DNA of 64,000 bases from Anolis carolinensis. Its lineage: Eukaryota. A program made the position numbers and the translations under genes. Below, in pieces: positions 1-64,000 of the stretch. Position 1 is the stretch's first letter; the number at the start of each line of letters is the position of its first letter. The DNA lies in assembly GCF_035594765.1 (NCBI RefSeq), contig NW_026943821.1, positions 18,383,608 through 18,447,607 on the forward strand, given 5' to 3'. The notes under the pieces are model-generated. The model was not told where the DNA came from and searched no databases. It saw nothing but the letters and a program-made list of their open reading frames with translations.

Positions 1-73
1 ACTATTACTACATGTATTATTTTCTTGTATTATTATTTATTATTATTATGACATGTATTATTTTACTCTATTA

Positions 74-396
74 CAGTAGAGTCTCATTTATCCAACATAA
101 ACGGGCTGGCAGAACGTTGGATAAGCAAATATGTTGGATAATAAGGAGGGATTAAGGAAACGCCTATTAAACATCAAAATAGATTATAATTTTACAAATT
201 AAGCACCAAAACATCATGTTATACAACAAATTTGACAGAAAACATAGTTCAATATGCAGTAATGCTATGTAGTAATTACTGTATTTACGAATTTAGCACC
301 AAAATATCACAATGTATTGAACACATTGACTACAAAAATGCGTTGGATAATCCAGAACGTTGGATAAGCGAGTGTTGGATAAGTGAGACTCTACTG
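74..396. mobile_element. Tc1/Mariner MITE family B (about 320 bp), the most abundant repeat in the window
   Basis: TIR CAGTAGAGTCTCACTTATCCAA, TA TSD; copies at 686-980, 10596-10900, about 12706-12975, 22397-22694, 23800-24107, 39845-40160, 42242-42563, 47131-47452, 49421-49743, 53439-53652, about 57089-57220. Confidence 0.9.
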
Positions 397-1822
397 TATT
401 ATTAAAAGGATACATAAGCACATTTACATTGAAGAAGATGAGAATAATGATTTAATCTGAGTGGGACAGTCTTATCTTAAATTAGAGCTTTATGTAAATA
501 TTCAAAAACATTGCTTCAATTAATGTAATTTTATTGGTATCTGTTTTTATTTCTGAAATTTACCACTATCGGCTTATACTGGAGTCAATGTTTTCCCAGT
601 TGTTTTGTGGTAAAATTAGGTGCCTCGGCTTATATTCGGGTCGGCTTATACTCGAGGATATACAGTAATCAATGTGTTACAAATACAGTAGAGTCTCACT
701 TATCCAACATTCTGGATTATCCAACACATTTTTGTAGTCAATGTTTTCAATATATCATGATATTTTGGTGCTAAATTTGTAAATACAGTACATAGCATAA
801 CTGCGTATTGAACTACTTTTTTTGTCAAATTTGTTGTATAACGTGATGTTTTGGTGCTTAATTTGTAAAATCATAACCTAATTTGATGTTTAATAGGCTT
901 TTCCTTAATCCTTCCTTATTATCCAACATATTCGCTTATCCAACATTCTGCCGGCCTGTTGGATAAGTGAGACTCTACTGTACACATGTTCATAGAAAGC
1001 CTAGCTCTTATACTCAAGGTTTGTGAGTCCAATGATACAAAGTTCATGTTCCACATAGAAGACTGTGCATTCAAACCTATATGTCCAAATTTGTAAATCT
1101 TTTGAATCCAAAATTTTAAATAAATCCAAAGTTTATAACCACCCACGACCAGTTTTGACTGTGTAGTCTTCCTCAGGTGGTAGTTTACAAAGGTACAGAA
1201 AACCTAGAATAGCCAATTTTCCATTGTAGCAAGTTCTTCAAATAAATAAATTCAATGTATAAGTATCATCGACGGAGTATACAAGTGTTTTATAGCCACT
1301 CATATGTATTCCCTGTAGGTCCATCCCATCGATGATACTTATACATTAGGTGACCTTGGGTAAGTCACACTCTCTCAGCCTCAGAGGAAAGCAGCAGCAT
1401 CCTCTCTTTGAACAAGTCTTGCCAAGCAACCCCTGTGATTGGATTGCCATAAGTTAGTAAGTAAGTAAATAAGTAAGTAACTTTATTTTTCTACCCCGCC
1501 ACCATTTCCCGGCAGGGACTCGGGGAGGCTACATGGGTCAGAAGCCCAAAATACAAAACAATAAATCAGTTAAAACATATTGCAATGCAAACACAATAAA
1601 ATCAGCAGTTATACAAAACAGTTACCTTAACCAAAACAATACAGTAAATCATAAAATCTCAGTTAACATATAAATCAGATAAAAATAAGATCAGTTAGAA
1701 TAAAATAAAATAAAATGGGCCACCAGTTTGGTGGAGGGGATGGCATGGTTAGGAATGGCTTGAAGGCACAATGACCTAATCTAACCTAAAACTAGGAAAT
1801 GAAGCACCTAAATATTAGGAAT

Positions 1823-1825
<3 letters not shown>

Positions 1826-1906
<81 letters not shown>
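1826..1906. repeat. (TAA)n microsatellite
   Basis: Direct reading; similar tracts at about 20217, 40236, 54075-54520 and 58865. Confidence 0.95.
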
Positions 1907-1909
<3 letters not shown>

Positions 1910-2579
1910 TTATGTTTTTATTCTGTGTGATAGTGGAATCAATTGTATGGCACTGTTGTGGACTTTTCTTGTAGCTTTGAATCCCGGCTGATTTCTGACT
2001 GGTGGAATACTTTGTTGGGAGGAGTTAGCTGGCCCTGATTGTTTCCTGTCTGCAATTCACCTGTTTTCAAATTGTTATTCTTTATTTATTGTCCTGGTTT
2101 TAATTTTTTTTATAATTCTTAGAGCCAGGTTTAGGAGGTTTTGTTGGAGCCAGTGGGAGTTTTGTGGGAGCCTGGGAGGGCGCTGAGTGGAGCACTATAA
2201 GTTACCTTTAGTAAAAAGATTATCTTGCGACCTTTATGAGGACCACATTACCATTTCACAGATGGGAAAACTGAAGGTATAAAACAGCTAGACTTGTTAC
2301 CTTGAACTAAGATTTGAAGACTTGAAGATCTAACAGCCTTCTGGCTATTAGGAATTGTGGGAGTTGAAGTCCAAAACAACTGGAGGGCCAAAGTTTGCCC
2401 ATGCCTCATTTACACTATTCTCTACAGATGTTGCAACACAGACTTTACATACTTTCATCCTTTTTAAGCTTTTAAGATGAAAATAACAACCCCTGGAATA
2501 AATCCAATTTTCATTCTGAAAGTCTGTACACTGTGGTAGTGTATTTCAATTATAAGAGCAAGTACCAGTTGTTACAAAA

Positions 2580-3260
2580 TGGATCTTGGAGCCCTCGTGG
2601 ACAAGTTAAACATGAGCCAACACAGTGGCAGTGCCTTAAAAATCCAATGGGATTTTGGCCTGCATCAATAGGAGTTTCTAGATCCAGGGAAGTCATGCTA
2701 TTCTGCTATTCCAGGGAAGTCATGCTATTTTACTCTATTCTGCCTTGGTCAGGCCAAGGAATACTGTATCCAATTCTGAGCACCACAATTGAAGAGAAAT
2801 GTTGACAAAATGGAAAGTGTCCAGAGGGCAAGTAAAATGATCAAGGGTCTGGAGAACAAGCCCTATGAGGAGCGGCTTAAAGAGCTGGGCATGTTTAGCC
2901 TGCAGAAGAGAGGGCTGAGAGGACACATGATAGCCATGTATAAATATGTGAGGAGAAATCATAGGGAGGAGGGAGCAAGCTTGTTTTCTGCTTCCCTGCA
3001 GACTAGGACGCGGAACAATGGCTTCAAACTGCAGGAAAGGAGATTCCACCTGAACATCAGGAAGAACTTCCTCACTGTGAGAGCTGTTCAGCAGTGGAAC
3101 TCTCTGCCCTGGAGTGTGATGGAGGCTTCTACTTGGAGGCTTTTAAGCAGAGGCTGGAGGGCCATCTGTTGGAGGTGCTTTGAATGTGATTTTCCTGCTT
3201 CTTGGCCAAATGGGATTGGACCGGATGGCCTACAAGGTCTCTTCCAACTGTAGAATTCTA
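2580..3260 (+). mobile_element. CR1 LINE 3' fragment (degenerate)
   Basis: [23 protein letters not shown] similarity to the 62.8-kb copy; frameshifted. Confidence 0.92.
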
Positions 3261-3524
3261 TTTATGTTTTACTAATTGCTTATTATTGATTGTTGTTGGT
3301 TTTAAACTGCATTTGTTGTTGATTGTTGTTGGTTTTATTTTGCATTTAATTGCATTATAACAAGCTGGAAGCCACTTTGGGTCCCTTTGTGGGAGAAAAG
3401 TGGGATATAAATACATGTCACTAATGCTTTGTGATTGTGAATATCAGGTACAGAGCTTTCTTCAGATATGAAATTGGTCCATAAAAAAGTGGTCCCTACC
3501 TAAATATCTTAAAGGCACCAGCTT

Positions 3525-3700
3525 GTGCTTGATCTTGAAAACTAAACAGGGTCAGCACAGGTTAGTACGTTGATTGGGAGCCAACAATAAATATCAAGTG
3601 TTGTACACTAGATTTCAGAGTAGGAACTGGTAAAAACACCCCCAAGTATGCCTTATCTTAAAATATCCTATGAAATTAATAGTCATAATAAGTCAACAGC
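3525..3700 (+). mobile_element. Degenerate 5S-derived SINE
   Basis: TGATCTTGAAAACTAAACAGGGTCAGCACAGGTTAGTACGTTGATTGGGAG resembles the 5S internal control region. Confidence 0.6.
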
Positions 3701-4508
3701 TGACTGAATGAATGCACACACTACACCAACTTGCCCAAAGCTCCACTTTGCCAACTGCTTAGAATCATAGAATAATAGAGTTGGAAGAGATCTCATGAGC
3801 CGTCCAGTCCAACCCCCTGCCAAGAAGCTGGAAATCGCATTTAAAGCACCCCCGACAGATGGCCATCCAGCTATGCTATCCAAAGAGCTGTTCGGAAGTG
3901 GAATTCTCTGCCCCAGAGTGTGGTGGAGGCTCCTTCTTTGGAAACTGGATGGCCATCTGTCAGGGGTGCTTTGAATGTAATTTCCTGCTTCTTGGCAGGG
4001 GGTTGGACTGGATGGCCCATGAGGTCTCTTCCAACTCTATGATTCTATGAAAGCACTAGCGCTATCTCTCTCTCTCTAGGCTGGAGTAAGGAGCCTCTGA
4101 TGGCCTAGGGGATAAAAGCCTCGTGACTTGAAGATTGGGTTGCTGACCTAAAAGCTGCCAGGTTCGAATCCCACCGGGGTAGAGCACGGATGAGCTCCCT
4201 CTTTCAGCTCCAGCTCCATGCGGGGACTGAGAGAAGCCTCCCACAAGGATGGAAAAACATCAAAACATCCGGGCATCCCCTGGGCAATGTCTTTGCAGAC
4301 GGCCAATTCTCTCACTCCAGAAGCAACTCCGGTTGCTCCTGACAAGAAAAAAAAAATCTAGGCTGGAGTTATACTTTAAACATATACCTGTTCCATCTTA
4401 CAAACGAATTCAGCTTAAGAATAAGCCTACAGAACCTATCATTTTTTAAATTTGGGAACTGCCTATATTTTTCGAAGGTTCGTGGGAGGGAGAGGCCTCC
4501 TTCCTTAC

Positions 4509-7500
4509 CTTGGACGCTGGCCTCACTTCAATTATCTGCGTCCGGGGAGAGAGCTTCTCCGCGCGCGTTCCTTGTGTCTCCGGAGGACTGGAAGGGGACA
4601 AGAAAAATGTATTATTTATTGAATTACTACATATATTTCTACCCTGAAGGGGACTCAGAGCAGCTTGAAAAAAACTTGAAAATGCTCAAGAAAACCTTAT
4701 GAGAAAAAGTAAGTATCGAGCCAAAAATGGGGGCGCGACTATTGCATGGTGAGGACTATTATATACATCTCCCAAGTGCTCCTCCCTCTGCCCTGCACCA
4801 GCCAATCACCTCCCACATGCAAATTCCCCCTACTTCACAATTCCCACTAGCAGAGCCAGCCCTAGGTAATTTTCAAGTGTAAGCAAGCAGTATTTTTGAT
4901 GGCACCCCCTGCCCCCGCTCCCGCNNNNNNNNNNNNNNNNNNNNNNNNNNNNNNNNNNNNNNNNNNNNNNNNNNNNNNNNNNNNNNNNNNNNNNNNNNNN
5001 NNNNNNNNNNNNNNNNNNNNNNNNNNNNNNNNNNNNNNNNNNNNNNNNNNNNNNNNNNNNNNNNNNNNNNNNNNNNNNNNNNNNNNNNNNNNNNNCTGTA
5101 TCCATATCTATCTATATCTATATCTGAAAACCTGTATGTGTGTATGTGTCACGGTGTCTGTCCACACAGACAGCCTCTGGCCTCCACAAACAGGCTATAG
5201 TTCCCAGTGCTGAGGAGCCACCGAGTCACTCCATCACAGGTCCGCAGTTTGGGGGTCCTCCTCGATTCAGCGTTGACGCTTCAAGCACAGGTGTCGGTGG
5301 TGGCTGGGAGGGCCTTTGCACAACTCAAGCTTGTGCGCCAACTGCGACCATACCTCGTGAAGTCTGACTTGACCACGGTGGTGCATGCCTTAGTTACCTC
5401 TAGATTGGACTACTGTAATGCGCTCTACGTGGGGCTTCCCTTGAAGACGGCCCGGAAACTACAATTGGTCCAACGATCGGCGGCCAGATTAATAACGGGG
5501 GCAAGTTACAGGGAGAGATCCACTCCCCTGTTTAAGGAGCTCCACTGGCTGCCGTTCATTTTCCGGTCCCAATTCAAGGTGCAGACCATCATCTATAAAG
5601 CCCTGAACGGTTTGGGACCCACCTACCTCCGTGACCGTATCTCCTACCATAAACCTGCCCGATCTTTACGCCCTTTTATCACCTATATCCCAGGCCCGCC
5701 TTGTGAGTACAAGGGAGACGGCCTTTTCCGCTGTGGCCCCCCGACTATGGAATGCACTGCCCACTGAGATCAGGCAAGCTCCCACTCTGTTAGCTTTTAG
5801 GAAAGATTTGAAAACATGGCTCTTCCGCTGTGCTTTCGGTGAGTAATTTTGCTATATATGTCTGTGTTACTCCCCCCTCAGCATTTATTTTCTAGACTGC
5901 CCTACTTTCTTGTGTCACTGCCCACAATGGAGTACCCCCTCTGTCCCTCTCACTCCGAGTTTTATCCTTGTGTCCATGCGGCCTGACCTTGTTTAACTGG
6001 TTTTTTTTTTTTTGGATTTCTTGATGTAATGTCTATTATCATCTATTGTATTGCTTTTAATTGTGTAATGATATGTTGTTTTTATATGTTATTATATTGT
6101 ATTGCTCTGGGCGTGGCCCCATGTTAGCCTCCCCGAGTCCCCGTTGGGGAGATGGTGGCGGGGTATAAATAAAGTTTTATTATTATTATTATTATTAAAT
6201 CTGTCTGCATAACAAACACAGCAGAACTGAGCACCAACTAAATTTACTGGAGGAATTTGGGGGATTGGCTTCACATGGTGGAAGTTGTAGTTCACCGTGC
6301 ATCAAGTCAGAGCACTGTGACTCCTACTGGGGAATGTAGAGGAGTTGTAGTTCACCTACACCCAGAATGCTATGAACCCAAACAATGATGGCTCTGGGCC
6401 AAAATTGCCATGCATACCTGATATGCACAGATTTGAATACTGGTGGGTTTTGAGGGGAATTGGCCCGGACATTTGGGAGTAGTAGGTACTGGGATTTATA
6501 GTTCACCTGCAATGAATGAGCACTCCGAACCCCTCCGATGATGGACCAGGACCAAACGTGGCACACAGAGCCCCCATAACCAAAAGAGCATATTGGACAA
6601 GTTTGGGGGAAAGGGAGTTATAGTTCACCTGCATCCAGAGAAACAGTGACCCCCACCGACAGTTGACCAAACTTTGCACAGAGAAGCCTCATGACCAACT
6701 GAACTGCAGGGGTTTGTGGGAATAGGCCTTGATTTTGGGAGTTGTAGTTCCCATGCATTCAAAGAGCACTGAACCCAGCCAACGATGGATCTGGATCAAA
6801 CTTTGCACACGACTCAACATAGCCTGCGATGGATACTGACAGATGTTTTGGGACAATTGCCCCGGGACTCTGGGAGTTGTGGTACTTCACCCCCATCCAC
6901 AAAGCACTGCAGCCAGGCGATGACCAGCCAACAACAGATCTAAACCACACTCGGTACACAGACCCAAAATGGCCAACTTTGAATACTGGCAGGGTTTGGG
7001 GAGGATTGACCCACGATTCTGGGAACTGTAGTTCACCCACTCCAAACTGAGAATATCTAACAATCAAAAACAAATCATGCCTTTTTTAAATAACCCAGGC
7101 ATCGCTGGGTTCCCAACCTGGTGTGTATGTGTATGTGTGTGTGTGTGTGTGTATTATGTATATGTATATGTATATCTATATATCTCTATCTCTATCTATC
7201 TACCGTGTTTCCCCGAAAATATGACAGTGTCTTATATTATTTTTTGCTCCCAAAGATGTGCTAGGTCTTATTTTCAGGTGATGTCTTATTTTTCCATGAA
7301 GAAGAATTCACATTTATTGTTGAACAAAAAAAAAAATGAACATTTATCATATACTGTACAGTAGTTGTCATCATAAACCAGCATGACCAGACAAACTGTG
7401 AATCCTATCAAGAATTTCTTGTTACTACCATTATTTCCATGTACAACTGGTATGCAAATTTACCGATCCTGCATGCTCTGGTGTTCTGTTTGGCAGGCGC

Positions 7501-10500
7501 TGGGCATGCTTCCAAACAAAAACTTTGCTAGGTCTTACTTTCGGGGGAGGCCTTATATTTAGCAATTCAGCAAAACTTCTACTAGGTCTTATTTTTTGGG
7601 GATGTCTTATTTTCAGGGAAACAGGGTATATATCTCTGTATCCATATCTATCTATATCTAAAAACCTGTATGTGTCATGGTGTCTGTCCACACAGACAGC
7701 CTCCGGCCTCCACAAACAGGCTATAGTTCCCAGTGCTGAGGAGCCACTGAGTCACTCCATCAACTGACATTGCAGGTTACAGTGAGCACAATGAACATGT
7801 AACCTCAGCCCCTGCCAATGTCCTTCCCAAACACTACGGTCCACCACCCAAGGAACGCTTTCGTTTGGGGACCATTTCATCCTAGATTTTGCAAACCTCG
7901 GGAGCTCTCTCCCATGCGTCCTCTCCTGCCGAAAGCAGGAAGCATCTCCCCTAGATTTTGCATTTTCCTCCACCACAGGCAGGCATCCCAGGTTTCTCCA
8001 TTGCTGTGAAATTTGCATGACCCACCTACTGCCCTTTCCTTTCAAATCTGTCTGCATAAAAAACACAGCAGAACTGAGCACCAACTAAATTTACTGGAGG
8101 AGTTTGGGGGATTGGCTTCACATGGTGGAAGTTGTAGTTCACCGTGCATCAAGTCAGAGCACTGTGACTCCTACTGGGGAATGTAGAGGAGTTGTAGTTC
8201 ACCTACACCCAGAATGCTATGAACCCAAACAATGATGATTTTGGGCCAAAATTGCCATGCATACCTGATATGCCCAGATTTGAATACTGGTGGGTTTTGA
8301 GGGGAATTGGCCCGGACATTTGGGAGTAGTAGGTACTGGGATTTATAGTTCACCTGCAATGAATGAGCACTCCGAACCCCTCCGATGATGGACCAGGACC
8401 AAACGTGGCACACAGAGCCCCCATAACCAAAAGAGTATATTGGACAAGTTTGGGGGAAAGGGAGTTATAGTTCACCTGCATCCAGAGAAACAGTGACTCC
8501 CACCGACAATTGACCAAACTTTGCACAGAGAAGCCTCATGACCAACTGAACATACTGCAGGGGTTTGTGGGAATGGGCCTTGATTTTGGGAGTTGTAGTT
8601 CACATGCATTCAAAGAGCACTGAACCCAGCCAACAAAAAACTGGGAAAACATTGACTCCAGTATAAGCTGAGAGTGGTAAATTTCAAAAATAAAAATAGA
8701 TACCAATAAAATTACATTAATTGAGGCATCCGTAGGTTAAATGTTTTTTGAATATTTACATAAAGCTCTAATTTATTCTAACTCTGATTAAATCATTATT
8801 CTCATCTTCTTCAAAATAAATGTGCTTATGTATACTTTTAATAATAACTAGCTGTGCCCGGCCACGCGTTGCTGTGGCGAAGTATGGTAGTATGGGAAAT
8901 AAAGTATTGAGGAATTGGTGGTAGTTAAGGTAAAGGGTAAAGGTTTTCCCCTGACATTAAGTCCAGTCATGTCTGACTCTGGGGGTTGGGCTCATCTCCA
9001 TTTCTAAGCCGAAAAGCTGGCATTGTCCGTAGACTCCTCCAAAGTCATGTGGGATGACTGCATGGAGCGGCGTTACCTTCCCGCCAGAGCAGTACCTATT
9101 GATGCACTCACATTTGCATGTTTTTGAACTTCTGGGTTGGCAGAAGCTGGGGCCAACAGTGTGGGCTCTCTCCACTCCCCCAATTCAAACCTGCGGCCTT
9201 TCGGTCCAGAAGTTCAGCAGCTCAGCGCTTTAACACGCTGCGCCATCAGGGGATATTATTTCCTAAAGATTGTGAATATACAATATTTCTGATTGGTTTT
9301 TTTGTCTGTTGGAGGCAAGTATAAATGCTGCAATTAGGAAAAATGATTAGGATGTAATGGCCTTGCAACTTTAAAGCCTGGCTGTTTCCTCCCTGAGTGA
9401 TTTTTTTGTTGGGAGGTGTTAGCTGGCCCTGATTGTTTCCTGTCTGGAATTCCCTTGTTTTCAGAGTGGTGTTGTTTGCGATATTTTATGTGCTTCTACT
9501 GTCTGTGGCCCTGAGAAAACAGAGGATTTGACAGACTTTGATGATGGGAATATTTTGTTGGGAGGTGTTAGCTGGCCCTGATTGTTTCCTGTGTGGAATT
9601 CCCATTTATTTACTGTCCTGGTTTTAGAGATTATATTGTTCTGCATTATTCTATCCCATAATTATTTCATATTAAAGTAGAATCTCACTTATCCAACATT
9701 AGCTTATACAATGTTCTGGATTATCCAACGCAGTCTGCCTTTTCATAATCAATGTTTTTGTAGTCAGTGTTTTAAACCCATTGTGATATTTTAGTGGTAA
9801 ATTTGTAAATACAGTACAGTAGAGTCTCACTTATCCAACATAAACGGGCCGGCCGAACGTTGGATAAGCAAATATGTTGGATAATAATTTTGTTGTTTTG
9901 TGAGTCGCCGTGATGCCATCACTCTTTTATATATATAGATAGAGTGAAATAATAAATGCAGTAAAATAATAAATGTAACAATAGAGTAAAATAATAAATG
10001 TAATAGCAATAAGAATGTCAGAGTGAAAAAATAAATGTATTAGTCATAATAAAATAGAGTAAAATAAATGTAATAGTAACAACAATAATAGAATAAAATA
10101 AATGTAACAATAATAGGGTAAAATAATAAATGTACCATATATTCTCGAGTATAAGCAGGGGGGGGCTTTTGCAGTCCTAAAAAAGGGCTGAAAACGCCAG
10201 CTTATACTCAAGTATATACGGTATATCAGTGAAACGGGGAGAATCGGGAACCCTCTATCCCAATTGCATGGAGGAGAGATCAAGTCCCCTCCCCTCCTCC
10301 CAATCTAAGATTATCCTTTACATGCAGCTTCCTACAAACTCCTAAAAACTCCAGCAACCTTCTTAAATGATCAAGGCTCTGCGATTGGTGCAAATCCCTT
10401 CCCTTCCAGGCTTCCAATTTGTTCCAGGATTTTCTGCATTTTCCCTCTTACAATACTGGTTTGAAACTGCATAGAAATGTCAGCGTGGATAGATTATTAT

Positions 10501-13500
10501 GCCTTTAATCCTCCTTTATTAAGAGCCCCACTTTCCATCTGAACGTGCTCTAAACAGGGTGTCCCAAAAAAGGTATACACACTTAAAAACAGATACAGTA
10601 GTGTCTCACTTATCCAACATAAACGGGCCGGCAGAACGTTGGATAAGCGGATATGTTGGATAATAAGGAGGGATTAAGGAAAAGCCTATTAAACATCAAA
10701 TTAGGTTATGATTTTACAAATTAAGCACCAAAACATGTTATACAACACATTTGACAGAAAAAGTAGTTCAATACGAAATAATGCTATGTAGTAATTACTG
10801 TGTTAACGAATTTAGCACCAAAATATCACGATTTATTAAAAACATTGACTACAAAAATGCGTTGGATAATCCAGAACGTTGGATAAGCGAGACTCTACGG
10901 TACCTTAATTGAGGTTTGTTTTCTCCCATGTTAAACCCATTGGAATTAATAATGGAAATCAGGCCCTTTCTACGCTGCCTTATGTCCCAGGATCTGATTC
11001 CAGATTATCTGATTTAAACTGGATTATATGAGTCTCCACTGCCATATAATCTGGGATAAGAAGATAATCTGGTTTAAGATCCTGGGATATAGGGACAGTG
11101 TGGAAGGGGCCTCAGGCTGAATCTATGCCCTAATTCCCAGGATCTGATCCTAGATTATCTTCTTATCCCAGATTATCTGGCAGTGTAGATTCATATAATC
11201 CACTTCAAAGCAGATAATCTGGGATCAGATCCTGGGATATAAGAGCAGTGTGGAAGGGGCTTCATGGTGAATCCACACCGCCCTATATCCCAGGATCTGA
11301 TTCCATATTATCTGATTTAAACTGGATTATATGAGTCCCCATTGCCATATAATCTGGGATAAGAAGAAAATCTGGGATTAGCTCCTGGGATATAGGGCAA
11401 TGTAGATCCAGCCTCAGATTTACCGTATATACTCAAGTATAAGCCGACCCAGATATAAGCCAAGGCACCTAATTTTACCAAAAAAAACCTGGGAAAACAT
11501 TGACTCCAGTATAAGCCGAGGGTGATAAATTTCAGAAATAAAAATAGATACAAATAAAATTACATTCATTGAGGCATCAGTAGGTTAAATGTTTTTGAAT
11601 ATTTACATAAAGCTCAAATTTAAGATAAGACTGTCCAACTCTGATCAAATCATTATTCTCGTCTTCTTCAATGTAAATGTGCTTATGTATCCTTTTAATA
11701 ATAATAGAGTAAAATAATACATGTAATAATAATAAATACAGGAAAATAATAAATGTAATAATAATAATATCAGAGTGAAATAATAAATGTATTAACAATA
11801 ATAAAGAATAGAGTAAAATAAATGTAATAGTAGCAACAATAATAGAGGAAAATAATAAATGTAATAATACTACTAATAATAGAGAAAAATAATAAATGTA
11901 CCATATATTCTCAAGTATAAGCAGACCCAAATATAAGCCAACCAGGACCCTCACCCGAGTATAAGCCGAGGGGGGCTTTTTCAGTCTTAAAAAAAGGGCT
12001 GAAAAACTAGGCTTATACTCGAGTATATACAGTAAGTTTTGAACAAAGCAAATTAATTACATACATACATAATTTTATTACGGTCCATGGACCCACAGCT
12101 GTTAAGTGAATAACATACAAGAGTTTACAGAACAGTCAAACTGGGGAAATTGCTTAACAAGCACAAACTACACAAAGTCAGGTAATACCATGATCAGAGA
12201 CTAGGCTCTTTCTCAGCCTTGCTGCCACTGCAAGGAACTTTAAAAGGTGACTGGAAGTGTGAAAAGGTAAAGTCCAAAGAGAGTTGAGGAGGGAGTTTCA
12301 AGGAGACTTGCCATAAGTCGAATATGATATTTTTGGAGTAACCCTTTTGCCCCTGGTCCTTTTGTCCCTGGTCCTGTCCACCACTGGAATGGCCCCCGAG
12401 AACATAAGGCACCATTGTGCAAGACATGGTTCATGCCTCACAGTTTTACAGTCAGTTGAAACATTCTGATACTTTTAATAATTTTTCCATATGTGTTGTA
12501 TGATGCTGCCAACACACAAGCTGTTTATTCCTGTCCTCTCCCTGTATATATTATTAATACCAATGTACAGCTTTATTGATATCCAGTGAGCCCCCCTCAG
12601 TATCCACTGTTGACTGGTTACAGCTCTCTCCATGGATTCCAAAATCTGTGGATGCTCATGTCACATTATATGCAATGGTGTGGTAAAATTGCATTCCTTA
12701 TATTACAGTAGAGTCTCACTTATCCAACATAAACGGGCCGGCAGAACATTGGCTAAGCAAAAATGTTGGATAATAAGGAGAAATTAAGGAAAAGCCTTTT
12801 AAATATCAAATTACGTTATGATTTTACAAATTAAGCACCAAAACATCATGTTTTACAACAAATAGACAGAAAAAGCAGTTCAATACACAGTAACATTATG
12901 TAGTAATTACTGTATTTATGAATTTAGCACCAAAACATTGCAATGTATTGAAAACATTGACTACATAAACATTGACTAGGTAAAGGTAAAGGTTTCCCCT
13001 GACATTAAGTCCAGTCGTGTCCAACTCTGGGGGTTGGTGCTCATCTCCATTTCTAAGCCGAAGAACCGGCATTGCCCGTAGACACCTCCAAGGTCATGTG
13101 GCCGGCATGACTGCATGGAACGCTGTTACCTTCCTGCAGGATTTGAACCTGGGACCTTTCGGTCTGCAAGTTCAGCAGCTCAGTGCTTTAACACACTGAG
13201 CCACCTAAGGGAAGCTCTGGCCCAAATGGGAAGGGGGTCCCCAGAGGAGGGGGGGGCTGCCTTCTCCCTTTGGGTCTCCAGTCCCTTTGGGGGTGGTGGT
13301 GGGGGGGGGGGGGGAATTTGCATGTGGGAGGTGATTGGTCCAGGAGGGAGAGGAGGGAGGGGCCCCTGGATGGGAGGGGGGATATGCAAATTTTGGCCAG
13401 TGGGAATTGTGAGGTAGGGGGGGAATTTGCATGTGGGAGGTGATTGGTTGGGGAGTAAGAGGAGGGAGGGGCCCCTGGGAGGGAGCAGGGATATGCAAAT

Positions 13501-14280
13501 TTTGGCAGGTGGGGATTGTGAGATGGGGGGAATTTGCTTTTTAGTAGTCAATGGAGCCTCTGGTGGCTCAGTGTGTTAAAGCGCTGAGCTGCTGAACTTG
13601 CAGACCGAAAGGTCGCAGGTTCGAATCCGGGGAGCAGAGTGAGTGCCCGCTGTTAGCTCCAGCTTCTGCCAGCCTAGTAGTTTGAAAACATGCAAATGTG
13701 AGTAGATCAATAGGTACCGCTCCGGCGGGAAGGTAACGGCACTCCATGAAGTCATGCCGGCCACATGACCTTGGAGGTGTCTACGGACAACGCCGGCTCT
13801 TCGGCTTAGAAATGGAGATGAGCACCAACCCTCAGAATCAGTCATGACTGGACCTAACATCAGGGGAAACCTTTACCTTACCTTCCCTTAGGGTGGGGGG
13901 ACCCCTGAAGGGAACGGGGGGGGGGGGCAGGGCTTACCTTGGAGGATCCACAGGAACAGCTACATTTTCGGGGCCCACGCGGCGAAGCGAGCGCCTCGTC
14001 CTGACCTTCTGTAGAGGGAAGCAATGAAGGGGGCCCTCAGTGCCAGAACAGAGCTGGCCCCGGGGCCCCAAAGGGAGTGGGAGGGGAGTGTGGTCCTTAC
14101 CCTGAACCATGTTTCCAGGGCCATGCCGAGGGGGGCACGCGGAGGGACTTGTGGCGCAGAGGCATTTGTCCCAGGCGGCCTCAGTGGGACTTGTCTTGAA
14201 TGCCCTCTACCCATCTTGCTGGTCAAGAAGGAAATGGCAGGGCCAACTGACGGAGGCTTCTCAGAACCCCCGGTCTCCAT
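4509..14280 (-). CDS. Unidentified spliced gene, N-terminal 110 aa (3' part incomplete)
   Basis: Exons 14280-14101 (gccATGG start, donor gtaagg), 14008-13938 (ctctacag / gtaagc), 4587-4509 (ccccttccag / gtaagg); phases 0,2,0 give one open frame METGGSEKPP...ALETWFR-KVRTRRSLRRVGPENVAVPVDPP-SPPETQGTRAEKLSPRTQIIEVRPASK. Confidence 0.62.
5099..7121 (+). mobile_element. Non-autonomous Helitron-like element (copy 1; hosts the L2)
   Basis: Duplicated at 7636-8634; internal GGGAGTTGTAGTTCACC repeats; 3' hairpin CCCAG-GCATCG-CTGGG followed by a CTGG terminus. Confidence 0.6.
5238..6195 (+). mobile_element. L2-clade LINE 3' portion
   Basis: HALVTSRLDYCNALYVGLP...LQLVQRSAARL...LHWLP; frameshift near 5670; 3' stem-loop and (TTA)n tail. 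Confidence 0.92.
7203..7626. mobile_element. Mariner-type MITE
   Basis: TIRs CCGTGTTTCCCCGAAAAT / ATTTTCAGGGAAACAGGG flanked by TA. Confidence 0.75.
7636..8634 (+). mobile_element. Non-autonomous Helitron-like element (copy 2, 3'-truncated)
   Basis: 7636-7760 matches 5099-5236; 8045-8634 matches 6197-6785. Confidence 0.6.
8848..9939 (-). mobile_element. Helitron with captured repeat cargo
   Basis: 5' TC, 3' hairpin GCCACAGCAACGCGTGGC plus CTAG; inserted between A and T of a Mariner element with no TSD. Confidence 0.8.
10960..11417. repeat. Tandem cluster of palindromic PIF/Harbinger-like MITEs
   Basis: Three units of about 150 bp, GGCCC(T)TTCTAC...GTGTGGAAGGGGCC; relatives at 24661-25045 and about 62680. 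Confidence 0.65.
11423..12032. mobile_element. Tc1/Mariner non-autonomous element (family A)
   Basis: TIRs CCGTATATACTCAAGTATAAGCC / GGCTTATACTCGAGTATATACAG, TA TSD; other copies at about 1-665, 8640-10221 and 49321-50541. Confidence 0.85.
13300..13540. repeat. 109-bp tandem repeat rich in octamer and CCAAT motifs
   Basis: ATTTGCAT at 13316 and 13425; ATGCAAAT at 13384 and 13493; ATTGG at 13334 and 13443. Confidence 0.8.
13552..13880 (+). mobile_element. Sauria SINE
   Basis: tRNA-like head (TGGCTCAGTGTGTTAAAGCG...GGTTCGAATCC) and ACCTTTACCTT tail; further copies at about 4085-4356, 12977-13205, 18170-19180, 24365-24635, 36664-36965, 50855-51100, 51337-51665 and 60507-60818. Confidence 0.9.
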
Positions 14281-14609
14281 GGCAAGAATGGAACCTTTTC
14301 AAAGGAAAACAACCAGCTGCTCCTGGGAGGGGAGGGGGGCCCAGCAGGATAGAAGCAAGGAAGGGTGGCCCCATGCGTCTCCCTTTTCTGCTCTTCTGCT
14401 TTGAAGGGGCAATGGGTCCCAAACTTTGTGTGACACAGTGCCAGGACAAAGTTTTTGCCCTGTAATCCACTTTCCCCATGCCTTTAGGATAAAAGTGATG
14501 AGGAACAGACATGCATAACCCAGGAACATCACCCTGTAGTTCCCAGGCGCAAGTCCACTACCAAACCTGTCTGCACGGATGGCCACGCAGCCTCTAAAAA
14601 GTGATAATA

Positions 14610-15135
14610 AAGTCCTATTCCTGGCTTGAAAGTGTGTGTTCCTGTTTGATTGTGTAGTCCTGACTTGGAAAGTCATGATCCTATTCCATAAACTATCATG
14701 TCAGACTACACAGAGAAGCCATTGAAATTCACTAGCATGTGGACAACTTCAACAGAAAGGAGGAAACCATGAAAATGAACAAAATCTGGCTACTAGTATT
14801 AAAAAAAACTCAAAAATCAGAACATCAAATAAGAAGCAACACTCTGAGACATGGGAACTAGGGGCAGCTAACAAAGGATGCCCCCAGGCAGAAAGTAGCC
14901 AGTAGATGAAGCCATTCAATGCAGATTAGGGTGATTAACTGCAACATTCACGCTGGCCTCCAACTGACAAGAGTTCATCCCTCACCCTGGACTTTCCACA
15001 GATATATATAAACCTTCCTTGCTGAGTTTCTCCATACCTCAAAACCTCTGAGGATGACTGCCATAGATGTGGGCAAAACGTCAGGAGAGAATGCTTCTAG
15101 AACATGGCCATACAGCCTGGAAAACATACAACAAC
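14610..15135 (+). mobile_element. Penelope-like element 3' fragments
   Basis: GIY-YIG tail (HVRLHREAIEI-type) and Penelope terminal repeat CTCTGAGGATG...GAAACGTCAGGAGAGAATGC; also about 21285-21480. Confidence 0.8.
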
Positions 15136-16443
15136 TCCATAAACTTTGTTTGCGTCCTAGAAACTTCATTAACTGGCCAGGACAAAGTTTTCGCCCTCTA
15201 GTCAACATTCTGCATCTTTTCACGATAAAAGCAATGAAGAACAAAAATGTTTAACCCAAGAACAACGATTTGCATATTCGCATCTTTTAAGTCTAAATTT
15301 CCAGTGGACATCCCGTGATGGCCATCTTGCAGGCTTCAAAATCCCAGGACAAAGTAGCAGGTCTGGACATTGGAGGAGAAATCCTGGGACCAACAGAACT
15401 GTATGTGGACATTTTCTCAGGTCCCAGTATTTTATTTATTTTTTTGCCCCTGAGGTAAAACCCGTGATTTGGTGCTGTTTGGAAGCACCCTGAAGTAGAA
15501 ACAAACACAATCCCAGGAACCCTTTGAAGGTTGCCTGTATTCATATCCTGGGAGTTTGTCTTGATGATATCCTTGTGATGCACCACGTACTAATTAGGCA
15601 TTCAGTTTTCCCATCAATAGACACTGACCTCCATTCCATGCCCAGTGCCATAACGTCTGATGTGTCAGATTACAGTGCCCATTGTCCTTACCCAGCATGT
15701 CCTCCTGGGTGATGGGAGTCTTAGTCCCAAAAATCTGGAGGAGGCCTCGTTCAAGAAGGCCGATTTAAACCTTGCTTTTGAGCCGAGTTCCTGAGAAAAC
15801 TGAACTGAAAGACCACAAAAGACAAAACAAAAAACACCCCAAGGAGGTTTAAACAGGCAAAAGTGTGACTCCTGAGAGGAGATCCCATTGTTAACAATGA
15901 AATAATGATAGGGAACATTTCCGATTGTGGCAGCAAGGTTCAGAGCTTGACTTAAATAATAATAATCCTTTAAAGCTAAGCCAGTATTGACACTTCACCA
16001 TAAACAGCATCCAGATTGCTGTGAACACGATCCCTTTGCGGTCTTTTCTGACGGAAACTTCAGGCCTGAGATTCTTTGAGGATCGGCCTCAAAGGGGCCT
16101 TCTTGGCCGAAGTCGAGAGGCAGCTCTCTTCCCAAACGGAGACTGAGAAGAACAAAATGGCGCTTGAGGGGCAAAGAAGGCCTTCAGACTGGGAGGAACA
16201 TCCCTTGGGAAGCCGACCGCTGCCTGAGGCTGACTCCACAAGCCAGAACAGACCCTGTTTGATACCCCTTTCCATCCCGTGGCTCAATGCAATGGGCGTC
16301 TGGAAGCTGTAGTCTGGCGAGGCAGCAGCACTCTTTGCAGGGCCCTGGTGAAACTACGACTCCCAGGATTCCACAGCATTGAGTCACCGCAGTTGAAATG
16401 GTGCCTGATTCCCACTGTTGCTTCAAAGCATTGGGTGGCAATC

Positions 16444-16875
16444 GGAGGAGGGCGAGTAAAATGATCAAGGGTCTGGAGAACAAGCCCTATGAGGAGTGGC
16501 TTAAAGAGCTGGGCATGTTTAGCCTTCAGAAGAGAAGGCTGAGTGGAGACATGATAGCTATGTACAAATACGTGAAGGGAAGTCATAGGGAGGAGGGAGC
16601 AAGCTTGTTTTCTGCTGCCCTGGAGACTAGGATGCGGAACAATGGCTTCAAACTACATGAAAGGAGATTCCACCTGAACATCAGGAACAACTTCCTCACT
16701 ATGAAAGCTGTTCAGCAGTGGAACTCTCTGCCGCGGAGTGTGGTGGAGGCTCCTTCTTTGGAGGCTTTTAAGCAGAGGCTGGATGGCCATCTGTCCGGGG
16801 TGCTTTGAATGCGATTTTCTTGCTTCTTAGTAGGGGGTTGGATTGGATGGCCCATGAGATCTCTTCCAACTCTAT
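16444..16875 (+). mobile_element. CR1 LINE 3' fragment
   Basis: [17 protein letters not shown]...[11 protein letters not shown] plus CR1 3'UTR. Confidence 0.92.
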
Positions 16876-17309
16876 AATTTATGTTTCTATGAATCCCGTT
16901 CACGCTAGAAAAGGGCTGTTTGGTGTTAGAGTTTCCACAAATCCTTCTCAAAAAACTCTCCTTTGAGGCGTTTGCTTGCTTGCGTATTTATTTATTTACC
17001 TAATTTTCACTCAAGACTGCTAACAAAAGACATCACAGTGCAGCTTAAAACAATGTAGATGCATTTGAAATATAAATACGGAAATTACAAAATGAATGGT
17101 TTGTGCCGAACTTGGGGCGTGAACCGTCCTCCCTCAAGGAAGGAGCCTTGTTGGGAATCCCGCCTCCAGTCGGCGGCCATGTTGTCCCTCCTGAAGGGAC
17201 CGAGGCAGAAGGAAAGGCCTCAAGATGGGGGCCCCAGGGAGGCCCTGGCCTTCCCCTTTCCTTGGGGAGGCTCTTCTCTTCAAGGCCTTCACACGGAGAA
17301 GCCAGAGAA

Positions 17310-17850
17310 CTCCTGAATGGCAGACACTTCTCCTCAGGACGGGGAAGGGTAGGCGATGGAGAACCTGGTTGTGGGAATACAAGTCGGAAGCCATGTCTGA
17401 AAATGAAAGAATGACAATCCCACAAAGAGGATTTTGGACCTGTTTTTCAAAACTTAGGCTTCAATTTCATTATTTTTTAAAAACCACCATGTTGAAAAAG
17501 CGTGAAAACTCCTGAATGACATACAACTCTCCTCAGGACATCTGAGGTGGAAAAGGAGAAGGGAAGACAATGGAGGACCTGGTTGTGGGAATACAAGTCG
17601 GAAGCCATGTCTGAAAATGAAAGGAGAAAGAATGACAATCCCACAGAGAGGATTTTGGACCTGTTTTTCAAAACTTAGGCTTCAATTTCATTATTTTTAA
17701 AAAACCACCATGTTGAAAAAGCGTGAAAACTCCCAAATGACATACAACTCTCCTCAGGACGGCTGAGGTGGAAATGGAGAAGGGAAGACAATGGTGGACA
17801 TGGTTGTGGGAATACAAGTCGGAAGCCATGACTGGAAAGTGAAGGAGAAA
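17310..17850. repeat. Tandem repeat, unit about 214-221 bp, about 2.5 copies
   Basis: Anchor GTGGGAATACAAGTCGGAAGCCATG at 17371, 17585 and 17806. Confidence 0.9.
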
Positions 17851-18415
17851 TGTCATCTTGTGATCAGAGGTGACCCCCCCCCCCCCCCCCAGGACTTATA
17901 ATGTGCGGCAGCAAAAAGTGCAGTCTTTGTCATTTGGCCATTGCTGTTGATGCCTGCTCAAAATTGCTTCTTTAGAAACAAACAAAGGTGTTAGAGACCA
18001 AAGCTTCCAGCAACGGAAAGGAAAACCTTGGATACATCCATGCTACATATCCCAGCATTGCACAGCATTGATCCATGGCAATTGGGTATGGCATCCCTTA
18101 AATTTGGAGCTCCGGGTCCTCCTGAAGCATCTTCCCCTTTTGCTTTGGCTCAACACTTTTGTGTGTGTGTGAGTCAGGAGCAACTGGAGTTGCTTCTGGA
18201 GTGAGAGAATTGGCCGTCTGCAAGGACGTTGCCCAGGGGACGCCCGGATGTTTTGACGTTTTTACCATCCTTGTGGGAGGCTTCTCTCATGTCCCCGCAT
18301 GGAGCTGGAGCTGATAGAGGGAGCTCATCCCTGCTCTCCCCGGGTGGGATTCAAACCTGGCAGCTTTCAGGTCAGCAACCCAACCTTCAAGTCACGAGGC
18401 TTTTATCCCCTAGGC

Positions 18416-19163
18416 CAGGGGTCCTCAAACTTTTTAAGCCGAGGGCCGGTCCACAAGCCTTCTGACTGTTGAGGGGCCGGATTATCATTTGAAAAAAAAT
18501 ACAAACAAATTCCGATGTACACTGCATATGTCTTATTTGTAGTGCAAAAACAACAACAACAACAACAACAATGAAAGGACAATACAATATTTAAAAATAA
18601 AAAACAATTTTAACCAACATACATTTATCAGGATTTCAATGGGAAGTGTGGTCCTGCTTCTGGCCAATGAGATAGTCAAGTTAATTAGGGTTGTTGTTGT
18701 TGTTGTTGTTGTTGTGTGCCTTCAAGTCATTTCAGACTTTAGGCGAGCCTAAGTCTAAAATTTATTTATCTGTTTGTTTATTTATTTATTATTTACTGCA
18801 TTTATTTACTACATTTGTATCACACCCTTATCACTCCAAAGGGGACTCAAGAGTGGCTTACAAATTATATGTACATACAATATATTATATTATTAGCATA
18901 GCACAATATTAGCATTTTATATTACTATATTGAACTATACCACTATATTGTAATATTATTAGTAATATTATATGTAATGTAGAATATATAATTAATATTA
19001 TTATATGGTATTATTATTAGTGTTATATTGTATTACATTATTATATTATCATCAATATTATATGTATATACAATATATTATATTATAAAACTGAGGGCGG
19101 GGGCCAGGTAAATGACCTCGGAGGGCCGCATCCGGCCCCCGGGCCTTAGTTTGGGGACCCCTG
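18416..19163. mobile_element. Non-autonomous hAT element inserted in a Sauria SINE
   Basis: TIRs CAGGGGTCCTCAAACT / AGTTTGGGGACCCCTG; 8-bp TSD CCCTAGGC. Confidence 0.92.
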
Positions 19164-19252
19164 CCCTAGGCCATCGGAGGCTCTGGCTCAACACTAAGAT
19201 GACCATATTAAGTGAGTTTAATTTTGGCAAGGTCAATTATCCAAAAACGATG

Positions 19253-19366
19253 AGCATTAGAGTATTTTCTGCCAGTGGTCTCCCATCTAGATACAAACCA
19301 GCCCGATCCCACTTAGCTTAGCCAAAAATCAGATGAGATGCAGTGAGATCAGGGCAGTACGGCCAT
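19253..19366 (-). pseudogene. 5S rRNA-derived sequence (5S pseudogene or 5S-SINE head)
   Basis: Reverse strand aligns over nearly the full 5S length: ATGGCCGTACTGCCCTGA..ATCTCATCTGAT..AAGCTAAG..TCGGGCTGGTT.GTA..TAGATGGGAGACC..AATAC. Confidence 0.8.
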
Positions 19367-20212
19367 TGGATGTCTGCCACTATTTCCTTGAAATCAACCA
19401 CTATAGAGAGAGATATATCTTGGCACAGGTTGGCAGGAATGTAATAAGCCCTGGCACAAGAGAGATATTTCTTGGCATAGATTTTGGTGCACAATAGACA
19501 GAAATGCAAGATGTCACAGCCTTGGGGCAAAGGGGAACTTTATTAGCTCAATTTTTGCAACTCCTGCAGTAGATCCAAAGCCTTGCTGGGGAGAAAAGGT
19601 GCAGTTTGCATCCCATGAGGGCTGTTTTGGCACGCTTCCCGGTCCCCCTCCCCATGATCTCCATTATATTCCCAGCAAAGGGGCAAGGCGTTTCAGCTTG
19701 GCACTAATTAGTCCTCGCCGCATTTCCCTGAAGGGACAAAGCAGTCGTCATCTCATTCCAGGTAATTGGAAACGAGTTTCTCAATGGCTGATGGGGAAGA
19801 GTTAACCCATGTTTCACGAATCAAATGTTGCATAATCCTCATCCGAATGGCGATCTTGTGAGGGAGACAGGCCAGAGGATTTCAGAGGTAAAAGTTAGCC
19901 AGTGATTCATTTCTGAGAAAGTGTATCCCGAGCTCTCGTCTTGTTTGGAAGTTAATGGAGAGCATTGTTCTGAGTTTAGCTTCTAGCTGTGGTTATCCAG
20001 CAGTGTGTAGATTGCCCATCTGCACAATAATTTTATTTTATGTTATGTTATTGTATGTTATGTTTTAACCGATTATTTTATCTGATTGTGTATTATTGTT
20101 TTTAGTTATTGATAAGTGTTTTAAATTGTTATACTTTGTTTCTGTTTTGAGCTCGGCCCCATGTTAGCCACCCCGAGTCCCTTCGGGGAGATGGTGGCGG
20201 GATAGAAAAATA

Positions 20213-20248
<36 letters not shown>

Positions 20249-20559
20249 TTTTCTTGGTGCCTAGGTTTTTAGGCCTGTTCCTGGGATTCTTTGGAAAACT
20301 GCATTGGATAGACTACATGAGCTCTAGTTTCGCAGATCTGTTTGTCATGGTTTTATATGGATGAGCAGATGGTAATTGGTAGATGACATATATTCCGTAT
20401 CTCAAAAACTAGAGTTGATAAGGGAAAATGAGTGCCATTTTTGGAATCAGCAGGTCAAATAGACCCAGAAACAGGGCTAACATTGGAGGCACCGAAATGT
20501 GTGTTGGGCAGTTATTGGTCCTGCTTGACCATGATGGTTATGAGCTGTGCATTCAGGAT

Positions 20560-20905
20560 GGTTTTGGATTTGTGAGACCTGGACAATGATGATACTGGAT
20601 AGGAAGAGAATCAAATGATTTGAGATGCAGCACTGGAAAATAGTTCTATGGGTGGCTAAAAAGACCAATAAATGGGTCCTATAGAAGTGAAGCCTGGATA
20701 CTTCCTAGAAGCCAAGACAATAAAACTGACGCCCTTGCACTTTGGCCCTATTATGAGATGGCACAACCCATTAGGAAAGATAATGATGCTTGGTAAAGTG
20801 GAAGCAGGAAAAGACAATATCGGAGAGACTCCATAAGGGAAGTCATAGTTGTCCTTACTTTGCAAGGGCATAGGATGACGATAGCATGACTTGGAGGCCT
20901 CTCCT
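20560..20905 (+). mobile_element. Degenerate RTE/BovB-like LINE 3' fragment
   Basis: Residual WT..DRKRI..FEM..W...L.W.AKKTN.WVLE and IMLGKVE motifs, with stops. Confidence 0.6.
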
Positions 20906-22869
20906 TGTCATAAATCATAGAATCATAGAGTTGGAAAAGACCTCATGGGCCATCCAGTCCAACCCCATTCTGCCAAGAAGCAGAAAAGTCGCATTCAAAG
21001 AACCCTGACAGATGGCCATCCAGCCTCTGTTTCAAAGCCTCCAAAGAAGGAGCCTTCACCACACTCTGGGGCAGAGAGTTCCACTCTCAAAAAGTCAAAG
21101 AAATGTAGGATACATGCAGGGATATGGAAAGTCCCCTGGTTTTGTCTAAATAGCAGCAGCTACTGTAAGCAACAGCAATCTGTTCTCCTGTTGATCGGCA
21201 GGTTGATGTTTCCATCTTTCTCTGATCAGTGATCAGTTCAGGGTCCCTTTTGCAATTACTTTTCAAAATGCAGATCCTGGTAGAATGTGAGTGTTGTTCT
21301 TTATTTACTGTCCTGATATATAAACTCCACTTGCCTAGTTTCCAACAGACCTCACAACCTCTGAGGATTCCTGCCATAGATGTAGGCGAAACGTCAGGAG
21401 AGAATGCTTCTGGAACATGGCCATACAACCCGGAAAACACGCAACAACCCTGTGATTCTGGCCATGAAAGCCTTCGACAACTTATTGCTCTTTATTGTTT
21501 CTCCCATGTAATACTATTACTCATGAGTAGTGCCAGCTAGTAATAGCTTTCAGAGCAAAGAGCTGGTGTTGGTTGCTTGATAGCGGCCACATTGCCGAAG
21601 TTGTGAATTATTTCTATTAGTCTGGAGGAACTATCCAAGGTCCTGAACCCATTTTGGGGACAATATGATCCTAGATCTTGAATTTCCCTTTTGAAAAATC
21701 TAGACTGGATCCATGCCTTGGCTTGCTATCACTGTCAATAGCAGCATTGCTACTCTTGAGCTGCACCAGCGAGGAGTGATTTGGAGAGCCAAGAGCCAAT
21801 GGCTTCAGTCTGTGAAATCGCTCCAACAGCACATTGGCACACCTATATTAACCACTCTGAGGGTGCCTCTACATGGTAGAATTAACACAGTTTGATACCA
21901 CTTGAACTGCCAAAGTTCATTGCTATGGAATTTTGGGAGTTGTAGTTTGTTGAGGCTCTAGCCCTCTGAGGCAAAGCGGGCTTAAGATCTTATAAAACTA
22001 CAGCTCCCAGGATTCCACAGCATTGAGCCTTGTCAAAGTAGTATCAGATTGTAATAATTGACAGTGTAGATACACCTACAGTGGGTGATACTTTCCATGG
22101 GATAAACACACACACACACACTATTGTTTTATTTGATTTCTTATGAATATATCTAACTCAGTAGCTAACAAATCAAATGAACATACAATATATTATTAGC
22201 ATAGCACAATATAAGCATTAAAATACTATATTGTACTATATCATTATATGGTAATATTATTAGTAATATTATATTTAATATATAATATATAATTAATATT
22301 ATTATATTGCATTATTAGTAGTACAATATTGTATTCCATTATAATTTTATTATCAATATTATATGTATACATTATTATAAATTATATATATATGTACAGC
22401 AGAGTCTCACTTATCCAAGCTAAACGGGCCGGCAGACCCTTGGATAAGCGAATATCTTGAATAATAAGGAGAGATTAAGGAAAAGCCTATTAAACATCAA
22501 ATTAGGTTATGATTTTACAAATTAAGCACTAAAACATCATGTTATACAACAAATTTGACAGAAATTGTTGTAATTACTGTATTTACGAATTTAGCACGAA
22601 AATATCATTATATACGGAAAACATTAACTGCAAAAATGCCTTGGATAATCCAGAACCTTGGATAAGCGAGTCTTGGATAAGTGAGACTCTACTGTATTAT
22701 TGCTAATAATAATGGCAATAATAATGTGATTTATCCCTCATATCAGAGGGTTCGCACATATTAGAAATATTAATATTATTAGTAATAATAATCACAATAA
22801 TGACAGGATTTGTCCCTCTTCCTAGCCCCAATATCAGAGGGTTCGCACATAGTAGAAATGGTTGTCGTG

Positions 22870-23068
22870 GGGCTGCTGACCTGCGCGTGACGTCACCACG
22901 CCGCCCGGCGTTCCTCACAGCAGCGGGAGGCCGGGCCTGGAGGGAAGCGTGTCCCGGAAGCGCGTCACTACCGACTACGGGCGAGGAAGTTCTTTCATTT
23001 CAGTGCGCCTCCGTCGCTAATAGATTGTCTTTACGGTTCCGGAGCCTTCCTTAGCCGCTGCCGCCGCC
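22870..23068 (+). promoter_or_regulatory. GNL2 CpG-rich promoter/5'UTR
   Basis: CpG-rich; CRE TGACGTCA at 22888-22895, ETS-like CCGGAAG near 22954, Kozak gccgccATGG. Confidence 0.8.
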
Positions 23069-26000
23069 ATGGTGAAGCCGAAGTTTAAAGGCCGGGCGAG
23101 CATCAACCCTTCGCGGTCCAGCACCAACCCCGGTGAGGAGCGAGGGAGGGAAGGCCGCGCTTCTCACGTGCAGCGCGGATACGGGACTGGGCCTATAAAG
23201 CAGACCAAATGTTTCCCAAACTGCTTTCCCAGCTGGTTTTGACTTCAACTCCCAGAATCCCCTGGCTGTCCCAGCTAAGGGCTGCTAGGAGTTGAAATAA
23301 TCTATATATATACTAGCTGTGCCCGGCCACGCGTTGCTGTGGCGAAGTCTGGTGGTATGGGAAATAAAGTATTGAGGAATTGGTGGTAGTTAAGGTAAAG
23401 AATAAAGGTTTTCCCCTGACATTAAGTCCAGTCGTGTCAGACTCTGGGGGTTGGTGCTCATCTGGAGTCTACACTGCCATATAATCCAGTTGAAATCAGC
23501 TAATCTTATTTTAGAGGCAGTGTGGAAGAGGCCTGATTGAAGTGGCCCTGGGCTGAGTGGGTTGCTAGGAGACCAAGTGGGTGGAGCTTAGCCTTCTAAC
23601 TGGCAGCAATTGGATAAAAACAATTATTCATCTCCCTCTAATTAGGACTTTATTTTTCTTTTCTTTTTGTTGTATGAACGTAGAGGCATGGATGAGGGGT
23701 TGTGCTGCCAAGTTTAGTGTTTCTGGGATGTGTAGTTTTGTTGTTTTGTCCTAGGCCGAAATTTCATTACCCTTTTATATATATAGATATATATATATAC
23801 AGTAGAGTCTCACTTATCCAACGTTCTGGATTAACCAACGCATTTTTGTAGTCAATGTTTTCAAAACATCGTGATATTTTGGTGCTAAATTCGTAAATAC
23901 AGTAATTACTACATAGCATTACTGCGTATTGAACTACTTTTTCTGTCCAATTTGTTGTAAAACACGATGGTTTAGTGCTTAATTTGTAAAATCATAACCT
24001 AATTTGATGTTTAATAGGCTTTTCCTTAATCTCTCCTTATTAGCCAATGTGTTCACTTATCCAACGTTCTGCAGGCCCGTTTATGTTGGATAAGTGGAAC
24101 TCTACTGTATAAAAGCTTCTGGACTATCGCAAAGAACACCACTCTGGAAAACAAGGGAATTCCAGGCAGGAAACAATCAGGGCCAGCTAACACCTCCCAA
24201 CAAAAAATTCCCTCAGGGAGGAAACAGCCAGGCTTTAAAGATGCAAGGCCATTACATGCTATTCATTTTGGCTAATTACAGCATTCATACTTGCCTCCAA
24301 CAGACAAAAAAAAAAAGAACAATCAGAAATATTGGATATTCACAAGCATTAGGAAATAACATCCCCTGATGGCACAGCGTGTTAAAGTGCTGAGCTCCTG
24401 AACTTGTGGACCGAAAGGTCTCAGGTTCAAATTGGGAGAGCGGAGTGAGCCCCCACTGTTAGTCCCAGCTTCTTCCAACCCAGAAGTTCAAAAACATGCA
24501 AATGTGAGTAGATCAATAGGTACTGCTTCGGTGGGAAGGTAACGACGCTCCTTGCAGTCATGCCTATAGCCGCATGACCTTGGAGGTGTCTATGGACAAC
24601 GCTGGCTCTTCGGCTTAGAAATGGAGATGAATGCACACATGTTACTTTGCATGTGTCTCAGGCCCCTCCTATACTGCCATATAATCCAGTTTTTCAAAGC
24701 AGATAATCCACATTATCTGCTTTGAACTGGATTATATGAATCTAAACTGCCATATAATCCAGTTCAAAGCAGATAATCTGGATTTTATATGGCAGTGTAG
24801 AAGGGGCCTCAGATTGTGTAGCACAATTTTACTGGTCACTCTCACCATCTACACGGCCCTATAATCCAGATTATCAAAGCTGATAATCCCGATTACCTGC
24901 TTTGAACTGGATTAAATGAGTCTACACTGCCATATACATTATAACTGTAATCTCAGTTTGTTTCTGACAGAATAAACAAATACTGCCATATAATGCAATC
25001 CAAAGCAGATAATCTGGATTTTATATGGCAGTGTAGAAAGGGCTTCAGCTTGTTCTGATCAGAGATAAAGCTGTAGCTGGATCTCCTGCCTCCGGTATCG
25101 AATTGGAAAGGGGAACAATGCTGGGGACTCACTGAGCTCCAACAATTGGATGAGAGCTGTGCTGTTACTGATGGAGGTCTGTCTTTGTAGATCGGCCGGC
25201 CGGTGCAGGAGGCCACAACATGCGGGACCGGGCCACCATCCGGCGCTTGAACATGTACCGGCAGAAGGAGCGCAGGTGAGAGGAGGGGCAGCAGCAGCAA
25301 ATCCTCTGCGGAGGGAGGGAGGCTGGGGGACAGAGGAGGAGGTCTCTTGAGCCAACTGCCAGTTGGGCTCTTCAAAGACAGCTTCTGCCACATCATGGCT
25401 TCTGTCATGTCTTTGAGGAAAGGTTCATGGAAGTATTTCTTTTTGGGTGGTGGTGGTGGTGGTGGTGGGGGGGTTTAAGACTTTTAAAAACCCAACAACA
25501 ACTCTGTTTTTAATGTTTTAAAGTTTTACACTCTTGGTCTGTGACCGTAATAATAAAATTCATTCATTCATTTCCTTCCTCAATGAAAAAGAGCAAGAGC
25601 TGCCCTTAAACACACTCTTCTTTCTTACCAGACCAGGGACTTCATTCAGGGTAGTCCAGGCTTGTAATCAGTAATAATAATAATACTTTTACTTATTAGG
25701 GGATAGCAAGTGGTGGGGAGATGTTGCCCTTTGAGCTTTGGCCCCTCAGTGCCTGCTCCAGAAAGAGCTTGGAGCTGGGTGGAGCAAAGACAGTGGGCTC
25801 CCTTAGGAACAAGGGCAAGGAGCCATGTCTTCCTCTCTGTCTGTAAACAAGTCCCTGTCGTGCCCCGTGGTGCTCTGGCATGCGCTGCTTTCGCACGAGC
25901 AGGTGCTAAATGGAAGCAGGCCTGCTCAAGTGCTCCCGCTCCTCTCCTTGTGAACAGGGGCCAGGAGCGCAATGTGGAACCTCTTAACAGAGTGTTTTCC

Positions 26001-29000
26001 AGAGGCTCGGCTCCATTGCTTGGCACGGCCTGTGGAAAAGTGTCAGCCTCGGATAACAGGCATTCTTGCCTCCGCTTTGCTAGTCCTGTTGCCCTCCCAC
26101 CTGACGCAGGGCCAAGGAGACCTTATTGCTTCCAGTCCTTAATCTGGAGCTGAATTAATGCTGTTCCATTGTTTGGCTTGAGCCTTTGCTTGGCTTTTCT
26201 CTCAGACACAGGGTGTAAGTGGTTTGATTTGTCAGTTGTCCTTTCTGTAGCCTTTCAGCAGCAGTTTGAGAACTTTGATTATATTCCTTGGTCCATCTGT
26301 CCACACTGACTGGGGTTTCCAGCCTTGTGTCGAGATGGATGGGATTTGAATTTAGGACTGTGCTAGTTAGGAATTGGGTCACTGATGGGATCCAAGAGAG
26401 AGCCTGCAAGACGAGCTGAACAGAGAGTAACTCTCTGGCTCTCTTCTTTTGCAGGAACAACCGTGGGCAACTGATTCGTCCACTGCAGTTCCAGTCCACA
26501 GTAGCGCCAGGCACAGTGGCCAGAGTGGAGCCCAACATCAAATGGTTTGGTGAGTCTGCCTTCAGCTCTACAGCATGAGACCCTTTGTCCTGGGTGGGGC
26601 TCCTTGGGAGGAGATCATTTTGGAGACAATGGCAAGGGCCTTGCTGGGCTGGAGAGCCATCCTCTCGGCCACGGCATGGGAGGCACTAGCGTCTGAGATC
26701 CTGGGAGGGAGAGAAAGGACTTGTGACACTCAGTGATGCTTCCCCCGAACGCAGGAAACACGCGTGTGATCAAGCAGTCCTCTCTACAGAAGTTCCAGGA
26801 GGAGATGGGGTCAGTGATGAAGGACCCCTACAGAGTGGTCATGAAGCAGAGCAAGCTCCCCCTCTCCCTCCTCCACGACCGGATCAAGCCACATGTGAGT
26901 CCCCTATTCATCTTTTGTCCCTCACTGAGCAGCCAGAGGTTTGAGCTCATAGTGCTCTCTCATTCTCCACATATGGACTCTGGGGAAGTCCTTGGGCACT
27001 GTCACTCTTATAAATTCATCAGAAAAACATCTTGCAATCCCAGCTGACCTGGTAATGCAGAAGGAAAACTTCCTGTAACTCAGCATTGCAAAATGTCAGC
27101 AGAGTGTTCTCTTTAGTCCAGCTTCTCACGCACACCCTGGTCGTCTGCTGTTTCTGGGTCTGGAGGGGATGTCGTTCCAAAAAAGGGCATGTTCAGCAAG
27201 CAGGCCTTTCAAAGGCAAATTGAAATCAGAGGCAGATTATCCTTGGCAAATTGGAGGCTTGGCAGGGCCTGCAGAGCCCCACTGATGGAGCAATGCTGCA
27301 GGCACAGATAACTATTGCCATTTCATCCTTGTGGATTGACATGCCTTCTGTGTAAATAATGAGAGGAGGATTGGGGCCAGAAGAGAAGTGGTTTGGGGTT
27401 GTTATTTCATGTTGAGGACACTGTTATGAAAAAGAGCTCATATCCCTCCAAACTCTTTCTCTTTTCAGAATTCCAAAGTCCACATTCTTGACACCGAAAC
27501 ATATGAAACAACATTTGGCCCCAAATCACAGAGGAAGCGGCCCAATCTTTCAGTGAGCGATGTTCAATCTCTGGTGGAAAACGCTGAGGCTGAGGCTAGT
27601 AACTATGACCGGGAGAAGGACCGGGATCTGGTGACGGAGGACACGGGTGTGCGGTGAGCAGCCAGAGCAGAGTCCCCAACCCCCATGTACCCCTTCTCCT
27701 CCCCATCCTGTCCCATGAGGCAGGGATTTAGGCTGTGGCCTTCTGAGGGTGGGGGACTCTGTGGGAATCTTTTGCTCCCTACAGCCTTCTGTGCCAAAAG
27801 GGTAGCCTCAGAGTGGCGCCTTCCATTCAACAATGGGGTGCCCTTCCAGCTGGCATTGGACTGCAACTCTCTAGCAGTCCATTGGGACAGCCAGTGTAAA
27901 GGAGTGCTGGGAGCTGCAGCCCACCTTTGTCTGATATCTCTCATTGCCCTTTCTTAGGGATGAGGTGCAGGAGGAGATCTACAAGAAGGGACAGTCCAAG
28001 CGGATCTGGGGAGAACTCTACAAGGTAGGCGCATAAAGGGATTATAAGTAGAGGAGAGACGAGGCACAAAGTGCTTCCAAAGCAAAGCTCTTGTTCTGTG
28101 GGACAGAAGGAATCCCCCAGAGCATTTATCTCTAGTCTAAACTATCCCTTGCTCTCTTTGTAAACTGTCAGGTGATCGATTCCTCTGATGTCGTTGTGCA
28201 AGTGCTGGATGCCAGAGACCCAGTAGGGACCCGATCCCCGCACGTGGAGGCCTACCTGAAGAAAGAAAAGCCGTGGAAGCACCTCATTTTCGTCTTGAAC
28301 AAATGTGACCTGGTGCCTGCCTGGGCCACGGTGAGTCTCTAATGTGCCCTAGTGGAGGAGCAATTCTTCTGCAATCCCCCCCCCCTTTTTTTTTTAAAGG
28401 CGGTGATACACCAGTTGCTTGTTTCTCTGCTGCTCCGAAAGTGCTCTCTGGACTCGCACAATTCTTAAGCTGTGGCTGGACGTGTTTCCATTAGCTCAGG
28501 CCTGTTGCTGGATGGAAGCAAGGAAACTAGTTCTGAAAGAGTGTTTGGGTTTCTAGAAGTGCCTGAGATGTTCCGAGCTTTTTGTGGCTGAGGAGCTGTG
28601 CCCTTTTTAAATGACTCTTCTTCCTCTTCTTCCCAGAAACGCTGGGTGGCCATCCTCTCCCAGGAATACCCGACTTTGGCTTTTCACGCCAGCATTACCA
28701 ATCCCTTTGGAAAAGGTGCCTTCATCCAGCTCTTGAGGCAGTTTGGAAAGGTATGGCAGCCCCTTCCTCTGGAGTGCTTGGCCCAGCTAGCAGTGGGTTG
28801 CCATCAGGGCTTGGGGCCCCTTTCAGGCAGGCAGCTCCCAGTGAGCTTCCATGGTTAGTGGCAGATTGACTGCCTGCTGGGCGTTCACAGCCTTCCTAGA
28901 GGCAATTTCCTGGGTTCTCTAGGATATAAATGGCAAGCCTGCCTTTCTCTGAACCTGTTCCCCCACAGCTCCATGTGGACAAGAAGCAGATCAGCGTTGG

Positions 29001-32000
29001 TTTCATCGGCTACCCCAACGTGGGGAAGAGCTCTGTCATCAACACGCTTCGCTCCAAGAAGGTCTGCAACGTGGCCCCCATTGCTGGCGAAACCAAGGCA
29101 AGGCTCCCTGTTGACTGTGATGGGATTTGGGAGGAGGGAAGTGAAGGCAGAGGTACCTGTAAGCCTCTAGGCTCACAGGACTGAGAGGTGGAGGGCACCC
29201 ATGGCTCCTATTTCTGCTCTGGGAAAGATGCCTGGTGCAGTGTCCTTTGCATTTCCAGGCCTAAAAGTCTAATCCTTACAGCCACAGCAGTGACCTGGGC
29301 TGTTTCATTCCAACTTAAAGCAACAGCAGCTGCCATTTTGAATTCTTGCTAAAGAAAAAAGTGTGAATTCATCCACATTCTCTGCTTCCACAGGTGTGGC
29401 AGTACATCACCTTGATGCGCCGCATATTCCTCATTGACTGTCCAGGCGTCGTCTATCCCTCTGGAGACACAGAAACGGATATCGTACTGAAGGGAGTGGT
29501 GAGTCTTGATAGAGGGAAGGACAATGCATGGACAATTCACGGGCCTCCATGCCTGCCCTTTAAGAGCCACCTGTCTTCCTTGCTGCTGCCTCTGTGTTTA
29601 AGGACACCAGCTGTTTAACAACTCAGAAGTGACACCAGCTCTCTGCTGTTTTCAGGTTCAGGTAGAAAAAATCAAGACTCCAGAAGACCACATTGCTGCA
29701 GTGTTGGAGCGAGCCAAAGCGGAATACGTCGGCAAGACCTACAAGATTGACTTCTGGGAGAATGCAGAGGATTTCCTGGAGAAGTTGGCCTTTCAGACGG
29801 GGAAGCTGCTCAAGGTGAAGGAGGCAGTGTTTTCTTCTTTGTGGAGCAGGCTCTGACTACTGGGCCATTGTGGGGCAGGTAGTTGGCAGTTGCACTGCTT
29901 TTTGGTTGTGCCAAAGGTCATTTGAGAAACGATGGAGGGGCGAAGGGAGTAGCTGCTGTTGTGTTTTTCCCTTGACAAGCGGCAGGCTGTGGCTACCAGT
30001 CAAAGGGGTGAATCATAGAGTCATAGCACCCCCGAGAGCCACCCCCTGCCATGTGTCCACACTTGCTGGTACTGGGCTTGTGTTTCTGCTCCTTTCCGAT
30101 ATTTATTTCTCCCTTCTGTTTGCCACCTGCCTTGTATTTTGGAGGGGGCAGCTGGAGTACTCTTAGTTCTGCCCCACTTTTCTCTCTGGGTGCCTAAATG
30201 GGGGTTCGTGCTGTTTGTTTCAGGGAGGAGAGCCTGATGTGCGTACGGTCAGCAAGATGGTGCTGAATGACTGGCAGAGGGGCCGGATCCCCTATTTTGT
30301 GAAACCCCCGAACATGGAGCCTGGACCCCAGGTAAAACCTGCATGGGATGTGTTAAGAACAGGAATATGCTGCCTTCCCAGAGGAGGGCCTGTGGGGTTC
30401 TGCCTGGCAACCAGTGTTCTCTAGGTTTTTCAAGTCAGAGCCTACCCGAGCCCTGCCTGGAATGGCAGCATCAAACATCATGCCACTTTGTACATGCTCA
30501 GGGATAATCCTCAGCTTTCCTTTCATGTGTGTGTCAGCCTGTGGATCAGTTTCTGAGCCATAATAAAAGTCCTATCAGTGGAAAGCATTGTCCGGATTGG
30601 ACTGGAGCAAACATGTTGGTATGCGCCTGTGTGTGTGGGGAACCGTGGCTTGAAGACGCATTTCCATGTCCTCCTTCCTGTTTTTCAGCCCACAGCAGCT
30701 CCCTCAGAAGCCCCTGCAGCTACCATTCAGAGCATCCCATCTGTGAAAGATATGGGGCCAACCGAGATCCCAGCAGAAGAGGCTGGGAGTGATGACCGCC
30801 CTGCTTCTGTGGCCACGTGGCCCTTGTCTCAGGTGCGGCAGAACTTTAGGAAGATCAATGTGGCCCCTCAGTTCTCGCAAGAAGACCTGGTCCCTGTGGA
30901 TGCAATGGCAGGGGATGAGAGCGACAGTGAGTCAGAGGAGGACATTGAAAGGGAGGAGGAAGAGCATTTGCAGCCGCATGGCCAACTCAATGGGGCAGTC
31001 ACTGGGCAGGACTCCAAGGCTTTGCTGAAGTTGCTGGATGATAAGATCTCCAAGTGCAAGAAATTCCTGGAGAAAGCCAAGGCCAGGCGGTTCTCGGCCA
31101 TAAGGTGAGCAACTTTTACCACCAGTGGGTCGTGAGTGGGAGGGTAATGCAGTTGGCACAGAACATTCTTGAGGTTTGGTGGCTTCACCCATAAAGAGCC
31201 TGCCTTTCCCATCAGAGCAGAAGTGGCATTGCTGGAGCCCTTGACTGCCGCACAAGTCACACGTTGGCTTCATCAGCAAGGGTTAGAGGTACAGGTGGGA
31301 GAACAGGGTTTCTAGGAACATAATTGTCTTCCTTCTTTCTGGCAGGATTCCCAAAGGGCTGAGCGAAAAGGTCTTTGCCAAGTCACAGCTTGACTCCCCG
31401 GCTGGAGCGACGGAGGCAACGGGAGGTAAGGGCCCTCTGTTCCAGGAGCAGTCCCATTTCATTTCAGGGGCTGGCTTAACCGTGATGGGCAGGGTGCATG
31501 TGTGTGTTTTCCTCTCAGAATGTGCATCCAGCCTCCTTGAGTTACTCATGCTGTTTTCTGTGTTGAAGTCTAAGTGTCCTTGTTGCGGGAGGGGGGGAAC
31601 GGGAACATTGGAATCTGGTATGCATTGCCTGGATGTGTCCTAAGCAGGAGCCAAAAGAAGGCAAGTGAGAGAAACCCTTATGCTGGAAAGTTTGGCTCTT
31701 TATAAGGACCCTGGAGGCTTGCTTCCTACATCCCAGGCAGAGGCTGAAATGCATTTACTGAAATGCTACTCCCTTTGCTTTTTTAAGGGCACCTGAGGAA
31801 AGTTAAGAGGAAGAAAGAAGAGGAGGAGGAGATGAATGCTGATCTGGCAAAGAAACCTTGCAAGAAGCTGACTTCGAAGGAGGTAGGTGTCAGAGAAGCC
31901 CCCCATAGCTCCTCCTCACAGAGCAGGCAAGATCAATGTCACGTACAGACGGTTCAAAGAGCATATTACAGCAACCCCAGAAGGTCTTAAGTCCTGCTTA

Positions 32001-32466
32001 AAGACTGAAGGGAAGGCTTCAGGGTTTTTTTTTCTGTTTCGGTGCTGCCTCCAGAACATGTTTCCCCTCATTTTCCATTGTGGGCTCTTGGGAAGGCAGC
32101 TCAGGCAGAGGCCTCCCACCTGTGGCACTAGGGAGCCTAACTACCTTTTGCATTTTATGCTGCTGTCTCCCTGGGGTCTGAGGAAGCTGCAATAAGAGGT
32201 CGACTCTTCTGCCCTCCTCACAAGTTTTTTTTGGGGTGGGGAATGTGGGCCATAACAGCCTTTGGCTCTTTGTTGATGAGCGACTCTTGTCATCAACATC
32301 TGCTTTGCTTCTGCAGCGGAGACGAGCGGAGCGGCAACAGCACTCCAAGAAAGTTGGATCTCGCTATTATGAGACTCATAACGTCAAGAATAAAAACAGG
32401 AACAAGAAGAAACAGGACACGGCTGGGCAGAAAATGAAAACAAAGAGAAATAAACATCAGCAATAG
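23069..32466 (+). CDS. GNL2: Nucleolar GTP-binding protein 2 (circularly permuted GTPase, NOG2 family), about 716 aa, 16 coding exons
   Basis: Exons 23069-23132, 25191-25275, 26455-26549, 26755-26894, 27469-27653, 27958-28024, 28172-28330, 28637-28750, 28969-29097, 29394-29498, 29656-29814, 30224-30331, 30689-31104, 31346-31425, 31788-31882, 32317-32466 join in frame (2151 nt). N-terminus [23 protein letters not shown]; motifs LNKCDL (G4), GYPNVGKSS (G1), DCPG (G3), [12 protein letters not shown]; C-terminus [15 protein letters not shown]. Confidence 0.98.
23313..23787 (-). mobile_element. Helitron in GNL2 intron 1
   Basis: Same CTAG/hairpin terminus as the 8848 copy; 5' TCTATATAT. Confidence 0.8.
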
Positions 32467-33192
32467 TTCCCTTGTCTCCCTCTGCTTTGAAGGCTTCCTC
32501 CCCTCCTTGAATGGCTGACTCTTGAAGGGGTTGAATGCTCTGCAGGCTGTTCCAGCAAAAGGCCAGTTCTTAAGAGGTAATGAATTTCCATTGTTGGCAT
32601 TAGCCAGCGAGGCTGTTTCCATAAGCAGATCCCTTTGTTTTTTCATTTATGGTGAAGGCGCTCTTTTACCACACAGGTAAAACGTACAGTATCCTTATTA
32701 TTGGAACTAAAAGGCATGAGAACAGATTGCCTGTGGGTTTGAATACCTGCAAAAGTCTTTACTTATTAAGATTCAAGAAAGAATGAGGCCCTGAGGCATC
32801 AGAAATTTAAGGGGAGAACACGGTTGTTCGTATCAGGGAAAAGTCTATGGAACAAACTGGCCAAGTTTCAGAGATGTGACTAGATTTTAATGTGTCTCTG
32901 CACAGCCCTTTGTGGCCCAGGACTAACAGGCTCTTGCATAGAACACAGTACTGAAAAAGTTTGTTACTATTGCATAAAAATATTTTATAAAAACCCCAGC
33001 AAATAGGAACGACAGGCAAACCCCAATCCAGTTGAGAGGAATTACTGAAGGCACTGGGTAGGGGCTTTAATCACTATGAGAATCTTAGGTGATCAAGGCA
33101 AAAGGGGGTCTCTGGGGAAGTGGGTGTGGAATGCTCTGAAGACCCATTCGCTTGCGGCCAATAACACTTCCTTGGCTTGTCTGTGTGGAGGC

Positions 33193-36100
33193 CTACTTCT
33201 TTGGCGCAATGATACCTTCAAGTTGTGCCTGAAATGCAAAAACAAGAGAAGTCATGGAATGAGTCTTTCTTTCCCTTTGCTGCCCAAAGGTGTACATCTG
33301 TCCTGAGAGAAGGGGGAGCACTAGAGTTTTCAAAAAAGGAGTGAGGGCTGCCCATTCAGTATTACATTTGTTGTCCCATGTTTTATACATTAGTTACTCT
33401 CATTCCTGGCACGCAGAGCTACTGTGGTACAAGCAGAGTGGAGAGCTGGCCCTGTGTGTCCTGGCAACCAAGGTCTCCTTTCATAATGTTAAATTCTAAA
33501 AGGAAATCCAGTTGAAGTTGCTGAAATGGTGGTTTCTGCCTCCTTTGCCCTCCTCTGGCCGCAAATGCCTTTGTTGCCTGATGGCTGGACACCAAGTGCC
33601 AGCTGTCAGTTTGGGACTTAGCATAAGGACCAGGACAAGTTGATGTGCTCCATTAGGAGAGGAATGGGGCTGGCCAGCCATTGAGCAGGGAACGGACACT
33701 GGGAGCCACACCCAATCTTCCCGCTCGCTCCTTTTGGAGCCAGCCAGCCAAGCTTTCAGAGAGAAACACAGTTTTCCTCTCCCTCCAGTTACGAAATCCC
33801 CAACTGCTTGGAGAAAAGTAGATCTGACAAGAAGCTTGCTAAGCAAGCATACTTTGGCTTGGCATTTAAATGGACTTCTCTCTACCACAGACAGGTCATA
33901 AAACCAACTGGAGGAAGAATTCTCACCTGTGCAACCTTTGGCCTCTCTTTAGACTGGGGGCAGGTTTGTCAGGGTTATAGTGCCTGCCTGCTAGCCAGGG
34001 AAGGGGTCTGGCATATGTCCCTTGGGTTGGCCCCTCTTAAAACCGCATGGGTGCAATGGCACAGACCTCTTGGCCAGTAAACCTTTGCTAAATATTATTT
34101 GAAGCTGTTCCATTCGGCCAGCCCTGGGTCCTTACAGTCTTTTAGGCCACTGCCTGTCTATGTGGCATTTCTATGGGCTTGTTTCTGTTGCGGGGGGGGG
34201 GGGGGGTTCTTTCAGCAGAAAGGCAATGTCATTGACAAAGCCCCACTACTTTCAGTAATCAAGCCAAACTCATCCATGACTAAGAGGGTAAGCAGAATGA
34301 CCTGTCAAAAATCAGCAGTTCATTGGGTTGGGTCAGGGGACCACATGAACAGAACTAAGAGATCAGTGGGGACCATTGTCTTGACCAACCTTGAGCTGCT
34401 GGTTGGTCCGCTTCAAGAACTGGACCTCCTCTGTGTGCTTCTTCTCCTCCACCTGCCGCCTTTCCATCTCCCGCTTTTCAGTGGCATCGCACTTGGCCTT
34501 CTGCTCATTCACTTGCCTCTCCAAGTCCCGCTTCTCTTCCTCTAAGTCTGCAATCTTAGGAGAGAAGGCATGGCTGCCATGAGGGCTCCAAAGGCCTGCC
34601 CACCCCTTCCTTCCCTTTCCACTCCTTCCTCTCCCCATGAGAGCGAAGGCATTCTTTTCCTCCTAGTGAAAGGCGACACCCACTTACTTTCTTCTCCATG
34701 TCAGCCTTGCCCTGCTCAGCCTGCAGCGCCTTCCGCATCCCAAAGGCCACGCTGCTCTCATACAGGGTCTGGTAGGCCGCGATTGTCATCCGGATTTCAT
34801 CCCGTACACGTAACAGCAACAGGCCTCGCTCTGCACAGTTGATGGTCACCTGCCGGATCAGCTCATCTGCAAGGCAAGGGACACACCACGCTCTGGCCAC
34901 CAGCTCTTCTAACTCAAGGCCTGATGCTGCAGCTTCACTTTCAAGGCTGCCGGGAGTCTGCGGCTGAGGCAGCTATTTCAGCCTCTGCATCATCACCACC
35001 ATTGTGGGAGGAGAGCAGCACCTGCAAACTGTCTCCATCCCCAAACATCTCAAAGTGGGCCCTAGGTCATGATCTTTGGCAGGCCTCTCTGTCTACCATG
35101 TACTACTACAGGATTTAGGATAAAATAAATCAGTTTAAATGGTGACATGAAAGTAATTATTACATTTATTTTAGAAATTATATGGATTTCTTGTAAGAAA
35201 AATTTACAGCAATGTCAGCTAGTAGATCTCAAAGTACCGAAGCACTGGGAGTAGAGCTCTCTGCGGACGGGGCAGATGCCGGTCTCGCGGGCCTGGCGCT
35301 GCTGCAGCTTGAGGTCCAGCTGTTCCTGGAGGTGGACCACATCCATCCGGGTGCTTGGTGTGCTGGACACCTGCTGCGTCCACAGCTGGTTCCCCTCCGC
35401 CCATTCCCTGGGGGGGAGGGAGGCAAGAGACATAGGGTCAGTCCCTGGCGGCCAGCCCTTCTCCCTCCCCCCTCCCCCACCCAGCTTCCCAAGGGGCCCC
35501 TGGGGCTGGCTCACCGGGGCGGGAGGATGGCGTTGAGGATCTCATCAGCATGCTTCCCAGCCTCGAGGGACGGGGCGGGGGGTTTGCCCTTCGGAGGTGG
35601 GATTGGTGGCGGAACAGGGCCCGGGGTGGAGGGTGGTGGTGTCGGGAGCGGAGGGGCAGGAGGCGGCTGAGGAGGCGGAATCGGAGCAGTGCCCTTCAGC
35701 GGTGGGGCCTAAGGGGCAGGTAGAGAAACAGTGTTAGAGCCCTTTCCACCAAATCACTATTAAACAGCTGCACACTGTATTCCAGTCCGAAGCAGTCTTG
35801 AAGTCATCCAATGAAGGTTGACATGAGTAGTCTAAAGTCCTTTCCAAAATGTTCAAAGCCAAGTCATCTCAGCAATACCGAGGCTGCAAGCCAAAACATA
35901 TTCTGCACACCAACATCCAAAGTACCATCAATCTTTCAAGGGTTCAAGACACGATGCTCAAGGCTGCAACTCAGAACCTACGTTGCTACCCACAGCTAAA
36001 TATTCCAGACCTCAGCTATTTATGCAAGTTTCTCAAGTGCTCCCACTTGAGAATGGTAAGACTTTCATTGTCCACTTGGAAAACTATGCAAGTGGGGTCC

Positions 36101-37629
36101 ATGGTGGGAGAAAGAACTCTTGACTGCTTGAGCCAAGTGTGAATGGTGCAATTGGCTACCTTGATTAGCACTGAATGGCCTTGCAGCTTCAAAGCCTGTC
36201 TGGGGAAATCCTTTGTTGAGGTATTAGCTGGCCCTGATTTATTTATTTATTTATTTAATACATTTATATCTTCTCACCCCAAAGGGGACTCAGAGTGGCT
36301 TACAAATTAAATTTACATACAATATTATATTATTAGCATAGCACAATACTGGCAATAAATTACTATATTGTACTATATAAATATATTGTAATATTATTAG
36401 TAATATTACATTTAATATATAACATATAATTTATATTATATTGTATTANNNNNNNNNNNNNNNNNNNNNNNNNNNNNNNNNNNNNNNNNNNNNNNNNNNN
36501 NNNNNNNNNNNNNNNNNNNNNNNNNNNNNNNNNNNNNNNNNNNNNNNNNNNNNNNNNNNNNNNNNNNNNNNNNNNNNNNNNNNNNNNNNNNNNNNNNNNN
36601 NNNNNNNNNNNNNNNNNNNNNNNNNNNNNNNNNNNNNNNNNNNNNNNNNNNNNNNNNNNNNNNGTTAAGTCCAGTCGTGACCAACTCTGGGGGTTGGTGC
36701 TCATCTCCATTTCTAAGCTGAAGAGCCGGCGTTGTCCATAGACACCTCCAAGGTCATGTGGCTGGTATGACTGCATGGAGCGCCGTTACCTTCCCGCTGC
36801 AGCGGTACCTATTGATCTACTCACATTGGCATGTTTTCAAACTGCTAGGTTGGCAGGAGCTGGGGCTAACAGTGGGAGCTCATTCTGCTCCGGGGATTTG
36901 AACTTGGGACCTTTTGGTCCGCAAGTTCAGCAGCTCAGCGCTTTAACACACTGTGCCACCAGGGACCCCCTATTTATTTATTTGTATCCCGCCCTTTTCA
37001 CCCAATAGGGGACTCAGGGCGGCTTACAATAAAAACACATATATAAAAATAATGCAGTTAAAATTAATACAATAAACATTCGTAAAAATATACATATAAA
37101 TATACAATTGGTGCGTTTCAAGTCTAAAAAACTGGGTCTGTCATTGAGTTCTAAAGCGTGTAGTAGTAATTGATGCTGCTATTATTGTTCGAAGGCCTGG
37201 TCCCACAACCAGGTCTTAACTTTTCTATGGAAAGATAGGAGGGAAGGAGCCTGCCTGACATCATTTGGGAGGGCGTTCCATAGGTGGGGAGCCACTCTGT
37301 GTAGCCTGACATGGTGGTTGTGAGAGTGGTCCAGCATTTCTGTGTTCTCATATAATATGCTGTGTCCAGGTTGGTTCACCAAGTGTTCTGCTATGGCTGA
37401 CTTCTCTGGTTGAGTTAGTCTGCAGTGCCTTTCATGTTCCTTGATTCGTGTTTGGGTAATGCTGCGTTTGGGGTCCATTCCCTTCTCATTCCCACACCTT
37501 CCTATCCTATCTTCCCTCTTCCCTTCCTTCTTTCCGGGGCCTACTTACCTTGGGTGAGCGCTTCTCGGTGTTGCGGCTCACCAGCACCGGCGTGTCATAG
37601 CGGAGCAGCGAGTCCGACGGGGGAATCAT
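33193..37629 (-). CDS. DNALI1: Axonemal dynein light intermediate chain 1 (p28), about 274 aa, 6 exons
   Basis: Exons 37629-37549, 35708-35515, 35407-35238, 34866-34688, 34554-34390, 33228-33193 join in frame (825 nt). MIPPSDSLLRYDTPVLVSRNTEK...QQRQARETGICPVRRELYSQCFDELIRQVTINCAERGLLLLRVRDE...AQLEGIIAPKK*. Confidence 0.98.
36965..37460 (-). mobile_element. Penelope endonuclease fragment fused to an L2 3' end in DNALI1 intron 1
   Basis: TRIKEHERHCRLTQPEKSAIAEHL (Penelope GIY-YIG) runs directly into VAPHLWNALP...KVKTWL (L2). Confidence 0.75.
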
Positions 37630-37840
37630 GGCGGCGGCGGAGGCGCCCTCGCCCGTCGGGCCTGTTGTGCCGCGGTTGCCATGGCAACCTCCTAGCTCAG
37701 GAGGAGATGGCTGCGGCGCACGCCCTGACGTCACCCTCAGAGAGAGAAGGGGGGGGAAAAGGCGCATGCGCGTCACTTCCGAGAGCCGGAACCGGAACCT
37801 GAAAGGCAAAGAGGAGCCCGGCGCTTCCACAACAGTCGCC
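37630..37840. promoter_or_regulatory. DNALI1/SNIP1 bidirectional promoter
   Basis: Perfect RFX X-box GTTGCCATGGCAAC 37675-37688, CRE TGACGTCA 37726-37733, NRF1 GCGCATGCGC 37762-37771, ETS CACTTCCG and CCGGAACCGGAA about 37774-37797. Confidence 0.88.
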
Positions 37841-40233
37841 ATGGAGGAGGAAGCCGAGCGCCGCCGCCACCGCCGCCATCACCGAAAGCGGAGCCCCTCC
37901 GGAGAAGGAGGAGGGAGTCGCTCTCCGCCGAAGGAGAAGCGGAAGAAGAGGAGCCGGAGCCCTCGACGAAGCCTCGTCAGAGTCAAGCAGGTGCGAGGCG
38001 GCCCCGCCTGGGCCTTTATGGGCGGCGAGTAGGCCGGAGCCTCTGGCTATATTTGTTGTTTTTGTTCTTCTTATTACACCGGGGAACACAATTTCCGTGG
38101 AGTTTCAATCTGACTCTTGGATTTCTTTGACTAACTTTTGGCACCTGGTATTAAACTGCATTAACTCTATAGTGTAGATCAGGTATGGGCAAACTTGGGC
38201 TTTCCGGGTGTTTTGGACTTCAACTCCCAGTATTCCTAACAGCCTCAGGTCCCATCCTTTTCTCCCTCAGCCGCTTAAGCGGCTGAGGGAGAAAAGGAAA
38301 GGGCCTGAGGCTGTTAGGAATACTGGGAGTTGAAGTCCAAAATACCCAAAGGGCCCAAGTTTGCTCAGGCCTGGGATATACCCGCCCTTCGTCCCTAAAA
38401 CTATATCAAAAAAGGGGAAAATATGACCTGAATATACTGATATTTATAATAACAACAATAATAATAACTTTATTTTTATATCCCGCTCCCATCTCCCCAG
38501 AGGGGACTCGGGGCGGCTCACATGGGGACAAGCCCAGTTCCAAAATACAATAAAATACAGCATAATTAAACCAATGTAAAACAGGTAAAATAGTATATAA
38601 TCATACAAACCAGCTTAAAATATCAACATAAAACATTAGAACATTATTTAGAGTTATTTTATTAACACAAAGGCTATATAGTGTTCCCTCACTTTTCACG
38701 GATTCGCTGTTTCGCGGTTTTTCAATAAACTCTAAAAGACTATTATAAATCATAAAAAATTACAATTTGCAGCCTAAGGAAGGGAGGAAGGAGAAGCCAA
38801 AGAGAGAGAAAAGGAGCCCAAGCGGCAACGGGAGGAGAAGGAGGCGATTTATCAACACACGATTGGTAGATAAAGACTTAAAATAGTGTATAACTACTAA
38901 AATAAGGTATAAATATTAAAATAAATATAGTGTCCCTACTTCGTGGATTTTCACTTATTGCGGGTGGTCCTGGAACCTAACCCCAGCGATAAGTGAGGGA
39001 ACACTGTATATATTAGGCATGGGCCACTTCCCAGAAATTGTGGGAGTTGAAGTCCAAAACACTTGGGGGGAGGGAGGGAGGGAGGGCTGATGTTTGCCCA
39101 TGCTTAGATCCACTTTTCTGTTCATAAGAACGCTCTTCTAAGCCAGGAAACCGGCAGCTGAAGCTGGCCTTAATCTCTCCTTTGCAGGAGCGAGAGGACC
39201 CCCCTCGGAGGGGCCATGAGGAACGGCCGCATCGGGACCACGCTGGGCGGGAGAGAAGCGGCAACAGGGACCGGCACCGGGGCCCTTCTGGTCGGAGGAA
39301 GCCCCACAGAGATGGCAGGGAGAAGGCCGCTCCCCTGGATTCAGAGCAGGAGGCCCAGAGGGAGTTCTACAATGCGCGCCGGAGGGAGCGCCGCCAGCAA
39401 GCGCTCGCCAGTGGGAATGAAGGAGGCCCAGATGAGCAAGTCCCTGACGGGGCAAGCGCAGAGAAGCCGGCTGGCGACAAGGAGAAGCCCAGCTTTGAGC
39501 TTTCGGGGGCCCTCCTGGAGGACACAAACACTTTCCGGGGTGTGGTGATCAAATACAGTGAGCCCCCTGAGGCCCGCATCCCCAAGAAGCGGTGGCGGCT
39601 CTACCCTTTCAAGAACGACGAGGTCCTCCCGGTCATGTACATCCACCGGCAGAGCGCCTACCTCCTGGGACGGCACCGGCGCATCGCTGACATCCCCATT
39701 GACCACCCCTCCTGCTCCAAGCAGCACGCCGTCTTCCAGTACAGGTCAGTCTGTGCTCAGGCATGATAATAATAGTAATAATGTGGCTAAAGTGGGTGGG
39801 GAGGCATCCAAAGAAACATTTGGTGAGTCACCAAATGAATAATACAGTAGAGCTTCACTTATCCAAGGTTCTGTATTATCCAAGGCAGTCTGCCTTTTAA
39901 TAGTCATTGTTTTTGTAGTAAATGTTGCAATGTTTTGGTGCTAATTTCAGAAATACAATAATTACTACATAACATTACTGTATATTGAACTGCTTTTTCT
40001 GTCAGTTTCTTGTAAAACATGATGTTTTGGTGCTTAATTTGTAAAATCATAATGTAATTTTATGTTTAATAGGCTTTTTCGTAATCCCTCCTTATTATCC
40101 AAGATTTTCGCTTATCCAATGTACTGCCGGCCCGTTTATCTTGGATAAGTGAGACTCTACCATCATAGTAATAGTAATGATTTGTGTAAGGGGAGCAGAG
40201 GGGGATCTGGAGAAACATTTGTTGAGCCACCAA

Positions 40234-40273
<40 letters not shown>

Positions 40274-40950
40274 TGGCTAAGGTAACAGAGAGGTGCCCAG
40301 AGAAACATTTGGTGAATCAGCAAATCAATAATAGTAATAGCATGGCATAGTCAAGAACACACCATCATAAAACATTTAGTAAAATACATATGTTAAAATA
40401 TGTTTCTATGAAATACACATTAAATACACAGAACAAATATTAAAATATAGCTTGCAGCCAATGCATTTGCTGTGACAGTTTTGTAAGTCAGTACAGGAAG
40501 CTTCTCCTGAGTCCAGAGGAGAGGACAGGGAGCTAGAAAAGTATTGGTGTAAGAAGTCTCCGCAGATCAGGGAAAGAGATGCTTTGGGGGTATTAGATTG
40601 TTGGAAACTGGGATGGAGTTATGGGTGGCATGTAGCTTCAGAGGGATGTGTTATACTGACTGAACCTCATATTTCTTGCCAGGTTGGTGGAATACACCCG
40701 CCCGGATGGCACAACGGGCCGGAAAGTGAAGCCTTACATCATCGACCTCGGTTCAGGCAATGGCACCTTTCTGAACAATCAGCGCATCGAGCCTCAGCGT
40801 TACTACGAACTGAAAGAGAAAGACGTGCTGAAGTTTGGTTTCAGCAGCAGGGAATACGTTCTCCTCCATGAATCTTCAGACACCACAGAAGTGGATCATA
40901 AGGAGGAGGAAGAAGAGGAGGAAGAGGAGGAGGAGGAGGAATCCACTTGA
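37841..40950 (+). CDS. SNIP1: Smad nuclear-interacting protein 1 (FHA domain, RES complex), about 324 aa, 3 coding exons
   Basis: Exons 37841-37990, 39188-39744, 40683-40950 (975 nt). RS-rich N-terminus, KPSFELSGALLEDTNTFRGVVIKYSEPPEARIPKKRWRLYPFK, FHA core LGRHRRIADIPIDHPSCSKQHAV...DLGSGNGTFLN, poly-Glu tail. Confidence 0.97.
38180..38373. mobile_element. Palindromic hAT MITE (URR1-like)
   Basis: Near-perfect inverted repeat centred on GCCGCTTAAGCGGC; relatives at about 2335-2407, 39014-39103, 48072-48422 and 59426-59520. Confidence 0.8.
38679..39006. mobile_element. Tigger/pogo-like MITE in SNIP1 intron 1
   Basis: TIRs AGTGTTCCCTCACTT / AAGTGAGGGAACACT with flanking TA. Confidence 0.75.
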
Positions 40951-42819
40951 AAGCTCCTCTGAAGAGGAGGGAAGCCTGGGCCTTTTTGTGCAGCTGAACT
41001 CAGATCCGGACCGGATGGTTGAGACACTGCTGCCCTGACACCTCTCACTGCCTTAAACTCTTGCGTCGGGACACTTTATGGCTCATTTGCCTCCAGGTTC
41101 ATCCGTTGCATGCCTTGACTGGCAGAGTCAGTTATTCAGCTGGTTCGGAGGAGCAAGGGAGCTTCTCGTAGGCCAGCCAAGGAAGCAGCGAGGTCACAAA
41201 CCACACTGGACAAAAGCAGGGCCTTTCCCAAAATGACCAACTGTTATATTGATTTTGTTCTTTTTCCCTGCCTTCCCTGCCCTAGTTTGACAGCTGAAAA
41301 ATAGAAGCTACTTATTATTTTTTAAATTAGAATTTTAGAATATACAAAGCTTGGTGGATGTTCTGTGTAATGTCTTTGTTTTTTTTATTAATGTGTTAAA
41401 AGGAAATAACTTATAAGACTTTTTATGGATTTCTACAATGCACATAACCAGTTTTCAGGGATAAATGTGTGCAACTAACTCCCAGGCTGTATTGTCTGGA
41501 GTTAAAAAAAGAGCAGTTCCATCCATTGGTTTTTGCGGATTTCGTATCAATGAAATGGGGTGGGGGGTTCGATACAAGCGCTTTCGTGGTCACCGTGGCC
41601 GTTGTCCCACTTGATGCAGTGGCCATAATTCCCAGCAAAGCCATGAGGAGAACAACGTCATCGTGTGTCTCATAGAAGAGAGGACTGGGGAGAGGCAGTC
41701 CAAGGCTTTGCAGAGGGATCGTGGGTTTATGTTCATGTAAGCGTGGGGCCAAAGACCATTTATTCAGGCAGAAGGTGCCAGAAAACAGCTTGGGACAGCG
41801 GTTTGTTGTCCTTTAATATAGTCTGTATTTTTTAAAAAATAAAATATTTGTAAATTTAGTTTGAACGCATTGTTGTTGTGATATTCTTTCTCCAAGCAGT
41901 CTCTCTTCTGTAAAGTATAACTTACAAACGGCAGGAAGATATCAAAGGTGTGCATCAAGGTATCTCTGCAAGTGTTTTTCCTTGTTCTCAGGAACACATT
42001 ATTGGGGAATCGCTGGCCTTATTCCATCTTGTGCCCGGTTCGAATCGGTGAGATGGGGTGAGCTCCTGTCTGTCAGCTCTAGCTTGTGGGGACATGAGAG
42101 AAGCCTCCCAGCAGGATAGTAACACATCTGGGCATTCCCTGGGCAACGCCAATTATATGGCTTCTAGGGCTATTTAGAGAGGGAAGTAGAAAAGGAGATA
42201 AAGAAATTTGTCAACACAGCTTTATTGCAGCTAGATTAATACAGTAGAGTCTCATTTATCCAACATTCGCTTATCCAACGTTCTGGATTATCCCAACGCA
42301 TTTTTGTAGTCAATGTTTTCAATACATCGTGATATTTTGGTGCTAAATTCGTAAATACAGTAATTACTATGTAGCATTACTGCCTATTGAACTATTTTTT
42401 TTGGTCAAATTTGTTGTAAAACATGATGTTTTGGTGCTTAATTTGTAAAATCATAACCTAATTTGATGTTTAATAGGCTCCTTAATCTCTCCATATTATC
42501 CAACATATTCTCTTATCCAATGTTCTGCCAGCCCGTTTATGTTGGGTAAGTGAGACTTTACTGTAGTAGTGAAATCTTGGAAGAGGCGGGGGGAAAAACT
42601 ATCTAAAAAGGATTGGAGGAAAAAGTCACTAGACTATATTCAAATGGCCAAATTATACAATGGTATTCAGGGAGGAAACAATGAGGAATTCGCTAAAAAA
42701 TTGAGACTTGGCATTTGAATATTTGGAAAGAATATAAGGGTAGGTTTTAATAGGCCAAATTGCACCACTTGAAGTAGCAGCCAACAATGGAAGGACCAAG
42801 GCAGTGACATCTCTGGCCT

Positions 42820-43028
42820 AACCCTTGTTCAGATATCAGCCAGCCCGCCAATATCTTAAATCAAGAAATAGTTTTCAAAGATCTATAGAGATACCCAGCA
42901 AGCGAGAGTCCAAAAGTGGCAGGCTAAAACTTGGAACCTCAAGCCATGGCTAATACCGAATGGGAGGCTACACAGAAGACTGGGCGACTTGGAAGGCGCT
43001 GAACAGACTGCGCTCTGGAGCCACAAGT
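42820..43028 (+). mobile_element. Vingi/Ingi LINE fragment abutting the MEAF6 promoter
   Basis: Encodes TEDWATWKALNRLRSG, typical of the C-terminal part of Vingi ORFs. Confidence 0.65.
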
Positions 43029-43029
43029 T

Positions 43030-52101
<9,072 letters not shown>

Positions 52102-53051
52102 GCTTCTCTGTGCCACTTCATCCAAGAACTCCTCCCCTCCTGACCTTCCCCTCCCGCCTTCTCTGGTCGCATCGAGAGACTGAATAAGCACAACGCTCCT
52201 TCCCAGACCGTACGCCTTCTCTGCCGTTTGTGGCCCAGATCCAAGGGCAACAGTTGCTGGAGGTGGCACCTTTCCTTTGGGAAAGGCAGGCCTCCCTCCC
52301 ACGGACCGACTGGCCTGAGCCCTAACCATTTCAGAACATAGCCATCCATTGTGAGACGCTCCTCTTGATGTTCCCTTCTGCTTCTCTCCTGCTTTGGGTT
52401 CCAGCCTCTTTTCTCTTGCTATTTTCTTGTATGTTGTTTTTTTTCCTTTTTTAAATAAACCTTGATATTTAAACTTCTAGTTTTTTTAAAAAAAAGTAAG
52501 TTGATGTGTGCTGCAGCCTGTTTGGAGGCTGCTGAGTCCTTTCAAAGCAAAAGGGAGGGAGGAAGGTGTCAAGCCATTTCTTTGGAGGAAAATGGGGGAG
52601 CAGAGGCCCCATCTTCATTTCCATGCCTGCGTCTATAAATAAATGCAATATACAATCCTACATATTCCAGGGCTTCTTTCTGAGCCCACACTTTGCATAG
52701 TAGAAGCTGCCTCTGAAGAAGCCCAGCAACTTCTCAGCAACATGGGCCTCATTCCCTTTTGGGTGAAGGTCTTTGGGTGGGAAATGGATGGGGGGCAGAC
52801 AGTCATGTGGGTGACTAAAACCCATGTGTTCAAGTGAATAGAGACAGGAAGGAGGGATAGCATAGGATCATCTGAATTTCCTCTTGAGGGCATGGAAGAC
52901 AAAGTGTATTGATGGTCCATATTGGCTTGGGTCAATGCTTGGTGGAGCGGAGGCCAAGGAGAGCATCTTTGGTTGGCATATGAGGAACAGGGAGCTCAGG
53001 GTGCTTCCATTTTGAGATCTTGTGTGTGTTTTTTTTGGGGGGGGGGGTTGT

Positions 53052-54110
53052 CTCCCATGACCTTGCAAATAAACTAGTCAAATGTGGACTAGACAAAGTT
53101 ACTGTTAGGTGGATCTTTAATTGGCTAAGTGACCGAACCCAAAGAGTGCTCACCAATGGTTCCTCTTCATCCTGGAAATAAGTGACTAGTGGAGTGGCAC
53201 AGGGTTCGGTCCTGGGCCCAGTTCTGTTCAACATCTTTATTAATGACTAGATAATAATAAAAATAAAAATCTTTATTTATACCCCGCCATCATCTCCCCA
53301 CAGGGACTCGGGGCAGCTACACATGGGGCAAAGCCCGATCAGTATAATTTACAAAAACAACAGAGTAAATACATTGCACAGTATACAAAAGATAAAACAC
53401 AATAAGGCAATAAAACAAGAGTTAATACAACAGTAATACAGTAGAGTCTCACTTATCCAAGCCTCTGGATTATCCAAGCCATTTTTGTAATCAATGTTTT
53501 CAATATATCGTGATATTTTGGTGCTAAATTTGTAAATACAGTACAGTAATTACAACATAACATTACTGCGTATTGAACTCCTTATTATCCACGATACTCG
53601 CTTATCCAAGCTTCTGCCAGCCCATTTAGCTAGGATAAGTGAGATTCTACTGTAATATCAATCAACCACCAAGTACAGTTCAGTCAACTTCATAGATGGG
53701 GGGACTGCAGCAATATAAAAATAGCACCATCAGATTAAAATACCCAAATAAAAGGGACCTAATAAAATTCAGGATAGAATTATAATACCGACTGAGGCTG
53801 GTCATCCAGTGACTGTCTCACCAAAGGCCAACCTAAACATCCAAGTCTTCAGTTGTTTCTTGAAGGAGGATAGAGAGGGAGCCAACCTAATATCCCTGGG
53901 GAGGGTGTTCCAGAGTTGGGGGCTACGGCCGAGAAGGCTCTCTCTGTCTCTCTCGTCCCCACCAGTTGTAACTGTGATGAAAGTTTAGAGCAGGGGTCCC
54001 CAAACTTTTAAAACAGGGGGCCAGTTCACGATCCTTCAAACCGTTGGAGGGCCGGACTATAGTTGGCCACCAAGGAATAATAATTAATAATAATAATAAT
54101 TAATAATAAT

Positions 54111-54142
<32 letters not shown>

Positions 54143-54269
54143 ACAACAATAATAATATCAAAGAGGGTTGGAAGAGACCCTTTGGGCCATTGAGTCCAAC
54201 CCCCTTCTGCCTCTGTGCACCAAAAGCACTAGCAAAGCATCCCTGACAGATGGCCACTCAGCCTCAATC

Positions 54270-54331
<62 letters not shown>

Positions 54332-54460
54332 GGGTTGGAAGAGACCCCTTGGGCCATTTAGTCCAACCCCCTTCTTCCTCTGGGCACCAAAAGCACAAGC
54401 AAAGCATCCCTGACAGATGGCCACCCAGCCTAAATGTTAATAATAATAATAATCATAATC

Positions 54461-54521
<61 letters not shown>

Positions 54522-55065
54522 GGGTTGGAAGAGAAGAAGAGACCCCTTGGGTCATTTAGCCCAACCCGCTTCTGCCCTTGTGCCGTGGGGGCCGGATAAA
54601 TAGCTTCGATGGGCCGCATCCGGCCCCCGGGCCTTAGTTTGGGGACCCCTGGTTTAGAGGGTGTGCTTATCAAGTTTTCAGATGACACCAACTTAGGAGA
54701 GATAGCTAATAACTCCAGAGGACAGGATCAGAATTCAAAATGACCTCAACAGATTAGAGAGCTGGGACAAAAATAAAAGGAATGTCAACAAGGACAAATG
54801 TAAGATATTACACTTAGGCAGAAAAAAATGTAATGCAAAGATATAGAATGGGTGACGCTTGGCTTGACAACAATCCATGTGAAAAAGATCTTGGAGTCTT
54901 TGTGGACAACAAGTTGAACATGAGCCAATAGTGTGATGCAGCAGCTGAAAAAGCCAATGGGATTCTGGGCTGCATCAAAAGGAGTGTAGTGTCTAGATCG
55001 AGGGAGGTCATGGTGCCTCTCTATTCTGCTTTGGTCTGGCCTCTTTACCTGGAATACTGCGTCCA
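53052..55065 (+). mobile_element. CR1 RT fragment interrupted by nested L2 (-), Mariner MITE and hAT MITE
   Basis: CR1 RT sequence at 53052-53250 resumes at about 53976 and 54660-55065. Confidence 0.85.
53991..54651. mobile_element. Non-autonomous hAT element
   Basis: TIRs CAGGGGTCCCCAAACT; 8-bp TSD GTTTAGAG; internal (TAA)n and CR1-tail repeats. Confidence 0.92.
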
Positions 55066-55855
55066 AGCAAATCCCATGGGTTCTGCCTCCACTTGAGAGC
55101 AGGGGTGGCACTGGCGCCCACAATGGCAGATCCACCAGCCATCGCTAGAATACAAATTTCTTGCAATGGGATCTCACAAGTCCCAACATTTCACAGGTGA
55201 AAACTGAACACAGTTTAGGGCTAATCAACATCAGAATGAGGTCAACATGGTGATGTTACTAATAAGAACAGACAAGCTAGGGGCTGCTGATGTAGTATTC
55301 TTTTTTTAGTAGTATTCACTGCTAATCCTGAGAGCACCCAAAAGCCACCCCCCCCCCCCCCCGCCCCTGCGCTGCTTTCCTCCAATGGGATTAAGGCCTG
55401 CAAGATCTAATCTCTTTCTCTCTCCTGCCCTGAGAAGGCCAAGGAGGCACAGTGGGCTGCTTTGCAAGAAAGGGCAGATCCTGTGAAGGAAGGGGGGAGG
55501 GTCTCTTTTGGAAAGGTAGAAACTGAAGGTGGTGGAGTCCATGGAGGAGAAGAAGGGCGAGGAAGAAGAAGGAGATGGTGATAAGATCAGACCTTGAGAG
55601 ATGATAATAGTCCGATGCTGAGAATGACCCACTGAGTCACTTCTTCCTGCCTTTCTCCGAGGAGCTCAAGTTCTGTGGTGTCTATGGCTCTCCTACAGTT
55701 TATCTTCACAGCAACTCTGCCAGGTAGGCAATGTGTGAGAGAGCTTGTGGAGGGTGGAGAAGGGGGTGGGTGGGTTTGGAATCGGCAGAATGTCCGTCCT
55801 CTCCCAAACTTTGAGCTCTAACCCTTCCTTGTGCCCCTCCTGTTCTAGTGGTGCC

Positions 55856-58800
55856 ATGCAAAAGCAGCCAGAGCACTCACTCCTGTGGCTACTGAGCCCC
55901 TGGAAAGGCTTGGCGGTGCTCTGGAGCCTGGTTTCCACAGCGGTGGACAGCGCCCTCGTCTTCTGGCGGACTGTCTGGGTCAGTATGGCTCCCCCAAAGC
56001 ACCTCACTGAATCCCACCAGGCTGGATGGTTTCTCAACTGGAAAGGAGCACTGCATTCAAAGCAGTGACGGCCCATCCGCAAGGCAAATTAGGCAGTCGC
56101 CTGTGGCGCAACGCAATGGGGGGCGCAGTCGAGGCGCCCCTGCGTTCCCACGGTGCCGCCATGTCGTCAGGCCGAAGGAAGGCCGCCAGGTCCATCGCCA
56201 ATTATCGCACATGCTTTTTTTCGGCTGATGGTCCTGTGCTGGAGTGCCTTCTCCGTGTCCGCGCAGGCGAGTGGGGAAGCCCTGCGCATGCACACAGGAC
56301 TATCGGCCAAAATGGCCTGCGCGGACGGGTGGCTGGATTGCCTTCCGTATCCGCGAGGGCGAGTGGGGAAGCCCTCCACCTCTGCAGCCGCCGTAACAGC
56401 ATTTCCACTGCCGCAGCCGCCCCAACCGCCATAGCCGCCGCAGCCTCTGGTTTGTGGGGGGTGGGCTCCAAAATTCGTGGGTTTCCAGAATTAGGTTTGC
56501 CTACTATTTAAAATTACTTCGGGCCAGTTCTGAGCATAGCACGCCAAAGCGGCTCAGCTGATCGGAGAGAAAATGGGTTGAAACAAGTCAATGAAAAGCT
56601 GGCCAGTTTCTTAACTTCCCCACTGCCACAAACACAAATGGAAAAATAACACCCCATGGAGGCCAATGAGAGTGGGAAAAAGTATAATATTTACGCTATC
56701 AAATCTAATGCGCACCTCCATGTTCAAAACACTGAAACAAAAAAAACCCCTATTTGCTGGCGAATGTAATGTGCAGCAGCAAAAAGTGCGCTCCTTGTAA
56801 TTTGGCTAGAAAAAGTGTGCATTAAAGTGCCTGCCTGCTTTAAAAAATAAAAAATAAAACCCCATTTTCAGCAATGGAAAGGAAAACCACAAGATGCATA
56901 GAATGAATCCATTTTAATTGTCTTGGTTCAATGCTATGGAATCATGGGGCATGTAGTTTGACAAGGTCTTGAGCCTCTTCTGCCAAAGAAGGCTGATGCC
57001 TCACCAAAGTACAAATACCACCATTGCATAGCATTGAGCCATGGCAATTCAAGGAGAGATGGCATCCCTCAAATAGGAGCTCCTGGTACAGTAGAGTCTC
57101 ACTTATCCAAGCTAAATGGGCCGGCAGAACCTTGGATAAGCGAATATCTTGGATAATAAGGAGAGATTAAGGAAAAGCCTATTGAATATCAAATTAGGTT
57201 ATAATTTTACAAATTAAGCACCATGGAAGCAGCCTCTTCTGTCTCCCTCAGGGGCGATTCCCAAGATATAATAGAATATAAGAAAACCTTGAAAAGTTTA
57301 CAGTATTGTGCCATGGACACACACGTCTTGCATTGTATAAATGCACACATCTTCATCGCCCTCCTGGGTTTTCTCTCTGCTAACTCTGGTTTCTCCAAAC
57401 CCTTCCAGGCTGCTCTGCTCTTTTACAAGCTTTTCTGGGAAGTCATCTTCCAGTTGGTGCAGGAGGTAAGGGCCCCAAATCACTCAGTGGACAAAGAAAC
57501 CCCTTTCCTTTGCAAATACAAAAAAAGGGGGAGACCTCTTGAAAACCTAAGCTAGCCTCTCCATGTCTTTGTTATATGGGAAGACAAGGACTTTCTTCAC
57601 CAAGTGATGGGTCTCCAACAACTGACCGTCTGTTACAGTCAGAGGCTTTAAAGAAAATGCTCTAGATCTGTATTGCTTACTTGGATTGTTGTTAGTGGTT
57701 GGTTTTAATTGGTGTTTCAATAGTATAATTAATTTCATTTTATGTTAGTAGGTATATAAGGCAGTCCCTCAGTTACAAACAAGGTGGTTCTGTAGGTTTG
57801 TTCTCAAGTTGAATTTGGAGTTGGAATAGGGACGTTTCGGAAGTGTCACTCCAGCAAGTGCCCTGGATCATGTGCAGGTGGCCCATTCCTCTGCCCATCC
57901 GGCTCTTCCTGGGTCCCCTGCCCAGCCATGGCTTCCCTTCTGTGTCCTTCCTGCTGCAGGGCTGCTCCTCGGTGTCTTCGTGGCTGGAGGAGGCCGGAGA
58001 GGTCACCCAGGGGGACAAGACCCTCTCCTCACCGCCAGAGAGTCCCCGGCCCTGGGAGACAGGTTGGTACAAAGGTACAAGGCCTTGTTGGGTCATCTGC
58101 ATGGTTGCTGAATGACCCCAGCTCCTCTAGTTCCTCCCTTGGCAAGGGGCTGTTTGTGCAATGGGAGACAGGGAAGAAAGGGCAGTATGGGCATCGCCTT
58201 GCAATCCATCGCTGTGTCTGCCCGCAGGAGCTGAGCGGCATCTGGAGGCGCAGGTGATGCGGCTGCAGGCGTCCAGCAACGTGGCTTTGGGCCGCCTCTC
58301 TGCCCTGGAGTCAGGAGTCCGGTACCTGAGCCAGGAGCTGCGGGCTGAGAGGCTCTTGTGGAGCAGCCGCTACCTGGAGCTCCTGCGAGAGCAGCAAGGC
58401 CTGGCTGTGCAGGTGGGACCCTTATCATGCCATAACCAGAGACCCTCCTTCTGTTCACAAGAATTTGGGTAATATTATGATCAAATGTATGTGATAGGGT
58501 GTGACATGTAATGCCCCGAGTACTTTTAGGAGCATACCCAAATTGTGCTCAGATTATAAATATATTAGAAAATACAAATGAGACTTGTTCAAAACTTAAT
58601 CCTCATCATGCCACTTTAGATGAATTAGAATGTAACTCATTTGATCCATATAATAATATGACTAAGTCATTACATGTGTTATGGTCTTTACAGAGACAAG
58701 CCATCAGCCCAAATGAAGAACAGTTGTATGGACTCCCAGATGGTTTATATTGGATGTGTGGGAGGTGGGCAAGGAAGGTTTTACTTGCTGTCTGGAAGGG

Positions 58801-58863
58801 AACCTGCACCATTGGGACTCTTATGACAGCAGGTATCTCTTTCTATGATCCGAAACAACCAAC

Positions 58864-58895
<32 letters not shown>

Positions 58896-60054
58896 TAATA
58901 ATAACAACAACAACTTTATTCTTATACCCCACCCCATCTCCCCGAAGGGACTCGGGGCGGCTTACATGGGGCCAAGCCCGAACACAACAATATAAAAGCA
59001 AAAGCAAAACAATAAAACAGATCAATCAGCAATAAAACATCAACAACGATAAAAACAGTCATAAAAAGTCACATACAAAAATAAAATCTTAAAATCCCAA
59101 GGATCTGGGCCAAGGTGCAAAATATTCTGCATGGCATAAGCAGTTTGCTTGGCAAAAATTATGCCACCTTCTACACCATTGATTTTTTAAAAAGAACATA
59201 AGATAATATAAAAATGTTACTATATTATTAAGTTTGCTTCTGTAAAACATCTGCTCACAAAAGAGGGGAATGTGAGGGCAGTTGGGAAAATATAATATTA
59301 ATTTTACAATTAAGTTCAAAGTTAGAATTAGAAAGATTCTAATTTACCTTGGATCAGAAAGCGCTGCTTCAAAGCTACTTTCCCTTGTATATGCACAACA
59401 TTTCAGACTATTGCAGCATTTAGATCAGGCATGGAAAAACTTTGGCCCTCCAGGTGTTTTGGACTTCAACTCCCACCATTCCTAACAGTCTCAGGCTCTT
59501 TCCTGAGGAAGGGGCCTGAGATTTCCTTGCACCCTCCCTCTTGGCTTCCAGTTGCAAAGACAGGAGCAAAGGCTGTGGTCGTCAAACTTGGAAGGATTGA
59601 GTGAAGCCCCCCAGGAGATGCTGCGCCAGAGTTGGGACCCCCATGAAGAGGAGGAGGAGGAGGAACAGGAACCAAGCCACCCCACTGGTGAGTCAGGGGC
59701 AGGGATCTTCAACATGTTGGCCCTGGCCCCTGGCCCACCGGTTGCAAGGACATTTATCCCCCGAGGCAGCAAAGTCCCTACAATGGCTTTCTACTCTGCA
59801 CAGTTACAGAGCGATGGCTCCACTTCGTGGGATTTGTAGCAGTGTCAGAATTATAGTTGGAAGAGACCGCATGGGCCATCTAGTCCAACCCCTTTCTACT
59901 ACCATTTTAATGACAGAAACATGGAAATATGGAAGTGGTTAAATATAACCTCGGGATTGCTGCAAGGCTTAAACGTTTACGTATTGTGTCTGATTGTTGT
60001 TTCATAGTTTTATAATTTTAATGGTTTTAATATATTGTCATTGTTGTTGTTTTG

Positions 60055-60092
<38 letters not shown>

Positions 60093-60382
60093 TGCTATGT
60101 ATATATGTATATATATATTATAATATATTGTATTGTATATGCATATAATATTAATAATATTATTTTATAATACAGTATAATACTAATACAATATAATAAT
60201 ATTAATTATATATTATATATTACATGTACTATTATTAATAATATTACAATATATAGATATAGTAGAATATGGTAATTTATTGCCAGTATTGTGCTATGCT
60301 AATAATATAATATTGTATGTAAATTTAATTTGTAAGCCACTCTGAATCCCCTTAGGGGTGAGAAGGGCAGGATATAAATGTA

Positions 60383-60413
<31 letters not shown>

Positions 60414-61072
60414 TGTGATGTTTTATACATGTAAATTTTGCCACGGATTATGCTGAGAACCGCTTTGAGTCCCCTTAGGGGTGAGAAAAGTGGAATATAA
60501 GTGCAATAAGCCCCGGTGGCGCTGTGTGTTAAAGCGCTGAGCTAGCAAACTTACGGACCGAAAGGTCGCAGGTTCGAATCCAGGGAGCGGAGTGAGCGCC
60601 CGCTTTTAGCCCCAGTTTCTGCCAACCTAGCAGTTCGAAAACATGCAAATGTGAGTGGATCAATAGGTACTGCTCCGACGGGAAGGTAACGGCTCTCCAT
60701 GCAGTCATGCCAGTCACGTGACCTTGGAGGTGTCTACGGACAATGCTGACTCTTCGGCTTAGAAATGGATATGAGTACCAACCCTCAGAGTCGGACAAGG
60801 GGGAAAACCTTTACCCTTAAGTGCAATAAATATATAACTAACTAACTAAATAATAGTTGGCCTTCCACCAAACTACAAATCTTAGAAACTTGTCCACTAG
60901 TATCAAACCAAAATGGATTTATAGTACAGACGGACTTTCATTTTACTAGAAGAGGGGGGCAGCTCCACTGAAAGTCTGTAAAGAGGGAGCACAACAACAC
61001 AACAATAACAGTTGTCAATTTCCTTGCTTTTTCGCAGTGGGACCTGGACCCAAGTGGGCTGCAAAAGAATGA
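55856..61072 (+). CDS. Unidentified membrane-anchored coiled-coil protein, about 212 aa, 6 coding exons
   Basis: Exons 55856-55978, 57409-57465, 57960-58062, 58228-58412, 59552-59687, 61038-61072. All introns GT-AG with pyrimidine tracts; phases 0,0,1,0,1 match; no internal stop; AATAAA at 61180. The last exon is the least certain. Confidence 0.75.
58420..58865 (+). mobile_element. Endogenous retrovirus env (SU) relic
   Basis: ORF 58511-58867 contains LPDGLYWMCGRWARKVLLAVWKGTCTIG, the P.G.(Y/F)W.CG......LP..W.G.C..G signature of gamma-type (ERV3-like) Env SU. Confidence 0.75.
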
Positions 61073-61386
61073 CTAGCTCCATGACGTTGCAGAGAACCAT
61101 GCCATTGTTTGGGGAGAACATTTCGAACGCGTCTCTCCTCTCTCAAAGTCTGGACTAAGACCAGTGGACCAATCCAATGAATAAAGAAAGAGCACTGCAC
61201 CAAGGTGGACCCAGACTCAAAGCAGGAGGTTCCGCGATGGTTGTCCGTCCATGCGCCAGGTGAGGTCCAGGCTGCAACAAACAGGACAGGGCCCAGGGGG
61301 AGCCAAAGGCACATAGAGGAGCATCAAACTTCACCCGGAAGGCAGAGTGGAACAAAATTGCAAATCTGAGTCCTGACAGATTAGAG

Positions 61387-62077
61387 CAGGGGTCCCCAAA
61401 CTAAGGCTCGGGGGCCGGATGCGGCCCTCCAAGGTCATTTACCTGGCCCCTGCCCTCATTTATAATATAATATTTTATATCAGTTTTAATAATATAATGT
61501 ATTGTATATACATATGATATTGATAATATTATCATTTTATACAGTATAATACTAATAATAATACCATATAATAATATTAATTATATGTTATATATTACAT
61601 ATAATATTACAGTATAGTGGTATAGTTCAATATAGTAATATATAATGCTAATATTGTGCTATGCTAATAATATAATATATTGTATGCACATACAGCTGCT
61701 CTGAGTTCTCTTTGGGGTGAGAAGGGTGGGATATAAATGTAGTAAATGAATAAATAAATAATTTTGGACTTAGGCTCGCCCAAAGTCTGAATTGACTTGA
61801 AGACACACAACAACAACAATCCCAATTAACTTGACTATCTCAATGGCCAGAAGGAGGCCCACACTTCCTATTGAAATCCTGATAGGTTTATGTTGGTTAA
61901 AATTATTTTCATTTTTAAATATTTTATTGGTCTTTCATTGTTATTGTTGTTGTTTTGGACTACAAATAAGATATGTGCAGTGTGCATAGGAATTTGTTCA
62001 TTTTTTTTTTCAAATGATAATTCGGCCTCTCAACAGTCTGAAGGATTGTGGACCGGCCCTCTGCTTTAAAAGTTTGA
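61387..62077. mobile_element. Non-autonomous hAT element (same family as 18416, inverted; right TIR clipped)
   Basis: Left TIR CAGGGGTCCCCAAACT; GATTAGAG on both sides. Confidence 0.85.
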
Positions 62078-62723
62078 GATTAGAGAGCTGATTGTCCTGG
62101 AAACTTGGGACTCAATGGAGCAATGGGTTCAACTTCCAGGAAAGGACACCCACCTGAGCTTTAAGAAGAACTTCCTGACTGCAAGAAGAATGGTTCAGCA
62201 GTGGAACTCTCTGCCTTGGAATGTAGTGGAGGCTTTTAAACAGAGGTTGGATGGCCATCTGTCGGGGGTGCTTTGATTGTGCTTTTCCTGCATGGCAGAA
62301 AGGGATGGGACTAGTGGCTCATGCTGTCTCTTCCAACTGTGATTCCATGACTGGAGGAAATGTTCCCACTATCCCAGAGTATTCCCATAGCTATCCAGGC
62401 AACAGGAAATAAAGGACAACCAAACTACGGCAGGTCTCCAGCCGTGCTTTGGACAAGCCATTTTGGGTCTGGGTCTGCCGTAGTGCTGCCAATTGCAGCA
62501 GCACTAACACCCCCTTTATCTCCCGACCTCTGGTCCAGTTTTGGCCGGAGGCAACTCTGCAGTTAACCTTTAAACCCATGTAAGAACTGGGGATTCCCCT
62601 TCCATCCTGCTTCACCTTCTGGGAGAGGAAGGGCACTGGGACACATTTTCTGAGAGCCAAAGCAGAGTTAGGCCTCACTTAGGCCTCTTCCACACTGCCT
62701 ATAAAATACAGATTATCTAATTT

Positions 62724-63993
62724 TAGAATCATAGAATAGTAGAGTTGGAAGAGACCTCATGGGCCATCCAGTCCAACCCCCTGCCAAGAAGCAGGAAATC
62801 GCATTCAAAGCACCCCCGACAGATGGCCATCCAGCCTCTGCTTAAAAGCCTCCAAGGAAGGAGCCTCCACCACAGCCCGGGGCAGAGAGTTCCACTGTCG
62901 AACAGCCCTCACAGTGAGGAAGTTCTTCCTGATGTTCAGGTGGAATCTCCTTTCCTGTAGTTTGAAGCCATTGTTCCGTGTCCTAGTCTCCAGGGCAGCA
63001 GAAGACAAGCTTGCTCCCTCCTCCCTATGACTTCCCTTCACGTATTTGTACATAGCTATCATGTCTCCTCTCAGCCTTCTCTTCTGCAGGCTAAACATGC
63101 CCAGCTCTTTAAGCCGCTCCTCATAGGGCTTGTTCTCCAGACCCTTAATCATTTTAGTCGCCCTCCTCTGGACGCTTTCCAGCTTGTCAACATCTCCCTT
63201 CAACTGTGGTGCCCAAAATTGGACACAGTATTCCAGGTGTGGTCTGACCAAGGCAGAATAGAGGGGGAGCATAACTTCCCTGGATCTAGACGCTATTCCC
63301 CTATTGATGCAGGCCAGAATCCCGTTGGCTTTTTTAGCTGCTGCATCACATTGTTGGCTCATGTTTAACTTGTTGTCCACGAGGACTCCAAGGTCTTTTT
63401 CGCACACACTGCTGTCAAGCCAGGCGTCCCCCATTCTGTATCTTTGATTTCCATTTTTTCTGCCGAAATGAAGTATCTTGCATTTGTCCCTGTTGAACTT
63501 CAATTTGTTAGTTTCGGCCCATCTCTCTAGTCTGTCAAGATCGTTTTGAATTCTGCTCCTGTCTTCTGGAGTGTTAGCTATCCCTCCGAGTTTGGTGTCA
63601 TCTGCAAACTTGATGATCGTGCCTTCTAACCCTTCGTCTAAGTCGTTAATAAAGATGTTGAACAGAACCGGGCCCAGGACGGAGCCCTGCGGCACTCCAC
63701 TTGTCACTTCTTTCCATGATGAAGATGACGCATTGGTGAGCACCCTTTGGGTTCGTTCGCTTAGCCAATTGCAGATCCACCTAACCATAGTTTTGTCTAG
63801 CCCACATTTTACTAGTTTATTTGCCAGAAGGTCGTGGGGGACTTTGTCGAAGGCCTTACTGAAATCCAGGTAGGCTACATCCACAGCATTCCCTGTATCG
63901 ACCCAACTCGTAACTCTATCGAAAAAAGAGATCAGATTAGTCTGGCATGACTTGTTTTTGGGAAATCCGTGTTGACTATTAGCAATGACCGCA
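62724..63993 (-). mobile_element. CR1 LINE, 5'-truncated, with uninterrupted RT C-terminal ORF (62805-63884)
   Basis: [37 protein letters not shown]; CR1 3' tail TTCTATGATTCTA. Confidence 0.96.
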
Positions 63994-64000
63994 GACCACT

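What the first reader, a model, noticed from the sequence alone, without database searches (positions are those of the whole stretch)
4509..14294. Unrecognised minus-strand gene divergent from GNL2
Seen: a strong Kozak ATG at 14280 and three exons with near-consensus donors (gtaagg, gtaagc, gtaagg) keep one frame across a 92-bp and a 9.3-kb intron; an acceptor at 14294 suggests an upstream UTR exon. The peptide is Pro-rich with a basic patch WFRKVRTRRSLRR (NLS-like, or an R-x-R-R furin-like site). Knowledge: the mammalian neighbour on this side is RSPO1, on the same strand as GNL2, and this sequence is not RSPO1. Inference: a lineage-specific gene insertion or a rearrangement breakpoint.
Basis: partly seen in the sequence, partly recalled or inferred. 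Interest (0 to 1): 0.7.

Follow-up and report, generated by a model that had tools for sequence, protein, structure and literature searches.

The report
Lizard gene riding a giant transposon
The finding is the start of a real 21-exon HEAT-repeat gene of the green anole that was likely inserted next to GNL2 through a DNA circle, and eight near-identical sister copies sit at six other genomic sites inside a 40-kb cassette bounded by two small DNA transposons, which likely moved the whole intact gene as one unit.

Summary
The three exons are real. They open a 21-exon gene identical to RefSeq model LOC103280536 (Anolis carolinensis): a disordered N-terminus plus a HEAT solenoid related to the C-terminal half of MROH6-like proteins. 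An R-spondin (by position RSPO1) still lies 27 kb left of the window, so this is an insertion, not a synteny break.

The surprise is how the family spreads. Eight copies, 7 with intact frames and about 0.4% apart, lie at six sites in a ~40-kb unit flanked by two direct-oriented 1.9-kb hobo-N14_AC-type hAT elements. Five of six sites have an exact 8-bp target duplication around the whole unit, one around a 113-kb triple array; the sixth has lost its left element. Both ends descend from one hobo copy, and in four of five insertions the two ends are each other's nearest relatives.

The window copy itself has no hobo ends. It is an older (4%) copy in permuted order relative to the hobo-free parent-like locus 3.5 Mb away. 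My searches found no vertebrate report of such a macrotransposon. Mobility today is untested.

The parts
14101..14280 (-). Coding exon 1. ATG 14280 is in frame only in this copy (one base shorter than its paralogs); in paralogs it opens an overlapping out-of-frame upstream ORF, 103 codons in 9 of 11
14212..14214 (-). Conserved start codon (MGRGHS; fits the M-G-x-x-x-S myristoylation pattern, motif recalled and untested)
14293..14312 (-).
13938..14008 (-). Coding exon 2
4509..4587 (-). Coding exon 3; its first 30 letters appear joined to exon 2 in a contig
1..4508 (-). Intron 3 (part). Exons 4-21, which encode the HEAT solenoid, lie left of the window at G000:C12:18375492-18380579
14281..17858 (-). 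Upstream flank shared with the parent-like locus and the cassette cargo
17858..17897 (.). Derived junction with about 40 bp of filler including a G run; an old repeat is cut here but continuous in the parent-like locus
17897..22890 (-). Segment S: lies downstream of the gene at C12:21.91 Mb but upstream of it here (permuted order); ends about 180 bp before the GNL2 start codon
1..22890 (-). Window part of the ~36.6-kb inserted block, which continues left to about G000:C12:18369865
23069..23071 (+).

Best explanation
The exons begin an intact, divergent MROH-related HEAT-repeat gene that was likely copied into the RSPO1-GNL2 interval through a circular intermediate, while its sister lineage was likely spread as cargo of a 40-kb composite hAT transposon. 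Step 1 (order and junction shown, circle inferred): the hobo-free locus at C12:21.87-21.92 Mb has the order gene then S; the window has S then gene, with a new junction. Step 2 (inferred): one hobo-N14 element came to flank that parent gene on both sides, most simply by insertion and a local replicative hop. Step 3 (structure shown, reaction inferred): a hobo transposase supplied in trans used the outer ends and moved element-cargo-element to six sites, each with its own 8-bp target duplication. Step 4 (inferred): recombination between the direct repeats made the triple array and partly homogenised left and right ends. The protein is predicted to be a cytosolic scaffold: an alpha-solenoid on a disordered, possibly myristoylated tail that would tether it to membranes. 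Partners are unknown.
For: Gene: open 21-exon frame equal to XP_008118100.3; spliced joins; AlphaFold2 model with residues 230-770 helical and mostly pLDDT above 90; profile match to MROH6-like proteins, probability 99.9%, 434 columns; ten of ten listed Atlas rows are MROH clusters. Cassette: 8 cargo-hobo junctions genome-wide, all 8 examined; exact outer 8-bp duplication at 5 of 6 sites, remnant at the sixth; chance about 2e-5 per site; inner ends lack their own duplication, whereas 22 of 22 free copies with both ends and 5 of 5 such neighbours among 7 fetched have one; the flanks of the triple array rejoin into one repeat (1 of 6 sites was informative); TIR and length fit hobo-N14_AC in PMC3014272; no transposase-like frame seen among cargo ORFs (read by eye); 0 fixed left/right differences. 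Selection: 19 synonymous to 25 non-synonymous variants among 10 young copies, pN/pS 0.42, p 0.004 to 0.04. Permutation.
Against: No donor with both hobo elements at the parent site is in this assembly; both parent sites are empty. The window copy has no hobo ends, so its route is inferred from sequence order only. About 1.9 kb of the parent between gene flank and S, and 3.2 kb of the parent's upstream flank, are missing in the window copy, and no empty acceptor site could be compared. None of 13 family members reaches a Maestro Pfam model in the local scan. Pairing of left and right ends is absent in the triple array (15 differences). The runs are only guessed to be RNA and tissue is not known. 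One cargo copy has a premature stop and one older copy has four.
Confidence: 0.85

Rival explanations
1. The cassette re-creates its two ends at each jump: recombination between the direct repeats releases a circle with one hobo, and replication-coupled insertion rebuilds element-cargo-element, so ends start identical like LTRs.
For: In 4 of 5 insertions the left and right hobo differ by 4-6 of 1434 sites and share 2-3 private changes; observed pairing is the best of 120 permutations. The triple array has the form element-cargo-element-cargo. Two solo hobos with their own target duplication fall in the cassette subclade.
Against: The cargo tree is star-like, so each lineage would need an unsampled intermediate donor. 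Gene conversion between repeats 37 kb apart gives the same pattern. The array ends are not paired. No circle was observed.
Confidence: 0.25
2. The dispersed copies are ordinary segmental duplications made by ectopic recombination at pre-existing hobo elements, without transposase.
For: The genome holds 2449 exact hobo 5' ends; three older or sister copies moved without hobo ends.
Against: All 13 terminal elements belong to one subclade with identical cargo junctions; each site has a fresh outer target duplication. Recombination into a resident solo by a one-hobo circle is not fully excluded, and would also explain hybrid ends.
Confidence: 0.1
3. The window locus is the parent and C12:21.9 Mb is the permuted copy.
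For: Segment S abuts the GNL2 promoter in the window.
Against: An old repeat crosses the end of S intact at C12:21.9 Mb and is cut in the window; the sequence upstream of the gene there matches an older paralog; listed A. sagrei relatives with a contig length sit on 134- and 304-Mb contigs.
Confidence: 0.08
4. The cargo genes are untranslated passengers, silenced by the strong out-of-frame upstream ATG; only the window copy makes protein efficiently.
For: Upstream ATG in good context is out of frame in 11 of 11 other copies.
Against: pN/pS 0.42 among young copies; 7 of 8 cargo frames intact; the upstream ATG is also out of frame in older paralogs, so the family has long lived with it.
Confidence: 0.15

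Closest known systems
Maize Ac/Ds macrotransposons (PMC9910405, passages read; Huang and Dooner 2008 seen only as its reference)
   Same: hAT termini of two linked elements move the DNA between them; 8-bp target duplication; can excise and increase in number.
   Different: The maize cases read are 10-28 kb alleles in experimental lines. Here it is a natural vertebrate genome, 37-kb cargo with a whole 21-exon gene, eight copies, a 113-kb array, and ends derived from one element.
hobo_AC family of Anolis (PMC3014272, table passages and second part of the hAT section read)
   Same: TIR TAGGCTTGMKC, about 1911 bp and 8-bp target duplication match hobo-N14_AC; the family is reported to take up genomic DNA.
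   Different: The parts read describe uptake inside single elements up to 15 kb and mention no two-element unit or host gene cargo.
Drosophila Ising TE between foldback elements (PMC6431247, passage read)
   Same: Large host segment moved between two DNA transposons.
   Different: Foldback, insect, laboratory-observed; here hAT, reptile.
Pack-TIRs (PMC8277862, passages read)
   Same: TIR elements copying host sequence to several sites with distinct target duplications, including rare vertebrate hAT cases.
   Different: Cargo sits inside one element and has a median of 224 bp; here two complete elements flank 37 kb.
Segmental duplications by circular intermediates (PMC7450558, abstract read)
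   Same: Reversal of block order between donor and copy with short indels at junctions, as in the window copy.
   Different: Only one of the junctions was resolved here and no empty acceptor was available.
MROH6-like / MROH2B C-terminal HEAT proteins
   Same: About 450 C-terminal residues align by profile.
   Different: No HEAT_Maestro domain; a disordered 200-residue N-terminus instead; about 21% identity; multicopy in Anolis and Hemicordylus.

Membership tests
MROH (maestro HEAT-like repeat) family | HEAT-type alpha-solenoid | tested here: met
   AlphaFold2 model; HEAT match in 13 of 13 members at E up to 10; Foldseek hits are generic HEAT/ARM solenoids with low TM-scores.
MROH (maestro HEAT-like repeat) family | Homology to the MROH C-terminal region (PF23227) | tested here: met
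   hhalign probability 99.9%, E 4e-37; PF23227 precomputed for 9 of 9 hits. The local hmmscan listed it for 0 of 13 members, so the match is remote.
MROH (maestro HEAT-like repeat) family | HEAT_Maestro domain (PF21047) ahead of the C-terminal region | tested here: not met
   0 of 13 members; present in canonical relatives. Hence filed as MROH-related, not as a named MROH gene.
MROH (maestro HEAT-like repeat) family | Orthology to a named MROH gene | not tested
   No tree with all vertebrate MROH paralogs was built.
hobo-N14_AC (hAT) | 11-bp TIR TAGGCTTGMKC, about 1.9 kb, 8-bp target duplication | tested here: met
   against the table in PMC3014272.
hobo-N14_AC (hAT) | Identity to the published consensus sequence | not testable with these tools
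   No repeat library on hand.
Composite transposon / macrotransposon | Two elements in direct orientation, target duplication outside the outer ends only | tested here: met
   5 of 6 sites exact, sixth with left element missing and a remnant.
Composite transposon / macrotransposon | Same unit at several unrelated sites | tested here: met
   Six sites on five contigs.
Composite transposon / macrotransposon | Movement by the cognate transposase | not testable with these tools
   Autonomous hobo_AC copies are reported in PMC3014272; I did not search for them.
Pack-TIR | Cargo inside a single element | tested here: not met
   Complete elements, each with both TIRs, flank the cargo.
Circle-mediated segmental duplication (window copy) | Block order reversed between donor and copy, with a new junction | tested here: met
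Circle-mediated segmental duplication (window copy) | Empty acceptor site in an outgroup | not testable with these tools
   No other squamate genome could be fetched.

The most novel reading that the evidence does not exclude
A vertebrate hAT cassette amplifies a whole intron-containing host gene through a one-element DNA circle that rebuilds both ends at insertion and can insert as a multimer of over 100 kb, the eukaryotic counterpart of IS-bounded translocatable units in bacteria, and it is still segregating in green anoles.
Probability: 0.25. Interest if true: 0.9.

Novelty: new variant of a known kind. Interest (0 to 1): 0.72.

Why it matters
Dispersed gene duplications in vertebrates rarely keep a readable mechanism. 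Here both junctions, the target duplications, the empty parent-like locus, a tandem array and an excision scar are all preserved for an intact 21-exon gene. It shows that two small non-autonomous hAT elements can likely carry about 40 kb with a working gene in a reptile germ line, far above the Pack-TIR cargo sizes reported for animals. It gives a directly testable system for macrotransposition and for the origin of lineage-specific gene families. The gene alone would be ordinary.

Tried and rejected
Pfam scan of 11 single exons: nothing significant. Foldseek gave only generic solenoids. Search for hobo ends or terminal repeats around the window copy, C12:8.66, C12:21.87 and C4:138.14 Mb: none. 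Five closely spaced same-strand hobo elements elsewhere each had their own target duplication and two gave no 3' end, so no second cassette was found; only the first 100 of 2449 ends were listed and 7 fetched. An early idea that exons 1-2 were a fragment inside a repeat was dropped when all 21 exons co-occurred. A link of the C2:154.2 copy to the C4 array from three adjacent hobo sites was rejected because its cargo groups with C2:156.1. C4:133.76 Mb shares only 0.4 kb of segment S. No run holding the stretch is on record as RNA. Three look-ups of earlier findings returned nothing. Paper searches that found no report of this cassette or of the family's expansion; a varanid gene-traffic preprint had no relevant passage. 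Subscription journals and supplements were not searched.
Full report
Observation. The three exons, their splice sites and the open 110-codon frame are as described. The window is G000:C12:18383608-18447607. Left of it I found 18 further exons, all AG-GT bounded and in frame. With the longer exon-11 donor the product is identical to XP_008118100.3, uncharacterised LOC103280536 of Anolis carolinensis, 785 aa. In contigs of four runs guessed to be RNA, exon 2 is joined to the first 30 letters of exon 3 (1 run) and to exon 1 (2 runs), with paralog alleles. A window-specific exon-1 contig begins at the donor and runs unspliced through the 14294 acceptor.

Protein. Residues 1-210 are predicted disordered apart from a helix at 52-67; 230-770 form a helical solenoid. 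Close relatives occur in A. sagrei (75%), Elgaria (40%) and Hemicordylus (35-39%, several loci). The nearest named relatives are MROH proteins, and an alignment of 13 family members matches one of 10 MROH6-like proteins at 99.9% probability over 434 columns. The HEAT_Maestro domain is absent. The conserved start is the second ATG (14214). The first ATG is out of frame in 11 of 11 other modelled copies. The basic patch is not conserved outside Anolis. Search listings describe MROH1 as a lysosomal membrane regulator (PMC13587356, PMC5450189; abstract starts only). A membrane-tethered scaffold role for this protein is inference.

Synteny. An R-spondin furin-like domain lies at C12:18356506-18357464 on the + strand; I take it as RSPO1 from its position. 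The GNL2 start is at 23069, with axonemal dynein light chain and FHA genes beyond (names DNALI1 and SNIP1 recalled). The order is the mammalian one with one block inserted.

Copies. Exon 1 gave 27 matches and exon 3 gave 40, both lower bounds. I modelled 12 copies in full and left the older ones unmodelled. Ten are within 1.1% of each other; the window copy differs from them by 3.8-3.9% and C4:138.1 Mb by 4.7-4.9% over 13,239 columns.

The cassette. Eight of the ten young copies carry the same junction to a 1.9-kb element; a genome-wide exact pattern found 8 and all were examined. The element's TIR and length fit hobo-N14_AC (PMC3014272). Units read element, 33-44 kb cargo, element, in direct orientation. 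Exact 8-bp duplications flank the whole unit at C10:11.4, C1:240.7, C2:154.2 and C5:99.6 Mb, and flank a 112.8-kb array of four elements and three cargos at C4:113.2 Mb. At C2:156.1 Mb the left element is missing and a remnant of the duplication remains. The terminal elements lack their own duplications, unlike 22 of 22 free copies with both ends among 24 examined (these were top hits to a cassette end) and 5 of 5 such neighbours among 7. Seven of 8 cargo genes are intact. Variants among the 10 young copies are 19 synonymous and 25 non-synonymous, pN/pS 0.42 (p 0.004, or 0.04 if 30% of sites are taken as synonymous). I saw no transposase-like frame in the cargo.

How the ends relate. All 13 terminal elements form one subclade (modest support) with two free solos, and no site separates left from right. 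Two independent insertions are therefore unlikely; one element was duplicated. In 4 of 5 testable insertions the two ends differ by 4-6 of 1434 sites and share private changes; the array's outer ends differ by 15. The observed pairing is the best of 120 permutations. The cargo tree is star-like at 0.3-0.5%. Gene conversion after insertion and regeneration of ends at insertion both fit; I could not separate them and favour conversion.

The parent and the window copy. C12:21.87-21.92 Mb is empty at both hobo junctions and continuous with ancestral sequence on both sides. It carries, downstream of the gene, a 5-kb segment that in the window lies upstream (22890-17897). An old repeat crosses the end of this segment intact there and is cut in the window, where about 40 bp of filler joins it to the gene's upstream flank. 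This is the order reversal described for circle-mediated duplications (PMC7450558, abstract). A double template switch would look the same. The block ends about 180 bp before the GNL2 start codon.

Comparison. Two-element hAT macrotransposons are known in maize (PMC9910405, passages), foldback composites in Drosophila (PMC6431247, passage), small Pack-TIRs in animals (PMC8277862, passages) and a Helitron-borne gene in fish (PMC4021074, abstract). Eight searches showed no vertebrate two-element hAT unit with a whole gene and no account of this family; the library lacks most subscription journals.

Verdict. The gene is a new divergent member of a known protein kind and is already annotated. The cassette is a new variant of a known kind of mobile element, with structure shown and reaction inferred. 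Interest 0.72.

Noticed in passing
window 14101-14214: The first 38 codons from the conserved start differ far more between close copies (dS 0.39, dN 0.16) than the rest of the gene (dS about 0.02), hinting at exon-1 exchange among paralogs or fast change.
   Followed up: partly
window 22695-22890: A 90-bp AT-rich repeat, two units here and a 2.4-kb array in the parent-like locus, sits directly against the GNL2 promoter; the insertion may have changed GNL2 regulation.
   Followed up: no
G000:C12:8660181-8700273 (L064-L068): A 40-kb sister copy without hobo ends sits inside another repeat with a small deletion and no target duplication, a third route of dispersal.
   Followed up: partly
L095:760-1330: CpG-island-like segment with a short Glu-rich frame, found only at C12:21.91 and C12:8.69 Mb.
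   Followed up: partly
L073:5119-9999: The C1 cassette holds a nested 7-kb insertion with a long BEL/Pao-type frame (DUF1759, integrase core, DUF5641).
   Followed up: no
L102:6596-6900: The right end of the C5 cassette has an extra short stretch of cargo start plus a second hobo 3' end; the target duplication lies outside it.
   Followed up: partly
G000:C4:81.82-81.84 Mb: Three older partial copies of exon 1 at about 5.5-kb spacing.
   Followed up: no
P0019-P0024, P0084-P0099: The same family is multicopy in Hemicordylus and A. sagrei, so expansions recur in squamates.
   Followed up: no
window 62808-63998: Reverse transcriptase frame of a LINE, 397 codons.
   Followed up: no

What the first reader, a model, noticed from the sequence alone, without database searches (positions are those of the whole stretch)
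55856..61185. Unrecognised 6-exon gene downstream of MEAF6: hydrophobic hairpin plus coiled-coil protein
Seen: six exons hidden among repeats splice (GT-AG, matching phases) into MQKQPEHSLLWLLSPWKGLAVLWSLVSTAVDSALVFWRTVW-AALLFYKLFWEVIFQLVQE-GCSSVSSWLEEAGEVTQGDKTLSSPPESPRPWET-GAERHLEAQVMRLQASSNVALGRLSALESGVRYLSQELRAERLLWSSRYLELLREQQGLAVQ-LQRQEQRLWSSNLEGLSEAPQEMLRQSWDPHEEEEEEEQEPSHPT-VGPGPKWAAKE*, with AATAAA at 61180. No single ORF in the track shows it. Knowledge: in mammals the next coding gene beyond MEAF6 is, as I recall, ZC3H12A, with no such protein between them. Inference: about 50 Trp-rich hydrophobic/amphipathic residues (monotopic ER or lipid-droplet hairpin, or signal anchor), a heptad coiled coil of about 65 aa and an acidic tail suggest a membrane tether or adaptor that was lost in mammals or is sauropsid-specific.
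Basis: partly seen in the sequence, partly recalled or inferred. Interest (0 to 1): 0.85.

Follow-up and report, generated by a model that had tools for sequence, protein, structure and literature searches.

The report
Annotated lizard gene that lost CAP-Gly
The six exons are a real, conserved gene that RefSeq already predicts in Anolis as an "uncharacterized protein"; it is the lizard copy of an old, unstudied vertebrate gene whose fish and turtle versions end in a microtubule-binding CAP-Gly domain that lizards and birds have lost.

Summary
Six GT-AG exons (55856-61072, + strand) splice in frame into 212 aa, with AATAAA at 61180.

The gene is not unrecognised. The product is identical to RefSeq XP_062818975.1, "uncharacterized protein LOC134293873 isoform X2" of Anolis carolinensis.

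It is not sauropsid-specific either.
- Orthologs lie at the same place, beside ZC3H12A and usually after MEAF6, in lizards, birds and turtles. In stickleback the gene lies beside ZC3H12A.
- Relatives occur in ray-finned fishes, coelacanth, lungfish and elephant shark.
- Fish and turtle proteins (about 300 aa) have four parts: an N-terminal aromatic hydrophobic helix, a long conserved helix, a disordered linker and a C-terminal CAP-Gly domain.
- No CAP-Gly exon is left in two Anolis species, Podarcis or ostrich, which implies two independent losses.

Selection supports a working gene. Against A. sagrei all exons are intact, with dN/dS 0.36 overall and 0.06 in the central helix exon.

AlphaFold2 gives two long helices (15-74, 91-170) and a disordered acidic tail, not an N-terminal hairpin. 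Hydropathy scales disagree on membrane insertion.

No mammal, amphibian or crocodilian relative was seen, which is not proof of absence. No paper on the family was found.

The parts
55856..55978 (+). Exon 1, coding part (41 aa). ATG at 55856 in a gccATGc context. Encodes the first half of the aromatic hydrophobic helix and ends right after the conserved W-R-x-x-W motif.
   Evidence: The intron position after WRxxW is shared with Podarcis, ostrich and bowfin. Intact in A. sagrei.
57409..57465 (+). Exon 2 (19 aa, phase 0/0). Amphipathic continuation of the N-terminal helix; behaves as a cassette exon.
   Evidence: 96.5% nucleotide identity to A. sagrei. Skipped in A. sagrei isoform X2 (P0061/P0062). 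Sterlet isoform X1 has a 20-aa insert at the same spot.
57960..58062 (+). Exon 3 (34 aa plus 1 nt). End of helix 1 and the low-confidence linker.
   Evidence: pLDDT falls below 50 at residues 82-85. dN/dS about 1.2 on few sites.
58228..58412 (+). Exon 4 (61 aa). Core of the long central helix, holding the near-invariant L-L-W-S-S-R-Y/F-L-E-L-L-R/Q-E-Q-Q block.
   Evidence: dN/dS 0.06 against A. sagrei. pLDDT 91-98.
59552..59687 (+). Exon 5 (45 aa plus 1 nt). End of helix 2, a Trp-Asp followed by a Glu run, and the disordered tail.
   Evidence: One in-frame 6-nt indel in the Glu run against A. sagrei. Skipped in RefSeq isoform X3 (P0053).
61038..61072 (+). Exon 6, coding part (11 codons plus stop TGA at 61070-61072).
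   Evidence: The A. sagrei product ends similarly.
61073..61200 (+). 3' UTR with AATAAA at 61180-61185.
   Evidence: 88.7% identity to A. sagrei, above the intron level of 79-87%. The poly(A) site itself was not verified.
57223..57408 (+). Alternative first coding exon of RefSeq isoforms X1 and X3. The ATG at 57223 reads through the end of intron 1 into exon 2. Probably not a conserved coding part.
   Evidence: ORF 57223-57555. P0054 and P0053. The same frame has stop codons in A. sagrei.

Best explanation
It is the squamate ortholog of an ancient, uncharacterised jawed-vertebrate gene that sits tail-to-tail with ZC3H12A. The ancestral product, kept in fishes and turtles, has four parts. They are an N-terminal Trp/Phe-rich hydrophobic helix, a long strongly conserved alpha-helix (probably a coiled coil), a disordered Ser-rich linker and a C-terminal CAP-Gly domain. 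That design suggests a protein held at a membrane or hydrophobic partner by its N-terminus, multimerised by the helix, and linked through CAP-Gly to microtubules or to EEY/F-tailed proteins such as tubulin, EB proteins or CLIP-170. In squamates, and independently in birds, the linker and CAP-Gly exons are gone, and the Anolis protein ends in a short acidic tail. What selection still keeps is the N-terminal helix plus the central helix. The Anolis protein therefore most likely works as an anchored helical scaffold or adaptor that no longer binds microtubules through CAP-Gly. Shown here: the gene structure, identity to the RefSeq model, orthology by sequence, synteny and intron positions, absence of CAP-Gly, purifying selection and the predicted helices. 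Inferred only: membrane anchoring, oligomerisation, microtubule linkage of the ancestral form, and any function.
For: Exon structure and frame. Identity to XP_062818975.1. Family alignment: invariant W37, W51, F55 and nearly invariant W41, plus the LLWSSR-LELL-EQQ block, across lizards, turtles and birds. All 49 true hits carry the helix motif. Link to the fish family: hhalign of the sauropsid profile against sturgeon P0051 gives 91% probability, E 1e-6. There are 64 relatives, fishes, lungfish, coelacanth and elephant shark, nearly all with PF01302. The N-terminal G-h-h-x-x-W-R-h-h-W motif aligns. Synteny: Anolis MEAF6> gene> <ZC3H12A; A. sagrei, Pelodiscus and Podarcis lie after MEAF6; ostrich lies between MEAF6 and ZC3H12A; stickleback gene> <ZC3H12A; bowfin lies beside SF3A3. 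Intron positions are shared. CAP-Gly loss: tblastn finds both CAP-Gly exons in Pelodiscus and stickleback but nothing in A. carolinensis (whole interval up to ZC3H12A), A. sagrei, Podarcis or ostrich. Pfam finds no CAP-Gly in lizard models or in eleven bird models. Selection: dN 0.080, dS 0.221, ratio 0.36; exon 4 ratio 0.06; no frame damage. Exons 2-4 are 91-96% identical to A. sagrei against 79-87% for introns. Structure: Anolis helices 15-74 and 91-170 with pLDDT above 90 and a disordered tail. Lungfish ortholog: helix 2-36, helix 51-124, disordered 125-233, CAP-Gly beta domain with pLDDT about 90. The family is expressed as spliced mRNA in a sturgeon-like fish: an uninterrupted 328-aa ORF on a 1791-nt Logan contig.
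Against: No RNA evidence for the Anolis gene was obtained here. Membrane anchoring is unproven. The best Kyte-Doolittle 19-mer scores 1.70, and the Wimley-White octanol value is -11.7 kcal/mol. A position-independent Hessa-type sum is +3.5 in Anolis and +1.7 to +6 in most orthologs, reaching about zero only in some birds. The segment carries Arg, Lys, Asp and Glu. Coiled-coil heptads are weak in a shuffle test, and the homodimer prediction gave no verdict. Exons 1, 3 and 5 evolve fast (ratio 0.4-1.2). The CAP-Gly of the orthologs has GQHDG (fish) or GAPDG/GAHDN (turtles) where CEP350 has G-N-N-N-G and, from my own knowledge, the classical motif is GKNDG. Even the ancestral binding to EEY/F tails is therefore an assumption.
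Confidence: 0.7

Rival explanations
1. The gene is the same, but the protein is soluble. The aromatic N-terminal helix is a protein-protein interface rather than a membrane anchor: a helical bundle with the central helix or with a partner.
For: AlphaFold2 predicts one continuous 60-residue helix at high confidence instead of a 20-residue membrane span or a hairpin. Hessa-type sums are positive in most species and the segment is least hydrophobic in lungfish and elephant shark. Charged residues (K17, D31, R38, K48, E52) sit inside it, and the exon 2 part is amphipathic, with a hydrophobic moment of about 0.44.
Against: The Wimley-White octanol and interface scales strongly favour partitioning. 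In fish the hydrophobic segment starts at residue 2, like a signal anchor. The many Trp residues next to Arg or Lys are typical of interfacial membrane helices; this rests on my own knowledge.
Confidence: 0.25
2. It is a decaying remnant. After losing its CAP-Gly domain the squamate gene has no function and is drifting towards a pseudogene, and the RefSeq model is only an open frame that survives.
For: The only recognisable domain is lost. Exons 1, 3 and 5 evolve fast. No transcript evidence was obtained here. No snake appears among the named hits.
Against: Exon 4 has dN/dS 0.06, with 11 synonymous against 2 non-synonymous changes. All splice sites and frames are intact in two Anolis species and in Podarcis and Pogona models. 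The helix block is almost invariant across birds, which also lack CAP-Gly.
Confidence: 0.04
3. The exons are alternative 3' exons of MEAF6 (read-through transcripts), not an independent gene.
For: The gene is on the same strand about 6.5 kb downstream of the last MEAF6 coding exon. Some gene models fuse MEAF6 to this gene: Chelonia mydas P0015, Nipponia P0025 and P0023. An AG acceptor-like site lies at 55847-55848 with the frame open upstream.
Against: The gene has its own conserved start exon, whose N-terminal motif is shared with fish. In fish the upstream neighbour is not MEAF6 but INPP5B or SF3A3. RefSeq models it as a separate gene in Anolis, Pogona, ostrich and several other species. The fused models join MEAF6 to different internal exons.
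Confidence: 0.02

Closest known systems
RefSeq LOC134293873 (XP_062818975.1, isoform X2) of Anolis carolinensis and its sauropsid 'uncharacterized LOC' orthologs (Pogona LOC110082782, Gopherus LOC115637770, Numida LOC110387291 and others)
   Same: Identical sequence and exon structure. Same position next to MEAF6 and ZC3H12A.
   Different: Nothing differs; this is the same gene. The records carry no function, domain or family name.
Fish, lungfish and turtle ~300-aa CAP-Gly proteins next to ZC3H12A. A Salmoninae UniRef entry is named Si:ch211-175f12.2, and RefSeq auto-names others 'centrosome-associated protein 350-like' or 'CAP-Gly domain-containing linker protein 4-like'.
   Same: N-terminal W-R-x-x-W hydrophobic helix, central conserved helix with the Trp, shared intron positions, and in stickleback the same tail-to-tail position beside ZC3H12A.
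   Different: They carry a disordered Ser-rich linker and a C-terminal CAP-Gly domain (PF01302, E 1e-12 to 1e-17). The Anolis gene has neither. Instead it has the extra 19-aa exon 2 as a constant part and an acidic tail.
CEP350, CLIP-170/CLIP-115, dynactin p150Glued and TBCE (classical CAP-Gly proteins)
   Same: Only the CAP-Gly domain of the fish orthologs resembles them. The best solved relative is the CEP350 CAP-Gly, 2coz, E 5e-10.
   Different: There is no similarity outside CAP-Gly. The database names are therefore misleading, and the Anolis protein shares nothing detectable with these proteins.
CLIPR-59 (CLIP3), a membrane-attached CAP-Gly protein; comparison from my own knowledge
   Same: As a working analogy for the ancestral form: a CAP-Gly module tied to a membrane.
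   Different: CLIPR-59 is attached by C-terminal palmitoylation and has ankyrin repeats and two CAP-Gly domains. No sequence relation was found here beyond CAP-Gly (2cp0, E 1.8e-7).

Membership tests
ZC3H12A-adjacent helix plus CAP-Gly gene family of jawed vertebrates (unnamed) | N-terminal aromatic hydrophobic helix with a G-h-h-x-x-W-R-h-h-W motif, ending at a conserved intron | tested here: met
   Alignments A1, A2 and A3. Intron right after the motif in Anolis, Podarcis, ostrich and bowfin.
ZC3H12A-adjacent helix plus CAP-Gly gene family of jawed vertebrates (unnamed) | Central long helix with the conserved Trp and the R-Y/F-x-E-L block | tested here: met
   phmmer of exon 4, motif census, hhalign against sturgeon at 91% probability, pLDDT above 90.
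ZC3H12A-adjacent helix plus CAP-Gly gene family of jawed vertebrates (unnamed) | Genomic position: convergent neighbour of ZC3H12A within the block that is 1p34.3 in human (MEAF6, INPP5B, SF3A3; block assignment from my own knowledge) | tested here: met
ZC3H12A-adjacent helix plus CAP-Gly gene family of jawed vertebrates (unnamed) | C-terminal CAP-Gly domain (PF01302) | tested here: not met
   No Pfam hit in the exons or in P0001. No tblastn hit from the gene to ZC3H12A in Anolis, with turtle and stickleback as positive controls. It is therefore an ortholog by descent but a domain-loss variant.
CAP-Gly microtubule-binding proteins (CLIP, CEP350, p150Glued type) | A CAP-Gly fold with the basic groove and GKNDG-type motif that binds EEY/F tails | tested here: not met
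   The domain is absent in Anolis. The Anolis protein is not a member.
Integral membrane proteins with an N-terminal signal anchor or monotopic hairpin | A hydrophobic segment of about 20 residues (or two of them) predicted to insert into a membrane | tested here: inconclusive
   KD 19-mer 1.70 and Wimley-White -11.7 kcal/mol favour insertion. The Hessa-type sum of +3.5 does not. AlphaFold2 shows one 60-residue helix with no turn. DeepTMHMM is not available.
Dimeric coiled-coil proteins | Heptad a/d hydrophobic pattern and self-association | tested here: inconclusive
   LIVM occupancy is 50% at a/d positions against 20% elsewhere, but 179 of 2000 shuffles reach this. The complex prediction homodimer job gave no verdict.
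MEAF6 (NuA4/Eaf6) alternative terminal exons | Splicing from MEAF6 exons and no start of its own | not testable with these tools
   No reads could be laid. The indirect evidence is against it: a conserved start exon of its own, also present in fish with other upstream neighbours.

The most novel reading that the evidence does not exclude
Squamates and birds each independently cut the microtubule-binding CAP-Gly module off an ancient anchored linker protein, yet kept its anchor and helix under strong selection. The truncated protein would then have a CAP-Gly-independent core function at an organelle. One possibility is that it recruits another partner through the conserved helix and the Trp-Asp/acidic tail, which faintly resembles a kinesin-light-chain W-acidic motif. 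The whole family would be an unstudied class of organelle-microtubule tethers that is missing in mammals.
Probability: 0.12. Interest if true: 0.6.

Novelty: new variant of a known kind. Interest (0 to 1): 0.38.

Why it matters
The gene model itself is not new: it is already in RefSeq as an uncharacterised LOC. Three things are new here. First, dozens of unnamed sauropsid LOC genes are linked to the fish genes that are misnamed 'CEP350-like' or 'CLIP4-like'. Second, these all belong to one old jawed-vertebrate gene beside ZC3H12A, with a helix-helix-linker-CAP-Gly design that has no mammalian counterpart in these searches and no paper in the library searched. Third, its only recognisable domain was lost twice, in squamates and in birds, while the rest stayed under constraint. 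This gives a natural experiment for asking what the conserved N-terminal and central helices do without CAP-Gly, and a tractable zebrafish gene for testing the function. For most biologists it is a modest comparative-genomics result, not a surprise.

Tried and rejected
- RNA evidence. The look-up of sequencing runs listed 24 runs, none on record as RNA. No junction support was obtained either way.
They were sent to no external search tool afterwards and were masked with N in my local BLAST queries and window database. The fetched public record L001 contains the same stretch and served once as the local tblastn subject. No query contained those letters.
- Joined model. Exons were searched by reference. 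Full-length work used the stored database protein P0001, which is identical to the model.
- Pfam. Nothing on the four exons or on P0001; the DEATH_SH3BP4 hit at 14 bits against a cut-off of 27 was rejected.
- Foldseek of the Anolis model against PDB: no match.
- Complex prediction with two copies of residues 1-175: score 0.02, no verdict, no evidence either way.
- Remnant of CAP-Gly in the Anolis 3' UTR or intergenic DNA: none found, even at E up to 10.
- The look-up of encoding contigs for P0001 and for gar P0074: not on record.
- Literature. No paper holds 'ch211-175f12.2', six of the family's RefSeq LOC numbers (one each from Anolis, Pogona, Callorhinchus, Pelodiscus, Gopherus and Numida) or 'centrosome-associated protein 350-like'. 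A broader five-term search gave one irrelevant review.
- Earlier scan notes by words: nothing.
- Hits P0034 and P0052 (metagenomic coiled-coil proteins) were set aside as unrelated, because they lack the motif. P0050 (Eretmochelys, a turtle) also lacks the full motif window but is a partial family member (72% identity).
- Mammals, amphibians and crocodilians. None was seen in the exhaustive exon 4 phmmer or in the three word-based searches. The last of these scored only 8000 candidates, and clusters are shown by representative, so absence is not shown.


Full report
**1. The observation**

Reading the window and checking the junctions by script confirms six exons on the + strand:
- 55856-55978
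- 57409-57465
- 57960-58062
- 58228-58412
- 59552-59687
- 61038-61072

Each intron begins with GT and ends with AG after a pyrimidine tract. The phases fit and the coding length is 639 nt, which is 212 codons plus TGA at 61070-61072. AATAAA lies at 61180-61185. The start codon has a purine at -3. An in-frame ATG also exists 22 codons upstream, at 55790.

**2. The gene is already annotated**

An exhaustive phmmer of exon 4 alone (window:58230-58412) against 1.84 billion representative proteins returned P0001. P0001 has 212 aa, is 100% identical, and carries the exon at residues 96-156. Its names are XP_062818975.1 and 'uncharacterized protein LOC134293873 isoform X2 [Anolis carolinensis]'.

Two more isoforms exist:
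- X1 (233 aa) and X3 (189 aa) start at ATG 57223 inside intron 1.
- X3 also skips exon 5.
- The X1/X3 N-terminus is interrupted by stop codons in A. sagrei.

All later full-length work used the database protein P0001.

**3. Position in the genome**

MEAF6 exons lie at about 43.2-49.3 kb of the window on the same strand. An earlier scan note on the MEAF6 N-terminus (s1-528566) pointed to that place.

The public record of the locus (L001 = window coordinate minus 45855) is identical over the overlap. It shows ZC3H12A (Regnase-1 domains) on the minus strand from window-equivalent 68496.

**4. Relatives**

About 50 proteins share the exon 4 helix at 55-80% identity. All true hits carry the block L-L-W-S-S-R-Y/F-L-E-L-L-R/Q-E-Q-Q.

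Named members are unnamed LOC genes from three groups:
- Lizards: A. sagrei, Podarcis, Pogona, Phrynocephalus and a gecko fragment.
- Birds, from ostrich to passerines.
- Turtles.

The twelve-sequence alignment A1 has invariant W37, W51, F55 and nearly invariant W41 in the N-terminal segment, plus the helix block.

Turtle members carry a C-terminal CAP-Gly domain (PF01302). A sturgeon protein (P0051) has the same helix followed by a closely similar CAP-Gly. hhalign of the sauropsid profile against it gives 91% probability and E 1e-6.

Searching with P0051 found 64 proteins of about 300 aa. They come from elephant shark, sturgeons, paddlefish, gar, bowfin, many teleosts, bichir, coelacanth and lungfish. 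Automatic names are 'CEP350-like' or 'CLIP4-like'; one UniRef name is Si:ch211-175f12.2.

These names reflect only the CAP-Gly domain. Its best solved relative is the CEP350 CAP-Gly, E 5e-10. The fish N-termini align with the sauropsid G-h-h-x-x-W-R-h-h-W motif.

**5. Orthology**

Synteny agrees across species:

| Species | Arrangement |
|---|---|
| A. sagrei, Pelodiscus, Podarcis | downstream of MEAF6 |
| Ostrich | between MEAF6 and ZC3H12A |
| Stickleback | tail-to-tail with ZC3H12A, INPP5B upstream |
| Bowfin | next to SF3A3 |

From my own knowledge, all of these genes belong to the block that is 1p34.3 in human.

Two intron positions are shared by Anolis, Podarcis, ostrich, Pelodiscus and bowfin. 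One falls right after W-R-x-x-W and the other at the end of the helix exon.

**6. Loss of CAP-Gly**

tblastn with six CAP-Gly C-termini recovers both CAP-Gly exons in Pelodiscus and stickleback, which serve as positive controls. It finds nothing in four other loci:
- A. carolinensis, over the whole interval to ZC3H12A and even at E up to 10.
- A. sagrei.
- Podarcis.
- Ostrich, over the whole interval to ZC3H12A.

These loci contain no N. Eleven bird models and the lizard models have no Pfam CAP-Gly. Turtles are the sister group of archosaurs (established phylogeny, from my own knowledge). Retention in turtles therefore implies separate losses in squamates and in birds.

**7. Selection**

Exon-by-exon Nei-Gojobori counts against A. 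sagrei (L002) give the values below.

| Part | dN/dS |
|---|---|
| Whole gene (dN 0.080, dS 0.221) | 0.36 |
| Exons 1-2 | 0.50 |
| Exon 3 (few sites) | 1.2 |
| Exon 4 (11 synonymous, 2 non-synonymous changes) | 0.06 |
| Exons 5-6 | 0.41 |

All exons and splice sites are intact. The only indel is 6 nt, in frame, in the Glu run. Exons 2-4 are 91-96% identical at the DNA level, against 79-87% for the alignable parts of the introns. This does not fit a chance ORF or a dead gene.

**8. Structure**

- AlphaFold2 on P0001 with a 28-sequence family alignment gives mean pLDDT 79.9. It predicts helices 15-74 and 91-170, mostly above 90, a weak linker at 75-90 and a disordered tail from 171.
- The N-terminal hydrophobic region is therefore predicted as one continuous helix, not a hairpin.
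- The lungfish ortholog folds as helix 2-36, helix 51-124, a disordered stretch 125-233 and a confident CAP-Gly beta domain.
- Foldseek finds no solved relative of the Anolis model.

**9. Membrane or not**

- The best 19-residue Kyte-Doolittle mean is 1.70 (residues 18-36).
- The Wimley-White octanol sum is -11.7 kcal/mol (residues 33-51).
- Six of the first 60 residues are Trp.
- A position-independent Hessa-type sum is +3.5 in Anolis. It is positive in most orthologs and near zero only in some birds.
- The exon 2 part is amphipathic.

I rate interfacial or anchor-type membrane association at about even odds.

The heptad pattern of the central helix is modest, with 179 of 2000 shuffles reaching it. 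The homodimer job gave no verdict.

**10. Expression**

No direct evidence for Anolis could be obtained. No listed run is recorded as RNA. The fetched record L001, which contains them, served once as a local tblastn subject.

For the family, a 1791-nt Logan contig carries an uninterrupted 328-aa ORF of the sturgeon-type ortholog, whereas the bowfin gene spans 9 kb. That contig is therefore a spliced mRNA.

**11. Comparison with the known, and verdict**

The gene model is known and the protein is uncharacterised. I found no paper on the family in the library.

By descent it belongs to the ZC3H12A-adjacent helix plus CAP-Gly family. It fails that family's one recognisable domain test, so it is not a CAP-Gly protein.

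The gene structure is right. The 'lost in mammals' claim is compatible with the searches but not proven. The tether or adaptor idea is plausible for the ancestral form and untested for Anolis.

Interest is moderate. It rests on an old, unnamed and mis-annotated vertebrate gene family with a repeated domain loss, not on a new gene.

Noticed in passing
window 57223-57408: RefSeq isoforms X1 and X3 start at an ATG inside intron 1 and read through into exon 2. The same frame has stop codons in A. sagrei, so this 62-aa N-terminus is probably not a conserved coding part.
   Followed up: yes
window 57409-57465; P0061, P0062, P0070: Exon 2 (19 aa, phase 0/0) looks like an old cassette exon. It is skipped in A. 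sagrei isoform X2, and sterlet isoform X1 has a 20-aa insert at the same position that other fish models lack.
   Followed up: partly
P0015 (Chelonia mydas), P0025 (Nipponia nippon), P0023: Public gene models named MEAF6 are fusions of MEAF6 with this downstream gene. They are either read-through transcripts or prediction artefacts.
   Followed up: no
window 59552-59687 (residues about 185-200 of P0001): After the central helix, Anolis, birds and turtles keep a Trp followed by acidic residues: Anolis S-W-D-P-H plus a Glu run, birds W-D-x-G-D-S-P-E, turtles G-W-C-M-G-D-S. This faintly resembles a W-acidic motif. Untested.
   Followed up: no
window 55790-55855: There is an in-frame ATG 22 codons upstream of the annotated start, and an acceptor-like AG at 55847-55848 with the frame open back to 55745. 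The true 5' end is unknown.
   Followed up: no
window about 56247-56390 (intron 1): A GC-rich stretch (62% GC over 56000-56499) holds two similar copies of about 45 nt roughly 95 nt apart. It was read by eye only.
   Followed up: no
window 60500-60800 (intron 5): This stretch looks like a tRNA-derived SINE, but ARAGORN finds no tRNA there.
   Followed up: partly
P0024, P0064, P0065 (turtles); P0074, P0105 (fish, lungfish): The CAP-Gly domains of the orthologs read GQHDG (fish) or GAPDG/GAHDN (turtles) at the position of the classical GKNDG motif. Turtles also have C-C-F where fish have C-Y-F. The turtle domain may be drifting.
   Followed up: no
They were left out of all later searches.
   Followed up: no
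window 43234-49325: MEAF6 coding exons are recognisable on the + strand at about 43234-43420, 44540-44664, 44830-44870, 45240-45420 and 49290-49325. The last coding exon lies about 6.5 kb upstream of the gene studied here.
   Followed up: partly
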